A DNA stretch of 64,000 nucleotides from Bilabrum cf. latius (lineage: Eukaryota). The notes beneath the pieces are model-generated. The model did no database searches. It saw only the letters and a list, made by a program, of their open reading frames with translations, and was not told where the DNA came from. The translations under genes were made by a program, and so were the position numbers. Within the stretch, counting starts at the first letter, position 1. Every line of letters starts with the position of its first letter. Of this stretch, positions 1-64,000 are shown piece after piece. The stretch lies in contig OZ237735.1 of NCBI GenBank assembly GCA_965178125.1, positions 496,001 through 560,000 on the forward strand, read 5' to 3'.

Positions 1-3000
1 CCAGGTTGTCTCTCAGCAACCCGAGGCAAAACTGGTTCAGGCCGCTGGATGAAACGGATGGGTTGGCGGTGAGACCGCTGATGAGAGAGGAAAAAAGCTT
101 CACCACCGCAGCCATCGTCTTAGTGTCTTGTGCACCGCCATCTGCAAGGCTAGCTAGCAGTGGGGCAGTCAGCTGGAATACGGCCGGATGCGGGAAGAAC
201 GGCACACAGCTGGCGATAATCTCAAAGGTCAGGTAGCCCCTGCATGACCTGGATTCCATCATTGGGTACTTGGGAACGTAGCCGCACTCAGGGTCCTTGG
301 CCATGGCCACCTTGCCCAGCACGTCCTCGACTACCACTTCGAGCAAGTCAGGCAGCGCTGCAAGCAGAGCAGAGTCTTCGTGATCAATTTCGTCAGCTGC
401 ATCTGTGGAATCGCTGTCGCTATCACTGCCACCATCGCTGTCGCTGTCGTCTGTCATCTCACTTACGCTTGCGGACGGGGAAGCCTTCTACCTCAGGTCG
501 CTCTTGAGAGCTGCCAGTACATCGTACACGACATGCCCCAGCACATGCACCATGTAGCCATCCCGCAAGGTGTGTCTCAGCGAACTTATCACAGAGGGTA
601 GATACTGAGTCCCCACAGTCGTGGCTATGCGCACCATGGCTGATCGCGCCGAATTCCTGGCCTGCTGCACCCTGCTCTTCATCGCGAGGGCAACCTTGGT
701 AAGCAAGCCCCAGAGCCACTTGCTCAGTACAGCCTTCGGCAGCAGCTTAACCAGCTTTGCGCAAGCTACGGCAACTTCAACTTTCACCATCCCATCGCGG
801 TTCGACAGCAGCTTCTACAGAGTAGGCAGTACGTCTTCCTCAAGTGTTCGAAGCACCACCGTCGAATTTGGGGCAACCGCACCGCCTTGTACAGCTAGAG
901 CAATCCTGTCCTTGGCATCGATTTCGAAGGGGGTTCCTGCGTACGCCTCTTCTGAAGCAACCGAAGTGGCAGCGCTATCAATCATGGGTACACTTGCATC
1001 CGCTGCGGCGACCTCAGACTTGGCCCCTGTCTGCGAACTGGAATCCGCGTTAAAGTGGAAGGCATCTAGAAGAGCACAGATCGCGCTCTCCAGCGCCGAG
1101 GACCCAGTTGCGACAAGGTTGCGAAGCAGCAGTTTGAGCAGCCAGCCGTACTGCTCCCAAGGCAGGCTCTGGCCGATCGCAAAGAAGAGGCTGCACAGTG
1201 CCTACTTTCTTGTCTTGGCAGCACCCCTTGGTGCTCCTGCAGAACCGCCCCGCTGAAGCAGTTGTACTGCAACGGGCACTACGAAGTGCCTGACCACCCT
1301 GGCTACTCGCAATTGCTCATACTTTCCATTCCTCAGCTTTTCGAGAAGAATAGCAAGCTATTCCATGCTGGCACTGCTGGCCATCCCATTGATGCTGCAA
1401 CACTCGACAAGAAGGTGCTGGTTCCCTGGACCAGTCTCCACCGCGCTTTCTGCCTCTGCAGCAGACTGCGCAGCACCAAGCGAGTCTTCTTCATCGTCTG
1501 TGAGGTCCAGCACGGCGTCGTATAGCAAATCTCCAAGTCTGACCGTTACCCCTTGCATGCCAGAATCAGGCGGGTTGCCTTGTAGCAGCTCAAAGCCAGG
1601 GGGCAGCTCAGAGTCCAGCAGCACGACTGTAGTTCGCAGCGAGCTGGCAGCTGCAAAATATGAAGAGATGGCTGTTACTGCAGCCTAGGCTGCTTCCTTT
1701 AGCGAAGAAGCCGGCGCTACGTTCAGCACATGCCGCACGGCTGGAAGCACGCAAAAGCTCATAACACTGGCGCCATGCAGCACCCCTTTCCCGGACTCCA
1801 CCGGAAACGGAGGTTGAACACGATCGCAACCTCGCCTAATCGCGGCCGCGTCAGTCCTTCCCATGGCTTCGCAAAGCTGAGACAGGAGTGCTGCTGCTCG
1901 ACTGCGTAAAGCGAAATTCTCGTCTGCCAAGTAGTACGATGCCACAGCACTGACTGCCGCGAGGTCGACTGCCTCAGCTGGGGCCTTCGAAGACGGGCGA
2001 GTCAAAATCTGCACTGCAGTCTCGAGGTGTTCAAGCTCATTTGGAGACTGCTCCGACTCCATCCCGTCGCCTAGATGATGAGCGGCAGCAATGCTGGAGG
2101 ATCGCGTCGCTGCAGGAGATGGCCTGAACACGGGACCAAGCACTTTCATCCTGGCTTGAGGAATGCATCGTGACATGATGGCGCCCATCAGACGCAAGGC
2201 GGCACCCCTTGAGTTCTCCCTGGATTCGTTGGGCCCAGCGGCGAGCGTAAGGATCATGGGGCGCAGACCTTTTGCCGCCGTTTCACTGCCAGCAATCGAA
2301 GCCAGCTTTTGTAGAAGCTCGAATGACTCCAGTCTCCTGTCATCAGGCCCGATCGGGTCGTCTTGGTCCCTTGGAACTAGCGAGCGCTGCCTGTAGCGCG
2401 TCGGAGTCGTGTGTGCTCGTAGATCTACGTAGGGAAGAAGCAGCTCAAACAGCTCGTCAGCAGCCCCCTCATGCCCACCCTTTGCGGCTCCCATTGAGCT
2501 GTGAAACGCAAGCCTGCGAAGTGACTCGATGCTTACTTCGCTGCTTGACGCGGAGCCACTTGTGGCTGCAGAGTCTTGCTGAAGCGCAACACAGCAGGAT
2601 GCAACCATTGAAACGATGCGGAACTCGCGGGTCAAGTGCGAAGCAAGACCGCCTGATGCTGCGCGTCGCATGGAGCGGATACTAGCTGCATTCGGAAACA
2701 CGCCCGTCCAGCCTACCATTGAAATGGACGAGGCAGCCGCTTCGTTGATTGTTGCACCCTGCCGAGCTGCCCAACGGCAACGCAGTGCTTCCAATAGAAG
2801 GGAGTAGTACGGCAACAAGACAAAGTCCGTGGTCGACCCAAGTTCGCCGCTGCTCTCATCTCCGCCGTCCATAGCTACAGCAGACTTGTGATCGGAGCCC
2901 AAGAATGATGCCATGTCAACTTGCACGTCACTCTTCTTGTCTCCCACCAGCATGGCAATAGTCCGGGCTTCTGGCTCAAGCAGGTCGTGAACTATCCCAA

Positions 3001-6000
3001 GCACGTCACCGATGACCGCAGGTTTCACCCCACCGCTATGATCACTGTGCCGGTGAATGTGTTTAGACCCAGGCAAGCCAGCCGACACACTATCAATAAC
3101 TGCTCCTATGGAGCCATCAATTCTGGCCAAGTGAGTTCTCTGCCGCGGACCGTTCGCAATTGCAGCCAGAACGCCGAGCACAGCTGGGCTCTTGTCCGAG
3201 CTGAGACAGCTCCACGGCAGCGCCTGGATCGAACTTGCCATCGATGAGCCCAGAAACGGCACATACTATTCCAAATTCTGCCACCGGAACTGCTTGAATA
3301 GCTCGGCAATGCATGTGTATGCTCGCTGTGCGATCTGTCCAGCAGCTTGGCGCTTCGCAGCGGCTCCTGCATCGCCGAGTCCGCTGAGTACGAACGAGAA
3401 CAAGAGTGGTAAGTACTGCGAAACACTGACGCCCAAAATTCGGAGCAGATCGCGGACAACATCAAGAGAACCACTCAACTAGGCGTCTGCAATTCCGTCC
3501 AAGCACACATGCCCCATCACAAGCTCGAACGGCGAAGATAATTCGGCTTCTTTCCCGGCCACCCACTCGTCGAGGTCACCAGCTTGCTTCGGAAAATGCT
3601 ATTCAACCAATCCAGGCGAAAAGTACCGTCGAAATAGCACCTGAATTGCAGGCAGAAGCTCGGCCGGCTCGAGTTTGGCAAAAAACTGCAGCACGGTCGC
3701 TCTCCGCGCCTCTGGCCTGTCCCTCGCAGAGCCGCCGCGCTTGTACTGCAGCAAGTGACCCACTGCCACCCGGGAAATGGCTGGAATCGCCCTTCTCCGC
3801 GCGTCTGGCGGTAGGCTCAGCCCCCCTGGCGATAGATCGGCGCTTGCCATGATCCGTCTGAATTTCTTTGGATCCAGCAGGGACTCCAGCAGCTCATGAC
3901 AGCGCAGGATATGCGGAAGTTTCATCTGTGCAAGAACTTCAAGAGAAGCTTCAGCAACTCCACTTTCTCCCTTGACAAGAAGGCGCGTGCACAAAGCTTC
4001 AACCGTAGCAGCCAGTGCCTTTGGCATTCGCTCTCCAATCCTGCTTGCTATCTATAGGTATGCGACCAGTCTGCTCGTAGCATGGCGCTTGTCGATTGGC
4101 TTGTGCCTTGTAATGGCCGTCTTCCAATCCTTACTCAACATGCTACTGAACGCTTGCAGGGCAATCGCAGCAGCATCATGGCGAGAAGTAGACCTCTCTG
4201 CACTAGTCTCAGCTGCTGATTGCAGGCTCTCTGCTATTGGAACTACCTGCAGAAGTCTTGCGTCAGGGTCAACTCGGGTCCTCGAATCATAGTAATGTAC
4301 GCTGCAGTGACTGAACAAAAGCGCAATGCACGATTCCGCATGCTTCTTCACCAGAGGCGCACAATCCTTGAGGGCCCCTGCTACCTGCAGGAGCACGTCT
4401 TGGGCCAGACGGTGGTCATGCACGCCGATTGCTGCGACCTGAGCTGCTTCTACACCGGCCACCATCGCAACTCCGCGGACCTTGTCAGCTGTAGATGATG
4501 ACTTTACGGCAAGAGCAGCTGCAGCACCAGAGCTGCGCGTGATTCCAAACATTTCAGGGTCCGCAGCGACGAATGGCAGTGACCCAAACCTCAGCAAACT
4601 AGCGATGCTGTGGCTTGCCATTGGTTTCGATTCTGCTGGCACGCCTTCCTCGAAACCGGGAGGGAGGCTAGTATCATGCCTGCCAGAGGTAGAGCGGCAC
4701 GCGTGCAGCAATTCAAGCAGTCTTCCGACAGCTGGCCACACAGAGAGCTGGAACTTGCGACCGACGTTCGCAAGGACCTTGGCAGCCACTTCATTGACTG
4801 GCGCGTACCGAATGAATGATAGACCTGACACCACATACTCAAGCACAATGGTGTACATGGCCCCTGGAATCGACTCAGCAAGCAACAAGCGCTCCAAGTG
4901 CCGAATGTGGTTTGACATCGTCCTCTCAGAGACGATGCTCGGTGCCTGCCGCTCGATTTCGACGCACAGCTCAGCTGCTTGACAACGGTTGACCTCGTCC
5001 AAAGAGCCATCAGAATCACTACCACCGTCACCGTCTTCCATCCCTTGCGCTGCGATCTCAATGACAGGCTATTCAAACGATGCTAGCAGTTGCAGTGCAC
5101 AAAATCGAACTGCTCGTTCCGGGCATCCTACAAGTAGAGACAACGCATCGCAGTGCTACTATGTCGCAGTTTCCAAGGCAGAAACGCCCAGCACGGCTTG
5201 CAGCTCGCGATGAAGCCCGGTCTGACTCGGATCGGAGTATTTCTGCTCGATGGTAGCATCCGACATAGCATCCTCGAGCACGACCCTAAGCTTGGCCGCG
5301 GACATGGCAAACCGAGACGCAGCATGCAGCAAGGCGTAGAATGATGACTCGAGGGCAAGCATCACCTGACACTCTGGTGAATCTGCAGGAAGAACTCGAC
5401 TAAAGTTGCACCGGCTGGCGAATCCAAAGCTCTTTGCAACAGAAAATACTGCAGCCAGGGAATCTCGCACTGCACCTATCACGCCCAGCAGTTTAGAGCT
5501 TTCTCCAACCGCTGACCTTCTTGTCGCACCCACACCGACGCTATTCTGCAGAACGTATGCCAAGGCGTGATACCTGGAAGCAAGGCAAAACAACAGTAGC
5601 GGCAGCTGGTTTGGTTGCGATGCTGCCCAACTGCCGGCTCCTACAAACGAGTCTGGCGAAGGGGGTGTAGAGTGAAGCATAGCTTTCAGCTGCTTTGCCT
5701 CACTCGCAGCCGCGGCAATCATTGTTGCCTGCAGCCCCTCGTCTCGTTGCAACCGCTCGCTCGAGGCGATAAGCTGAGCGACCTGCCAAGCCTGCCACAC
5801 AGCTCTCCAGGACAACACGGTGTGGCTATCAAATCCAGTCGGCAGGTCTCGCACCCCCAGGCCGACTCGAATGCACCCCCTTTCCGATGCTAGGGCACAG
5901 CTTGGGATGAACAGACGGCCGACTGCGCTTGCTGACGTCTGATCGTCAGCTATTGACTCTTGGCCCGGCTTGGGCCTTTGGAAGCCACCAAACGCAGCGT

Positions 6001-8346
6001 GCACATCGATCTGCATGCATACCAACAACTGTGATACCCACTAATGGCCTGCCGATCGCAGAATATCCACCATTTGCTCTACTACTGAGAACAAAGCGAA
6101 TAGATACAGCCTTCTACGAGCAGAATGGGCTCGTGATCTCACCCCAGCTTCCGTCATGTCTGCAATCAGCTTGCAGACCCTTGCAACGTCAATTGAGCTG
6201 GACTGCAGCAAACCGTTGATGCCAAGCACCGATCTGACAGAGGCTTCGCACATGGAATGCGGTTCTTGGTCCTCTTTTAGCGCTTGAAGTGCCTCTGTAG
6301 CTGACACAGGCACCAAACCTTGGGGGCGCAACGAATCAAGTACGGATAGGCCCATCGACCAGGTCTGGGTCGGCGATGGTGCAGCAGCTGCGCCACCGTC
6401 TGCATCCGAAGCGCGCGACTCAGCCATCTTTGCAATCTATTTCAGCAGCTTTGCAAGCAGTGAGCCGTGCTTCAGCCTCTTAAGCAGCCTCTTCGCTTCG
6501 CTGCTAAGCTCTTTCGCACTTGGCGCACTGGCCAACACACCAGAAGATGAATCCGTCTTGCTACTCCCACCAAACAAATCGTGGTGCTTTAACTCTTCGC
6601 CAGAGCCTTGCATTCGGTGAGAGATTGCCTGAATCGCCAGCGTCTCTTCGTCGTCCTCGCTCAACTCGCTGTCAGACTCCATTTGCTCTTGAGGCGCAGA
6701 CGCAAGCTCTGGAGCTTCATCACTGTCAGAGCCTTCGGACTCGTCCGATTCGGGAGCAAGGTAAGGATTTAATTCGTCTGCCGTTTTCCTGGCTGCTTGG
6801 ACACGCCGGGCCGCATCTCGCGTTTCAGAGGAGCCAGCCACGCCTGCCAGCGCTGGAGCAACCTGCCCCACGAGGCCGAGCCAGGCGGCGCGCAGGAAGC
6901 TCGACTGGCTGCATCGGACTCCCTTCGCAGCATCCACGGCAGTCTGGGCCACCAGGGCCAACACGCCCTTGTATTCGCTTCCAGACCCTTTGCCGCGCTC
7001 TGCGGCGAGCATCTGGATGCAACCGAGTACGCGACTGGCGTGCAGCATGGCTGGAGTGATGCGCCTTGAGGACCTACCCACAGACTCCAGAGCTCGGAAT
7101 TCCTCCTTCGCATGAAGACACACAATTTGAAACAGTTGAATGAGCGCCTTACCACGCACATAGCTGCGCATGTGGTCAATTCCGTGCCACACCACCTGGG
7201 AGCACAGGGACGCGTGCACGAGCACGTGTGGGCTGGAGTCCGACGTGGGGCCCGCCCCAGCTGAAAATTCGCGTGACGAAGCATCACTAGCAGTAGCAGC
7301 AGCAGCGGTACGGTCTGCGCCGGCACCACCGCATTCTCTTCGCATCCAGCCCAACAAGCCCTGGATAATGTGCGGCGCCTTCGACGTCATCGAGTGCCGC
7401 ACGCTGCGGACCAGTTCAAACAGCAGCAAGCTCAACGAGATTCGGACTTGGCGGCGAAACGTCGGAGAATCTACTCCATCGAGACGTTGGATCCGGCCCT
7501 GACCTTCAGCCCCCGCGCTGGCGACACTGCCAGCGACTGAGTCTCTCCAGCTCTCGGGTTTGCTCTCCCCAGCTATCCATAAGCGCAGCAAACTGAGGGA
7601 TTTCTCCACCCCCATCTTCCTCAGTAGATATCCTAGCGATTGTGCCGCGAATGATCTTACATATCCCTTGTTGCTGGCAAACAAGGATCGGAAGGAAGGC
7701 CACAAGTCGTGGGCCCGTTCAACTAGGTCCCGCCCGAGAAACTTGAAAACGAAAGACAGCGACCGAAAGGCTTCTCCGGCAATTTCTGGCTGCAAAAGAG
7801 AAGAAATTCATAGAGGTGCAACAAAGCGAGTGTGAATGCTGCCAAGAACAATCGTAAAGACCAGCTATTCTCTTCACAACTCACATCCCGTGGATCGACA
7901 TGTCCAGCTAGCACGGTAATGAACGGTTCGAGGAACTCCATGAATGAGTCCCTGATATCTCGAACAATTACTGCCACCAGCCTGAGGACAGGAGGCCAAG
8001 CAAGTTTGCACTCTTCGTCCTGAAGAATCTCAAGCATGTGCTTGACTATTCTCGCTCGGTGGTGCAAAACCTGTGCAAGGGTTTTACACAGTGGCTCTAC
8101 ATTCAGGCAGAACACTCTAAATGGCTTTGAAACATTAATCTGTGACAAAGAGATCAATTCGTCATGAAGAAAGCTGCCGCGATCGCCAGTTGACGGTACT
8201 GCCCTTGTCTCAAACACCTCCCGGTCAGACTACTTAAATACATCGACATCTACTCTCTTGACTCGCTCTGCGAATGTAATAAACTTAAAACGCTTCCTTG
8301 AAGATCCACCGCTGTTCAACTACTTTACACCGTCGGAAGCAGCCAT
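1..8346 (-). CDS. UTP20: U3 snoRNP/SSU processome HEAT-repeat protein UTP20; runs off the window start; one intron 7790-7884; 16 in-frame TAG read as Gln
   Basis: ATG 8346 gives MAASDGVK*LNSGGSSRKRFKFITFAERVKRVDVDV (UTP20-type N-terminus). Later motifs LPWEQY..LDAFHF and KSRVQQARNSARSAM..GTQYL..LRDGYMVHVLGH. The ORF pieces join in one frame across TAG only (8320, 8230, 6437, 6041, 5159, 5156, 5069, 4052, 3599, 3479, 3266, 1685, 1358, 1202, 815, 488). Intron is GTGAGT..TTGCAG. Confidence 0.88.
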
Positions 8347-8453
8347 ATTTATTGAATTGGCAACTTCCCTGGCTGTAGCGGAACATTGATAAGAGCTCCG
8401 AATCGTAATTGCGCGGCGCCACGCAAGGATAGGGCTCGCACTGTCGAAGCATT

Positions 8454-9551
8454 ATGGCATCCACTGATGATGATCACAGAGGATTGCTTCGATTATGTGT
8501 TCTACATATTATGGAAGCCCTTGGGATCGATCGATCTGAAGAAGGAGCCATTGATTTTTGTGCTGAATTTGCTGAGAAGTGTATGTGCAACGTCTGTCTT
8601 GCACGCCAACTCAAGCAGAAGTGCGGGCTATTATACCGACCTTTTCAAATCAAATTGTGATCATTTAATCGCAGACATAATCTCTCTGGCCCGCAAGTCC
8701 CGAGATTTAGCTGCCACTCAGGGTAGAGGATGGATTGGCCGTGGCGATGTCGCGGCAGTGCTTGAAACTAGCATGGTGAGTTCCATAAACTGCATTTCCT
8801 ATATTTCTTCTGTAAATGCTAGTGAGTTGCCAATTCTCTGCAACAAAGACGCGTCTCGCAGCCGTGCGGCCCTCGCTCAAGAAAAGAGGTTGACGAGTGT
8901 GAGCTCAGATACGGATCTCACTGGAAAGGTTTGGATACATTTGAAATCGGAGGCGACGAAAATGTCCACGAAAAACACCGTAGAGCTCTCGAGCGCCGCA
9001 AGCAAGCGGAGATAATCGCAGGCGCAACTCGCAATGCTCCGCGACTGCGGCGCCGTGCCCCCATCCATCTAGCAGTTGATGCTGCAGGGGCTAGCGATCA
9101 GCTGCAGCAAGCTTCTGCAGCCGCATTATCCGAAGTAGAGTCCAAATTCAAAGAACGCCCACCGTTTTACCCTTCCCATTTGCCGCCCATGCCAATGTCC
9201 CACTCCTACATGGCCACGGTAGCGAGTGCGGGCAGCTAGTTTCGGGCAGGGGATGGTGCAAGCAGGGGAACAAATGCGGGGTCACGCCTGGCAATCTTAG
9301 AGAATGCGTCGTTGCAGGGAGGCAAGACACTAAGTGCACTCAGGGACCTTATCCGGGTAGAGGAGCGTAAGGCCGGCGCAGAAGTTGCCGGGCCAGGCGC
9401 TTCGCATGCTGACACCGACATTGCAGCGGTGCAGCCCAGCAGGCCGAAGAGAGCGCGAGTTGAGGATGCGACCGCAACAACTTTGCAACAGGCAGGGGAC
9501 GTGGTGGGAGAATAGCTAGACAACCCACTCTTGGCCAAGCCTAGCAGTTGA
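8454..9551 (+). CDS. TAF8: TFIID subunit 8 (Bromo_TP histone fold plus TAF8 C-terminal motif); introns 8581-8674 and 8776-8861; TAG at 9237 and 9513
   Basis: Histone-fold segment LLRLCVLHIMEALGIDRSEEGAIDFCAEFAEKYIISLARKSRDLA..GR..GDV. Motif PPFYPSHLPPMPMSHSY resembles TAF8 PxHLPPFPxxHTY. GT-AG introns restore the frame; ends TGA 9549-9551. Confidence 0.75.
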
Positions 9552-9712
9552 TGCTGGTAGGCCTGGGCACTAGTTCTGTTGCGGCACAACGAGTGCTTTG
9601 AAAGTATGTATCTGCACGGTGTTTGATGAATGTCATCTACAGTCAAGAGGCCTGACAGCAAAGAAGCTATCATACTGGTTGCACTTGATGATCCACTCTA
9701 CAGCAAATTCCA

Positions 9713-12700
9713 TCACCCAGTGATATCTTTCATCCCAGTGAGCCCGCTGTCAGTCCGCTGCCTCTCATCGTCCACCGAGGCAGAGTCTGCCTCCGACTCA
9801 TCATCCCTGTCCTGGAAACTCTCTTCCTCTGGCTCCAGGCTGCCCGTTCTTCCTGTCTTGGTGATGTCCATTCGCCGACCAGTTGGTGCCATCATCATCT
9901 TGCGCCGCGTTGGGCTGTCCCGGCCACCCTATTCCATCGCATCGGCAGGCCAAACCGGCTCCATCGATGACCTGGGCTGCCGAGCCACCTCGTTGGCTAC
10001 ATAAGCGCCTTTCGTTGATTTTCCTGCCCTTGCCGTGCCCATCACGATGATGCGAGCGGGGGAATCCTCGCTGCCCTGAGAGTCAGACCACTGGCTGCGC
10101 GGAGACACCTGTGCGCTGACTGGCGGAGTCCTGTCACTGGACGCAGATTGATGCCTAGACAACTGGCTGGACACAATCTCCGAAGAGTTCCGATCAGCAC
10201 TTGTGGGCAATCGCGCCGCTTCACCGGCGCCGGTTGACTCCCAGACTTCGCGAGCCCCCCGTGAGTCAGAGTCTGATGCGTTCCGCTGCCTCGGGCGTTG
10301 CTGAGACCTCCCTCTAAATTGCAACTCCCCTCCGCCGTACTAGCTCCCACTCTGGGTCCAACGGCCAGTGTTTGGTATCCGCTCTGCAACCCGGCCCGCC
10401 CCATGGTCGCGACCAGCTGTCGGGCTTGCAGCAGGGCTAGTGGCACCCCTTGATCCACTTGCAGAGCGAAAGACCCCGTCAGAGTCAGAAGCAGAGTCGT
10501 GGAGTAGACCTCTGCCGGTGATTGAGCCAGACTTTTCACGGTAGAGAGATTCTTCATCCTTTTCAGCACCCGAAATATTGAACCCATCGGAACCCACGGA
10601 TGAACGCGTGATCTCAGGACCTACTTCTTCATCAGATTCTCCCTCGTCAGACTCGACAATACTATACCCAATGCTGTTAAAGAGCATGGATCCGGCATGA
10701 CTGGCCCCAATGCTTGCGTTTCCGTTTTTCTCCCTCTGCTTCTTCTTCTCGCTGGCCCGGTGCCTGAGGAAGACATCTCGGTGAGCCGCCAAGTTCGTGT
10801 CGAATGAGCTGCGCATGACAGGGTCCATCTGTTCGAAAGAGGCCAGTTTGAGCCCTTTCAGCAGCTCTTCTGGAATGGACTGACCATCTTCGTCTAACGT
10901 GACCTGTAGTATGCCGGGCAGCTACCGCAGCTACTATAGATCAGCATTGATTTTCCACGATAGCATATTTGCGAAGTACCTCGTCATCAACCCGTACGCA
11001 GTGTTCTCGATGGTGGCGGGGGCAAACAAAGCGAAGATAGTATTATCGTCTGGTATCGAGGGTGTTTCGCCCCTTGACGCATCCCCTCTACCAGCCCCAC
11101 TGGCAGGTCCGCTCCCAGCGCCAGAACTCGACGACGGCCGTGGACTGCTCGACCCTGTGCTTCGAGAAACCGACTGATTGGGGAGGGTCCTGCGAGTTTG
11201 AAGAACCCTACCGTCAATGGATCCACTCCCAGGCCTACCGTTACCACTACTCTAGGGCAAGAGAGCACCGGTTGCCTTCTCCTACACCACGGTTGGTATT
11301 GATGTGCCGTTCACTAATGGGTACACCCGCTTCCGCAGCTGCGGCAGCTCAAGCTGAGCATATGCATCCTGCGACCCATCAACTTCTTCCAGTGGGAGAG
11401 AAAGTCCAAGCAGAGTCGGCCACAGCATGTCCAAGTAGACGTCCCTTCCTGGTTTCATAATTCTCTGAGCAATCAGCAACGCAGTCATTGTGGTCCGATG
11501 CCATCGGGTCGGAGACAGGTACCTGTACATGCGTGTATGAATGAGCTGCAGCAGCAGACACGTAGCCATCCAGTAGTCCTCTTTCTCGAACGGCATGACC
11601 TAGCAGAACCGGATAAAGAAATCCAGGACCATGCCCCAGCTGACGCACTGCAAGCGGGCTTCTGCTCCTAGAGATGCAGGGTTCCAGCCCTGCATGGAAG
11701 CCTTCAACGGCTTGAAGCTGCGCCCTACAACCGATGGAATGGCTCCCTCCAGCGATACAAACGCAGCCACTGATGGATGCAGCCCCCTAAAGTCGCGGGG
11801 TAGCACAGTCCCGGCCATACCTGCCGCTGCGTCAGTACTCAGAGCCTCCAGCTGTTTTCTGCGTTTCTTGCGGGACTACGCATCAACTATTCCTGGCTAC
11901 GAGCTGGTATCAATCGCACCAGGCAAGTTGCGCAGCGTGCGCTGCCAGGATTCCTCTGCCAATCCAGCCGTGGAAATGTCAAACAGTTTGCCCGGAGATC
12001 CAGACGATACGTTCGTCACGGTGCTCGCGGTTACGCCCATGGGGACCCATCGAGCCCTCATTCGCTTAGTTATCGTGAACTGCTGCACTGCAACGTCTGC
12101 ATTGGGCTTCGCAGCCTCTACTAGATCTTTTCCTGCCATTCGAATGGCGTCATGACCTGTAGCCGTGTTCGGCCCCAATGAGGCCAAAATCATCCTGGAC
12201 ACTAGCATACTAAAAGCCACCAGTTCGCTCGGGCACGAGGTCGCATGTCGCAGGGACCCTTCCATGAGCATGCGAACTCTGCTGACTCCGATGGAATCCA
12301 GCGTTTCTGATTCGTCGAGTCCACCAGCTGCAACCATTTTAGACACGGCAGCGCTGACTTCCTCGCTGCCATGCGATCGCAAAACCCGAGGCACAAGACT
12401 CCCACCAGAGTGCTGTGAAGATAGCATGCCCGGTACGCGAACCTACTTTCCTTCGTTCGTGGATCCACCCTTTGCTTCTCTAGACCATTTCACAAGAGCA
12501 CCACCGCTAGCCGTTTGGCTTTCGCTGCCTGCTGCACCCGACGGATCACTTGCGGCATGTATTCCACGCTATTCCGAACCCTGGCTCGATGTCGATGCCG
12601 CTTCAGCCAGCATGCTCTTACCTTTCTAGTGCATCTGCCGCAACTAGCTTCTGCTAGGAATGAACTGTCGAAGCAATCGACGAAGCTCCGCCGCGACCGA

Positions 12701-15700
12701 CACCGCTGAAGGTCGCCGGCTTGGCACGCTTGACAAACAGATGCCGGCAAGTCTGCCCAATGCTGTAATGACAGCCAATCTGCCATCCTGTGAGCTAGTG
12801 GCGGGGCCACCAATAGCACCGGAGACGGGCTCTGTGTTGTGTCCAGACCCATACAACAGGCCAGGCCACACATGAACGCCCTTAATTGAGCTCAAATCGC
12901 CCGTGTCAGGATGTTTCAATGGCGTAAAGCACTTGTATTGTGGCTTGAGTCTGCCCCTGCGAACATTCCACTCTATCCAGTACTGCAACGGTGTCGGGCT
13001 GATCACCATCTTGATGATGCTGCTCCAGTCGTATTGCACTTGGCTCAGGTCGATTTCGTTTACTTCAGACCATGAAACGCTCTGCACCAGCTACATACCC
13101 ACCTTGTCACGATACATGTGTCCACGAGCCCTCGTTGAGTCTGGTTTCAAACGCACTTGTGATTTTTGCTTCTCCTTCTTACGTAGGATGGCAAAATACG
13201 CCTGGACTACTCGCTCGTCATACATGAACGGGGCATGGCAACTCATCATTGCCGTTATGGTAGCACCAAAGGAGTAGATGTCGACAGATCGATCGTACTG
13301 GCGACCACGGAACACTTCCGGGGCACAAAATCCGATGGTGCCCTTCAAGCCAGACACTCTCGCATTGGGTGCAACGTACGTTGCCTCGCCAAAGTCTCCC
13401 AGCACAGCCCGCACCGAGCCCGAATCCTGCCTTGTGAGGAAAATGTTGTTCGGCTTGATGTCGCGATGCACAATATTAGCCCTGTGGATGTGCTCAATAG
13501 CGATAGCGATGTCGTGTAGAAGCTTAATGCGTGTGCGTAGTGTGAGCCAGGGGATGCTTGATCCCTTGCCCATCGATCTGTGCATGCCTCCAAGAGTTTC
13601 AACCTTTGGAAGAGGGTCTAAGCTTACCATATCAGACCTGGACTTTGAGCTCAGGTCCAAGGGGACCATTGAAGGACTCTTGGCCTCGCTAGCAGCACCG
13701 CTTGCTCCGCTCGTAAGCGCCGGTGCCTGTCCTCGTTCCCACTCAAAATGCTTCACAAGCACGTTTTTCAACGTACCAACCTCACAGAGCTGCCATAATA
13801 AAGAAACATCGTTGCCTTCCACAGCCCAGCCAAATGACCGCACAATGTTTGGGTGCGACAGCCGCCAGACTATCTCGTGCTCCGTTAGAGCAATCTTGAT
13901 ACGCCTCAGCAGCATCATCATACTCGCTGAATTCGCAGTGCCCTGAGGAGGGGGCTTGAAACTCTTGATAGCAACTGGCAAATGACCCATGGTTCCTCGA
14001 TACACTATTGCATAGGTGCCTTCTCCGATGCCGTTGAGGAGGTTGAATTGCCTTGGGTCCACAGCCGATTGCATTGCCTGTAGGTTGTCCAGCACCTGCT
14101 GCCGAACCCTGTCCAAGTCATGCGGCCGACTCTGCGACTTCTACGAGGATATGACAGAGTTTGGAGGGCCAGGCAACCGCCTAGCTGAGTTAGGCATCCT
14201 CTTCTACGACTTGGTGAGCAGTGCTGATCCGCTCTACCGTCTTCGCAGGCTCGCTCGACCAGATGGTGCATCTGCTTGTTGAGCTGTTGGTAGGATGCTT
14301 GACTTCTTAGATGATCTTTCGGAGTCTTGCTGGCGATGCCGCGGGGATCCAGCACGGTGCGATCCTTTGCTTCCACTAGCAGCAGTGACAGACTTCCTGA
14401 TGTTGCTCGCCTCGGTTACCTACTATGGCGCCTGCAGCCCCTCCTTGCTCTTGGGCACGTCAGACGTCTTGGATCGTCGCATCTTTGGAGGGCTCACGGA
14501 GGCAGCGTTGGCAATTGCAACCTCTGGCATCGCAACATTTGCGTCCGAGGCTCCCATGGTTGAGTTGTCTGCACGAGACATCTCGAACCCTTCCGTGTGC
14601 TGTCTCGACCGTGAATGCTGGTGGTGTAAGCGGCTGCTTCTGAACATGTCTGTGCGCCCAGAGGTGCCCGCAGCAGGCGTAGAAGGAGTTGCATCAGAGT
14701 CAAGATCAACGCTCATGTCGTGGAGCATTCCGATCAAGTCTGCAGCTTTGGGCCTTGCCTCCGGAATAGTGGCAAGGCACTCCATGGCGAGGCGGACGTA
14801 TGCCGCAGACACTGTGGCTCGCTTGAACTGCTTCCAGTAGGCTCTTACCGCCTAGGCAATCACAGTGGTACCTCCACCGGCATACTTTCGAACTGTCTCC
14901 ATCGAGCAGCCAAATGCCATCTCCACCATGATTGTACCGAAGCCATAAATGTCTTGGCTGGCTGTCGGCTAGATCGACTCCAAGTGTGCGGCACCTGCAG
15001 CTGGAGCCCCCGCACGAAGCGCTCGACAATGCTACGCAAAATTGCACACTTCCGGCGCCAAGCAGCACCTTCTTGTTGTGGCGAGGGATACAGCTGCAAG
15101 CTAGCAGCTTGCAAATATCCGCGCATCTCGCACTTGCGTGCTGCCTACGTCACCACAGCACAGCGCAGGCGAGCTGGATGCTGCCATATGTACAGACTGC
15201 TTCATGAGCACCTTTTCAACTACTTCGTTCGATGAAGATATTCCGACAGGAATAGGCACGTCAAACACATGCACGGGTAGGTGGTGGCCCTCCTCCTTCC
15301 CAACCTCGGTGGACCAAAGCAGCGAAAATAAAGAGGAGTGGGAACCATCACCATCCGTGCTGTTATCGTAGTCTTGCACCTTCATTGCTTCATTCGCAAT
15401 CGCAGCCGTGGTTGTTCCCGATCTTGCCCCCACCCCAGAGAGCAATGATCTCGAAGGAGTTCTTGGCATCGGCACCCGAGCACGGCTCCCTGCGCGGCTG
15501 CCTGCGGTGTCGCCAGCAACAGCAGCTCCAGATTGCACTAGCATCATGTGTGTCGACTTGCTACCACCCTTGGTACGCTTGGCATCCTTCCGACTGCTAG
15601 CATTACTAGCTTTAGCGCTCGCCCACGGCTTTCCATACGGACGAGGTGACTTTCCCTCGGCGCGCAGCCTGCCGAGCTGCTCGCCAAACAACGTCTACGC

Positions 15701-18700
15701 TATCCTCTCGTTCAACCCAGACTCGCCCTTTGGCAAAAACCACGCCGAATTCTCGCTGCACTCAATGTGATCAATCTGTAGGCCCTATACTTTCCACGGT
15801 TCGCTGGGGTCGAATGAACGGATGCCCCGGACTGGGTCCTTGTGACCGGCAGAACCGTGCGCCAGCTAAAGCCCGAGACGTTGCAATGCTCCCTGCATGC
15901 GAAGACGTAACGCCGCAACGTGAAGATTTGATATGCGGATGCTAACGTTGTCCTGCTGGAGAATAGCGTCTGTTGATATACTGCCATGAATAACAGGTGG
16001 CTCGAACGAGTGCAAGTGAGCCAAGCCTGAAGCGATCTAGTGAAGGATCTGCAGCCGCCCAGCACTGCCAATCTAAAATGCCGCTCCTGGTGACTGCCTC
16101 CCCTAGTCATCGACCTCATTCATCGAAGCTTCCACTGCAGAGTCCTGCGCTGCGTGGTGATTCATGCGAGACAATTGCTGTGACCAGCCAAGCTCAATCA
16201 CGGACGGAATGCGGGAGCTGCGCGGACCCCCATCGGATCCTACCACCGAACCGAACGCAGGATGGCTCAAGTTTCGCATGAGGGCAGCAGTGTCAAGCTG
16301 CACCTGTCGCGTGATCATGAGACCGACTCGCACCTGCAAGGGAGATAAGCTGCTGAACAGTGCTTGCGAGTAGCGAGCTAGATGTGAGCACCGCAGTCGC
16401 TTGACCAACGTATCGGTGCTCCTTGGTACCGCAGGCTTGGAGCGTTTTTGCTCCTGCTCATCAGCTGAGGACAGCTCAGCTTCAAATTCTGAATCTGTCA
16501 CAGCAGAGCGGTTACGACTGGTGCGAACACCGAAGCTGGAGTCTCGGCTGAGCTGCGGTCCCATCGCGACCCTGTGGGCGTCGGACGCATTCGTATTGGA
16601 TCCTAGCCCACGTGGGCTGCGGCCGCCCAGTCCAGCCATGAGATCCTTTTCTGCAGCCGAATTTCGTCCGTATCTCCCACCTAGCGATACCTTGAATTGC
16701 CGCAGCACAGCAATCTGTCGGTCTACGAGCCATGGTCCATCGCCCTGCTCGTCTAGCGCCTCGGAAGTGCCAAAAATTCGCCCAATGCTCGCAATCAAGC
16801 CAAGGCCAACGGATCGAAAACACACCTAGCTATTGGTCGACTCATCAACTGCAGGAACCCACACAAATGGGGGGTGGTGCTCTGGCAGGTTGGCGGTGCG
16901 AGCTAGGTGCACAGGCCCCATTGCCTCGCTCCCACTCCCAGAGGGTCGGGTAAGGATTGAATCCTCATCTGAAAGGGTTTTCTGCCACAAATACTCCTGC
17001 TATATGCTACTATTCCCATAATCTGGGCCTGGATGCTCCTGGCTTGTGCCTACTGTGCGCCGCCGCGCATAGGACTCGCAGTGGACGAGAGCCGCTTCGA
17101 GGTACCCAAAAACGGGGTGAGAGCGGCTTATGTCACGAGGGTCTTGAAATACCACCGTTTCCCTTGTAATCTTGTACGTTGACATGGATGCGGGGGATAT
17201 TGCATTGGGTCTCGGCCTTAAGAGCCCGACGAGCGGGAGGCCGAACAGGTGCCCTCCTTGACCACCGCTGGATAGTGCCAGCCGGAACATGCCCTCCTCT
17301 TTATCCATCCACATGCGGTGGGGCCGCTGTGAATCAGCCTGCCATGCAACACCCTGCCCAAGGTAAGGCACCATTGCCACTTCGCTTGAGTCCCGAGACC
17401 TGCTCTGTCCCCATAGGCTGTTTACAATGCCCCCTTCGTTGCGGCGAAGGCCAGTGGTCAATTTGCGGGCGGTGCTGGGCTATGTTTCCTCCCGCTGCGG
17501 CTCCACGCCGTTGACTTGTTTGGTCCCCAGCAAACCCTCCTCGGGATCAGTGTCCGATACGTCCATTGCGATGTGATCGCTATCGCTCACGCTCGAGCTT
17601 GCCATGCGATTCTTCCGAATTCCAGCAGTCGTCATGTTCGCGCGCGGTGCTGCGTATCGATCGGCTGCCGCCGCTGCCGCCCCCGACGGAACGCTAGCAA
17701 CCTTTTTGTGCTACTGCACTGCCTGCTGTCCATGGGGTATAGTAGGAGCAGTGCCGCTTGCTAGCATCCGCGCCCCTGCACTGCTTGCGCTTGAGATGGA
17801 GGTACGCTGTCCTGAGGAGCCCCCTGGCCCCCCCTCATGATGGCTGCCCGAGGCTGTCGGTGGCGGCCGATCCGACTAGGGGATCATGATGGTCGGATTG
17901 ACGAACACTGGAAGAATTGAGGGCTTGCCGCGGCCTTGCCTGCCACCCGGCGCTGCTGTGCCAGGCTGCTACGCATTGCTTTGGAGCTCGGTTGGCGCCC
18001 GCCAGGGGCAACAAGTCGGCTTGACACCGATCAAGCAGGAAATGAAGCTATTGCACGAGTCGGTCGGCTCCACGAGCACTATCCGAAGGCCGTTGCTCCG
18101 CCCGGATCGCTGATCTCTGAGCTGCGCAAGGTGCAGCTGCGTCCAGCGAATGGTGTCGTGGGCTGCATTCATGCGCACCCCGACCGTGGCAACGAGGGCG
18201 TACCCAGTCCATAAAGAAATCCAAACCGGATGTGGAGCCTCACTCCAAATGTCCGCGTAATGTATGCAATGCAACACCGCTGTGACAGACCACAGCAGCA
18301 CGGACCCCAAGTGCGAGTAGGTCGACTCCACCGGTGGAAGGCGCAAGGCCGGGACTGTATTCACAAGCACAGAGGCAAGGCTTGTGACAAGCTAAACGAC
18401 AGTTATAAGCGGGAAATGAGAAAATCGCACTATGGGCTCGCTTGCAATCTTGTACTCTTCTCGAGCGTCCGCTGTGGCATGGTCAAGCATCCTATCCTGC
18501 ACCTTGACGAACTGCCCCGACCGATACTGCCCTAGACCCAGAACGGCGGATCCATATATTGCGCAAACAAATACTGCGTGAAGCCCCCAGTGCAAGATCA
18601 GAATTGTGAATGTTGTAAGCTATCGGTTGGTGCAAGCAAGCAGCGCACATCCAACGAAGAAGCACAAATGTACGATACCTTGGACAGCCAGCGACGCCAC

Positions 18701-18943
18701 GAGATTAATCCAAGCGCCACTACTGTGGTCTCCAAACAATGGGTCGGTTTGCATCTTCCAAAGTGCCAGAAAAACCCACGGGAAGATGGCGAGCAAGGCT
18801 AGTATCACCGCTGTCACTACAAGGCGAATTCTGGAGCGAGTGCGCTCTGCAATTGCCATTCGATCAACATCAGACCTAAGACTCAGATCAATTGGTAGTC
18901 CTGTCGATGCCGAGACGAGTAATGCTACGCCATGTTGGCTCAT
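9713..18943 (-). CDS. Giant (~3,076 aa) membrane protein: ~6 N-terminal TM segments, insert-rich pseudokinase, intact TKL-like kinase, long C-tail; ~38 in-frame TAG
   Basis: One frame from ATG 18943 to TGA 9713, interrupted only by TAG. Hydrophobic segments at ~18150-18830. Pseudokinase motifs ILH*IASGLAHLHSFEPPVIHGS, LAPE, SQDIYGFG, PEARP. Active kinase at 13091-14116 with GEGTYAIV, VAIK, HRDIKPNN, DFG, APE, DIYSFG. Confidence 0.75.
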
Positions 18944-19345
18944 GATGGCGCCAGTTGACAGACGCGACGGAACCTTTTTCTGTCCGCACGAGTACTCTTT
19001 CTCTGACCGTTTTGTTAGGTTGCTATGCAATGAACGTCTAATTTGTTGTAACCTGTAGCAATTTTCGGTGGTAAACTGTGAAGGAAGCGCGGTTTACGTT
19101 TTGAGTCGCAATTGAAGATGAGCTCGAGAAATTAAAGGGCCCCGACAGGGGAGGGGCCCTCAAAGTCGCCAGTGGTCGCACAGGCACCACCGAGCCCAGG
19201 CAAGAAGAGAACTCGAAGTCTTATTTTCAATTCAAAACCACAAAAAGTCAGCTTGGTAGAGCTATAGCCCGTGCTTGACGACTCTCGCGAGCTTAATGCG
19301 CGGGCAGCTTGCAGCCCCGCTCCACTGCCATATTCTATGGCCGAA

Positions 19346-20202
19346 TCACAGCTCGGCAAGGAACTCCCGCATCGACCCGGCGTTTGGCTTCATGCCCTTC
19401 TTGCCTGGGGACCACCCGTGGGGGCACACCTCTCCGTTCTTCTCGTGGAACTGAAACGCGTCGATCAGACGGAGGGTCTCGTCTACGTTTCGGCCCACGG
19501 GCATGTCATTAATGGAGATGTGGCGGACCTTCTGGCTAGGGTCAATGATGATGAGGCCGCGCATCGCCAGGCCAGCGTCCTCGGAGTCGTCTGGAGCGAG
19601 CACTCCGTACGAGGCGCTCATGCGTTTCGTGATGTCAGACACCAGAGGCAAAGAAATCTTTCCCAGCCCGCCGTCTTTGCGCTCCATAGAGTTCCACTGC
19701 AGCAAGGCGTGCTTGGTGTCCACCGACACCGCGAGCACTTCGGCGTTTCGCTCCTTGAACTTGGACTGAGCCTCGGAAAAGGCAATTGTCTCTGTTGGGC
19801 ACACAAACGTGAAAGCAGCAGGAAAAAATAGCAGCACTAGATACTTGCCCTCATAGTCCTTGAGAGAAACCTGCCGGAATTCATCTCCAAACACGGCATC
19901 AGCTGCGGACACATGGACAGTTGGCAGTTCGAGGCATGTCAAAAAACGCCGATAAAACACTAGTTCCAGCAGATCAGGTCAGCGCACATGCTAAACAGAA
20001 TCGATATTATCACGTCATGCGGATAGCTAGATGCAGACACCCGGCTGATGTCCGGTACGGGGGGCACCTTGCGCACACGGTGGGGCGCAACCTACTAACC
20101 GGTGAACTCGGGCGCGTCTTTTTGGATCCTAGCCGTGCACTGCTCAGCAACTGCATACGCAGCAATACTGGAAGCAACCATCATGGCCAGTGACGCCTTC
20201 AT
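19346..20202 (-). CDS. Typical 2-Cys peroxiredoxin with N-terminal signal peptide (Prx4-like); intron 19903-20099
   Basis: FTFVCPTE, GGLG, GRNVDETLRL and GEVCP motifs. Exon 1 MKASLAMMVASSIAAYAVA..IQKDAPEFT joins ADAVFGDEF through GTTAGT..CGCAG. Ends TGA. Confidence 0.9.
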
Positions 20203-21025
20203 TGTAATGCAGTAGAAAAGTAGAAGGAAAGATGTGGATGCTGTGGACGGCTCCGGATCCGGATCGTGTTGCCGCATGCTGTTGTCCGCCTTCAGCGCAT
20301 CGGCCCGTCCTCAGTAGCATAACCCTACCCACAATCGCCCCCACCCACGCCCCCCCTTCCCCAACTCCCTCTCCATGCCTTCCCACCGCCTGCCTCCTCT
20401 TGACCGCCTCGAACGCCTTCTAAATGCAAGCGCTCTTGCCCCGTTCGTCTCGCACCTACTTGGTCGGCCTACAGGCGACAACGGTCGGAAAGAGAAGCAG
20501 ATTCTAGTGGGACGGCCGCATGGAGGGCACAAGGGCCTCTCATGTGGAAAGGGATTGGGTTGCACACTGTTGTCTGGAAACAGGAGGGGGGGGAGGGGGT
20601 GTGTGCTCGCAGCCGTAGCTGGGTGGGCCAGCAGCGGGGCGGGAGCCAGGTGGCGTGGGGCGCGCTCAGGTGGTGCAGTGCAGGAAGTTGCTCTAGTAGC
20701 GGCGCAACCAAGACGACACAACTTGAAGGGAGTACTGCCAGTGGGGGAGGCTCGCCGAGGAGTGAGGGCTTCCAGGCGGGATACACGTGATCAACGTATT
20801 GGGGACGCAAGGCTGCCATAGCACAGCTAGTAGCTGTAAGTTTGCATGAATGACGGAATCGCAATTGATATGCTCGGCTCGCACCAGCACGGGACAGGCA
20901 CTATCACTGTATTCCTCTGCCAAACGAACGCCTTGCATGTGGCTCGAGCCAGAGTCCCACCCGCTGCACGCGTGACACCTGGCGTCGCCCAGAGCAAGAT
21001 TCCATGCAGCCGCGTTGATATTGAA

Positions 21026-21633
21026 TCACTGCCTGCCAAGCTGCGCCTGGATCTCATCCATCTTCTTGGCCAAGTCGATATCCTGCTTGAGGCAAAAAGT
21101 TGGACGCCAAGGGCTATAGGAAGTATGAATTGAAACCTAAAGCTGCCAATGGAGAGTCTTATGCTTCATTCTCAGTTGCAGATACTGCAGACAGGGACGG
21201 AACATGGTGCACTCACGTTCTGAGACAAGCCTCCGCAGTCATGAGTCGATAGGGTCACATCCACTCTGTTGTAGACGTTGAACCATTCTGGATGGTGGTT
21301 CATTTGCTCGGCAATGAGTGCGGATCTTGCCATGAAGCCCCAAGCCTCATTGAAATCCGAAAACGCGAAAGATCTCTGAATCGCATCTCTGTCCTTCACC
21401 TGTGCGCAACTCGCAACTAGCAGACCAATGTTAATATTACATACGTATAGTTTCGAGAGCACATTTAAAAGCTTCAGAGAATGATTTAATCTCACTTTAG
21501 CCCACTGAGGGACTTGCTTGAGCGCATCAGTCCGCTCAGACTCAGACAGCTTCGTCGGCACCCGGGCAACCGAACAACTGTGGATAAATCGAACAGATCC
21601 TACTTGAGACAAACGAAGTGATCTCCGCAGCAT
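21026..21633 (-). CDS. PCBD: Pterin-4-alpha-carbinolamine dehydratase with probable mitochondrial presequence; introns 21400-21495 and 21083-21216
   Basis: [52 protein letters not shown] signature. Canonical splice sites; TGA 21026-21028. Confidence 0.92.
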
Positions 21634-21761
21634 CGCAGTGGTAACCAGATTAGGGGCAAAAGTTGTCGGTGGCATCAGGCAATTATCGGATCCGAGTCCT
21701 CCATGTGCACGGCACTGTACGTTAATGCCTCTCGATACTTCGGATTTCAAGCAGACCCCGA

Positions 21762-24653
21762 TCACTGCTGAAAATACGGGTGCTTCGATAACCTGCCCTC
21801 TGCATCGATCTGCAGACGGTCGGCGGGCCCGAACTGCAGCAGCCCGAAGAGCAGCTCCTCGCCGCGAGCACCCAGCCCGACAACTGGCTCCGAATCCTCG
21901 TCGTCGTCCTCCCCATCCCCCTGGTTCTCACTGTCACTGGTCCTTGCTCGCGGCCTAGAGCCAGGACTAGAGCTGCCCACTCCCACTCCGCTCGCATCCC
22001 AAACCCCCCTCGCCACCCGCCGCAGGGCCGCCCGGAATGCCGTGAGCCTCTCGCCGTACGAGCCCCCGGCCTCGCACCGTGAGACCGCGTCCGCTACGCC
22101 ACGTCTACGCCCCCCTGGTCTGGCCCTCGGCTTGGCACCAGCCTTGCTCCGGCCACCGCCGCGGCTGCTGGGGCTTGCGTCTGCACTGCCCCCCGCCTCT
22201 CGCACGCATGACACAGAGTCAGCACTTGCCCATTCATCACCGACTCGATCCATTTCTCCCGCATCCATTTCATCCTGGTGACCCGCCGCAGAGTGTGCTG
22301 CAGACCTTGACGCAACCGCCGAAAGCAGCGATGCTGGAAGAGCCACCACAGGGTATTGTATAGCACGATCCCAAGCATTCTATGGTGCCGGCAATCCAAG
22401 GCCTTGACCTAACTTGGATCCAGCGCCAGCGCCAGCATCGAGTCGTCGGTCTCTAGCAGCAGGCGCCCCGTCTGGTCCATGCCGAACGGCAGTGGAGACT
22501 GCCAGCGAATCCTTGGAAACACCAATCGCTTGCAACTGATTTATAACCGGATCCGACGAGTCGTCTTCATCCGAACCCACTGGCAGCTCCTTACTGGCAA
22601 AAAGTACAACCTGGGCGGTCGATTTTGGGCTTTCCTGCTGCTCTGGCCCGGGCAGGGCTGGCAGGCCGTCCCGTGCGCCTGCTGGATCCGCGGCGTCAGG
22701 TGGTTGTATCCTCGCAAGGGCCGTTCCAACGTTGCTAACGTACTCTAGCAGACCCAGCTGTGCGAACTGCCACTCGTCTGCGGTCGATCGAGCGGCACCA
22801 GATTGATCAGACGCAGCCGCTAGCATGTGCTTCAGTTTGCTTGCATTGTCTCGAGCCACCTCCATACGCTACGAAGGCCGTTTGCTGTGGTCGCCCGGTG
22901 TGGACTAAGATGCGCGGCTGCCGCTTCTATCATTTTTGCCTTCTCTGTCCCTGCTATCTCGCCCTGTCTCTGCTTCTGCGCTTGTCCCGGTGCCCACGCG
23001 TGGGACGATGCAGTATGCGCTCAGGCCCGTCATGAGTCGAGCAGCGTCTATCTCCGGGTCCGTCCAGCCGCGCTGCCTGAGCCTCGCTGACAGCCTGGCG
23101 AAGACGCGGTCGTCGGGGTCGAAGAGGTGCTCGGCCGGCACCCCGAGCACCGCTTCCAGGATGCTCACGCCGAGGCTCCAAGAGTCGTAGCTCCACGGGG
23201 CATCCCTGTCGAAGCCAAGGGGGGTGGTGGCACCAAGCCGGACCTCGGGCGGGGCATACTCGAGAGTCTGCTGCTGCGGGGAGGGTGGGTCGCCGCGGTA
23301 CAGCCGCAGCAGGTCCATCGCATCCGAGGGAACAGCCGAGCCGAAGTCGGCTAACCGCGCGTGCATTGTCCCGAGGGAGCCGCCGGCACCGTCGGATCGG
23401 CGCTGCTATGGGGAGGAATGGGAAGAAGAGGTGGTGCCCGAAGCACCGGCCTACGAGGCCGCTTGTTCCCCGGCTGGGGACAGGAGAATGTTTCTAGGCT
23501 TGATGTCTCGGTGCAGCAGCATCCCAGCGTGCGTTTGCATCGCGGCATGAGCCAATACCACCTGCCGAAACACATCAGCCAAGACGGACCCTCCGTCACG
23601 ATGTCTGTGCATGGTAAGCCACGCGCGCGAAGGCCCCACGGCCATGCCTCCACTCGTAGAGCCAGCGCTGTCCTAATCCTCCTCGGCACCGTCGGCAGGG
23701 GGCGATGAGGTGTGCCTGTCGAAGAGCAAGTCGTGCAGAGAGAATCCCCCGTATGACATCGCCAGCCAGAGGTCGCCGGTGCCACTGGCCCCTCTCGACC
23801 GCGCCCGTTCTGACAGCGTGCTATCGGAACAAACTTCCCGAGGCAGTGCCTCCAAAGCAGCCGGTGCATGCAAATTCGTCTCGATACCGCCGCTGCGCAG
23901 AACTGCGGTATACCCGGTCATGTGCATGCCATCGATGGTGGCAGCCACCGTGCAGTACGGTTCTACGAGCTCCTCCGCTGCACCGCCAGAATGGATAGTT
24001 TTTGTTTTGAAAGCCCCGAACAGCCTTGCTACGTGATGCATTCCACAGGCTACAGCTGGAAGTCCTGAGTTGCAGCTGGACCTATCCTGCAAGCTTGCCA
24101 CTGCAGCGACTGCTGCTATGCCGAAGTGGTGTTCACGAAGGCCACTTTGCATTGCAGGGCTTACTATACCTTCTTCATCGTACCGCAGCGATGAGAACAT
24201 TCGTTTCAAAACTACCAGGTGTGGTTCAGTCGGTGCCGAGTCCTACTCAAGCAGTACCTATGCCAGCCACACTTCGCCTTGACCACCTTTTCCAATCATT
24301 GATTGCGTCGCAAAATGTCCAGCTTGCTGATTGGTCCTGCGGGCCTTTCGATGCCCTCGCATTGGCAGCGCAAGCGCAAGCGTTGCAAGTGCTGCTGGTC
24401 GGAATGCTTCGCCAGCAAGCAGCTCAGACCGCGCCGCATCGAGCTGCAACTACGGCTCACAGAATAAAGTCTCTGTGGGAACTACCGCAAGTCTGTTGTT
24501 CCTGGCTCGGTGGGGTGGCGCAATGAGCTACCAGTTGCTGCTGCCGCTATACTCCACCTTCCGCAACAGCTTGAAGCTTGGCGCTTCGGAACAACCGCTC
24601 TGCAACACGGATGCTATAATAAGCACAAGTGCAGCATAGTCGACACGAGTCAT
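21762..24653 (-). CDS. Ser/Thr protein kinase with large inserts and an N-terminal signal-peptide-like segment; ~10 in-frame TAG
   Basis: [64 protein letters not shown] all lie in one frame across TAGs. Start [22 protein letters not shown] at 24653; TGA 21762. Confidence 0.8.
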
Positions 24654-24789
24654 GTGGCGGTGTGAGAGCTAGATTTTCTTGCAAGTCCACCAGCCATCCT
24701 GTTCTTGGTGCAATTCGGAGCAGCCTGCGAGGCTCGGGTTGATGAGTTCAGGAACGCATTCACCGTTCAAAGCTGATCTAAATTCGCAC

Positions 24790-26542
24790 TCATGTTCCCA
24801 TGGATGCCAAATCAGCAAACGAGCTGCTTCCCGCAGCCAGCCCAGCAAGCTCATCCACGTCATCTGCAGATTCCCCACCCTGCATCACCCCTGCCCCGCC
24901 CGGCACCGCCGCCTCTGACTTTGAAACCGACCCCATTTGCTTCTACCCTAACTATATGCCATCTGCCTGCGCGTGACCCAAGTCATCATGCCCTGGAGGC
25001 TCGCTCGAAGCCGAGCTGCTCCTCCGTAGGGTCGGAGCCGGCCGCCTCCCGCCAACCACTGCCACAAACTGGTCGCCGGCGCGAGCCAGAAGAGCCCCGG
25101 TCGACGGCAGCCCAGCAGACCCGCTGTGCGCCTGCTCCGCAGACTCGACAGCAGCAGCGATCGAAACCGAGCCCCGGCCATCGGACCGCCCAGCGGCCGA
25201 GCTGCCTGCAGGGAGACCCGGCGGGGCCGTGGCCATTGAGGAAGCGCCACCGTCCTCGGCGTCCTCGGCCCCTGGAACCTCGTGCGATTGGGCAGCCCTG
25301 GGGGCAAACACGTCCAGCACGCGCGACACCTAGTCCAGCAGAGGCGCGGCGCTGGTTCCTGCTTTGCCCTGGCCCTTGCCCCCCCTAGCACCGCCCAGGG
25401 CCGCCCACCCAGACCCGGCACCCTGGTACCCGTGCGCCAAAGCATGCCTGCGCATGTCTTCCTGCTTCTACCGGAGCTCGGCCTGTCGCAGAGCCTCATC
25501 CAAACCTCTAGAGACCACCCTGGCGTGCGTCTGCGCAGAGGCCAGGCAGGCATCGAACAGATCTGTCGGGACGGGGGCTCCCCCGGGCTTGTCCAAAAAG
25601 CAGAGCTCGCGGCCCCCCGCCGTGAAGCAGAACGTGAGGTGTCCGGAGGAGACTACCTCCTCTCTATCGGTGGGATCCATGACCGCGACCAGCCCAGTGG
25701 CTCCGCTGTGAATAGAGGACTGCGTCACGATTCCAGAGGGCGCGCCGTCCATCGAAAAGGGGCTGGGCCTGCTCGCCGCCGCCCCGTCCTCGCCGGCCGC
25801 TGCAGCCGGCCTCGGGGGCACTCGCACCAGACCAAACGAAACCGCAATCGGAGTGTGGTGCACCGACAGGGGAGTTGGCACGCCTTCGCTGTAGCCTTTC
25901 ACGGTCGCGCCGTCGCCTGACAGCGTGACCTCAGGCCGCCTAAAATGCCGCAGCGAAGCAATGCTGGCCATAATAGCGGCATCCAGAGCATTGCCCCCCA
26001 GGCATGTTACAATCACCTAGCATTCTATTTCCCAAACCCTCTCCCCAGCTTCTATGCACAACGACTCGACGTCAAGTGCGCGAGAATCGCGAATGGCCCG
26101 CTCCACTGCGCGACCAAGACCAACAGCCTCTGGAGCAGGACGGCCGAAGTCGACCTGCTCAGAGGCCAGTGGAGACACGTCGACCTTGACTTTCAGGAAT
26201 CCCTCCACCGGCCTGGCCGGATGTGGCTTCACTACGGCGGCAGTTGTAGTTGCGCAGCAAGCTGTGTCTCCAAGTGAGAGCTCGGCAGATGTTTGCTTGG
26301 GCAATCGACTGAAACTGATCTACACCTGCAGAGTGATAGTAACGACCGGGCCGGCAGTTTTGCTGAAATATCCGTGCATTGGTGGAGTGATAGGGCTTTG
26401 TCGCACGAGAGCTCACTGGTCTTGCTTGGTTGAGTTCCCTACCATCGTGACGGAGCCCACTCGTGATCGAGGACACAATGAACTCTTGTTCATTGCTGCT
26501 GAAGAGAGAAGATTGCAATTGGTTGCCAGATAACGACAGCAT
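24790..26542 (-). CDS. EXOSC9: Exosome complex RNase PH subunit Rrp45; intron 26326-26416; TAG at 26320, 26017, 25468, 25330, 24952, 24943
   Basis: SSNEQEFI..GLRHDGR, ERAIRDSRALDVESLCIEAGERVW, GGNALDAA..SLRHFRRPEVT, PLSVHHTPIAVSF, DPTDREE, LDKPGG. Ends TGA 24790. Confidence 0.9.
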
Positions 26543-26639
26543 CAGGCGTGTTTCCCTTTGGCACTCAGGGCACGGTAAATTGCACGCTACCGTAGATTGG
26601 CAAAACCACACTACTCAGATCCGCACTATTTGTCGTACC

Positions 26640-29256
26640 ATGGCTGGTTCTGGAGATTTTCGTCTACCCAGGTTGGAAAATCCTGTTATTGGTGTCATTG
26701 GTGGGAGCGGCTTGCTGAAATCTCGATCAGAGCTCTTCTAGAAGCTCACTTTTGACGAAGTACCCACCTCGCAAGGCACAGTCTTAGTTCGCCACGGCAA
26801 GTTGGAGGGTGGAGGTACGCTCGTCTTCGTGCAGCGCCATGAAGCTACACCGTCCCGAAAGTACACCCAGCCCGCGGACATCAACTACGCCGCGATTGCG
26901 TTGGCCCTGAAAGCAGTTGGGTGCAGTCGCGTTATCGGCGTGTGCAGCGTTGGATCTTTGCGAACCTCGATCGGTGTCGGGTCCATAGTTGTGCCTGATG
27001 ACTACTATTGTCCGTACGACGTTCGCCGGGTGTACTCCGACTACCGTGGACACTACATGCCTGGCTTTGACGAGACATCGCGGGGATGCATCGTCGATGC
27101 GCTGCACGAGCTTCGCATGCGCCCAGTCGTGAGGTTTAGAACAGAATATAGTCGCACAAACTGCAACCTTTAAGTATCGCGTGGCGCACATTTCCACTCT
27201 ATTGGTGCATCCCATCGTCGTTCGCGCGCAGTCTGCTGGAACCTACGTGAACGCGAAGGGCCCTCGGTTCGAGACCAAGGCGGAGATCCGCACCTTTGCG
27301 CAGAGCGGAGAGATCCTCGGAATGACAGGGGCCCACGAGGCCTCGTGCTGCCAAGAAACCAAGCTGCAGTACGCGATGGTCTGCCTGGTGGACAACTTCT
27401 GCCACGGGATTGGGCACCAGCTCTCCGTGGAGGAGTTCCACACCAACCAGAAGAAGAACTTGGACACTCTTGAGGCCATGGTGGACGGCATCATCAGGGG
27501 ATCGGCCCAGAGTGCGAGAGCCGAGGCTGTGGACCCCACGCAGGCCGGCGTGGGGAGCGCGTCATCCGGAGCCGGCACGCACGCAAAGATGAAGCTGCCT
27601 GCCGCTGCCATGGGCGGGAAGAGCAAGGAGGAAGAGGAGGGTCGCAGCAGCTCCTCTGACGTCGTTGGTGCCGGGGGACTGGTGCGGTCGGGCACGCCGC
27701 AGGAGGTCGCGCAGGCCAAGGAGCAGGCCAAGGCTGCCACGGAGGCAGCAGCGTCGGGTGCAAGGGAGGAGGTCGACCTGGTGGTGCACGCGGGGTACGT
27801 GGTGCCCATCGTGCCGCGCGGCGCCGTGCTGCGGAACCACGCAGTGGCGGTGCGTGGGGGCCGCATCATCGCCGTTGTTCCCTCGACAGAGGCATCGACC
27901 CGTTTCTCAGCCGCGCAGGTGCGGCGGCTGCCCGGCCACGTGGTGATGCCCGGACTGGTCAACTGCCACACCCACCTTGGCATGTCTGTAATGAGGGGCC
28001 TCAAGGGCGACCTTGATCTCATGACCTGGCTGCAGACGGCCATCTGGCCCGCCGAGGCCCGCATGATGAGCACGCCTGAGAAGGCAGCCAAGTACGTCAG
28101 GGCGGGCACGAGGCTGGGCGTCCTCGAGAGCATCAGGGGCGGCGTGACGTGCGTTAACGACATGTACTTCTTCCCTGAGCAGACGGCAGAGGTCATCGTC
28201 GAGTCGGGCGTGCGCGGTACCGTGGGCGTCCCCGTTCTGGAGTTCCCTTCCACGTTCGCGAGCGGCGCTGACGACTACATCGCCAAGACGGAGGCCTTCA
28301 TCCTAAAGTGGAGAGACGTCAGCAACGACAAGCACCAGGGCAGGCTTAGGTTCGCCATCGCGCCCCACGCTCCTTACACTGTCTCTGACGAGTCATTCAA
28401 GAAGTCTCACGCCCTTGCAGTCAAGTACGGAGTGCCCATGCACGTGCACGTGCACGAGACCGCAGACGAGGTGGACCACTCCTCCACAGGCAAGCCCGGG
28501 CCCGCCAAGCACCAGAGCCAGCAGCTGCTGCGCCCCCTCGCTAACTTTAAGAGGATGGGCGTGCTGGATCGGCACCTGATCGCGGTGCACGTCGCGAATG
28601 CGAGCAAGGACGACATCAGGGATCTTCAGGAGGGGGGCGCCTCCGTTGTCCACTGCCCCAACTCCAACCTGCAGCTCGTGTCGGGGCTGTGCCCCGTGGC
28701 GCGCATGATGGAGGCCGGCGTGAACGTGGCGCTGGGCACCGACTCGACCGCTTCCAACGACAGCCTGGACATGTTCGGCGAGCTCAAGCTGGCTGCCGCG
28801 CTCGGCAAGATGGTCCGAGGGGACTCGAGGAGCCTCCCTGTCGCTGCCGCGCTGGAGATGGCCACCATCAACGGTGCCAAGGCCATCGGGCTAGGGGACG
28901 AGATCGGCTCTTTGGAGCCTGGCAAGAGCGCCGATTTTATCGCTGTCCGCACGGACGTCCCCGAGATGCAGCCCATTTTCAGCGTGGAGAGGCAGCTGGT
29001 GTACTCTGCAAGCAGGTCGCTCGTGACCGACTCGTGGGCTTGCGGTCGTGCCCTCCTGGTTGAGGGCGAGGTGCAGACCATGGACGTCGATTCGATCATG
29101 GCAGATGCTGTTGACTACGGGGTCCAGCTGGCTGCTGGCATGGAGCAGGACGATGCCAAGGCTGCCGCGTCCAAGGCGATGGATGGAGAGGAGGACGAGG
29201 GAGGGCCTGCAAGCGAGGAGGATGGCCCAGCGGCTACTAGTGGTTCTGGCTCGTGA
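26640..29256 (+). CDS. Fusion of an MTAP/PNP-family nucleoside phosphorylase and an MTA/SAH deaminase-like amidohydrolase; intron 27129-27231; TAG at 26739
   Basis: N-domain IGVIGGSG, FVQRH, PADINYAA, SVGSL, PDDY, GPRFETKAE, GMT, LVDNFCHG. C-domain PGLVNCHTH, DMYF, IAPHAPYTV, HVHVHET, AVH, HCPNSN, LGTD. No stop between the domains. Confidence 0.88.
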
Positions 29257-29397
29257 GTTTTGCCTCGCTTCAGCCGAGTCTCGAGTTGCCCGCAGCGTTG
29301 GAGCAGTTGCGACCACTTGCAGCAGTGAACGATCCCGGTTGCGACTGCAACGAAAACAGAATTCACTCCAAATCTATCACTGTGTTCTAGTGCCGTC

Positions 29398-32300
29398 ATG
29401 GCGATGATTGCAGGTGGCGTACATGATGACCATCTCAATTGGGGGACAGCAACGAGCGTGGCAGATTTCTTATCCACGCTGCGCAAGAAAAAACGGAAAG
29501 GTGGCCGCAGGCGTCACAGCGCCGAGGTTGTTCACGATGCAAGGCTGAAACGAAAGCGATAGTCGGCAAGAGGATAGAGATCATCAGTAGCTGGCGTTCT
29601 ACACGCTCTTAAACGGTCAAGCAGCTAGTTTGGCAGCAAGGGCTCCATGCGACGCTCGGCTTCGGATGGAGCGTCATCTGCAGGGCCTGCATCTGAGAGC
29701 ACAGGATCATCAATTCGAAGGTCGGGATTGCAAGCCCCTCTTCCATTTGTCTCGGGGGGTGCAAGCGGCGGGCGGTCTTCTGCCAGGGTGCCGTTTTCAG
29801 GCGGCAGCTCCGGCGGAGGTTCACAGCCGCCTGTTCAAGCTCAATCCAGTGGAGAATAGCCAATAGCCAGCAACCCTGACCGTGCAAGTCAACCTACTTT
29901 ATAGTATTTGTAGGCAACTCCTGGAGTTGGAGGTTCTGCCATGCTTGGCACTGGATTGCTAGCGCCGCAGCTAACGGACCCAGCAGCTCGCGCTCGCCCG
30001 CCAGTCAGTCTTCGCGTTCGAGAGCCGAGCGATTAGCTGCTTCATTAGGGCCATCATTAGGGCTTTTCGCACGCTCGTGCCATGCAAGCGCCGCCCCCAC
30101 CCCGTGGCAGCTCTGCATCGGTTGAAGCTCTCGATAAGCAGGACATTGATGCTGTGCACCAGTCCATACTCCGTTTCAACCTGGCTCAAGAGGCTAAAAT
30201 GCAAGCTGAGTATCGCGATGAGCAAGAGCGCTTGTGGGCTCGCCGACGAAACGTTGCGGAGTAGCTGACGGGATGTCGTCGAGAACTCAGTGACTGGGTC
30301 GATGAGGGTCTCAAGAGCTGGAAGGCAAAACTGTTTTCAGCCGTCGTGTAGCTCATCATTATCATCAACGTGCTGGCCATTATCCTGGAAACTGAGAGAG
30401 ACGTCAATGATGCTGCCCCGGATGGCTTTTTTGGGTATCTGGATGCCGCCTGCTCCATCCTGTTCACCATTGAGATTGTCATACGAGTGTGGGCCGCAAG
30501 CAGCCTCTGCAGCTATATTCGAGAGCCCATGAACTGCATCGATATAATAGCCGTCGTTCCCTTTTACATTGGGCTGGTAATCTAGCTGGTCGAGTCCCAG
30601 GGGGGTTCAGGGGGCGGGCAGGGCGTGGACAGCTTCCTGCAGGCTCTGCAGCTGGTGAGAATCGTTAGGGTGACCCGCGTGTTCAAGCTGAGCAGGTACT
30701 TTAGCGCGGGGCAAGAATTCGTGCGGTTGCTATCCACAGCGGGATCAAGCCTCTTCGTGATGCTGTTCTTTATACTTGTAGCTCTGACCGTCGCGGGGTC
30801 CGCCCTCCTGTACACCGAAGAGCTCGCCGAGCGCATCCGGGACCCAGGGACCGTGCTTGGTCCCAACTACGAGGCTACGTTTGGGTCCATTCCTGGCACT
30901 GTGTACTTTGCAATCACCACGATGGCACAGGTGGGCTTCGGAGACGCGATTCCTGCCACGGTCCCGGGTCGATTCATCGCAATCTTGGTTTCGTTCTGCG
31001 GTTTCGTGCTCTTTGCTCTGAGCGTGACTGTGATTTCGCAGCATTACCATCACATGAAGCGCATGGATGCTATGGTACAAGAAATGGAGGAGCGTGAGAA
31101 CGCGGTCAAGGAAGTCAAGCAGCGATTCGGGATGAAGAGGGCGTTGTCAGCGGAGTACGCCGAGGGCGCCAAGGACTCTGCCACTAGGAGCCTGGCCCAG
31201 TACCTGAGGCAGCTCGGTATTGACGAGGCATTCGACATTGAGTCTGATTTTGAGGATGGGCCTAGTGACAGGGACACCAGCGATGGCGAAGGTGCAGCCG
31301 CAGATGACAGGGCTGCCGCAACCGGCACGGTTGCGTCGGGATCGAGCGGCTAGGGCGGGGACGGTGCGCCGGACGAAATCGACAGGGAAGCGGAGCGAGC
31401 AAGGATATTTGAGGAAAGGTACGCACTCGAGAGGTTTCCGTTTGCTCTCACGACAATGCACGCGACAAATAGGTTTGCACGCAGCTTCGATGGTGTGGAC
31501 TTTGTCCAAGACAGGGTGCAGCGCGATTTCAGAGGCTTTTAGGGAGATACTGCCGATTGGTGGGACTATGACATCGACGCTGAGTTCGGAGGGAACGTTG
31601 GCGAGGCTTCTGGGATCAACGCATCTGGAAGCGTTGTTGGGCAGGACACCCCGCACGGTGGAGCCTGGGAGGAGAACGATACCTTTCGAGACACCAATGC
31701 AGCGGAGAACATGACCAGCCCTGGCTTGGTGGCAGCAAGAGTGGGTCTTGCCTCTCCTGTAGGCTCAATGGGAATGGGGGGTGGCACGCATCCGGGCGGA
31801 GCCATTGGTGGCTATGGCGGGTTTGAGACTCCCGCTGCTCAGGAGTCTCCAAGCCAATCGGAGCAAGCGCCCGCGAGGCCGAACAGGCCCAGGTTGTCGA
31901 GAGCGGCGCAGCGGAGGAGAGCCTCCTTGGCAGGGCTCGAGAGGGGTCGGGCCGCTACTGGAAGTGATTCTGTTCACGTAACTTACTCAAGCTCGACCTC
32001 TCGACGCGCGTCTACCAAGGGACGCAGCACGCACGACAGGCAGACCTCGAGCGGTTCCAGCAAGCGCTGGAGCAAGAACACGATGCAGATCACCACTGAA
32101 GACGGTGCTGGAACCGTGTCAGCCAGCTCCCCCTCATCGGGATCCATGAAGGGATACATGAGGACATCAAGCAGGCGGATTGTGGTAGGAGCGACCGGAA
32201 ACGACTCCAACTCGGCTGTTCCAAGCGATAGGAATGACATCACTGATGGGGCTGCAATTAGTGATGGTCGGACGGCAAGTATGCCACCAAGGTAGAAGAG

Positions 32301-35004
32301 ATCGGCTACCCTTCGACCGGCCGGCAGGAAGCTGCCTGCCAGGCCTCGTAGGGGGCGTCACAGCGTGGAGGAGCGTGGCAGCGGGAGCCGCGGCTAGCAT
32401 TATCAGAGTGACACGAAGCGGCATTTCATGGAGCCGGATGTGTCGATCCGCCCCGATTTTGCAGCCACGCTTCGAATAGAGTGGTAGCGGGCGAGACGAG
32501 CCAACGCAATCCGGCGATTTGAGGAACGCGCCTCGCAGCTGAAGCAGATCGCAGGCCTGATGCAACAAATCGCGTAGCGAACCAACGAAGATGGGGACCA
32601 GTACGAGCGCGAAGAGAGCGAAGATACGCTTGAGAATGAGAAACGAGTGCTGGGTGGTGCGTCGGATACAGGTACGAAAGCTCGCCGCAGGAGCGCTGGT
32701 GGCTCCATCCGAGATCAGTTCGTGGGACTCGGTGGATTCACTCGATAGCTGGCCGCAAATAGATCCAAAGATGACGGCTCTCCGCATGGCAATACCTAGC
32801 GAGAGCTCGGGGAGGATGACGTGCACTCGAGTGCTGCACAAAGTTTGAGTATATCGGTATCTCAAGCTGCTGCGCTGGCCCCGGGGAGCCAGGTCACCAA
32901 GCCTCGACGGAAGGCAGAGTTCTTGCCGAAGCGACGCCGGGCCCGGCGTGCGAGCATCGGTGTATCAAGTGTGCGACCCAAGCATTCCCTGCTAGACAGT
33001 CCCACCGGCGGCGATCATCACAGGCAGATAGACATGGCAGACCTCCTTGCTCCGCCTTCAGTTGGGGACAGCGGTCCTGCTAGTGGAATTGCATCTCGTG
33101 GCCGAGACCGAGGCAGGACTCGCAACCGCCAGCGCAAGTCTGCAGCAGGGCGAAAAAGGCGAACGTCCAAGGAGTCGAAGGCTTCGAAGAGCTCCAAAAG
33201 CTCTAAGGAATCGAAGTCTTCCAAATCTTCACGGTCCTCGAAGTCCTCGAAGGACCCAGGCAAGGACAAACTGCCTCCCGCGAGCCCCTCAAGACGACCC
33301 AGGGCACCCCGCAGAAAAATTAGAGGTCGCAGAATGAGCATTCAGCTAGGTGATGTGTCATTGCTCCGTAAATTGGAGCAACAGGCCCAGGACATTGCAG
33401 AGAGAACGGCGAGAGTGAGATCGATCCTTGCAGAGCAGCAGGCCGAGGACGACGAGGCCGACGGTATGGCCTTTGCAATGCTAGCTGTGCCGGCAGGCGA
33501 CACAAAGAATCCCACTCCTGGAAGTGCTCGTGCCCGCCGCAAATCGTTTTTAGTGCCTGGCGGAGCAGCGGATGCCACTACGGAAGCCCGCATCCTACAC
33601 AAGCGCCTGTCTGAGGCAGCTGAGGCGAAGAAGGCCATTGAGGAGGAGAGGCGGAAAAAGGCCAGAGAAAAGGCAAAGGCGACCCTCGCTAAGCTGAAAG
33701 GAGTATAGAAGCTCAAGAAGGCCTCGAAGAAAGCCCTGAGTGCCCTGCGGCTAACTGGAAAGCTGAAGCTGGGTGCGGGTACCAAAGGGGCCAGTGGAGC
33801 CGACAAAGTGGCAAGCATATTTGGAATGGCAGCGAAGGGGGGGGCTGGTGACGGCGAAGTGCCCGCTGGAGTGAAACTGTCCATCGCTGGCGCACCAAGA
33901 ACTGGGTTGCTAGCCGCGGTCCAAGGCGCAGTCCGGGGAGTGCTGGCAAGCGACCCAAGACGCAATACCATGCCTGGCTTCAGTGATGACCTGGAAGGGC
34001 TGACGCCCACCGAAATCCGAGCAAAGCTTGAAATCGAGTGTCGCACCGGTCATATGACTGAGCAAGAGCTGGCAGAGTGCCTGCAGTTGATTGAAGCATC
34101 GTACCTGAAGTGGGAATCGAAGATTGACAGCCTGATGGAGACAGTCCAGACCGTGTTCGTGTCTGTGTGCCAGCAGATGAGGGTCAAGGTGCCAGATGCC
34201 ATGATGAAAGAAGTGAGCGCTAGGATCAATGGTAATTTGTATAGCGTGCAAGGCGGTGGTGGGGGCAAATCCGTCAGCAGCGTCGGCAGCACCGCCGGCG
34301 ATGCAGGTGCGTCGGGGTTCGCTGATCCGGGTGCAGGCGGCAGTGTGCTGCACTAGTCACCTCGCCGCGGCAGAGCCAATCGCGGAAAAGAGGACCTTGC
34401 TCGATCTCTGGCAGTCCGCCATCTATCGCGTCACGCGCGCGCCGCCGCTCAGCGCGCTTAGCAGGGTAGGCAGGGTTCGGAAGCGTAGGGTGGTTTCTCT
34501 GTTGGACCGCTACCCCTAGCAGGTGCCAGCGCCCCATCGTCGCGAGATGGACGGAGGCGCTTCAAGTCGATGCGCATTCGTAACATTACTAGAGGTCCAT
34601 TGCACCGCGCCAAGCGGAGTACAAGCAGGAACAGTGCTACCGGAGTTGTACCCCAGGAGCCCCACACGACTCAGGCAGCTGGCGTCAGAGGACGAGGTTT
34701 CTTCAAGGACGCGCAAGGCGCCAATGAATTTGGTGGCGGAGGACAGCTGCATAGCAGCGGCTCACCTGCGAGGCGGTCTTCGGTCGGGGGATCCTCCACG
34801 GGGGATCGACGTGTTCGTCGCGTGTCTGTGGCCGTGCACCAGATGAGGAGGAGGCAGAGCATCACCCGGCAGCGGACCAGAGAGGGCGACGCAGTGCTGG
34901 CTCGAGGTGCGCGTAACATACAACAGAGAGAGGATGGTCAACTGCTCGAGGCAGCATCTCGGCGCGAAAGCCTGCGGCGGGCGGCCACGACAGGCGCCGA
35001 TTGA
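29398..35004 (+). CDS. Voltage-gated K+-channel-like protein (S1-S6) with long low-complexity termini, ~1,868 aa; many in-frame TAG; start uncertain
   Basis: LFTIEIVIR, PMNCIDIIAVVPFY, S4 LVRIVRVTRVFKLSRY, pore FGSIPGTVYFAITTMAQVGFGDAIPATVPGR. The frame continues through TAG only to TGA 35002-35004. Confidence 0.8.
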
Positions 35005-35168
35005 TGGGCCAACTTACGGGCCGACTTGAGGGCCGACTGATGCAATGCCGTTCTGCAGCAGCGGCGTGCCATACCGGCCTTGCAAGGACAATATGTTCTG
35101 GATGGTGCTTTTGAATTAAAGAATCTATATGTTCTGTACAAGAGTTCGTCTATCGACACCGTGCACCG

Positions 35169-36132
35169 TCACAGCCTTCCATCCGAAGCAGAACCACCAC
35201 CACCACCACCTCTGCTCTCGCCGCTTCCGCCTTCAGAGCCACTTCCTGCCCCATCCACTCGTCTCGCATAGCCATCAACCTCACCCTTGATCAGAGCGAT
35301 ATCCTCCTGGGACAGCTCAAACACACCATCTTCGATCGCGCGACGGATAGCTGCAGTCGTCTCATCCTCCGGCTCAGCCGCGGCCTAGGCTTCGTCCGAA
35401 CCAGCGGCATTCCCTTGCCCTGGTTCGCCTCTGTGCACCCTTTGAGTCGCACCATCACTATCGGCTGCACTGGATGCGACGTGATTCTCGCCTGCTTGGG
35501 TTGTTGCCGCGTCGCTCGCCACCATTGGGGGAGACCCGACTGCTGGTGGTTGCTCGCCCGAGTTGCTGCCCACAACCCCTGAGGCTGTTTGCAAGCCAGA
35601 AAGCTGGCCATACGATATTCTTCGAAAGCTCTCTCCTTTCTCTTTGAGGATTTGCTCAACATCGATTGGGTCGTCCTCAAAGTATCCTAGTCGGTCTGCA
35701 AACAGGTGTAGATTGTTGCAACCCGGACAACGCACTAGGACCACGCCATGGTAATAAGCTTGCTGCGAACACAAGTTTGAGTAAAATCTTTAAATAATTG
35801 GCGTGAACATGCTTTGAAAGGTAGCTTATGTGGTTGCACTATCTCACTTTCGAAATCTGCTTGGCACTTCGTGTGTTGCAGACAGTGCACGTGAAAATAG
35901 TCACCATTTTCTCCCCACCATAGTGAGCTCCAGGAATGCGTGCTTTTGATGTTTGTGCCTCTGGGCCTTCTTGGCCTTCCCGTGGACCACAGCACGCAAC
36001 TGGGCTGATTGAGACGTGTCGATGTTGATGTTCCAAAACCGGTGCACTGAAAATTGCAGAAGACGCGGACTCCATGGCAAGCCGATGCCCATTTGAACAC
36101 AAGCAACCCAACCGTCGGAGACCCCTCTTCAT
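35169..36132 (-). CDS. DNLZ: Mitochondrial DNL-type zinc-finger protein (Hep1/Zim17/Tim15); intron 35763-35847; TAG at 35385
   Basis: FTCTVCNTRSAKQISK|QAYYHGVVLVRCPGCNNLHLFADRLGYF. C-terminal GVFELSQEDI is reached only by reading through the TAG. Ends TGA 35169. Confidence 0.88.
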
Positions 36133-36256
36133 GCTCCCAAATAGCCAGGGAAGCGCTGTAATGTTCCCGGAACAGCTGCAAGGTTCTCTGCCGCGCCGAA
36201 CGAACTTTCGGTCTGTGCACCAAGTGCAACCAGGACAACACGACACAAAATCCACC

Positions 36257-39200
36257 ATGGCTTCGATCGAAAGTCTTTCCAGAGCACTTCGAGAGGATAG
36301 TAGTGATGATGAAGAAGCTGACTATGAGTTAGGCCATCGGGAAGCAACTGGACGAGAATGGATGAGCCAAGAGAGGCTCCCAGTGCGAGGCATTGACGGA
36401 CGGGTTAGAACAGCGGACCAACTTGCTGCATCAAAGGATAGGGCGTCCGCTCTCACATCAGGGAAAGAAATTCGACCGTTCTCTGGTATGACTGCTGCAT
36501 CTGCAGATTCTTCTAGCCAATCAGAAGTCGATTCTGATGATGAAGACTCTGAGGCTGCACAGCCTCGGCGCTTGCGCGAGGATATCAAGGATGCAGTTTC
36601 CTCTGGCAGAACGGCAGGGCAGTCTGAGCCATCCACTTAGTTCAGTTGGCACCGTTTAGCAGCATCCGATCGCGCTCGCTTGAGACACCAAGCGAAGCTC
36701 AGAATCGCGGGCCTTTGCGAGGCCCTTGTGGCAGATCCCGAAACGTCCGTCTTGGCGCCCAAACCGCCAGCTCCAGACGCAAGCGGGGACATCAAACGCA
36801 AACGCAAGAAGCGAAAGAGTCCCATCGTGCAGCTGCAAGCCTTCTGCGCCACAGATGACCCGGTCGTTCGGTCGCTCGCGCTGGCCTCGACCCTTGCAGT
36901 GATGCAGGACATCCTCCCGGGGTACCGGATCAGGCCGCCCACGCAGGCAGATCTAGAGGAGCAAAAACTGTCCAAGGACGTCCGAAGCGCATGGAAGTTT
37001 GAGCGCGCCCTCTTGGACGCGTACGAAAGCTACCTGTCGGCGCTGGGTGCCTGCATCGAGCTGCACCCTTCGGGCAAGGGCAAGCTGAGGAGAGATGCGG
37101 CGCTGAGCTTCAAAGGGGCCAAGCGACCGTCCTACAGATTGAGCTACGGTCCGAAGGCGCAACGCACCGTTGCGCTGACCGCCACGAAATGCCTGTGTGA
37201 ATTGCTCCAGTCGCACTAGCACTTCAATCACTCAGAGCTTGTGGTGAAGGCAGCAGTCGGGCTTGGAGACTGCGGGGAGCCCGAACTGGAGTCCCTGGCC
37301 CACGCAGCGATCAGGGAGATGTTTTCTATGGATCCCACCGGCTATGCATCCTCAGAGGCGGCGGAGGCCATCAGCAAGCGAGTCAAGAAGCGTGGGCCAC
37401 GCGTGAGTCTCGGTTTGCTTGATACGCTGGGCAAGCTGCGCATCCGCCGGCTGATTGCGGATGACAAAGCAGCCCGCCGCAAGAAAGACTAGCAAGAGGA
37501 CGGCGCGGGGTAGCGCCGCCCAGACAATGACGAGGTGGAAATCGCGCTTAAGGCCATGGATGCGGACGAGCGGCAGCTCCGAAAGCAGGCGAACGAGAAG
37601 GCGCTCAAAGCGGCCGTCACCGCCCTCTTCCGCCTGCTCAAGCACCCCAAGGGGACCAGCGTGCTTGGCCCAGTCCTGAACGCCCTTGGTCGATTCGTTC
37701 ACCTAATCGATGTCGAGGTGGCGGGCGATGTGCTGGCTGCTCTGCAGGACCTAACCGACAGAGCCACGCTTCCAGCAGTGGAGAGGGCCATCGCGGAGGG
37801 CGGCTTGTCAACAGGTGAAGACGGTGCTGGCGGTGAAACCGAAGGCATCCAAGCAGAAATCGATGCCGAGAGCAAGAAGGTCGCTGCTTTCGCCGCCGGG
37901 TCTTCGTCTGACTTGCAGGACGATCGAAGCGGCGCTGTGCTCAACGCAGATGAGCTGGCAGTGGTGCAGGACGGCGCAGGCGAGGCGAAAGCCAGGGTTC
38001 GCCGAGGGTCCAAGAAGCAGAGGGTTGGGAGGAGGCAGCACGTTTTGCTGAACGAGCAGCCCCTGGGACGCCTGCCTGTCCCGATCACGGTGGATCCAAC
38101 TGTCGCGATGGAGCTCGTGAGTGCTGCTGCGTGGATCATCGCAGGGCCTGGTTCGAGCCTCGGCATCGACAGCTCAACATTCAGCACCTTCCTGTATCGG
38201 TCCATGATGGCTGTTCCTAGCGGTGGCAAGAAAGCAGTGGGTAGCGCCTGCCGAGCCATCGCGCTGCAGCTGCTCAAGCGGCGTGAGCCAGACCCACAGG
38301 TATCTGCATCCTTCGCCAAGCGATGTCTTGTGATCTCCATGCAGGTGGATACGCGAAGCCAGGCTGCTCTCATCCAGCTGTTCCGACAGCTGGTTGGGTC
38401 ATACACAGAGTTGGAGCAGGTTCTGGATCGAGTTCAAGACAGGGTGCAGGGCGGGACGTACCAGATCGACGGCATGTCGCTGGAGAAATGCGCAGGGCTT
38501 GCAGCGCCAACGTTCGAGCTGGCCGATCTTGCTGTGCGATCTTGGCACCCAGCCATCCGGAAATACGCGATAGAGGCTCTGTCTAGGGCCGTGGTCTCGC
38601 CGGCTCATGCCCCGGTCGAGGTGATCAAGAGCGCCTCTCTGCAGATCCCCGACGGAGAGTGCGGGTTCGCTGGCATTCCGCCGGCAGCTTCCAAGGACGT
38701 GAGATTCGCCGATGTGGTGACGTCAGTGTCTGCCAGCGAGGTACCGAGCTGCACTCTGGCTTCTCGCTCTGAAGATGACTTGGCGCTGTACGAAGTTGAT
38801 GTGCCGGGGCTGAGCGCTGTTGGCAAGGACACCCTCGATGCAATCGACCGCTTGGCAGCTGGCAGCCCGTCTGCTTTCTTCTCCGGGTCTCCAGCTTATG
38901 CAGCAGCAGCAGCATGCACTGATCAAGCGTATTGGATTTCGCAAGAGGACGAGGATGCTCTGCTTGATGTGCTTGAGCCTATCGTTGCAACAGGAGCTTC
39001 TGTGCAGCAAACTGGTGCAGCGCTTTCGACGGTTGGTTCTGGTGCAAGCTCGGAGGATGCATCAGGCGCAGCCAATGGTAGTCAGAGACCTCAACTTGGT
39101 AAGCGAAAGAGAGGGTCACAAGCGAACTCGAGCTCCCCGGGTGGAACGGTTTACTCCGGCGCTAGTTCGGCAGGCACAGGCAATTCAGAAGGTGGCAAGG

Positions 39201-39550
39201 ATCGGGCAGCTACTGCGAGGGCGGGCAAAGCTCGCCGGGAAAAGGCGAGGAAGAGGAGGCGCAAGGAGGGAATCAAATAGTCTGCTGGCCCTCCCGCGAC
39301 TGTAGATGTCTACAAGTCCAAGCTGGCTGAGAAGTATGGCAAGCAGAAGCACAAGTGGGCTGGCTCTGTCGGCAAGCTGGGGAACACCAAGTCGTCGATT
39401 ATGGCCCCCGGGGTTGGTGCCATTGCGCGTTCCGCGCTGACGTCGGACGCCGGGAAACCCAGGCGGCGCAAGGCCTCCAAGGCAGAGAGGCTGCAGCAGA
39501 GGATCGCAGTGATGAAGGCAGGGCGCGATGCCATGCGGTATGGTACCTGA
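36257..39550 (+). CDS. NOC3L: Nucleolar complex protein 3; TAG at 36638, 37217, 37490, 39278
   Basis: ERLPVRGIDG, KLRIAGLCEALVADPE, VMQDILPGYRIRP, KLSKDVR..FERALL..Y, LCELL..HFN, LGRFVHLIDVE, ASFAKR, WHP. Ends TGA 39548-39550. Confidence 0.85.
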
Positions 39551-39597
39551 ACACGAGACGCAGTTCCATTGAGAGCTTCTTCACTGTTTCGCATCAC

Positions 39598-42500
39598 TCA
39601 TTTCGCAAGCCCTTTCAACGTCTTCTAGGCAGCAGTGTACTGCCCCTTGACCCTGAGCACTTTGGCCTTCGACGCCTCGAATACCTTCTCCGCCTCTGCC
39701 AGCTCGGCCTTCAGCGCCTCGCTAGCCTCGACCAACTTGGCAGCAGTCTCTTGCAGCTTACCGTCACCGGGGGCGCGCTTCGCACGGAAGTTGGCCATCT
39801 GAGCGTCCTTGCTGCGAGCCTCAGAGTCAGCCTTCAGCCTTTGCAGCGCCTCCTTCTGCTTCTTAAAAGCGCCCGCTAGCTACGTCAGCTCAGCCTTGAG
39901 CTCCTCCACAATGACTTTCACCGGCTTGGCTGGCTGATCGGCCGCGACAGGAGAGGCACTCGCACCGCCGGCGGCTCCACCGCGCGCTGCTGCCGCGCCG
40001 TCATCAGCAGCAGCTACTGCCGCAGATACGGCAGCGCTGTCCTCCTTGGCCTTGGCGACCTTCTCATCTCTCTCCATCATCTTCTTGCGCATCTCAATCA
40101 CCTTTCTCCGCTCCCTCATGCGCCTCTCCTCCTCAGCAGCCTTCCTAAACTCGCTGTCGTCGGTACGCAAGGCCTCAAGCAAGCGGTCCTTGTACCCTTC
40201 CAGGTCTTCGGGAAGCTTCCGCACGCCTCGGTTGCCGGGAACCTCCCACAGCTCGCATTTGCAGAGCTCAATGAGCCTAACGTCGTGCGTGACGAGAACA
40301 ACGCCGCCGCCGTAGGTGTTGATGGCGTCTGCGAGAGCGTCGATCGACTCCATGTCCAGGTGGTTGGTTGGCTCGTCGAAGAAAATCACGTGCATACCCA
40401 TGAAGCTGAGGTCGGCAAACACCACTCGGGCCTTCTATCCACCCGACAGGTCCCTGAACGGGATCTTGTGCGCGTGGCTCTCCAGTCCGAATCGCCCCAG
40501 CCGAGCACGAGCCTCACGCTCGGGCTTGTTGTACCTCTGTCCGAGCCACTCCGCCGGGGACATATCCACCTATCTCATGTCGACGAAATTGTCAACAAAG
40601 TGCTGCGAGTACCGACCGATGCGAAGGAACCGATTGTGGATCACCTCGCCCTCCAGCGGATCGATCTCCTTCATCATCAGGCGCAGCAAGGTCGTCTTGC
40701 CAACGCCATTGGGACCCACGATTGTAGCACGCGTGGTTTGATCGATGCCGATGTTGACGTTGTGGAACAACATGTCCTCATCGGTTGGAGGTGTCGTAGT
40801 TCCGTCCAGATGCCTCTTGGGGTACCCAAAGCAGACGTCACGCATCTCAATAACCTGGGAAGACAGGTCCTCACACTCGCCAAAGTCGAAGCGAACCATA
40901 TACTCTTGCGGTCTCTCCATCAGCGTCGGGCCCGCGGCACTGGTGGCTATGCTGGTGGTTGGTCCGTCATCTCCTCCGGCCTTGTCGCTTTTGCGCACTC
41001 GGCTGGCAACGGCTGCCTCAGCCTCTGCCCGCGACTTGCCAGACCGCAGCATCTGGCTGAGCTGCTTCTGCTGCTGATCGAACATGGTCTTCATCTTATC
41101 CAGATTTTGCCTGTACATGATCTTGAACTTCTCGAAGCCGCCTTCGTAGTACTTGAGCTTCTTGTGGTCCAGGTGGATGATGTGCGTCACTACGCTGTCG
41201 AGGAAGTCCTGGTCGTGAGAAACAACCAGCAGGGTATTGCGCCAGCCCTGCAAGTAGTCGTTAAGCCACAGAACAGCATTCAGATCCAAGTGGTTCGTGG
41301 GCTCATCCAGCATCAGCAGAGTTGGTTGCACGAAGAGAGCTCGCGCTAGGGAAATACGCATGCGCCACCCACCCGAGAAATGCTTAGTCGGTTGGTCTTG
41401 CATCGTGCGAGTGAAACCTAGTCCGTTGAGAATCTTTCTGGCCTCAGCTTCGGCGCTCTGTACCCTGGACCCCTGAATCTCGTCGTCAATCTCTTGTTGC
41501 TTCTCCAGCACGAACGTCTGCGTGGCATCCGCCGACATCACCTTGCTCTTACCCTTCTTGGTGCCACCGCCGCGGAGGAGAGGGTCCTCCAAAACGGGCA
41601 ACTGCGACCGAGCTGCGTTTGCCATGGGGCTGTCCTTGCCGTACTACTTGATGATCGATTCAATGGCCCTAGTTGCGCCGAGGAACGCTGCAGAGCCATC
41701 GCCCTCGGACTCAAGGGCGCCCTGCAGCATCGGTCCCATTGCCAGCAGCTCAAGCCGGCGCTGATCAGCAGAAAGCACTGCCTCGATAGCTGGTGTCATG
41801 TCCGCCTTCACCTCCTGCTCGACATAGAGCATGTCGATGGATTTCGGGATGCTCAGCCGACCTCGCGCCATGAGCTTCAGCAGTGTGGATTTGCCCTGCC
41901 CGTTTGGACCAACCACCCCGTACCTGTTCCCATGCGTAAGATGCAGTTCCGCGTCGTCAAACAACCTCTTGGAGCCCACTGAAACACTAAACTTCTCGAT
42001 CCTGACGTCTCTAGAGTGTTCAAGGAACGCCTCATCGACACCTACCTGATCACACACGAAGTTAGCTAGTTCGTCCAGCTTGCTAGCATTTCTTGCAGCA
42101 CGTTGCTTCGAATTGCCGAGCAGCTTGTCCCTAAACTTGGAATACTCCTTGCGTTCCTTATTCGACAGCTTTTTGCCGGCCTTGGCATTGCGCACCGCGC
42201 TGAGCAGCACGGGGTTATCCTCTTGCGCCGCAAGCTCCTCTTCGTCCATCTCTTCTTCAAAGTCCTCCGATGTTAAGTGGATCGCAGCGGACGCAGCTGC
42301 CGCCTCCCGTTCGCGCTCTGCAGCCTCATCATCAACATCACCACCGGCACCAGACATAGCCGGACGACTGGGCTCACCAGCTGAAATATCATCCTCATCA
42401 TCGTCTTCAGGTGCCGCCCGAGAAGCGGACCCATCCTCCTCATCGTCGCTGTCCACGGCTCCACGCTTGCCCTTGCCCTTCTTCCCCTTGCCCTTCTTCC

Positions 42501-44877
42501 CCTTCCCCTTGCCCTTCCCGCGCTTGCCAGCCCCCGCATCCTCATCCTCCTCATCATCATCACTGTCCAGCGTCAAGGCCCCGCCCTTTCGACGGCCAGA
42601 CAGCATGCTCACGTCGTCACTGTCTTCATCATCGTCGCTGTCCACGGCTCCACGCTTGCCCTTGCCCTTCTTCCCCTTCCCCTTGCCCTTCTTCCCCTTC
42701 CCCTTGCCCTTCCCGCGCTTGCCAGCCCCCGCATCCTCATCCTCCTCATCATCCTCTTCGGGTGCCGCCCGAGAAGCGGACCCATCCTCATCATCGTCGC
42801 TGTCCACGGCTCCACGCTTGCCCTTGCCGCGCTTCCCCTTGCCCTTCTTCCCCTTCCCCTTGCCCTTCCCGCGCTTGCCAGCCCCCGCACCCTCATCCTC
42901 CTCATCATCCTCTTCGGGTGCCGCCCGAGAAGCGGACCCATCCTCATCATCGTCGCTGTCCACGGCTCCACGCTTGCCCTTGCCGCGCTTCCCCTTGCCC
43001 TTCTTCCCCTTCCCCTTGCCCTTGCCCTTCCCGCGCTTGCCAGCCCCCGCATCCTCATCCTCCTCATCATCGTCACTGTCCAGCGTCAAGGCCCCGCCCT
43101 TTCGACGGCCAGACAGCATGCTCACGTCGTCACTGTCTTCATCATCGTCGCTGTCCACGGCTCCACGCTTGCCCTTCCCGCGCTTGCCCTTGCCCTTCTT
43201 CCCCTTCCCCTTGCCCTTCCCGCGCTTGCCAGCCCCCGCATCCTCATCCTCCTCATCATCGTCACTGTCCAGCGTCAAGGCCCCGCCCTTTCGACGGCCA
43301 GACAGCATGCTCACGTCGTCACTGTCTTCATCATCGTCGCTGTCCACGGCTCCACGCTTGCCCTTGCCCTTCTTCCCCTTGCCCTTCTTCCCCTTCCCCT
43401 TGCCCTTCCCGCGCTTGCCAGCCCCCGCATCCTCATCCTCCTCCTCATCATCGTCACTGTCCAGCGTCAAGGCCCCGCCCTTTCGACGGCCAGACAGCAT
43501 GCTCACGTCGTCACTATCTTCATCATCGTCGCTGTCCACGGCTCCACGCTTGCCCTTGCCCTTCTTCCCCTTGCCCTTCTTCCCCTTCCCCTTGCCCTTC
43601 CCGCGCTTGCCAGCCCCCGCATCCTCATCCTCCTCATCATCGTCACTGTCCAGCGTCAAGGCCCCGCCCTTTCGACGGCCAGACAGCATGCTCACGTCGT
43701 CACTGTCTTCATCATCGTCGCTGTCCACGGCTCCACGCTTGCCCTTGCCCTTCTTCCCCTTCCCCTTGCCCTTCTTCCCCTTCCCCTTGCCCTTCCCGCG
43801 CTTGCCAGCCCCCGCATCCTCATCCTCCTCATCATCCTCTTCGGGTGCCGCCCGAGAAGCGGACCCATCCTCATCATCGTCGCTGTCCACGGCTCCACGC
43901 TTGCCCTTGCCGCGCTTCCCCTTGCCCTTCTTCCCCTTCCCCTTGCCCTTCCCGCGCTTGCCAGCCCCCGCACCCTCATCCTCCTCATCATCCTCTTCGG
44001 GTGCCGCCCGAGAAGCGGACCCATCCTCATCATCGTCGCTGTCCACGGCTCCACGCTTGCCCTTGCCGCGCTTCCCCTTGCCCTTCTTCCCCTTCCCCTT
44101 GCCCTTGCCCTTCCCGCGCTTGCCAGCCCCCGCATCCTCATCCTCCTCATCATCGTCACTGTCCAGCGTCAAGGCCCCGCCCTTTCGACGGCCAGACAGC
44201 ATGCTCACGTCGTCACTGTCTTCATCATCGTCGCTGTCCACGGCTCCACGCTTGCCCTTCCCGCGCTTGCCCTTGCCCTTCTTCCCCTTCCCCTTGCCCT
44301 TCCCGCGCTTGCCAGCCCCCGCATCCTCATCCTCCTCATCATCATCACTGTCCAGCGTCAAGGCCCCGCCCTTTCGACGGCCAGACAGCATGCTCACGTC
44401 GTCACTGTCTTCATCATCGTCGCTGTCCACGGCTCCACGCTTGCCCTTGCCCTTCTTCCCCTTCCCCTTGCCCTTCTTCCCCTTCCCCTTGCCCTTCCCG
44501 CGCTTGCCATCCCCCGCATCCTCATCCTCCTCATCATCGTCACTGTCCAGCGTCAAGGCCCCGCCCTTTCGACGGCCAGACAGCATGCTCACGTCGTCAC
44601 TGTCTTCATCATCGTCGCTGTCCACGGCTCCACGCTTGCCCTTCCCGCGCTTGCCCTTGCCCTTCTTCCCCTTCCCCTTCCCCTTGGCCGCGCCTTTACC
44701 TTTCATGTCATGCCCAGGAACTGACTTTAGGTCATCGCTATCGCTGCCATTCTCTGCTGTCGAAGGGCCTGCGACATCTACTGAATCGAGAGCAGCTTGA
44801 CGTGCAGCACGTCCTGCCGGCAAGCCGTCATCGCTGTCATCACCCCTTCGCTTTCCTTTGCTCTTTCTCTTCGGCAT
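39598..44877 (-). CDS. ABC-F family ATPase (ABCF1-like) with a repeat-expanded K/G/D-rich N-terminus; TAG at 41644, 40570, 40435, 39880, ~39625
   Basis: Two nucleotide-binding domains: GPNGQGKSTLL, FSGGWRMRISLARALF..LDEPTNHLD and GPNGVGKTTLL, LSGG*KARVVFA..FDEPTNHLD. No TM domain. Ends TGA 39598. Confidence 0.92.
42410..44690. repeat. Coding tandem repeat array (two unit types, ~140-190 bp) with a ~1,083-bp higher-order duplication
   Basis: Near-identical units encode GKRGKGKGKGKKGKG..RGAVDSDDDEDSDDVSMLSGRRKGGALTLDSDDDEEDEDAGA or ..GSASRAAPEEDD. Identical alternative-frame ORFs at 42609-43076 and 43692-44159 are offset by 1,083 bp. Confidence 0.95.
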
Positions 44878-45503
44878 TCCTCAGATTCGAGCGATTGCTA
44901 CCGAGTACGTGGTTTGACGAAACTTGCGTTCTCTGGAGCAAGTGCGGAACCATTGGAAAGCTGAGATGCGCGGCGCCGAGATCACTGATCAGTGATCACT
45001 GATCAGCCCCCCGCAGCCAGAGGCCAGCGGCCAGCTCATGAGTCAAGGCCTGCTGCAGAACAGGTAGAAGCTCTCCTTTTCTTGGAATACTAAACTAACC
45101 GTCGTGTGTAATACTTTCACTTTCTCTGCCGCGGGTCAAGCTCATTCAAGTTGCAGGAACCCCTGCAACGTTTTAGTTATGCCAGCAAAGGAGTCGCTTT
45201 GCCATCCACTGTCAAAATGTAGTTCATATTTACTTGTTAGAGCACCAATGGCTGCTGCTGGTCAACCATGCTCGCGCCCGCCAATTATTTGCATCTTCAT
45301 CTTGAATAATAACACATGGGCAGTGGTGGTTGTAACCTCAAAATGATTGGTCTCCCGTCACCGTAAACTTGGCAACCTTGCTTACACGCTTGAGTTCTTC
45401 ACTCCTTTTTTCTTTGCTCTGCTTGTCAACAGCAGTGTTTTGTGAGCAGCTTCCGTATTGCTGTTAATTCCCTAAGGATTCAGCAACGGCTGTGGAGTTT
45501 CCA

Positions 45504-47672
45504 ATGGTCGGGGAGCAGCAAACCGCGGCCACCCAATAGAAGTCCGAAGAGGACAAGCTTGCCAATGCGGCCTGGCGCTGGCAGTATTTAGCCCTCGCAT
45601 GTTCTCTTTGCCTTCTGTGCGGTGGCGCTGTTTTCGGTTTTTCCATCCTGGAAGGCCCGCTGGCGGATGCAGGTGCTTTCATTGGCGACTGCTCTGAACC
45701 CGGCTGCGATGAGCAGCGGCTCGCGATAGGAACAGTGTATACAGTCGCTAGCGTCAGTGCATTTATTTTTGCCGTGGCGATGGGCGCCATGCTGGATCGA
45801 TTTGGCCCCAAAGTTACAGTAGCGGTCTCAACTGCGGGCTTTTCCGCCGGTGCCCTGCTGGTCGCCGTTGCTCTTACCACGAAGACGTGGTGGTTGCTCT
45901 ACCCTGGGATCGGACTGTTTGGTGTCATGTCTCAAGGCATCATTGCCCCGCTAGTTCCGACTTCAAACTTGTTTCCTGGCTCCGAGGCAATGGTGATTTC
46001 GGTAATCAACGGTGCCTTTGACGGATCAGTTCTCGTGTTCCTGTGCTTGAAAGAAATTGGGGCTGCTGGGAGTAATGCCATTGGTCTCGAGGGCGCATTC
46101 TTCGTGTACGCCGGGGTGTGTGCGGCCCTGTGCGTAGCTGTAATCGCGATCCTTCCGAACCAAGTGTTCGTGCCGCACGAGATCGACGATGTGCTCAACG
46201 GAGTCATTGCCGAAAAGGTTGTGAGTAGCATGTTGTCCGAGGAAGAATCGACAAAGGCAGGATGCCAAGATTCTCCGAAGGAATAGAACTCCCCCCGAGT
46301 GGCGCCCTCCTCCGGCGGCTCGTCGGGACTAGACTCCAAGGCAGCTCCTACCCCCGGCCAACCGCAAGCAGAGCCAGCCACTCTGCTACAGCCCGTGCAC
46401 AATGTCTCAGGTAGCATCCCTTCCACCGCTCAGCGGGCCGCAGAGCCTACGGTGGGGACAGCTGCCGCCGGTGCAGCAGGCACTAGAGGAGTTGCCAGTG
46501 CGGTGACCAAGACCGACGGAGAGGAAGGGGTTCCTGAGGGGGGCCCTGAGGGGGGGGGGCCTGCCGCTGCCCCCACCGGATCGGCAGGCAGTCTTGACGG
46601 AAGTGGCAGCAGCAGGGGTGAAGGCAGCAAGTAGGGGGTGATCCAGAGCGACGAAGGGTGGGACGAGGAGGGGAACAGCGCGGCAGCGCCTAGCCAGTCG
46701 GGGTGCGAGCGCTTCCTGGAAACGATCCAGTCCCCCGTGTTCATCGGGTACGCCCTGTTCTTCGCCACCAACTCGCTGTTCTACAACTACTACTTCTTGA
46801 CGCTGGGCACGAGGCTGCAGGCCAACGCGCTGATTGCAGAGGGTGAGCCCACGGACCTGCTGGTCCTGAACGGGAGGGAGCCGGGCCCAGAGGAGCAGGC
46901 TGCTCTGGACGACGCGGCGGCCGAGGCGGGCCGGCTGCTGGACATATTCGGGATTCTGTTGCCCGCATCGGCGGTGGTTGTGTTCCTCACGGGATACATC
47001 ATGGACACCGCAGGGCTCGTGTACGCATTCTATGGCCTCGTGTGCGTGGCCGTGACCTTCCAGGCGGTTGCCATGGTACCGGACCCTCCCATGCTGCAGA
47101 TTGCGACATTCATGCTGTTCGCTGTCTTCCGCGCCTTCATGTTCGGTTCGCTAGGAACGTTCCTCATCACGGAGTTCGGGGCTGAGCTGGTGGGAAAGCT
47201 GGTCGCGGTGATCGTTCCCTTTGGAGGCCTCATCAGCCTGCTGCAGTACCCCTTGTTCCAGCAGGCCATGCAGGTCTACAAGGCGGACTTCACGGTGACC
47301 TCCGGCAGCCTGATTGGCCTCGCCGTGCTGAGCGTGGCATTCCCCATCGGGTTTGGGTACCTGCACGGCTACAAGTGCAGGTACGTCAAGCTAGAGGAGG
47401 AGAAGCAGAGGAAGGTGGAGGCCGCCAAGAAGAGGTGGGGCAGGGTTCGGGCGGCTGTGCCGCGGGGTGCCTTCCGCGGGCTTGGTCGCAAGGACATCGT
47501 GCGAGTGGTGACTGCGACCAACCTGAGCAAGACCCTCAAGGATGCCGCGGAGGAGGCACAGAGGATCGCGGCGAGTGTGGCGAAGCGTGACGACGGCGGC
47601 AACGGAGGAGGAGGCGCAGCCGACCCGGCAGGCAGCAGGGCTACGGAGGAGGGAGGGGCAGCTGGTCAGTAA
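45504..47672 (+). CDS. MFS transporter, SLC43/LAT3-FMP42-like; TAG at 45537, 46284, 46632; ends TAA
   Basis: LCGGAVFGFSILE..L..AGAF..C..C.EQ, GAMLDRFGPK, SNLFPG..ISVINGAFDGS, FRAFMFG, LLQYPL; about 12 hydrophobic segments. Confidence 0.8.
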
Positions 47673-47890
47673 GTTCTGAACTGGACGCGGAACTGGCACG
47701 CTGCCGGGGGGGAGGTGCCACGATGCTACACAAATATGGACAGTCAGGCCCTTCGCACCACATGGCTTGGCAGGGTAGCACGGGCTAAAATGGGTCATTG
47801 AACCACAAAACGGCAATTCAAACTGCAATTATACAATCCAATGATTAGCCATAAAGTTGCAAGAAGCGTTAGTTATAGTTGAGGAGGGCT

Positions 47891-48351
47891 TCAGGCCTTC
47901 TCCGTCTTCTGGATCTCCACTCCGGCTCCTGGTGCCCGGTATGCAGTGATGTAGTGCGTCACCTCGGTTGCACCGTTGGCAGCAACATGGAGCTTGTACA
48001 TTACCCCTGCGACTACCTTGGTCTGGTACTTGAGCAGGGATACGCTGGAGACATCGCCGTCGTGCTCGGCAGACACTGCTTCCGTAAGCTGCGGCGACCA
48101 GGAATTTGCACAAGCAGGAGAGACGCAAAAATGAACTCATCGAGAAACTCGTTAAAAGGTGTGATTCTCTCTATTTTTCAGCAATGCACTTCGCTGCTGC
48201 CAACGCAGCGGACATGTAGAGCACGCGAGGTTGGACTAGCCGATCTTGCAGGACATTCAGCGTGGTATCGCCTCACCACGGCATCATCGAACTGAGACTT
48301 GATCTCATCATCAGCATCACGAATATCACTCCATCCACCGGTGACTGCCAT
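47891..48351 (-). CDS. Cystatin/stefin-like protease inhibitor; intron 48089-48276
   Basis: MAVTGGWSD N-terminal Gly motif and YQTKVVAGVMY first hairpin loop. GTGAGG..CGCAG intron; ends TGA. Confidence 0.72.
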
Positions 48352-48499
48352 AGTTGATTTTACTTCAAGTACGTTGATATGAGAAGAAAGCTCCATGGTG
48401 AAGAAGCGCCAGACTTGAATGTAACGTGTGAATAATCGTTTTTGGTCCAAATCGGTTTCCTGCAGATTCCGTGGAAGCCCAGTTGTGCAGATACCTAGG

Positions 48500-51400
48500 A
48501 TGCAGCCACTGTATGCAGGAAACGGAATCGTTGCGATTCGTAGAGAAGACAAGAACAAGTGGGAAAGAAGGGTGAGAAATTAAAGGTTTAAGCACGCGCC
48601 GAGCCGACTGTTGGTTATATTCACCATTCTGTCCCTGCGGTGGGCCCACTCGAATGTATAATTGTTATTGACCCTGTGATCAATAACAAAGAACAAATCT
48701 ATCGTAGCGTAGTTGCTGCGATACCCAATTGGCTGCGATGAATGTGCTCGAATTTTCAAGATCGCTCCGCCTCCAATCGTTTTGGTGTGGTACGCAGGCA
48801 CCGCTGGCTCCCGAGCATGTCGCTGCGCTGGTGTAGCGAGGCGTCCGTGTTGTTGTTCAAAAGAGTGGTAGGCGATGCTACCCTGATGGGGCGTACGCCG
48901 CTGCTGGCGCAGAAGTAAGACTTGCGACTGTTCCTACAAGGAGTTGTTGATCACTTGCAGCTCTACCGTTATGAGTTTCCCTCTGGAGTTTATGTTGGCG
49001 TATTTATCGCAGGTTCAAGAAGATATTTCAGCGGCTTCGACGGTCCTCTGCGTGAAGGAGCCTCCGATCGATCTTGTAAGGAACGCATCTGCCACATCAG
49101 CTGCCCCTGCCATCGCAATTCTGCCTCAGGGCACTCGCTGTCCGATCAATTGAAAGTACACGCATCTTTCGCAGCTCTTGTCACACCCCGGTCGCACGTG
49201 GGTGTGCTTTAGCCACACCATCAAGGCCCAGCGGAGCAACATGCCGCTCCTCGACGCGTTCCTAGCCTCTCGCCAGCGCCTGATCGACTACGAGTGCATC
49301 ACCGAGACGGGCGAGCGCAGGGGCAAGCGCCTCGTTGCTTTCGGGCGGTTCGCAGGCCTGGCCGGCGCGGTGGATTTCAACCGCGGGCTGGGTGAGCGCC
49401 TCCTGGCCCTTGGGCACTCCACCCCCTTCCTATCCACTGGCTCGTCCTACATGTACCGGAGCGCGGCAGAGGCCAAGGAGGCCGTGAAGCGGTGCGGGGA
49501 ACAGTTGGCGGATGAGGGCCTCCCTGCAGAGCTGTGTCCCTTCGTGGCGGCTTTCACAGGGGGCGGCAACGTGGCCAAAGGTGCCAAGGAGGTGTGGTTC
49601 AACCTTCCGCACGAGGTTGTCACCCCCGAGGAGCTGCCCGCTCTCATGGCGTCCTGCAAGGAGGCTGATAAGAAGCACGACGATGCAGTGGAGGCGTGGA
49701 GCCTCGCAACTGCGGACGGAAAGGCTCCTGGTCCTTCCCCCCCGGTACCAGAGCACAGGCGCAAGGTCTACATGGTCGACATTGGGAGGGAGGCCATGGT
49801 GGAGCGGAGGGGGCAAGGGGGGACGGGGGCAGTGGAAGGTGCTTCCGCTGCTTCTTCCAAGGCGAAGATCGACCGCGCGCACTACTCAGCGCACCCCGAC
49901 GAATATGATCCGATCTTCGCCCGGGACGTGCTCCCCTTCGTGAGTGCCGTGTTCATCTGCCACTACTGGGAGCCCAAGTACCCCCGTCTGTTCACCGCCG
50001 AGGACTGCGGAGAGCTGTGGCGGGCTGGACAGCTTCGGCTGGTTGGCGTGTGCGACGTGACGTGCGACTACATGGGCGCGTGCGACATGCTGACCACGTT
50101 CACCTCCATCGAGGAGCCCTTCTTTTGCGCGGACGTGGGTGCGGTTGGTGCGGCAAAGAAGCAGGCTACCGGTGGCAGCGGGGCCTCGGGAGCGGGTGAC
50201 GACGCTGTGTCGCTGGCGTCCGCTGGGGCGGGCATCGAGGTCGAGTACCAGGGCGAGGGAGAGGGCTGGCCCGTGGCCATGGGCGTGGACGCCGGGGCAA
50301 AAGCAGCCAAGGGTCTGGGCAAGGGTCCAGCAAGCCGCTGGGTGCTGTACCACGCTGTGGACCACCTGCCTTCGGAGCTGCCGAGGGACTCCACGGGTCA
50401 CTTCGGCTCAGCCCTCGTCTCGATGGTCGAGGGACTGGCCTGGGACGACCAGAACGAGTCCAAGAGCCTATTCGACAAGCCCGGCAAGGCCCAGCCGATG
50501 ACCTCCACGGAGCTTCCAGCCGTGCAGGAGGTGGCCAAGGCTCCCGTGTCTGCCCGCAAGGCTCCCGACGGCGTCTCTGCCTTGTCGAGGCTGTTAGTCG
50601 GTGCCACCATCACGTGTGCGGGCCAGCTGACGCCGGCCTACCGGTACATTGCAGCCATGCGCAACGCAGATGAGCGCGCAGCGCGCAGCATGGCCAAGTC
50701 TGGCTCAGACCAGGCGCTCTCCAGGATGGCTCAGGGCGGCTCCGACGGAGGCAAGCTCCAGGCGCAGGGCGACACGAGCAGCGTTGGAGCGGGCGTAGAC
50801 AGCCTGCAGGAAGGCAAGGGCATGCGGCCGGTGGAGGCCGTGCGCAGCTCCAGCATCGGGGACCAGCTGCTGGCGGCCGCTGGTTCCCAGCCGAGAGCAA
50901 GCCCTCTGGCAAAGCCCCCTGCAATGCGAGTCCCAGCCTCTGGGCAGCGGCGGATGGCTCGCGCACCCAGCTACACGACGATGTCCGTGCGCGGTCACTT
51001 GTTCGACAACAACGTGATCAACAAGGTGCTGGATGTGGTGGAGAAGAACAACGGCGCGGCCAACATCCTGCGGATGGAGGTGGGCAGGGACGGCGAGGAG
51101 GAGTCCATCGCCGCACTGCAGGTGTTCGTTCAGGACGGCAACAAGGCCGGGGCCCTTACCAAGATGGTGGAGCAGGTGCACTCGACGGCCAAGGAACTCG
51201 GGGCCGTCGTGGCTCCCATGGCAGTGGGGGATGCAGCAAAGGAATCTGCCGGTGCTGCCAACCGCTTGGCCAAGTTCCAACGAGGCGGCCCGGGCGATGG
51301 GGCCACCGCTGGGTGGGGCTGGGGCCTGGGAGCCGATGCCAGCGGCGCCACGCACCTCGTACCCATCCGTGCAGATGGGGCGTCTGCCGTCGATGGCAGC

Positions 51401-53290
51401 CGGGCCGTCTCCACGCCTACAAGCCTCGGCATTGCAGTAGATGAAAGGCCCGGGGGCCGAGCGGCGGGAGGGGCCATGGCCGCCGCGGCGCAAGGGCTGC
51501 CGGCAGACGTGCTCTCCTCGATGTCCCCGATGATCCCAAAGGCGATGCCTCGGGAGGCGTGGTCCAGGCGGGTCCTGCTGCTGGGCAGTGGCCTAGTGAC
51601 TGCTCCCCTTCTAGACATCATGCTGCAGGACCCAAGGAACGCCATTGTGGTTGGCAGCTTTGACGCCGTGCAGGCTGCAGAGCTGGTCGCCCGGGTAGCT
51701 GGGGGCCGACTCGGCCTGCCTGTCGCGCCTGACGGTGGCTCTGCGGATGCCTTCGCTGAGCACGGAAGGTCCGACGGCGACCAGCTTGTGGGGGGTGGCA
51801 GCGCTGCTTTCTCTCACCTTTCGAAGGACCCGATCGCGGGCAGGCGCTGCGCTGCCACGTTCATCGACGTGAACAACCAGCCCAACCGGCTGATGCAGCT
51901 CGTGAGCGGTGCCGATGTTGTCCTTTCGCTGGTGTCTGCTCCATTCCACCCGCCCGTCGCGAAGGCGTGCGTAGAGTCTGGAGTGAACATGGTGACCGCC
52001 AGCTACACCAGCCCTGCCATGAAGGAGATAGAGTCAGACGCGAAGGCGAAGGGCGTGCTGCTGCTGAACGAGTGCGGCCTCGACCCCGGGATAGATCATG
52101 CCACGGCCGCCCGGTGCGTTGACAAGGTGCGGGCGCAGGGTGGCACTGTTACGGAGTTCTCCAGCGTCTGCGGCGGACTGCCAGCTCCCGAGGCAGCCAC
52201 CAACCCGCTGGGGTACAAGTTCAGCTGGGCACCTCGGGGCGTGCTGACCGCATGCAAGAACGACTCCGCCTGGCTGGAGGGTGGTGAGGTCCGCAAGGAG
52301 CCAGGGAGCCGGTTGCTGCAGACGGCCAAGGACATGTACGTCAACCCTGCGTTCAGCCTGGAGGTGCTGCCCAATAGGGACAGCATCGCGTTCATGCAGA
52401 CGTACGGGTTTGCCCCGCCTGACGGGGCTGCGGCTGGTGGAGCTGCGGGTGCAGAGGCTCTGGCAGGGGGTGCGAAGCGCTTCTTCCGCGGAACCCTGCG
52501 CTACAAGGGATACTGCGCGCAAGCAGAGGCATGGCGTCGGCTTGGGTGGCTGTGGGAGACGGATGCCAACGGACCGGACAGGTGCATCGGACAGGACGGC
52601 TCGGGCAAGCCAACCATTGCGGCACCGTTTGCAGAAGCCAGTCTGCAGACTGACGGCGGCATCTCGCTGCGGCGATGGCTTGCCGCGTCTCTGGGGCTTG
52701 GCGGCGACAGATCGGCCGAGGCGCTGGATGCTGTGACGGACAAGGAGATGCAGGACGCGCTGGCTGCAGTCTGCGCGAAGGAGCCCGCCATCGAGCCCTC
52801 GGCTTCGCTTCGCAACATGCAGTGGCTGGGATTCTTCGGGCCCCGCGTGCTGCGGCCGCCGGCGTCTGGCCGGTTGAACGGTGGCGTGGTCGCTGAGGCA
52901 CCTCCGCTGGATGTGCTCTCGCACCTGCTGCAAACCGAGCCAGCGATGGGCTACGCTGTCAGTGAGGCCACCGGCAAGCAAGAGAGGGACATGGCCCTGA
53001 TGCGCCACGTGGTTCGCGCCGAGTACCCCGCAGCGGGCGGCAAGCCCGCTCGCAAGGTGAGGATCGACAGCACACTGATCGAGTACGGCAGCGACACGGC
53101 GGGCGGAGATTCAGCCATGGCTCGGACGGTCGGCTACTGCAGCGCCGTCGCGGCTCAGCTCGTGCTCGACGGCAAGCTCTCTGAAGTGACAGGTTGTGCC
53201 ACGCCTGTGCAGCAGGCCGTCTACGAGCCCCTGCTGGCTGGGCTCGAGAGGCTTGGCATCCGCATGGAGGAAGAGGAGCATGAAGAGTGA
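48500..53290 (+). CDS. AASS: Bifunctional lysine-ketoglutarate reductase/saccharopine dehydrogenase; introns 48572-48797, 48915-49012, 49076-49174; TAG at 48834
   Basis: IRREDKNKWERR|APLAPEHV, VKEPP, FSHTIKAQRSNMPLLD, RLIDYE, RLVAFGRFAG, VDHLPSELP, LLGSGLV, NECGLDPGIDH, CGGLPAPE..NPLGYKFSW, RGTLRY, SAMARTVG. Confidence 0.93.
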
Positions 53291-53586
53291 GGGATCCGGT
53301 TGAGGATCATCCCAAACGGGAATGGACGTGGGGCGGTGCCGGTTGGCTGGTTTGCGTGCGCCGCCATCACCTCTGAAGATGGCCATTGCAACTGACTTCA
53401 GTTGCCAAAACAGCAGTGAATAACACGGAAGTATGAGCAAATTCAAGCAACCAGTATACCAAATTACTGTGCCAAACGACTCGACGTCTGAACATTTCCT
53501 CGAGCACGCACTGCGTCGACACAAGTAGTACCCACGCGGCCACGAGCCGATCACCTGGCAGCAGTCACACAGCGTGAAAGCACCAC

Positions 53587-55716
53587 TTACACAAGAAACG
53601 TAAAGCAGCCTGTCGGGCTCGTGCAAGACATCTTCACCATGGCATAGAACTGGAACTCGGGGAGGAGCACCTCTAGGACGCCCGGCTTGCTGGAACTGTC
53701 TCGCACAGTCACGTTCACCTGGCCGACGTGGTCAAAGGCGGACACAGAGCTGGACGAGATGCCTGGCTTTGCAACCAGCTCAACGATGGCGTTAGTCACG
53801 TTCGGAGGCCGCCGTGGTGCCCTCTCTCGCTTGCCGCACCAAGCGAAGGCATTGGTCACCGCGAGCACTGGGCTGGCGTTGGCTTGGCCGGGCACTGCGA
53901 AGACGTTCATGTGGGCGTCGATGGATTGAGGGGGAACTGGCACCCCACTCACACCCCCTTCTGAGTCGGTTGCTGCCTGCATTGCCGAGTTGTACTTGAG
54001 CGCGGCTGGCGGTGCCCCGACCGCATCGGTGATCATTGCCCGCAGCTTCGCAGCCGCCCCCGGTCGCTTGGTAGCGTCCAGCCAGTCTCCCGTAGGAATG
54101 TCCGTCATGTTGACGACCTTGCCACCCGCGGCAACGTAGCTGGCCAGGGCGCTCTGCTGGTCAGCGGTGGGACGCGCCTGCTGAGGCACGACGAGGACTC
54201 TGGTCATGCCCCGCTGCAGCACGGCCTGTGGGTCAGGGGTGACGCCAGGCCCTGTCGCATTGAAATTGGGCACGGCGCCGATCTGCCAGAGGTGCGCCAC
54301 CCTCCGCGGTACGTTCCAGCGAGTGAGCGCGTGCCACGCGCCCATGGTGGCCCCCATGAGCTCCGTCCAGACCTGCTGGTCTGGCGTCGCAGGCTTGTTC
54401 ACAAGAGGCACGAGCTCGTCGCGACGCCACTCATCCATCGCGACGCTCGCCCAGCCCACCGGCTCAAGCCCATCGAGGATTCCCGCGAGCCGATTGCCCA
54501 CTTTGTACGTCTCTGCGAACAGAGTCGCGTTGGGAATCCCGCCCTCGGAGTGGTCCGGGTTCGCCACGAGACCGTACGACACCATGGCGCCTGCGCCGCA
54601 CTGCACGAAGTCAGACCCCTCCGAAGAAGCAGGGTCCCACGTGTGCGGGGGCCTACCGTACGACGCATCTCTGGACGTTGCCCAGCCCCACGAGATGAAA
54701 ATGTCCGCGTCGAAGGAGGCGTTGGCGAGGTTGCCCGCGAACCCGCGCAGGCAGGGAACACCCCTGCCCGTGTCGTACTCTATCTTTGGGACCTGCAGCA
54801 CCCCATCCTGGGCCTCCATACCCTGCCACTCGAAGAGCTCCCCGCCGCTGTCCGCGCAGGGCAGCTGGTGGGTGGAGAGGAACGGAATGGCAGGCGCTGT
54901 GCGGTTGCCTGCGGCGACGCCCATCTCGCTGGCGTTCGCGATGGTCCGAGCGATGTCCCCGTAGAACTTTGTGACCGTGTACGTGTTGTATTGCAGCACT
55001 TTCTTGTACTGCGCGGGGTCCTTGGTGGGATCCTTGGGCATGGGTTCCCCCCCCGACCATTCCTAGTACTTGGCTCGGCACGCGTCGCAGAAGCAGCCCT
55101 GTGGAGGGATGGGATACTCATCTACGTAGACGCCGTCAACGCCGGCATGATACACGAGATCATGCAGCTGGGACAGGTACGTCTCCCTCCACCCGGTGTT
55201 GATGCAAAGTCCCAAGCCGCGGCTGAAGCGTACCGGGCTGCCTTGCACGTCTCGAGAGAGCCAAGTCGGTTCATGGGCCGAGTAGTACGCGTGACAGCGA
55301 GGATAGTGGTACGCGATGAAGTGTGCTCCTGCATCATGGGCTTTCTTAGCTATCTCGACGGGGAGCTGCCGGCCAGTGTTGCGCACAATCGGAAGCAAGC
55401 CCTCCTCTGGAATCGGGGCGGATGGATACCTCATCCAGTCCCCATCTGACCCTTCGTGGGTGTGCCGCACAAACGCATGCACTCCAATTTCAGCAAAGAG
55501 CTTGGCTGCGTCATCAAAGACCGGCTTGCAAGCAGTGCTGTTGCAAAATGACTGCGCTGCGAGTCGTGTGTGCGCGTGGAACCTTGTGCTGGAATACCAC
55601 TCTGGAACTGCGTGTGAATCGCTCGTACAGCCAATGGTGGATTGTATACCCAATGCTACAATTGCTACCGCAGTACTGGTAGGTATCATGGTCGTTGCAG
55701 CTTCTGTATCGCGCAT
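53587..55716 (-). CDS. Secreted glycoside-hydrolase-like protein (GHL6/GH42-like TIM barrel); TAG at 55063; ends TAA; alternative start 55689
   Basis: Hydrophobic leader TAVAIVALGIQSTIG; AHDAGAHFIAYH, HEPTW, LCINTGWRETY, GVDGVYVDE, GCFCDACRAKY*EW. The two supplied ORFs join in frame over one TAG. Confidence 0.6.
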
Positions 55717-55831
55717 TTGAGTCTTTCGAAAGATCGCAATCGTCACGAGTTGTCGCGAGCGGAGCTCAGCCCTTTGTAGCGACAAGGCCAAAATATTTGC
55801 GACTCCTTGTTGAAATATTGACAATCGTGAT

Positions 55832-58000
55832 ATGTCTGCCGCCTGGAAGTCACTAGCATTTGGATCACACCGCTCTCCAGTCATCGCGGGAGATGCCATG
55901 ATCTGTTGCACGCAACCCCTTGCGGCAGAAGCAGGCGCCAGGATACTTCGCGCGGGCGGGAATGCTGCAGATGCATGTGTTGCGATTGCAGCTTGCATGA
56001 ACGTGTGCGAGCCGACATCTACAGGGATAGGCGGCGACTGCTTTGCGCTCTACTACGATCCGAATGTAGACCCGTCAAAGGTGCACGCCATGAACGCCAG
56101 CGGGCGGTCGGCGGCCGCCCTTTCGCGAGACTTGGCAATTGCAGCATGCTTTCCATCTGGCGCCCCCGAAGGCGACGATCTGCTTGGGATGCCAAGCAAG
56201 CATGCCTGCTGCGTGACGGTGCCAGGCACTGCCGCAGGCTGGGACTCTACTCTATCGAAATGGGGTACCATGTCGCTGGCAACCGTGCTCGCACCCGCCA
56301 TTCAGCTGTGCGAGCGCGGTGTCCCAGTTCCCCCCATCACCGCGCGAATGTGGAAAGACGCCGAGGCCCACCTGCTCGCAGGCCCGCACCCTGCCGCCAT
56401 GCTGCTCGCCGACCACGCCTCCATGGTGGACCCCGTCTCTTCATCGAAGGGAGGCGCCGCGGGTACGGTTGAAAGTGCAAGAGACCGCCCTCGGCTGCGC
56501 GCCCCTCGCGCGGGGGAGATCCACAAGAAGCCCGGCCTGGCGAGGACCTTCAAGCTGGTTGCAGAGCGCGGCAGCAGGGACGGCTTCTACAGGGGAGAAG
56601 TCGCGGAGGCGATCGAAGCGGTTGTCAAGGGAGCGGGCGGGTGCCTGACCGCCGCAGATCTGGCAGAGCACGAGACTGAGTTCTGCGAGCCGCTCTCAGT
56701 CACCTACACGCCGGTCCTGCCATCCGACGAGGCAGCCAAGCGGATCTTCGGGGCCCCAGGGACCAGCGGCGGCGTTGGTGCAGGGAGGGGGTTCCCGGCG
56801 CGGGAGGTTCGTGTGTTTGAGTGCCCACCCAACGGATAGGGCATCACCGCGCTGATGGCGCTACAGATCCAGGAGGCCGTGCTGCGGGGGGACCCTGGAG
56901 CGGCCGAGGACTTGGCCGGCCGGGCGCTGGACGAGTCGGGTGTTGGCTAGTCCCTGGAATCATCCGCTGAGGCCGTCGTGAAAGCGGCTGCAGAGGCAGA
57001 GGGGTTCACTGCCGCCGGCGAACCTTCGTCGTGGTTCGCTCCGCTGTCACCCGCCGCGATGCACGTGCAGATAGAGGCCATGAGGCTGGCTTTCGCGGAC
57101 ACTCGCTGGCTGGTCCGAGATCCTGACGAAGCCTTCGCCGCCGCTGGAGGCAAAGGGCCCGCAAAAAAGCCCACTGGCGAACGCAAGGCAGCATTGTTGG
57201 AGTGGGAGAGCATGCTTCGGCCCGAGTATGCGGCTGCCAGGGCAAGTAAGATCTAGAGGAAACCGTGTCGCGCCGCTGTAGACGTGCGCAGGGGCTCGCC
57301 CATGGGCTCGTGCGACACGGTGTCATTCAGCGTGGTAGACGGCGAGGGCCGGGCGTGCTCGTTCATCCAGTCGAACTACGCGGGGTTCGGGACGAATTTG
57401 ATTCCGGATGGCTGGGGGTTTACCCTGCAGAACCGCGGGGCCAACTTTACTCTGCGTGAGGGTGCGCCCAACTGCGTGGGTCCTAGGAAGCGGCCCTACC
57501 ACACGATCATCCCCGGCATGGCTCTGCATGGCGAAACCGATTCGGCCACCGCTGCCCTTGGTGCCTCGGCTGCAAGCGGCGCGGCATCAGGTTCCGGCTC
57601 GGTGACGGGTCGCGCGGACAGCCGGTTGCTGTACAACTTCAGCTGCATGGGGGGCTTCATGCAGCCCCAGGGACACCTGCAGCTGCTCACAAACCTCCTG
57701 GAGTTCGGCATGCACCCCCAGGAGGCCCTGGATGCTCCTCGGTTTTGCATTCCGGCGGGGCGGGCGACGGTGCCGGGGGCAGTCCCAGGCTCGGTACTGC
57801 CTCCGCCGGTTGCCATCGAGGAAGGAGTGCCAGCAGACACTGTGGCGGCCCTGGCTGCGGCTGGCCACCAGGTCGAGGTTGTGCGGTCTTGGGGCCGCTC
57901 CGTGTTTGGCAGGGGGCAGATTGTTTGGAGAGACCGGCAGACGGGTTCGTTGTGGGGCGGCACAGATCCTCGCGGGGACGGGATCGCGATTGGCATGTGA
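55832..58000 (+). CDS. Gamma-glutamyltransferase (YwrD/glutathione hydrolase-like); TAG at 56837, 56948, 57254
   Basis: QPLAAEAG..GGNAADA..EPTSTGIGGD, VTVPG, ECPPNG*G, DTVSFSVVDGEG..SFIQSNY, LQNRG, KRPYHTIIP, MGGFMQPQGH, ALDAPR, FGRGQ, GTDPRGDG. Confidence 0.93.
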
Positions 58001-58165
58001 ACGAGCGGCGCGAAGTGGCTCGGTCCGGTGGTCCACCGGTGGAGAGTTGCACTCGCCGTTGGAGTTTGCCGAGCATCTGTGTGTGCATTGACTCTGCTGT
58101 TGTGTCATTGTATTTCTGACGCAAAATATTCTATGCGGTGCATAACGAATCCGAGAGTCTTCCAT

Positions 58166-58702
58166 TCATGATGACATCGCGTATCGCGCCGCACACTACC
58201 CAATGACGCACAGGCAAAGAGCAAAGGCCGGAAACAGGCCGATGCAATACGTTACAACCTCCGTGTATACAACGACTGCGTGAGAGCAGTGTTCAAGCTT
58301 CGCAGCGCTGTGTTTGTTCCAGCTAAACCCAATCAGCAGCCAGAGTGATAAACCAAAGCTGATAAGCGCACCAATAGACACCGCGGCAATGGCAGCGCCT
58401 TGACCTGTATTAGTTCGAAGGAGCAGACCAAGGGCTGCGATACCCAGCAAGAGTAATGCGAGGCCAACATTCAGTCCACTGAGCGCTTCGACGAGGCCAT
58501 AATAGCTCGGCCAAAATTGGCTATCGCACCGGTTCGCCTGATCGCTGGAGTCCTCAGCATACGTTAAGACCAGCAAGGGCAGCCAAATTATCGTTAGGCA
58601 AGCGCAGCCCGTGAAATTCACGGAGCCCGTCTCGTTACACGCTGACGATGCCACGAGCTGCTCGTCTAGCAGCGCGTACTGCTGCTCCTCTTTATTTCTC
58701 AT
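58166..58702 (-). CDS. Small ~4-TM membrane protein of unknown function; start 58702 or 58810; TAG at 58196
   Basis: Four hydrophobic stretches in ORF 58196-58837. Reading through the TAG reaches TGA at 58166. No family recognised. Confidence 0.5.
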
Positions 58703-58833
58703 TCCAAGATCAGTACTTCTCTTGTCTTGCTTAGCTGTGGTATCGAAACATGCTAGTACCAGTAGGATGAGCAGTTTGAGCAAAATCCAAGCAGGATTGC
58801 TCCTCTTCATCTTCACGCTCTCAATCAATCTCG

Positions 58834-61800
58834 TCACCCCATCTTGGCCTGCTTGCGGGAGGCGGCTGCTCGCCTGCTGTCCTTACGACGGTGAGCTTGT
58901 TCCCGCCTTCGCTTGAGCGCAGCCTTGTCCATGCCCCCCTCACCGCCGCCACCGCCGCCACCGCGCCCCCGACCACCACCCTTCCCCCGGCCCCGACCGC
59001 CACCGGACTATTTCCCTCCCTTGGAACTACCGCCGGGTGCCCCGCCCGAGCGCGCAGCACCCGACTCGGCGCCAGACCCCTTAGCCCTCCCATCACCGTC
59101 CCGATGGCCCGCCTCCCCGCGCCTGCTCCTACCTGCCCGCTGCGGCAGCGGGTCCTAAAGCTCGCCCCCTGCACCACCATGCGATGCACCGGGCGCTCCT
59201 CGCCTCTCAGCCGTCGCGTCCTCCTTGTCCACGGTCGCTCCCTGATCCACAGTGTACCCGCCCTCGTCATCCAGCGTATCGTCGTGCTCGTCATCGTACT
59301 CATCCCACGACCGCAGCCGCACCATCTCTAGCATCTTGGCGCGCAGCACGGGATCCGACATGGCCGGTTCAAGGCCCTGCTGGAAGCCGCCCTTGGGCAC
59401 CGCACGGAAGCGAGGCCCGCCTCCCTGCGGCTCGGCTGCCCCGCCCGCCGCCCCCGCCCCCGCCCCCGCTCCAGATGCAGGCCCAGCGGGAGGCCCCCCA
59501 ACCGCTTGAACCTCGAGCATTGACTCCGCCAGAGACGTCCTCATATCGTCCTCGTCTGGAGCTTTGCCTTCGATGAACGTGAGGATAGCAGTCTGAGCGT
59601 TGCCCCCGCTCACGCGTAGCAGCGAAAGAGCGTACGAGGCAGACGTGTTGCTGCCCAGCACCTCTGACACGTCGGCGAGACCGCTCAGCTCGTGCGGCTC
59701 CACCTGCCGGCCAAGAGCATCCGCTACGGTCGCCAGATCGCCGGATCGAGACCCGGCGCTGCCAGCTATGGCCCTGGATGCAGCAGCGCCACCTTTGGAA
59801 CTCAAGCCAGCGCGCGATGTTGCGGCCGATGATGCTCCCGTCGGCTCCCACCGCAGAGGTGCTTGCGAATTGGCTGCGGTCTGGTTGACGAGCTCAAGCA
59901 CTTTCTTTAGGTCACCAGCATCACTCTTGCTGAGCTGCGTGCTATTCGAGGAGGACGGACCCGAGGCTGCTGGATCTTTGTCTCCTGCGTGAGGCTTGCC
60001 CTTGCCCGGGCGCTTGCGGGCTCGCTTCGCACCGGCACGTTTTCCGCCACTGCCACTGCCGGCAGCGCCACCGTCCTCGTCGCCATCGCCTGTTGCTCCT
60101 GCAGCATCCACACGGCTAAGATGGATGGGTGTCCCAGATGCAAGCTTCTCGCCGACCTTCACCAAGCCCTCCGCCACAGGCACCAAGTCCCCTTGCCCTA
60201 ATATGTCCGCCCAGAACGAGCCCTCTCTGCCTTTCAATGTGTAACCCAGGTATCCAGCCTTGCCATCACCACTTGCAGATGCGGCTGCCATGCCGGCGAG
60301 CAGCTGCCCGAACGAGCGGACAACATGCCCAGCGTCTTGCCTCGGCTCGCACGCGCCGGCTGCGCTCGATATCCTGTCGGCATCGTGACCTTTCGCGCTA
60401 CTTGCAGTGGAATTACCCTGGCTTCCGGACAAGATACGACCCATGCTGCCAGGATCCACGCAGTGTGCGTATTCGGGCCATGTCTGCCTGTGGTACGCCC
60501 AACCAGCCCTTGCCATTCCCATCTGGTCACCCGACCCAGCGGCTGCACTAGTCGACTCAGTGCTGCTGCTGCTGCTGCTAGGACACACGTGCTCCGCAAG
60601 TGGAGCCACGTAGCAGTGGTGCGTCACCTAAAGAGCCGCAGTTCGGCACGCCAGCATGCCTTGCTAGCACGCGCACCACGCCTGGGATGACGCCGACAAG
60701 CCGTCCCCTGGACCGGCCGGGGCACCCTCCTCGGGTGGATCCACCACTAGCCGGGCCGAAGCATCCCTAACGTCGACTGGGACTGCTGAGAGCGCATCCA
60801 CAGAGCCAGTCCCTGCACCAGCACCATCACCTGCGTCATCGCCGTCTCCGCCCAGAGGGCAGAGGGCCTGCTGCAGCATCGGGAACAGGTGATCGTACGC
60901 CGCCGCCAAGCTGTGCATGAGCCCCTGCTCCGCAAGGACCTCGCCCCCGGGAAGGATGGGTGCGAGTAGTCCATCTCGGGCCACTGCCCTGGCCTTACCG
61001 CCGACAGGGGCTGGGTAATCGTCCGGGTGCCCGCACACTGCAGCGTACGCAAGGTCCGGCGCCAGCCTAAGGATGGCCGCAACCGAGTTGGCGGCATCTG
61101 CAGCGAGGGCTAGCATTCGCCTGAGAGCAATCACGTCTTCTGCTGTCAGCGCGATGCCGCTTGATGACAAAGTGGCAAGCACAGGCCACGTCTGGTCCTC
61201 CGCGTCGCCGCCTGTGGCGCTCTCTGCCGGGCCTGTCCCCTATCTGGGAGCCGGTGCACCTGCCTTCTGCAGCACTGAGCTAACCCTGCCCATCAAATTG
61301 CAGAGGATTTCGGCAGTGCCGTGCAGCCTGTGCGCCCATGCGCTCGCAACGACTGGTCGCACGTGCAGCACCGTTGCAGCAAGCGCGCGGGCTAACCGAG
61401 CGCTGGGGGAATGGAGCAAGTTCACGCCTGTCGGGGTGGTGCACGCTGCTATGTCGAGCATGGTTTCATACCCGAAGAAGACTAGCGCTACAGAATCGTC
61501 CCAGCCGAGGGCAGGACTCCCCGCCTGCTCGCTCAGGGCCTTGAGGGCCCGAGACAGGCTGGAAGGGCCTGCAGTCCCCGGTGCTTCCTCGGGTGGGCCC
61601 GATTCGTGCTCCTTCGCGAGCAATCGCGCGGCCACGACAAGCATCTTCCGCTCCAAGTCAACGGCGAGGCGGCCGTACTGCCTGCCACCGCGGACCCGAT
61701 CTGCACCGGGCGCTGCAATGGATCCTGACAGGTAGTCGTACGGTCTCGACCGCCCCTCCCAGAAGCTGCCCATAAATGAACCGAACCGCCGATCAGATGC

Positions 61801-62197
61801 AACAATAGAATAAAATGTATGGAATGGCATGCCTAGCAGCGTTCTGCAATCTGCCCTGCCAGCTCGAATAACATCTAAAGCGTCCTGTGCTTCTTGTCCA
61901 CTGGCACGGGTGATTGCGGAATCACTCCCTCCCACTACATCATCACCAGGAACGACAGGCAAAAATCCAAACTGAACCTGCAGCAATGGATTGGTCAGAC
62001 AGAAGGTCTCGAGTGCTTGTGAAACCGAAACAGGGACCCACTGATCCCACCACTGAGAAAACCAAGAGAACAGAACATATTAAATCTCTCACTTCGGGTT
62101 CAGCAGAACGCGAACGTTTCATTGCACCTGCAATGTGGCTCGTTCCGGTGCTCCGAGAATCTGCGTTTCTCCGACAAACAACACCGTACTATGGCAT
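58834..62197 (-). CDS. ASCC2: Activating signal cointegrator complex subunit 2-like (CUE/UBA-type); intron 61978-62092; several TAG; start 62197 or 62122
   Basis: FHTFYSIV..FMGSFWEGRSRPYD, a CUE-like segment (DVSEVLGS..LLRVSGGNAQTAILTFIEG), EYDDEHDDTLDD, then an RGG-rich tail ending HRRKDSRRAAASRKQAKMG-TGA after TAG read-through. Confidence 0.65.
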
Positions 62198-62458
62198 GAG
62201 CTGCCGAGGTGCAACTAGTTCGATATAGGTAGAATTATGAGAACTTTGTCGGCAATTTTAAGATCAAGCAGTAGAATTAATGTAGGCGTATCCCAAGCGG
62301 GAGCCGTGAGTCCATTTTTTGTTTGAGCATTGAATGAGAGGGCTGTGATGTGCACGTGACGTAGTGCACTCCATGCGGTGTGTTCGCCAATACCCCACAA
62401 GTTCGGCGCAAATCCGATTCGATTTTCGGGTGTATTTTTTTGTTTTTTCCCCTTGCAG

Positions 62459-63964
62459 ATGTCGAGACGATTGATGGGTTCCTTATCTCGACGAAATGTG
62501 AGTGGGGCACCCCAGAGGTCTTGGAATCGTGCGGCTCACGCTCGTGCTTTGCCGCTGCTGTGGAGACGGTAGCAGTCCCTTTGGAGAACACTACAGCGTA
62601 GACTTGCATCGAGCCCAGCCGCGACATAGAGTAGCGCTACGCGTGTTGCCGGCGGGGTCAGCCCGACCGCGTTGCGGCTGGTCGCAGCCTGGATCTTCTC
62701 CGTCGCTGCAATCGTGTATGTGATGGTCGTCGTAGGTGGCGTGACTAGATTAACCCGATCTGGCCTGTCCATGGTTGACTGGAGGCCGCAGGGCAGTTGG
62801 CTGCCTCAGACCGACGAGGCATGGCAGGCCGAGTTCGACAAGTACTAGCAGTTCCCGGAATACAGACTCAGAAACATGGGCATGACGCTCGAAGAATTCA
62901 AAGATATCTACTGGTGGGAATGGTTCCACAGGATGCTCGGGCGCGGTATCGGGCTAGCATTCGCGCTGCCAGGCGCGGCCCTCGCCCTCAGCGGGAGCAT
63001 ACCGCGGGCGCTGCGGGGTCGACTGGGCCTCGCCTTTGCGCTGGGTGGGACACAGGGACTCATTGGGTGGTGGATGGTGAAGAGTGGGCTCGACCACAAG
63101 AACTACGAGGGAGAGAACAAATTCAAGGATCCCCGCGTGTCGCCGTACCGTCTCGCAACGCACCTCACCATGGCGTTCAGCATCTTTGGGCTCCTGCTGT
63201 GGACTGGGTTTGACGCGCTTTCCATGGCTTCGGCAGCCGCTGCCGCTCGTGGGTCAGCCAAGGCCATCGCTGCGGCCCCGACTGCAGCGGCCACCCGAGC
63301 AGCCGCCCGGATGCTCCCCGCGCTCACTCTCGCCACTGGCCTCGTGGGGCTCACTTCTTTCGCGGGGGCCTTTGTGGCGGGCAACGACGCGGGCAGGGCC
63401 TACAACGACTGGCCCATGTACGCAGGCAGGCACGTGCCGGAGGAGATCTGGGACGACAAGCTGGGGTACAGGAACGTGTTTGAGAACACCGCGACGGTGC
63501 AGTTCGACCACCGAAATCTGGCCTACGCCACCGTGGCGGCTGTTGGTGTGACGATGGCCATGTGGCTCCGCAGTGGCGCCGCTCTTTTTCCCAAGTCGGC
63601 CAACGTCGCCCTTGCCCACCTCGGGCTGGGCGTGCTGGGCCAGGCAGGGCTGGGCATCGTGACCTTGATGTCGTACGTCCCGGTGGAGCTCGGTGCCGCG
63701 CACCAGGGAGGGGCTCTGGCTCTGCTTGCGGCGGCGCTCTGGTCTAGGCACGCGGTCGGGCGAGTGGCCGGCGGTGCGGGGGCTGTCCACAGAGCAGCAG
63801 CTGCCGGGGGGCCCGCGGGCGCGACTGCTGCTGCTGCTGCTGCTAGCTTGCTTGGTCTGAGGTGCCTGCCCGAGGGGTTTGGACGCGGGGGTTCTATGGC
63901 GGTCGAGCCGAGGGACTTGGGGACAGTGCGCGAGCTGGAGGACGACGTGCCGGGTTCGTAGTGA
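62459..63964 (+). CDS. COX15: Heme A synthase; TAG at 62570, 62627, 62846, 63959; true stop TGA 63962-63964
   Basis: VVVGGVTRLTRSGLSMVDW, EFDKY*QFPEY, EWFHRMLGR, QGLIGWWMVKSGL, VSPYRLATHL, GAFVAGNDAG, VQFDHR, AAHQ. Confidence 0.95.
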
Positions 63965-64000
63965 AGCGCAGCTGCTCACCGGCTTGCAGCTGCAAGCGCT

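Follow-up and report, generated by a model that had tools for sequence, protein, structure and literature searches.

An in-frame TAG in the signature motif of an ABCF1-type ATPase gene points to UAG as a glutamine codon, with UAA and UGA as stops

Does a TAG lying inside the ABC signature motif of an ATPase gene end the protein, or is it read as an amino acid, and if so, as which one? The question is raised by positions 40449..40423 of the window (the whole stretch of 64,000 nucleotides that was analysed), which on the minus strand read CTG TCG GGT GGA TAG AAG GCC CGA GTG, translating to LSGG-TAG-KARV. Reverse-complement reading and translation return the letters and the coordinates of the TAG (40435-40437) exactly as given in the original prediction, which assigned the codon to glutamine. 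As argued below from DNA sequence and its comparisons, UAG is very probably a glutamine sense codon of the nuclear code in a functional, intron-free ABCF1-type gene, with genes ending at UGA (mostly) and UAA. The features of this gene are the following.

39598..44877, minus strand: ABCF1-type ABC-F ATPase gene, from ATG (44877..44875) to TGA (39600..39598), with five in-frame TAGs and open when TAG is read as glutamine
42626..44693, minus strand: N-terminal tandem repeat array, Lys/Gly- and Asp/Glu-rich, of 156/189-nt units (about 9.5 copies of the 189-nt unit), free of TAG
41293..41958, minus strand: first nucleotide-binding domain (NBD1), best stretch of Pfam ABC_tran (residues 975-1196), with Walker A GPNGQGKST, signature FSGGW and Walker B LLMLDEPTNHLD
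41644..41646, minus strand: in-frame TAG, residue 1079, in a lineage-specific NBD1 insertion where the homologue column is all gaps
40261..40764 (approximate), minus strand: second domain (NBD2), placed by Pfam P-loop matches (residues 1373-1537) and the alignment to 5zxd, with Walker A GPNGVGKTT, the signature containing TAG, Walker B IFFDEPTNHLD and VTHD
40570..40572, minus strand: in-frame TAG, residue 1437, in a column that is variable among other homologues
40423..40449, minus strand: NBD2 ABC signature motif LSGG-TAG-KARV, aligned to LSGGQKARV of human ABCF1 (5zxd)
40435..40437, minus strand: in-frame TAG in place of the fifth residue of the NBD2 signature, LSGG[Q] (residue 1482 of the stop-to-stop ORF)
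39880..39882, minus strand: in-frame TAG, residue 1667, in the C-terminal coiled region
39625..39627, minus strand: in-frame TAG, residue 1752, eight codons before the TGA

With TAG as glutamine the gene forms a single open frame of 1759-1760 codons in which no intron was seen, and it would encode an ATPase of the ABCF1/ABC50 type, closer to ABCF1 than to the other ABC-F subfamilies. Pfam ABC_tran matches the protein in two stretches (E 4.8e-40) and no transmembrane family was matched; the ABC_tran_Xtn linker scores 22.1 bits, below the curated cut-off of 25.9, and the putative linker region is collinear with that of human ABCF1 (query 197-642). Walker A, signature and Walker B can be read directly in both domains, NBD2 being intact only with TAG as a residue. 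The subfamily assignment, made at the level of best matches, follows human ABCF1 (E 9e-157) as against Arb1 (1.2e-83) and eEF3/New1 (around 1e-56), and the named database matches are labelled ABCF1. Human ABCF1 (ABC50) and yeast Arb1 are soluble twin-NBD ABC-F ATPases acting on the ribosome. The predicted protein shares with the former (5zxd) two ABC_tran domains and, between them, a putative linker region in collinear order, with Walker A/B and signatures intact, and with both an NBD1 signature of the form xSGGW, LSGGQKARV in NBD2 and a charged N-terminal extension. Unlike either, it is 1759 residues long, its N-terminus is enlarged by the roughly 2-kb repeat array, NBD1 contains an insertion, the C-terminal tail is long and coiled, and the signature glutamine is written as TAG.

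The alignment to human ABCF1 (PDB 5zxd) passes ungapped through the signature TAG in a single frame, and the Walker B motif DEPTNHLD follows with the frame unchanged. Because of this ungapped homology, and because TAG is the only one of the three triplets found in frame across 14 gene ORFs (see below), the TAG at 40435..40437 is not a chance stop; the collinearity of the alignment likewise rules out an intron or a frameshift at this point. In comparison with a relative (introduced below), the 278 codons that follow the TAG show purifying selection (pS 0.747, pN 0.129), and as pN is far below pS, the part after the TAG is translated. The expectation that the product does not end at the TAG but runs on into DEPTNHLD thus holds as far as sequence conservation can tell.

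As to the residue inserted, the alignment to ABCF1 orthologues that the original prediction called for places glutamine at the TAG column in 120 of 120 ABCF1-type homologues (the best 120 of 7906). The underlying rule, LSGGQ in NBD2 of ABC-F proteins, is obeyed by the eukaryotic ABCF1-type matches and by yeast Arb1, but not by E. coli YheS, which has glutamate at this column; for this reason the signature motif alone does not exclude glutamate functionally. The original view of this site as the clearest single assignment of TAG therefore stands for glutamine and has to be given up where it let the motif alone exclude glutamate, that exclusion coming instead from codon-level comparison with the relative and from control codons. 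Pyrrolysine and selenocysteine at the signature TAG are ruled out, as the column is an invariant glutamine and the codon exchanges with CAR.

The relative is represented by two metagenome contigs (loci L001 and L002) with 82% amino acid and 73% nucleotide identity to the ABCF1-type gene of the window, so that the codon-level comparison covers one gene in one relative. The TAG of the signature, residue 1482, is CAG in the relative, as are TAG 1437, 1667 and 1752, TAG 1079 being AAG (Lys); conversely, the relative's own three in-frame TAGs all correspond to CAA in the window gene. Taking both directions together, seven of eight comparisons match TAG to CAR. TAG and CAG/CAA are freely interchangeable between the two organisms, as synonymous codons are, and the relative, a species with 82% amino acid identity in this gene, has the same code. 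Its ABCF1-type gene also stops at a TGA in the position of the window TGA. Beyond ABCF, the sequence of L001 is not that of the NOC3 neighbour in the window (best local score 47) and yielded no further TAG comparisons.

The pattern extends to the other genes of the window. In 14 gene ORFs (18,198 codons) there are 121 in-frame TAGs and not a single in-frame TAA or TGA, a zero that applies to the window and is partly circular, since the ORFs were delimited by TAA and TGA. In the two other frames of these ORFs the counts are 43 and 62 for TAA, 321 and 467 for TGA, and 165 and 136 for TAG. The summed length of ORFs of at least 300 aa rises from 12,703 to 28,510 aa once TAG is read as sense. Among 13 gene ends, 11 are TGA and two are TAA. 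It is from these in-frame counts and gene ends together that a code with UAG as glutamine and UAA and UGA as stops follows. A code in which UAA is glutamine as well (UAR = Gln, table 6) does not agree with the window, where about 50 in-frame TAAs would be expected in the 18,198 codons at the CAA:CAG ratio, none is found, and two genes end in TAA.

A code in which UAG is glutamine inside genes and also ends some of them, depending on context, is the alternative that survives best, and we consider it improbable. Comparable ambiguous codes occur in Condylostoma, in karyorelict ciliates and, for UAA, in Blastocrithidia. The sample of gene ends is small (13 only), and the final codons of the COX15 gene are a tandem, ...GS-TAG-TGA, whose TAG may itself be the true end; this last TAG faces serine in the COX15 relative P0122, in an alignment that is uncertain here. 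None of the 13 gene ends requires TAG, however, and where the window has a TAG eight codons short of the ABCF stop, the relative has CAG, both genes reaching the same TGA position.

More TAG sites bear on the identity of the residue, among them the following two.

56837..56839, plus strand: TAG in PPNG-TAG-G of a gamma-glutamyltranspeptidase (GGT) gene, a second conserved-column anchor
62846..62848, plus strand: TAG in FDKY-TAG-QFPEY of COX15 (TAG163), a counter-example whose column is mostly Lys

That UAG specifies another residue (Lys, Glu, Tyr or Leu), or a near-cognate mixture of glutamine, lysine and tyrosine, is very improbable. Readthrough of UAG in yeast inserts Gln, Tyr and Lys, bacterial YheS has glutamate in the signature, and several columns of the window are not glutamine. 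Lysine faces TAG at three sites: in ABCF (TAG 1079), in COX15, where the column at TAG163 (n=120) has K 105, R 11, Q 3 and one gap and the 97% relative P0122 has K, and in a kinase, whose TAG2399 faces K in a relative with 90% identity. Aspartate or glutamate is found at two others, TAG132 of RRP45 being aligned to D in the four PDB alignments listed, of which three are to human constructs, and a TAG of a Kv channel to E of Kv1.3, in a variable loop. These K, E and D columns fit replacements of K, E or D by Q, the codon being one step from AAG or GAG, with room left for some ambiguity.

Against another residue or a mixture stand the two best conserved columns, with glutamine in 120/120 homologues at the ABCF signature and in 126/150 at the GGT site (the others including H 13, S 4 and L 1), where Q is also found in two PDB relatives. 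Lysine, glutamate and tyrosine are absent from both columns, and leucine occurs once, in the second. The controls from the same 965 aligned codons of ABCF point the same way as the seven CAR matches out of eight: the CAR glutamine codons of the window (n=35) face Q 28 times and TAG three times, and other codons face Q rarely or never (K 3/81, E 1/82, L 0/87, Y 0/15, S 0/56, W 0/5). If UAG were one of these other residues, the probability of glutamine at four or more of the five TAGs would be about 1e-5 at most. It is this comparison that excludes glutamate, and the assignment of TAG to glutamine at the signature is upheld.

A pseudogene, an assembly or sequencing error, or mRNA editing of UAG to CAG can hardly be credited, since, even with none of the listed runs on record as RNA, the letters are identical in the contigs of four runs, 121 TAGs stand in frame across 14 genes with no TAA or TGA, purifying selection downstream of the TAG is strong, the relative has in-frame TAGs of its own at other glutamine positions and, as a weak point, a contig of run X6 (guessed to be RNA) still carries the TAG. 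The four-run comparison, made on contigs rather than reads and including one run that is probably the source of the window, found no letter differences at positions 40435-40437 in any of the four (coded studies P1-P4), and the CAG that would contradict the original prediction is absent from all of them. The X6 contigs are interrupted at 39559|39578, where two convergent genes meet, and all five TAGs are on the ABCF piece; as evidence of expression, the break is a weak hint.

If UAG is read as glutamine, decoding would need a tRNA-Gln with the anticodon CUA, as suggested by other UAG-only codes, because no other anticodon reads UAG without also reading UAA (Panek et al. 2017, PMC5304391). By the same reasoning from known codes, an eRF1 with weakened recognition of UAG and a GlnRS accepting the CUA anticodon would probably be needed too. 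ARAGORN detected no tRNA genes in either the window or L001/L002, Rfam at gathering thresholds gave no match in the window, and the eRF1 gene is absent from the window. The genome looks complete, GC-rich and gene-dense, and the predicted tRNA-Gln(CUA) and changes in eRF1 should be directly readable from it.

With the standard code, any annotation of this genome or of a related one splits most long genes, and truncation at TAGs is plain to see in database proteins of relatives in the ABCF homologue and kinase comparisons. The search with the 3126-aa kinase protein returned three fragments from close relatives (90-95% identity), all three ending one residue before a TAG of the kinase gene in the window. 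Going by tool descriptions, we take these fragments to have been called under a code with TAG as stop.

The organism is probably a Cafeteria-like stramenopile, although its position is weakly resolved. The ABCF tree joins the window to P0002 on a long branch (0.9), with environmental rows and one EukProt transcriptome entry as neighbours; a COX15 FastTree places the window in a clade of eight rows (SH-like 97) in which Cafeteria roenbergensis alone is named. DNA of the window organism was found in sequencing runs under at least four different organism labels, and for that reason it may be easy to culture. A literature search of limited extent found no nuclear UAG reassignment for stramenopiles or bicosoecids, and we see the chances as evenly balanced that this is the first nuclear stop-codon reassignment in a stramenopile, in GC-rich, intron-poor Cafeteria-like flagellates comprising at least two species (82% amino acid identity in ABCF1), with UAG as glutamine and UAA and UGA as stops. 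Should it prove true, UAG and UAA would have been decoupled independently once more, in an aerobic organism, and the organism could be used to study how eRF1 and tRNA-Gln(CUA) separate UAG from UAA.

Nuclear codes in which UAG and UAA differ in meaning are rare, and a further independent case, apparently in a stramenopile, would add a data point on their origin. Those listed in PMC5304391 and PMC11687900 are Iotanema, a rhizarian (Leu), Scotinosphaera (Ser), Protocruzia and a few phyllopharyngean ciliates. Reassignment of UAG alone to glutamine, with UAA and UGA as stops (the pattern of NCBI table 15), is described for Iotanema spirale by Panek et al. 2017 (PMC5304391), and PMC11687900 cites it also for two lineages of phyllopharyngean ciliates and for Protocruzia tuzeti. 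UAR = Gln (NCBI table 6) is listed for many ciliates, hexamitin diplomonads, some ulvophytes and Amoeboaphelidium in the legend of Fig. 4 of PMC5304391. With these UAR codes the window shares a UAG read as glutamine, presumably through tRNA-Gln(CUA), and it differs from them in that TAA is not a sense codon. Compared with ciliates, the organism stands apart by its 59% GC, contigs of at least 83 kb, long intron-free genes and best named matches among stramenopiles. The closest parallel in the code itself is the Iotanema type: TAG is sense and aligned to glutamine, in-frame TAA is lacking, both TAA and TGA act as terminators, and UAG has parted from UAA in meaning. Unlike Iotanema, an anaerobic fornicate in which UAA is the primary terminator (PMC5304391), the window has TGA as its main terminator and carries COX15 and other genes for mitochondrial proteins.

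The TAG singled out by the original prediction as glutamine lies at the fifth position of the ABC signature in the second nucleotide-binding domain of an ABCF1-type gene. On the minus strand, 40423-40449 is CTG TCG GGT GGA TAG AAG GCC CGA GTG, translating to LSGG*KARV exactly as predicted, and the Walker B motif FFDEPTNHLD, including the DEPTNHLD expected there, follows in the same frame. Under the standard code this region is fragmented; with TAG read as a residue it forms a single open frame of 1760 codons, spanning 44880..39598 of the minus strand, ending in TGA and requiring no intron at any point. Its first ATG (44877..44875) lies one codon past an upstream TGA.

Features of the ABCF1-type gene and the adjoining gene end
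40435-40437 (plus-strand coordinates), minus strand: signature TAG (residue 1482), read directly
Residues 1079, 1437, 1482, 1667 and 1752, minus strand: the five in-frame TAGs
42626-44693, minus strand: tandem array of 156/189-nt units, about 2 kb, in the N-terminal third of the protein
39598-39600, minus strand: TGA ending the ABCF gene
39548-39550, plus strand: TGA ending NOC3

Pfam finds ABC_tran in two stretches of this frame (E = 4.8e-40), with the ABC_tran_Xtn linker scoring below threshold, and both ABC domains have intact Walker A, signature and Walker B motifs when TAG is read as a residue. Among solved structures the top match is human ABCF1 (5zxd, E = 9e-157), with yeast Arb1 (1.2e-83) and then E. 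coli YheS (3e-72) ranking lower; the alignment is gapless across the signature TAG, which faces the Q of LSGGQKARV in ABCF1, Q in Arb1 and E in YheS. The 189-nt unit of the repeat array, present in about 9.5 copies with 86-88% matches, belongs to units encoding alternating Lys/Gly (KGKGKGKK) and Asp/Glu (DSDDDEDSDD) blocks. The array causes strong GC and AT skew at 42-46 kb, and short-read assemblies break near 42470 because of it.

Alignment to ABCF1 homologues, a check that the prediction had left to be made, gives Q in the signature-TAG column in every one of the 120 top-scoring sequences, out of 7906 database matches, that were aligned. The two remaining core TAGs of the gene fall in an insertion (all gaps) and where the column varies (P 52, N 26, others). 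The gamma-glutamyltranspeptidase (GGT) gene provides a second conserved anchor:

56837-56839, plus strand: TAG of PPNG-TAG-G in GGT

The column of this TAG has Q in 126/150 homologues (H 13, S 4, gaps 2, and G, A, L and T once each), and the residue is also Q in two PDB relatives.

Codon-level evidence comes from a relative's ABCF gene on two metagenome contigs (L001 and L002), found with a degenerate pattern derived from the Walker B region, which encode the same protein as the database match P0002 and are 73% identical to the window gene in nucleotides and 82% in amino acids. The relative has CAG for window TAGs 1437, 1482 (the signature), 1667 and 1752 and AAG for TAG1079, and its own three in-frame TAGs are all CAA in the window; its stop is a TGA at the same position as the window's. 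Seven of eight TAG sites are therefore matched by a standard Gln codon, and the two species have no TAG position in common, as expected from synonymous turnover at saturated synonymous sites. For a control, all 965 aligned codons were tallied by window codon class.

Residues in the relative opposite each window codon class
CAR (Gln): Q 28/35, TAG in a further 3/35
Lys: Q 3/81
Glu: Q 1/82
Leu: Q 0/87
Tyr: Q 0/15
Ser: Q 0/56
Trp: Q 0/5
TAG: Q 4/5, Lys 1/5

In this tally TAG behaves like a Gln codon and differs from the other tabulated classes. With Q in 120/120 homologues and 7/8 codon-level Gln matches, the choice of Gln over Leu, Glu or Tyr stands. L001 also carries a second ORF beside ABCF (755-1606, minus strand, 283 codons, 5 in-frame TAGs); with this neighbour in place of NOC3, local gene order is unlike that of the window.

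Relatives' proteins in the databases bear the marks of such codons. Three stored fragments from relatives of the kinase gene (90-95% identity) stop exactly one residue short of window TAGs 2001, 997 and 2406, and from the description of the database we take them to have been predicted with TAG as a stop codon; P0002 begins at the first Met past the TAG that the relative has at position 467 of the translated L002. The relatives, too, have in-frame TAGs, and the sister species uses the same code.

The 64 kb are eukaryotic nuclear sequence with a GC content of about 59%, and the genes are long and mostly without introns (by Pfam: UTP20, two kinases, RRP45, an MTAP-amidohydrolase fusion, a Kv-type channel, NOC3, ABCF1, an MFS transporter, LKR/SDH, a GHL6-like gene, GGT, an unknown protein and COX15). 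When TAG counts as sense, the summed length of ORFs of at least 300 aa doubles, from 12,703 aa to 28,510 aa; counting TAA as sense brings no gain (12,758 aa). In the 14 gene ORFs there are 121 in-frame TAGs among 18,198 codons (16% of TAG+CAG+CAA), all downstream of the first ATG, and no in-frame TAA or TGA, with 105 TAA and 788 TGA in the off-frames. About 50 in-frame TAA would be expected if TAA encoded Gln at the CAA:CAG ratio of 181:440. Of 13 gene ends, 11 are TGA and 2 TAA. These in-frame counts and gene ends fit a code in which UAG is Gln and UAA and UGA are stops, with the caveat that the ORFs had been delimited by TAA/TGA beforehand.

TAG use varies strongly from gene to gene, perhaps with expression level: there are 38 in the giant kinase and 24 in the channel gene, none in the amidohydrolase (27133-29253, plus strand), with CAA in just 2/27 CAR codons, and none in LKR/SDH (49154-53287, plus strand), with CAA in just 6/43. 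In-frame TAG-TAG pairs occur on the minus strand in the kinase at 9716-19093 (residues 1557-1558 and 2720-2721), in UTP20 at 2-7807 (883-884) and in the GHL6-like gene at 53590-56301 (83-84). At about 26650-29256 (plus strand) a methylthioadenosine-phosphorylase-like N-terminus (PNP_UDP_1) is joined to the amidohydrolase, and the frame changes in the PNP part near 27050-27130. This points to a single short intron, where the rest of the window has none; one in-frame TAG lies in the upstream exon and none in the large one.

Some TAG sites fit Gln poorly, two of them in COX15:

62846-62848, plus strand: COX15 TAG163; across 120 homologues its column shows K 105, R 11, Q 3
63959-63964, plus strand: COX15 terminal pair, last codon TAG, then TGA

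TAG163 is K in a 97% identical relative, in which S faces the last-codon TAG (an uncertain alignment); kinase TAG2399 is opposite K in a 90% relative, RRP45 TAG132 opposite D in the four PDB alignments listed, and a channel-loop TAG opposite E in Kv1.3. Such sites could speak for mixed or context-dependent decoding of UAG, to which we give a small probability. TAG is one step from the abundant AAG and GAG (654 and 706 codons in the 14 gene ORFs, with 440 CAG), so some TAGs should derive from K/E codons at tolerant sites, and the K- and E-facing TAGs are explicable as such descendants.

Translation evidently continues in frame under the Gln reading: the 278 aligned codons after the signature TAG give pS 0.747 and pN 0.129, and all 348 codons aligned to L001 give 0.745 and 0.110 (Nei-Gojobori counting); the frame beyond the TAG is under strong purifying selection. 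Contigs from four runs (four studies, four organism labels) were compared over 36000-42150; at the signature site they match letter for letter, the CAG that would have undone the prediction being seen in none. In one run (X1), which may itself be where the window sequence comes from, a single 83-kb contig spans the whole stretch. In another (X6), the contigs break off at 39559 and resume at 39578, within the 48 nt that separate the convergent NOC3 and ABCF genes; its ABCF contig, with all five TAGs, hints weakly that the transcript is unedited, the run type RNA being a guess and no run being recorded as RNA. If X6 is RNA, these ends would mean very short 3' UTRs for both genes. At 39500-42100 (runs X1-X8), runs under four organism labels in four studies contain 0.76-1.00 of the words sampled from that stretch, and further runs, including an algae and a protist metagenome, 0.10-0.19; cultures may often carry the source organism as a companion or contaminant.

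The ABCF1 tree puts the window and its relative on a long branch adjoining rows from environmental samples and a single EukProt transcriptome entry; further top matches include Blastocystis, diatoms, Nannochloropsis and an oomycete. The best named COX15 matches are Cafeteria roenbergensis (55%) and then Hondaea (52%), and FastTree places the window within an 8-row clade (SH-like 97) whose sole species-named row is Cafeteria, so that these single-gene trees tentatively favour a placement on the Cafeteria side. High GC and few introns are a further likeness to Cafeteria. With COX15 present the organism is aerobic, which, with composition and gene structure, argues against the fornicate and ciliate carriers of a UAG-only Gln code.

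The signature TAG is thus real and its Gln reading holds; the data show TAG to be a sense codon for Gln, with TAA and TGA kept as stops. By the argument of PMC5304391, a tRNA reading UAG and not UAA would have to bear the anticodon CUA, most simply arising from a duplicated tRNA-Gln(CUG), GlnRS would have to accept that anticodon, and eRF1 would be expected to have lost affinity for UAG; none of the three genes lies within the 64-kb window.

The code type is already known. PMC11687900 cites Protocruzia tuzeti and two phyllopharyngean ciliate lineages with a UAG-only Gln code, and among the papers searched there was none for stramenopiles, labyrinthulomycetes, thraustochytrids, Bigyra, MAST or bicosoecids; the lineage appears new for it. 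Iotanema spirale, according to Panek et al. 2017 (PMC5304391), has reassigned UAG alone to Gln, as in the window, and its eRF1 carries T32G; Iotanema is a fornicate, whereas the window organism, with its COX15, is aerobic.

Follow-up and report, generated by a model that had tools for sequence, protein, structure and literature searches.

A probable UAG=Gln nuclear code that keeps UAA and UGA as stops in a bicosoecid-like stramenopile

UAA and UAG nearly always change meaning jointly. In the UAR=Gln code (NCBI table 6) of Tetrahymena, hexamitids and ulvophytes, UAG is Gln via a tRNA-Gln(CUA), as appears to be the case here, but there UAA too is read as Gln and a tRNA(UUA) is present, neither of which was found in the present genome. 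A code with UAG=Gln and with UAA and UGA as stops is already known from Iotanema spirale, a fornicate, with no dual meaning found there (PMC5304391). Iotanema stops are mostly UAA (104 versus 15 UGA) and its eRF1 carries T32G; its tRNA was reported as not identified, with a predicted origin from tRNA-Gln(CUG) (Panek et al. 2017, PMC5304391). The ciliates Hartmannula sinica, Trochilia petrani and Protocruzia tuzeti have likewise reassigned UAG alone to Gln (McGowan et al. 2024, PMC11687900). In the reassigned phyllopharyngeans, UAA terminates 86.9-98.3% of genes and is argued to be thereby locked as a stop; no suppressor tRNA is reported as detected for H. sinica and T. petrani (PMC11687900). 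UAG is also described as decoupled from UAA, with a different amino acid, in the rhizarian exLh and TARA ciliates (UAG=Leu, PMC11687900) and in Scotinosphaera (UAG=Ser, cited in PMC11687900). The data behind these few decoupled cases are transcriptomes or incomplete assemblies, and do not include the tRNA. In the openly accessible main texts searched, we found no nuclear code change in stramenopiles.

Here we describe a window of 64,000 nucleotides (contig OZ237735.1, positions 496,001 to 560,000), followed up in about 1.5% of the 48.6 Mb assembly and in seven families. The host, stramenopile-like where Iotanema is a fornicate, is single-celled and has the marine flagellate Cafeteria roenbergensis/burkhardae as the best named match of its eRF1 (69%). 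In the single-gene eRF1 tree it lies in a clade with Cafeteria (support 94/87), which suggests a bicosoecid-like stramenopile (Bicosoecida, Bigyra). In the dynein-2 tree, a split with 98% support puts it, on a long branch, together with Cafeteria. Host and Cafeteria share mitochondrial UGA=Trp, and the accessible text on Cafeteria mentions no nuclear code change (10.1101/751586). The N-domain of Cafeteria eRF1 is canonical, unlike that of the host. Taken together, the codon statistics presented below make it highly probable that the nuclear code of the host reads UAG as Gln and keeps UAA and UGA as stops.

The features of the window that bear on the code are as follows.

9713..19093, minus strand: kinase frame of 3126 codons with 38 TAG and no TAA, the strongest single case in the window
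29398..35004, plus strand: ion channel frame with 24 TAG and no TAA, ending in TGA (open reading frame, Pfam)
45504..47672, plus strand: MFS / SLC43-like transporter coding sequence, 722 codons (open reading frame; Pfam MFS_1, E=1.5e-8)
47670..47672, plus strand: TAA stop of the transporter (coding score 0.35 before, -0.29 after)
47673..47825, plus strand: probable 3' UTR of the transporter, about 150 nt (contigs of two studies end at 47825 and 47826, a weak hint)
47891..48363, minus strand: small spliced gene without Pfam match, ending in TGA (3 of 4 runs show the joint across intron 48089-48276)
48500..53290, plus strand: LKR/SDH (alpha-aminoadipic semialdehyde synthase) gene (Pfam saccharopine dehydrogenase domains; start approximate)
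53587..55689, minus strand: glycoside hydrolase (GHL6-like) coding sequence (Pfam GHL6, E=1.3e-5, below cut-off)
53587..53589, minus strand: TAA stop of the glycoside hydrolase (read from the sequence)

In-frame TAG codons are found in the transporter (45537, 46284 and 46632), in exon 2 of the LKR/SDH gene (48834; three introns with three GT-AG joints, TGA end) and in the glycoside hydrolase (55063-55065), whose start was inferred from a signal peptide and a contig end. The original prediction held that TAA closes the transporter and the hydrolase, and the frames bear this out. It also held that TAA is absent inside coding sequences although CAA is common. Indeed, 14 long frames of the window, summed by hand, contain 121 TAG, 181 CAA, 440 CAG and no TAA; a TAA:TAG ratio equal to that of CAA:CAG would predict about 50 internal TAA. 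The remaining genes were said to number 17 and to end in TGA. All of them do end in TGA, but they are 16, since 18 genes have their stop in the window (16 TGA, 2 TAA) and a 19th, UTP20, runs past the left edge. By themselves, the two TAAs of the window carry little weight, because in-frame TGAs follow them after 43 and 12 codons. In a strain that is 93% alike, two +1 insertions lie downstream of the transporter TAA (at 47772 and 47782), and upstream of it there is an insertion of 9 nt net. RNA editing and stop creation by polyadenylation were considered for both TAAs and rejected. Single run contigs span 45371-47825 and 53417-55694 with 0 differences to the DNA, and TAG and TAA persist unaltered in spliced run contigs; these contigs come from runs of which none is on record as RNA, and they cannot map poly(A) sites.

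Across the sample, TAG behaves as a sense codon. In 664 kb, the number of frames of at least 1000 codons rises from 7 to 56 when TAG is opened and stays at 7 when TAA is opened. TAG occurs in 101 of 112 long frames. Its reading as Gln is seen at dynein columns conserved at 85% or more, where TAG faces Q in 12 of 17 cases and never Tyr or Leu (58 of 64 for CAG in the same test). Residues around 697 TAG show the same Gln enrichment as those around CAG (+0.40 for both), with a Glu value of -0.08 as compared to +0.69 for GAG. In eRF1, a TAG stands where 89 of 94 homologues have Q, and a CAG/TAG swap is seen with respect to the relative L103.

The status of TAA is settled by genome-wide tests and not by the two window TAAs. 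Long frames stop at TGA in 96 cases and at TAA in 16 (UGA about 86%, UAA about 14%), the inverse of the Iotanema usage. By hand tally, 401 Pfam matches contain about 291 TAG, 4 TAA and 13 TGA. All 4 TAA fall at a splice donor or branch point or within an intron; one TGA inside a weak kinesin match is unexplained. In a coding-score test of sites preceded by at least 120 coding-like codons, the downstream score exceeds 0.15 at 65% of 210 TAG and 66% of 363 CAA sites, and at none of 9 TAA and 56 TGA sites. Fifteen frames in which TAA seemed flanked by coding sequence were also considered; 12 were re-scored, none is coding on both sides and one TAA lies in an insertion. The TAA that closes dynein-2, a frame with 60 TAG, lies 0-4 residues from where 16 of 28 homologues end; three other dyneins end in TGA. 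The eRF1 gene itself terminates in TAA at the homologue end, where TGA is aligned in L103. Internal-versus-terminal counting places TAA at gene ends, with no exonic TAA in the Pfam matches. Besides, a tRNA-Sec gene indicates that UGA can also be Sec.

Could the code be ordinary UAR=Gln, with TAA merely rare in a GC-rich genome? TAA is the most AT-rich codon, and an in-frame TGA soon follows both window TAAs. But CAA makes up 1030 of 5783 Gln codons, which predicts about 53 continuing TAA sites, and no more than one of the 9 observed had a positive score. The TAA ends of eRF1 and dynein-2 at the homologous position also speak against it, and searches found no tRNA(UUA), as had been anticipated, although intron-containing or atypical genes could escape them. 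UAR=Gln is refuted on the sampled sequence, as the original prediction had argued, and we give it next to no chance. A double meaning that depends on context, like that of Condylostoma and Blastocrithidia, would make UAG or UAA a stop near the poly(A) tail and sense elsewhere. Within the final 20 codons, TAG is mildly over-represented (24 of the 121 codons for Gln there, versus 12% overall), so that a few terminal UAGs may exist, and 23 of 210 TAG sites have a negative downstream score. Most of these 23, however, have a TGA or TAA soon after them or sit in coding sequence of low complexity, 3' UTRs are about 150 nt long to judge by contig ends, and no internal TAA was met anywhere tested. The coding-score and long-frame checks gave no clear case of a terminal TAG: TAA and TGA were terminal only, TAG internal. 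A dual meaning is thus very improbable.

A tRNA gene with anticodon CUA is present as a single copy at G000:C23:907607-907679 (ARAGORN and Rfam match, clean cloverleaf). Most likely, this tRNA decodes UAG. Its acceptor and anticodon stems equal those of the genome's tRNA-Tyr at 10 of 12 pairs, and both differences are compensated. The null maximum is 8, and none of 202 pairs of tRNAs for different amino acids reaches 10. The variable loop has 5 bases, as in tRNA-Tyr, versus 4 in both Gln tRNAs. On the other hand, the D stem is that of tRNA-Gln(UUG) (8 of 8 nt), with which G73 is also shared, tRNA-Gln(CUG) is second best in the stems (6 of 12 pairs) and overall identity to tRNA-Tyr, 41 of 60, is under the null maximum of 45. 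We consider descent from tRNA-Tyr the rather likelier origin. Descent from tRNA-Gln, as predicted for Iotanema, with the Tyr likeness due to chance or convergence, would account for the Gln-like features but not for the stem pairs and variable loop, and appears doubtful. The parent comparison covered the tRNAs other than His and Leu (not recovered), Phe and Val; tRNA-Trp and tRNA-Asp were rejected as parents (3 and 1 of 12 pairs). Leu suppressors of exLh and TARA ciliates are reported to derive from the cognate tRNA-Leu.

The candidate suppressor very probably carries Gln. CUA anticodons on tRNA-Trp, tRNA-fMet and yeast tRNA-Tyr variants are reported to attract E. coli GlnRS, and G73 to be a TyrRS antideterminant (PMC9976931; PMC1483225). 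Those laboratory amber suppressors are engineered, act with a bacterial enzyme and often at trace levels, whereas the gene described here is a natural nuclear one. Mixed identity elements could make UAG ambiguous between Gln and Glu, or Tyr: the tRNA combines Tyr-like stems, including C1:G72, a eukaryotic Tyr determinant, with an A37-C38 loop as in tRNA-Glu, and Glu is in excess at moderately conserved TAG columns (60% threshold, Q16:E8 versus Q119:E11 for CAR, p=0.003). This excess is not seen at the 85% threshold (p=0.22). Both strong Glu columns belong to one motif, for which a paralogue in the same genome has CAG; none of 34 conserved TAG columns has a Tyr or Phe consensus, and the neighbour profile of TAG is Gln-like. 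Ambiguous charging is accordingly a marginal possibility. As for an adaptation of GlnRS, the Arg of the human/yeast 'F[KF]RL' motif aligns with a Gly here. Of 22 long homologues of the eukaryote type, 20 share this Gly, those of plants and Tribonema among them, and the candidate was rejected; the Gly would be at most permissive. We take this Arg to be E. coli R402, which contacts G36.

The genome encodes a single eRF1; a second paralogue was searched for, and only eRF1 and Pelota were found. T32, S33, E55, NIKS, S70, V71, Y125, C127 and F131 are retained, so that all direct stop-contact residues are canonical and the Iotanema-type T32G of the GTS loop is absent. The changes are G29A, N30D, S60V, L69Q, N129S and K130H. 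The release factor had been predicted to read UAA and UGA and not UAG. Termination at UAA and UGA stands; non-recognition of UAG was inferred and has no counterpart in the direct contacts. Recognition of UAG is probably weakened, and weakening is as plausible as outright loss. S60V is neutral in human eRF1 (PMC3632111) and was discarded as a cause, as was L69Q by itself, which occurs in standard-code algae (Micractinium) and in many metagenome eRF1s; exLh eRF1 is also reported to be altered at L69, to Ala. N30A is neutral in yeast (PMC4381064). Autoregulation of eRF1 via its own two TAGs was dismissed, their rate being not above the genome average.

A still omnipotent eRF1, outcompeted by the tRNA at a leaky UAG sense codon, would be an ambiguous intermediate. 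Besides the canonical contacts, it would fit the fall of the TAG share of Gln codons from 17% to 6% across GC3 quartiles and the rarer G after TAG than after CAG (31% versus 38%, p=0.002). But the CAA share drops likewise, from 23% to 10%, and the abundance of TAG in long frames, 60 in one of them, implies that little termination is tolerated. The stem branch of eRF1 is long (0.39), and yeast N126S, equivalent to N129S, came out enriched when amber read-through was screened for (PMC12440015). We regard an unaltered factor as unlikely, although a serious contender, and favour an eRF1 with weakened UAG recognition.

The mechanism we propose starts from what was directly observed: the codon behaviour, the tRNA(CUA) gene and the eRF1 sequence. 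The single tRNA(CUA) would decode UAG, and UAA would have stayed a stop without further change because C34 is unable to pair with the A in UAA. The single eRF1 would still terminate at UAA and UGA. Its hold on a third-position G has probably been loosened in part by changes adjoining the contact residues, N129S/K130H together with L69Q being the best candidates, so that the tRNA would win at UAG.

Taken jointly, the chances are about even that this is the first nuclear code change in a stramenopile, that it took an unrecorded route (a tRNA-Tyr-derived amber suppressor, GUA to CUA, with Gln identity via G73 and a Gln-type D arm) and that it represents a present-day intermediate on the way to the common UAR=Gln code. 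The last idea comes from UAA being down to about one seventh of stops, opposite to the ciliates in which UAA is locked. A single assembly supplies codon statistics, one candidate tRNA, one eRF1 and GlnRS, and every step can therefore be assayed. Amber-suppression engineering seeks an eRF1 that ignores UAG yet keeps UAA and UGA. For members of this clade, calling genes under the standard code yields truncated models.

The window (C1:496001-560000) belongs to a eukaryotic genome of 48.6 Mb in 111 contigs. Two of its genes, an SLC43-like transporter (+) and a GHL6-like glycoside hydrolase (-), end in TAA at 47670-47672 and 53587-53589, as originally predicted. The 17 TGA endings predicted for the remaining genes need a small correction: a recount gives 18 stops, 16 TGA and 2 TAA, and the UTP20 gene extends past the left edge with its stop outside. 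In 14 long frames of the window TAA is indeed absent internally, against 121 TAG, 181 CAA and 440 CAG by a sum made by hand. Because in-frame TGA codons follow 43 and 12 codons further on, the two TAA codons prove little alone, and tests were therefore run outside the window. The window also holds an apparent fusion of purine/MTA phosphorylase and amidohydrolase domains in one spliced gene (26478-29256, +) and a long tandem Lys/Gly/Asp-rich repeat (42050-44800), the N-terminal half of an ABC-F frame (39598-44877, -).

With TAG read as open, frames of at least 1000 codons in 664 kb of sequence (four contigs) increase from 7 to 56, and with TAA read as open their number stays at 7. A periodic Markov model was used to score the 60 codons 3' of each triplet where coding-like sequence precedes. 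The score exceeded 0.15 after 65% of TAG (n = 210), 66% of CAA (n = 363), 0/9 TAA and 0/56 TGA. The ordinary UAR=Gln code, with TAA as sense, would predict about 53 continuing TAA sites, against none of nine; this agrees with its dismissal in the original prediction, as does the use of UAA at the ends of the eRF1 and dynein-2 genes. Genome-wide, 401 matches to seven Pfam families contain, by hand tally, about 291 TAG, 4 TAA and 13 TGA. All four TAA and 12 of the TGA coincide with a splice donor or a branch point or fall within an intron, and no exonic internal TAA was met in these samples beyond the window. These counts indicate that UAA is not a sense codon.

The thirteenth TGA stands beside a TAG, both in frame, and the kinesin match around them (C14:146677-146928) is weak and shows no obvious intron; a pseudogene, selenocysteine or an error are candidate explanations. 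A beta-helix gene (L071:7025-9472, contig C3, minus strand) appears to be broken by an in-frame insertion of about 430 bases that has a short direct repeat on its flanks and contains a TAA and a splice donor.

The dynein-2 heavy chain is encoded by a single frame of 4619 codons with 60 TAG, whose final TAA lies 0-4 residues from the ends of 16 of 28 aligned homologues. LKR/SDH introns show GT-AG joints in contigs from four public runs, presumed to be RNA. Contigs of one presumed-RNA run span both TAA genes of the window with no difference from the DNA, and continue for about 150-170 nt beyond each stop. In a 93%-alike strain, insertions break the frame shortly 3' of the transporter TAA. Taken together, these gene ends argue that UAA is a real stop. 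TGA closes 96 of 112 long coding frames and TAA the other 16, though some of these ends may be intron starts. A tRNA-Sec match above the Rfam cut-off (C29:255847-255933) suggests that selenocysteine is probably an additional meaning of UGA.

TAG makes up 12% of Gln codons and is present in 101 of the 112 long frames. Dynein columns were taken from 28 of 120 matches for dynein-2; for the other dyneins each column used its 40 closest sequences out of 150. Where conservation reaches at least 85%, TAG stands opposite Gln in 12/17 columns, Glu in 2/17 and Tyr or Leu in none; CAG stands opposite Gln in 58/64. Both Glu columns belong to one motif, where another dynein of the genome has CAG. At a 60% threshold, a Glu excess at TAG columns (Q16:E8 versus Q119:E11, p = 0.003) is not fully explained. 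Independently of homologues, residues adjoining 697 TAG are Gln-enriched, as for CAG and CAA, and not Glu-enriched. This evidence indicates that UAG codes for glutamine, and at the level of sequence we consider a nuclear code with UAG=Gln and UAA and UGA stops established.

One tRNA gene matches this code:

C23:907607-907679, tRNA with anticodon CUA, single copy, perfect cloverleaf fold, T run after it

The Rfam search scored 63 of 780 candidates, hence four added pattern searches. One of these gave 102 matches; 30 loci and 3 further candidates were put through ARAGORN, and the remaining matches listed (all but 2 of the 102 were listed) were assessed by eye. As expected in the original prediction, no UUA-anticodon tRNA appeared in the Rfam and four pattern searches, which intron-containing genes could escape.

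In its acceptor stem and its anticodon stem, the CUA tRNA agrees with tRNA-Tyr of this genome at 10 of 12 pairs, the two differences being compensated; the figure is 6 for Gln(CUG), 3 for Gln(UUG), 3 for Trp and 1 for Asp. Among 202 pairs of tRNAs for different amino acids, the mean was 3.6 and the maximum 8; none reached 10. A likeness arising otherwise than by descent would fit the whole-molecule identity of 41/60, inside the null range (maximum 45), and the comparison set was without His and Leu tRNAs. The D stem is identical to that of Gln(UUG), and the discriminator is G73, versus A73 in tRNA-Tyr. Published accounts describe A73 and C1:G72 as determinants of Tyr identity in eukaryotes and, for E. 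coli, G73 as an antideterminant for TyrRS; amber suppressors on other tRNA bodies are reported to be mischarged with Gln (PMC9976931; PMC1483225). On these grounds we lean towards a tRNA-Tyr ancestor whose identity later switched.

Among other tRNAs, nuclear tRNA-Trp(CCA) (C40:414993-415065) combines a D stem of Gln/Glu type with an A-C mismatch at pair 31:39, in its anticodon stem. Both tRNA-Ile genes seen carry GAU; the usual eukaryotic anticodon is AAU. Several near-identical tRNA-Met(CAU) copies and tRNA-Pro(UGG) have very similar bodies (8/12 stem pairs), possibly a second recruitment.

Besides Pelota, the genome has one eRF1 gene (L001:1068-2941, contig C35), of four exons and likewise terminated by TAA. 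It has two in-frame TAG codons within the domain that recognises stops, one of them at position L69, so that its own synthesis would need UAG read-through. Compared with 95 full-length homologues, all residues named as direct contacts are kept. Differences (human numbering) are G29A, N30D, S60V, L69Q, N129S and K130H; N30D and K130H occur in 0/95, and L69Q is common among standard-code algae. Position 60 changes are described as without effect on human eRF1, and position 129 is linked to third-position G (PMC3632111); N30A is given as neutral, and L69A as lifting read-through, slightly more at UAG (PMC4381064). An amber screen is reported to have enriched yeast N126S (preprint PMC12440015). 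With contacts intact, mutant effects mixed and L69Q found under the standard code, blindness of eRF1 to UAG is plausible but inferred. A partly active eRF1 competing with the CUA tRNA at UAG is a serious rival, favoured by the intactness of every direct-contact residue. A GlnRS change was rejected as a code-specific adaptation, being widespread among homologues.

The best named match to eRF1 is Cafeteria roenbergensis (69%). In a tree of 32 rows the protein falls in one clade with Cafeteria (support 94/87), and dynein-2, though on a long branch, sits on the same side as Cafeteria of a split at 98%; on these two trees the source is taken as bicosoecid-like. An eRF1 with the label Symbiodinium sp. 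KB8 lies near Cafeteria in the tree, among bicosoecid-like sequences, which suggests a contaminant; its clade shares L69Q and N129S. The mitochondrial contig C111 (38.4 kb, 24% GC) carries a tRNA with a UCA anticodon, and TAA terminates 22/22 of its long frames read under table 4.

UAG=Gln with UAA and UGA stops is reported in Iotanema (PMC5304391), and the same UAG=Gln code in Hartmannula, Trochilia and Protocruzia (PMC11687900), which places the code described here within a known type. The literature searched, which included few subscription papers and left supplements aside, held no stramenopile nuclear code change of this kind. In contrast to Iotanema and the ciliates, the lineage is another one, UGA and not UAA dominates, and the tRNA is identified, apparently with a non-cognate origin. 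eRF1 T32 is intact, whereas Iotanema has T32G, which PMC9161772 describes as missing from its relatives. A metagenome contig of a relative (82% nucleotide identity over 236 codons) has TGA at the eRF1 stop codon and TAG where the genome has one CAG, so the code is common to at least one relative.
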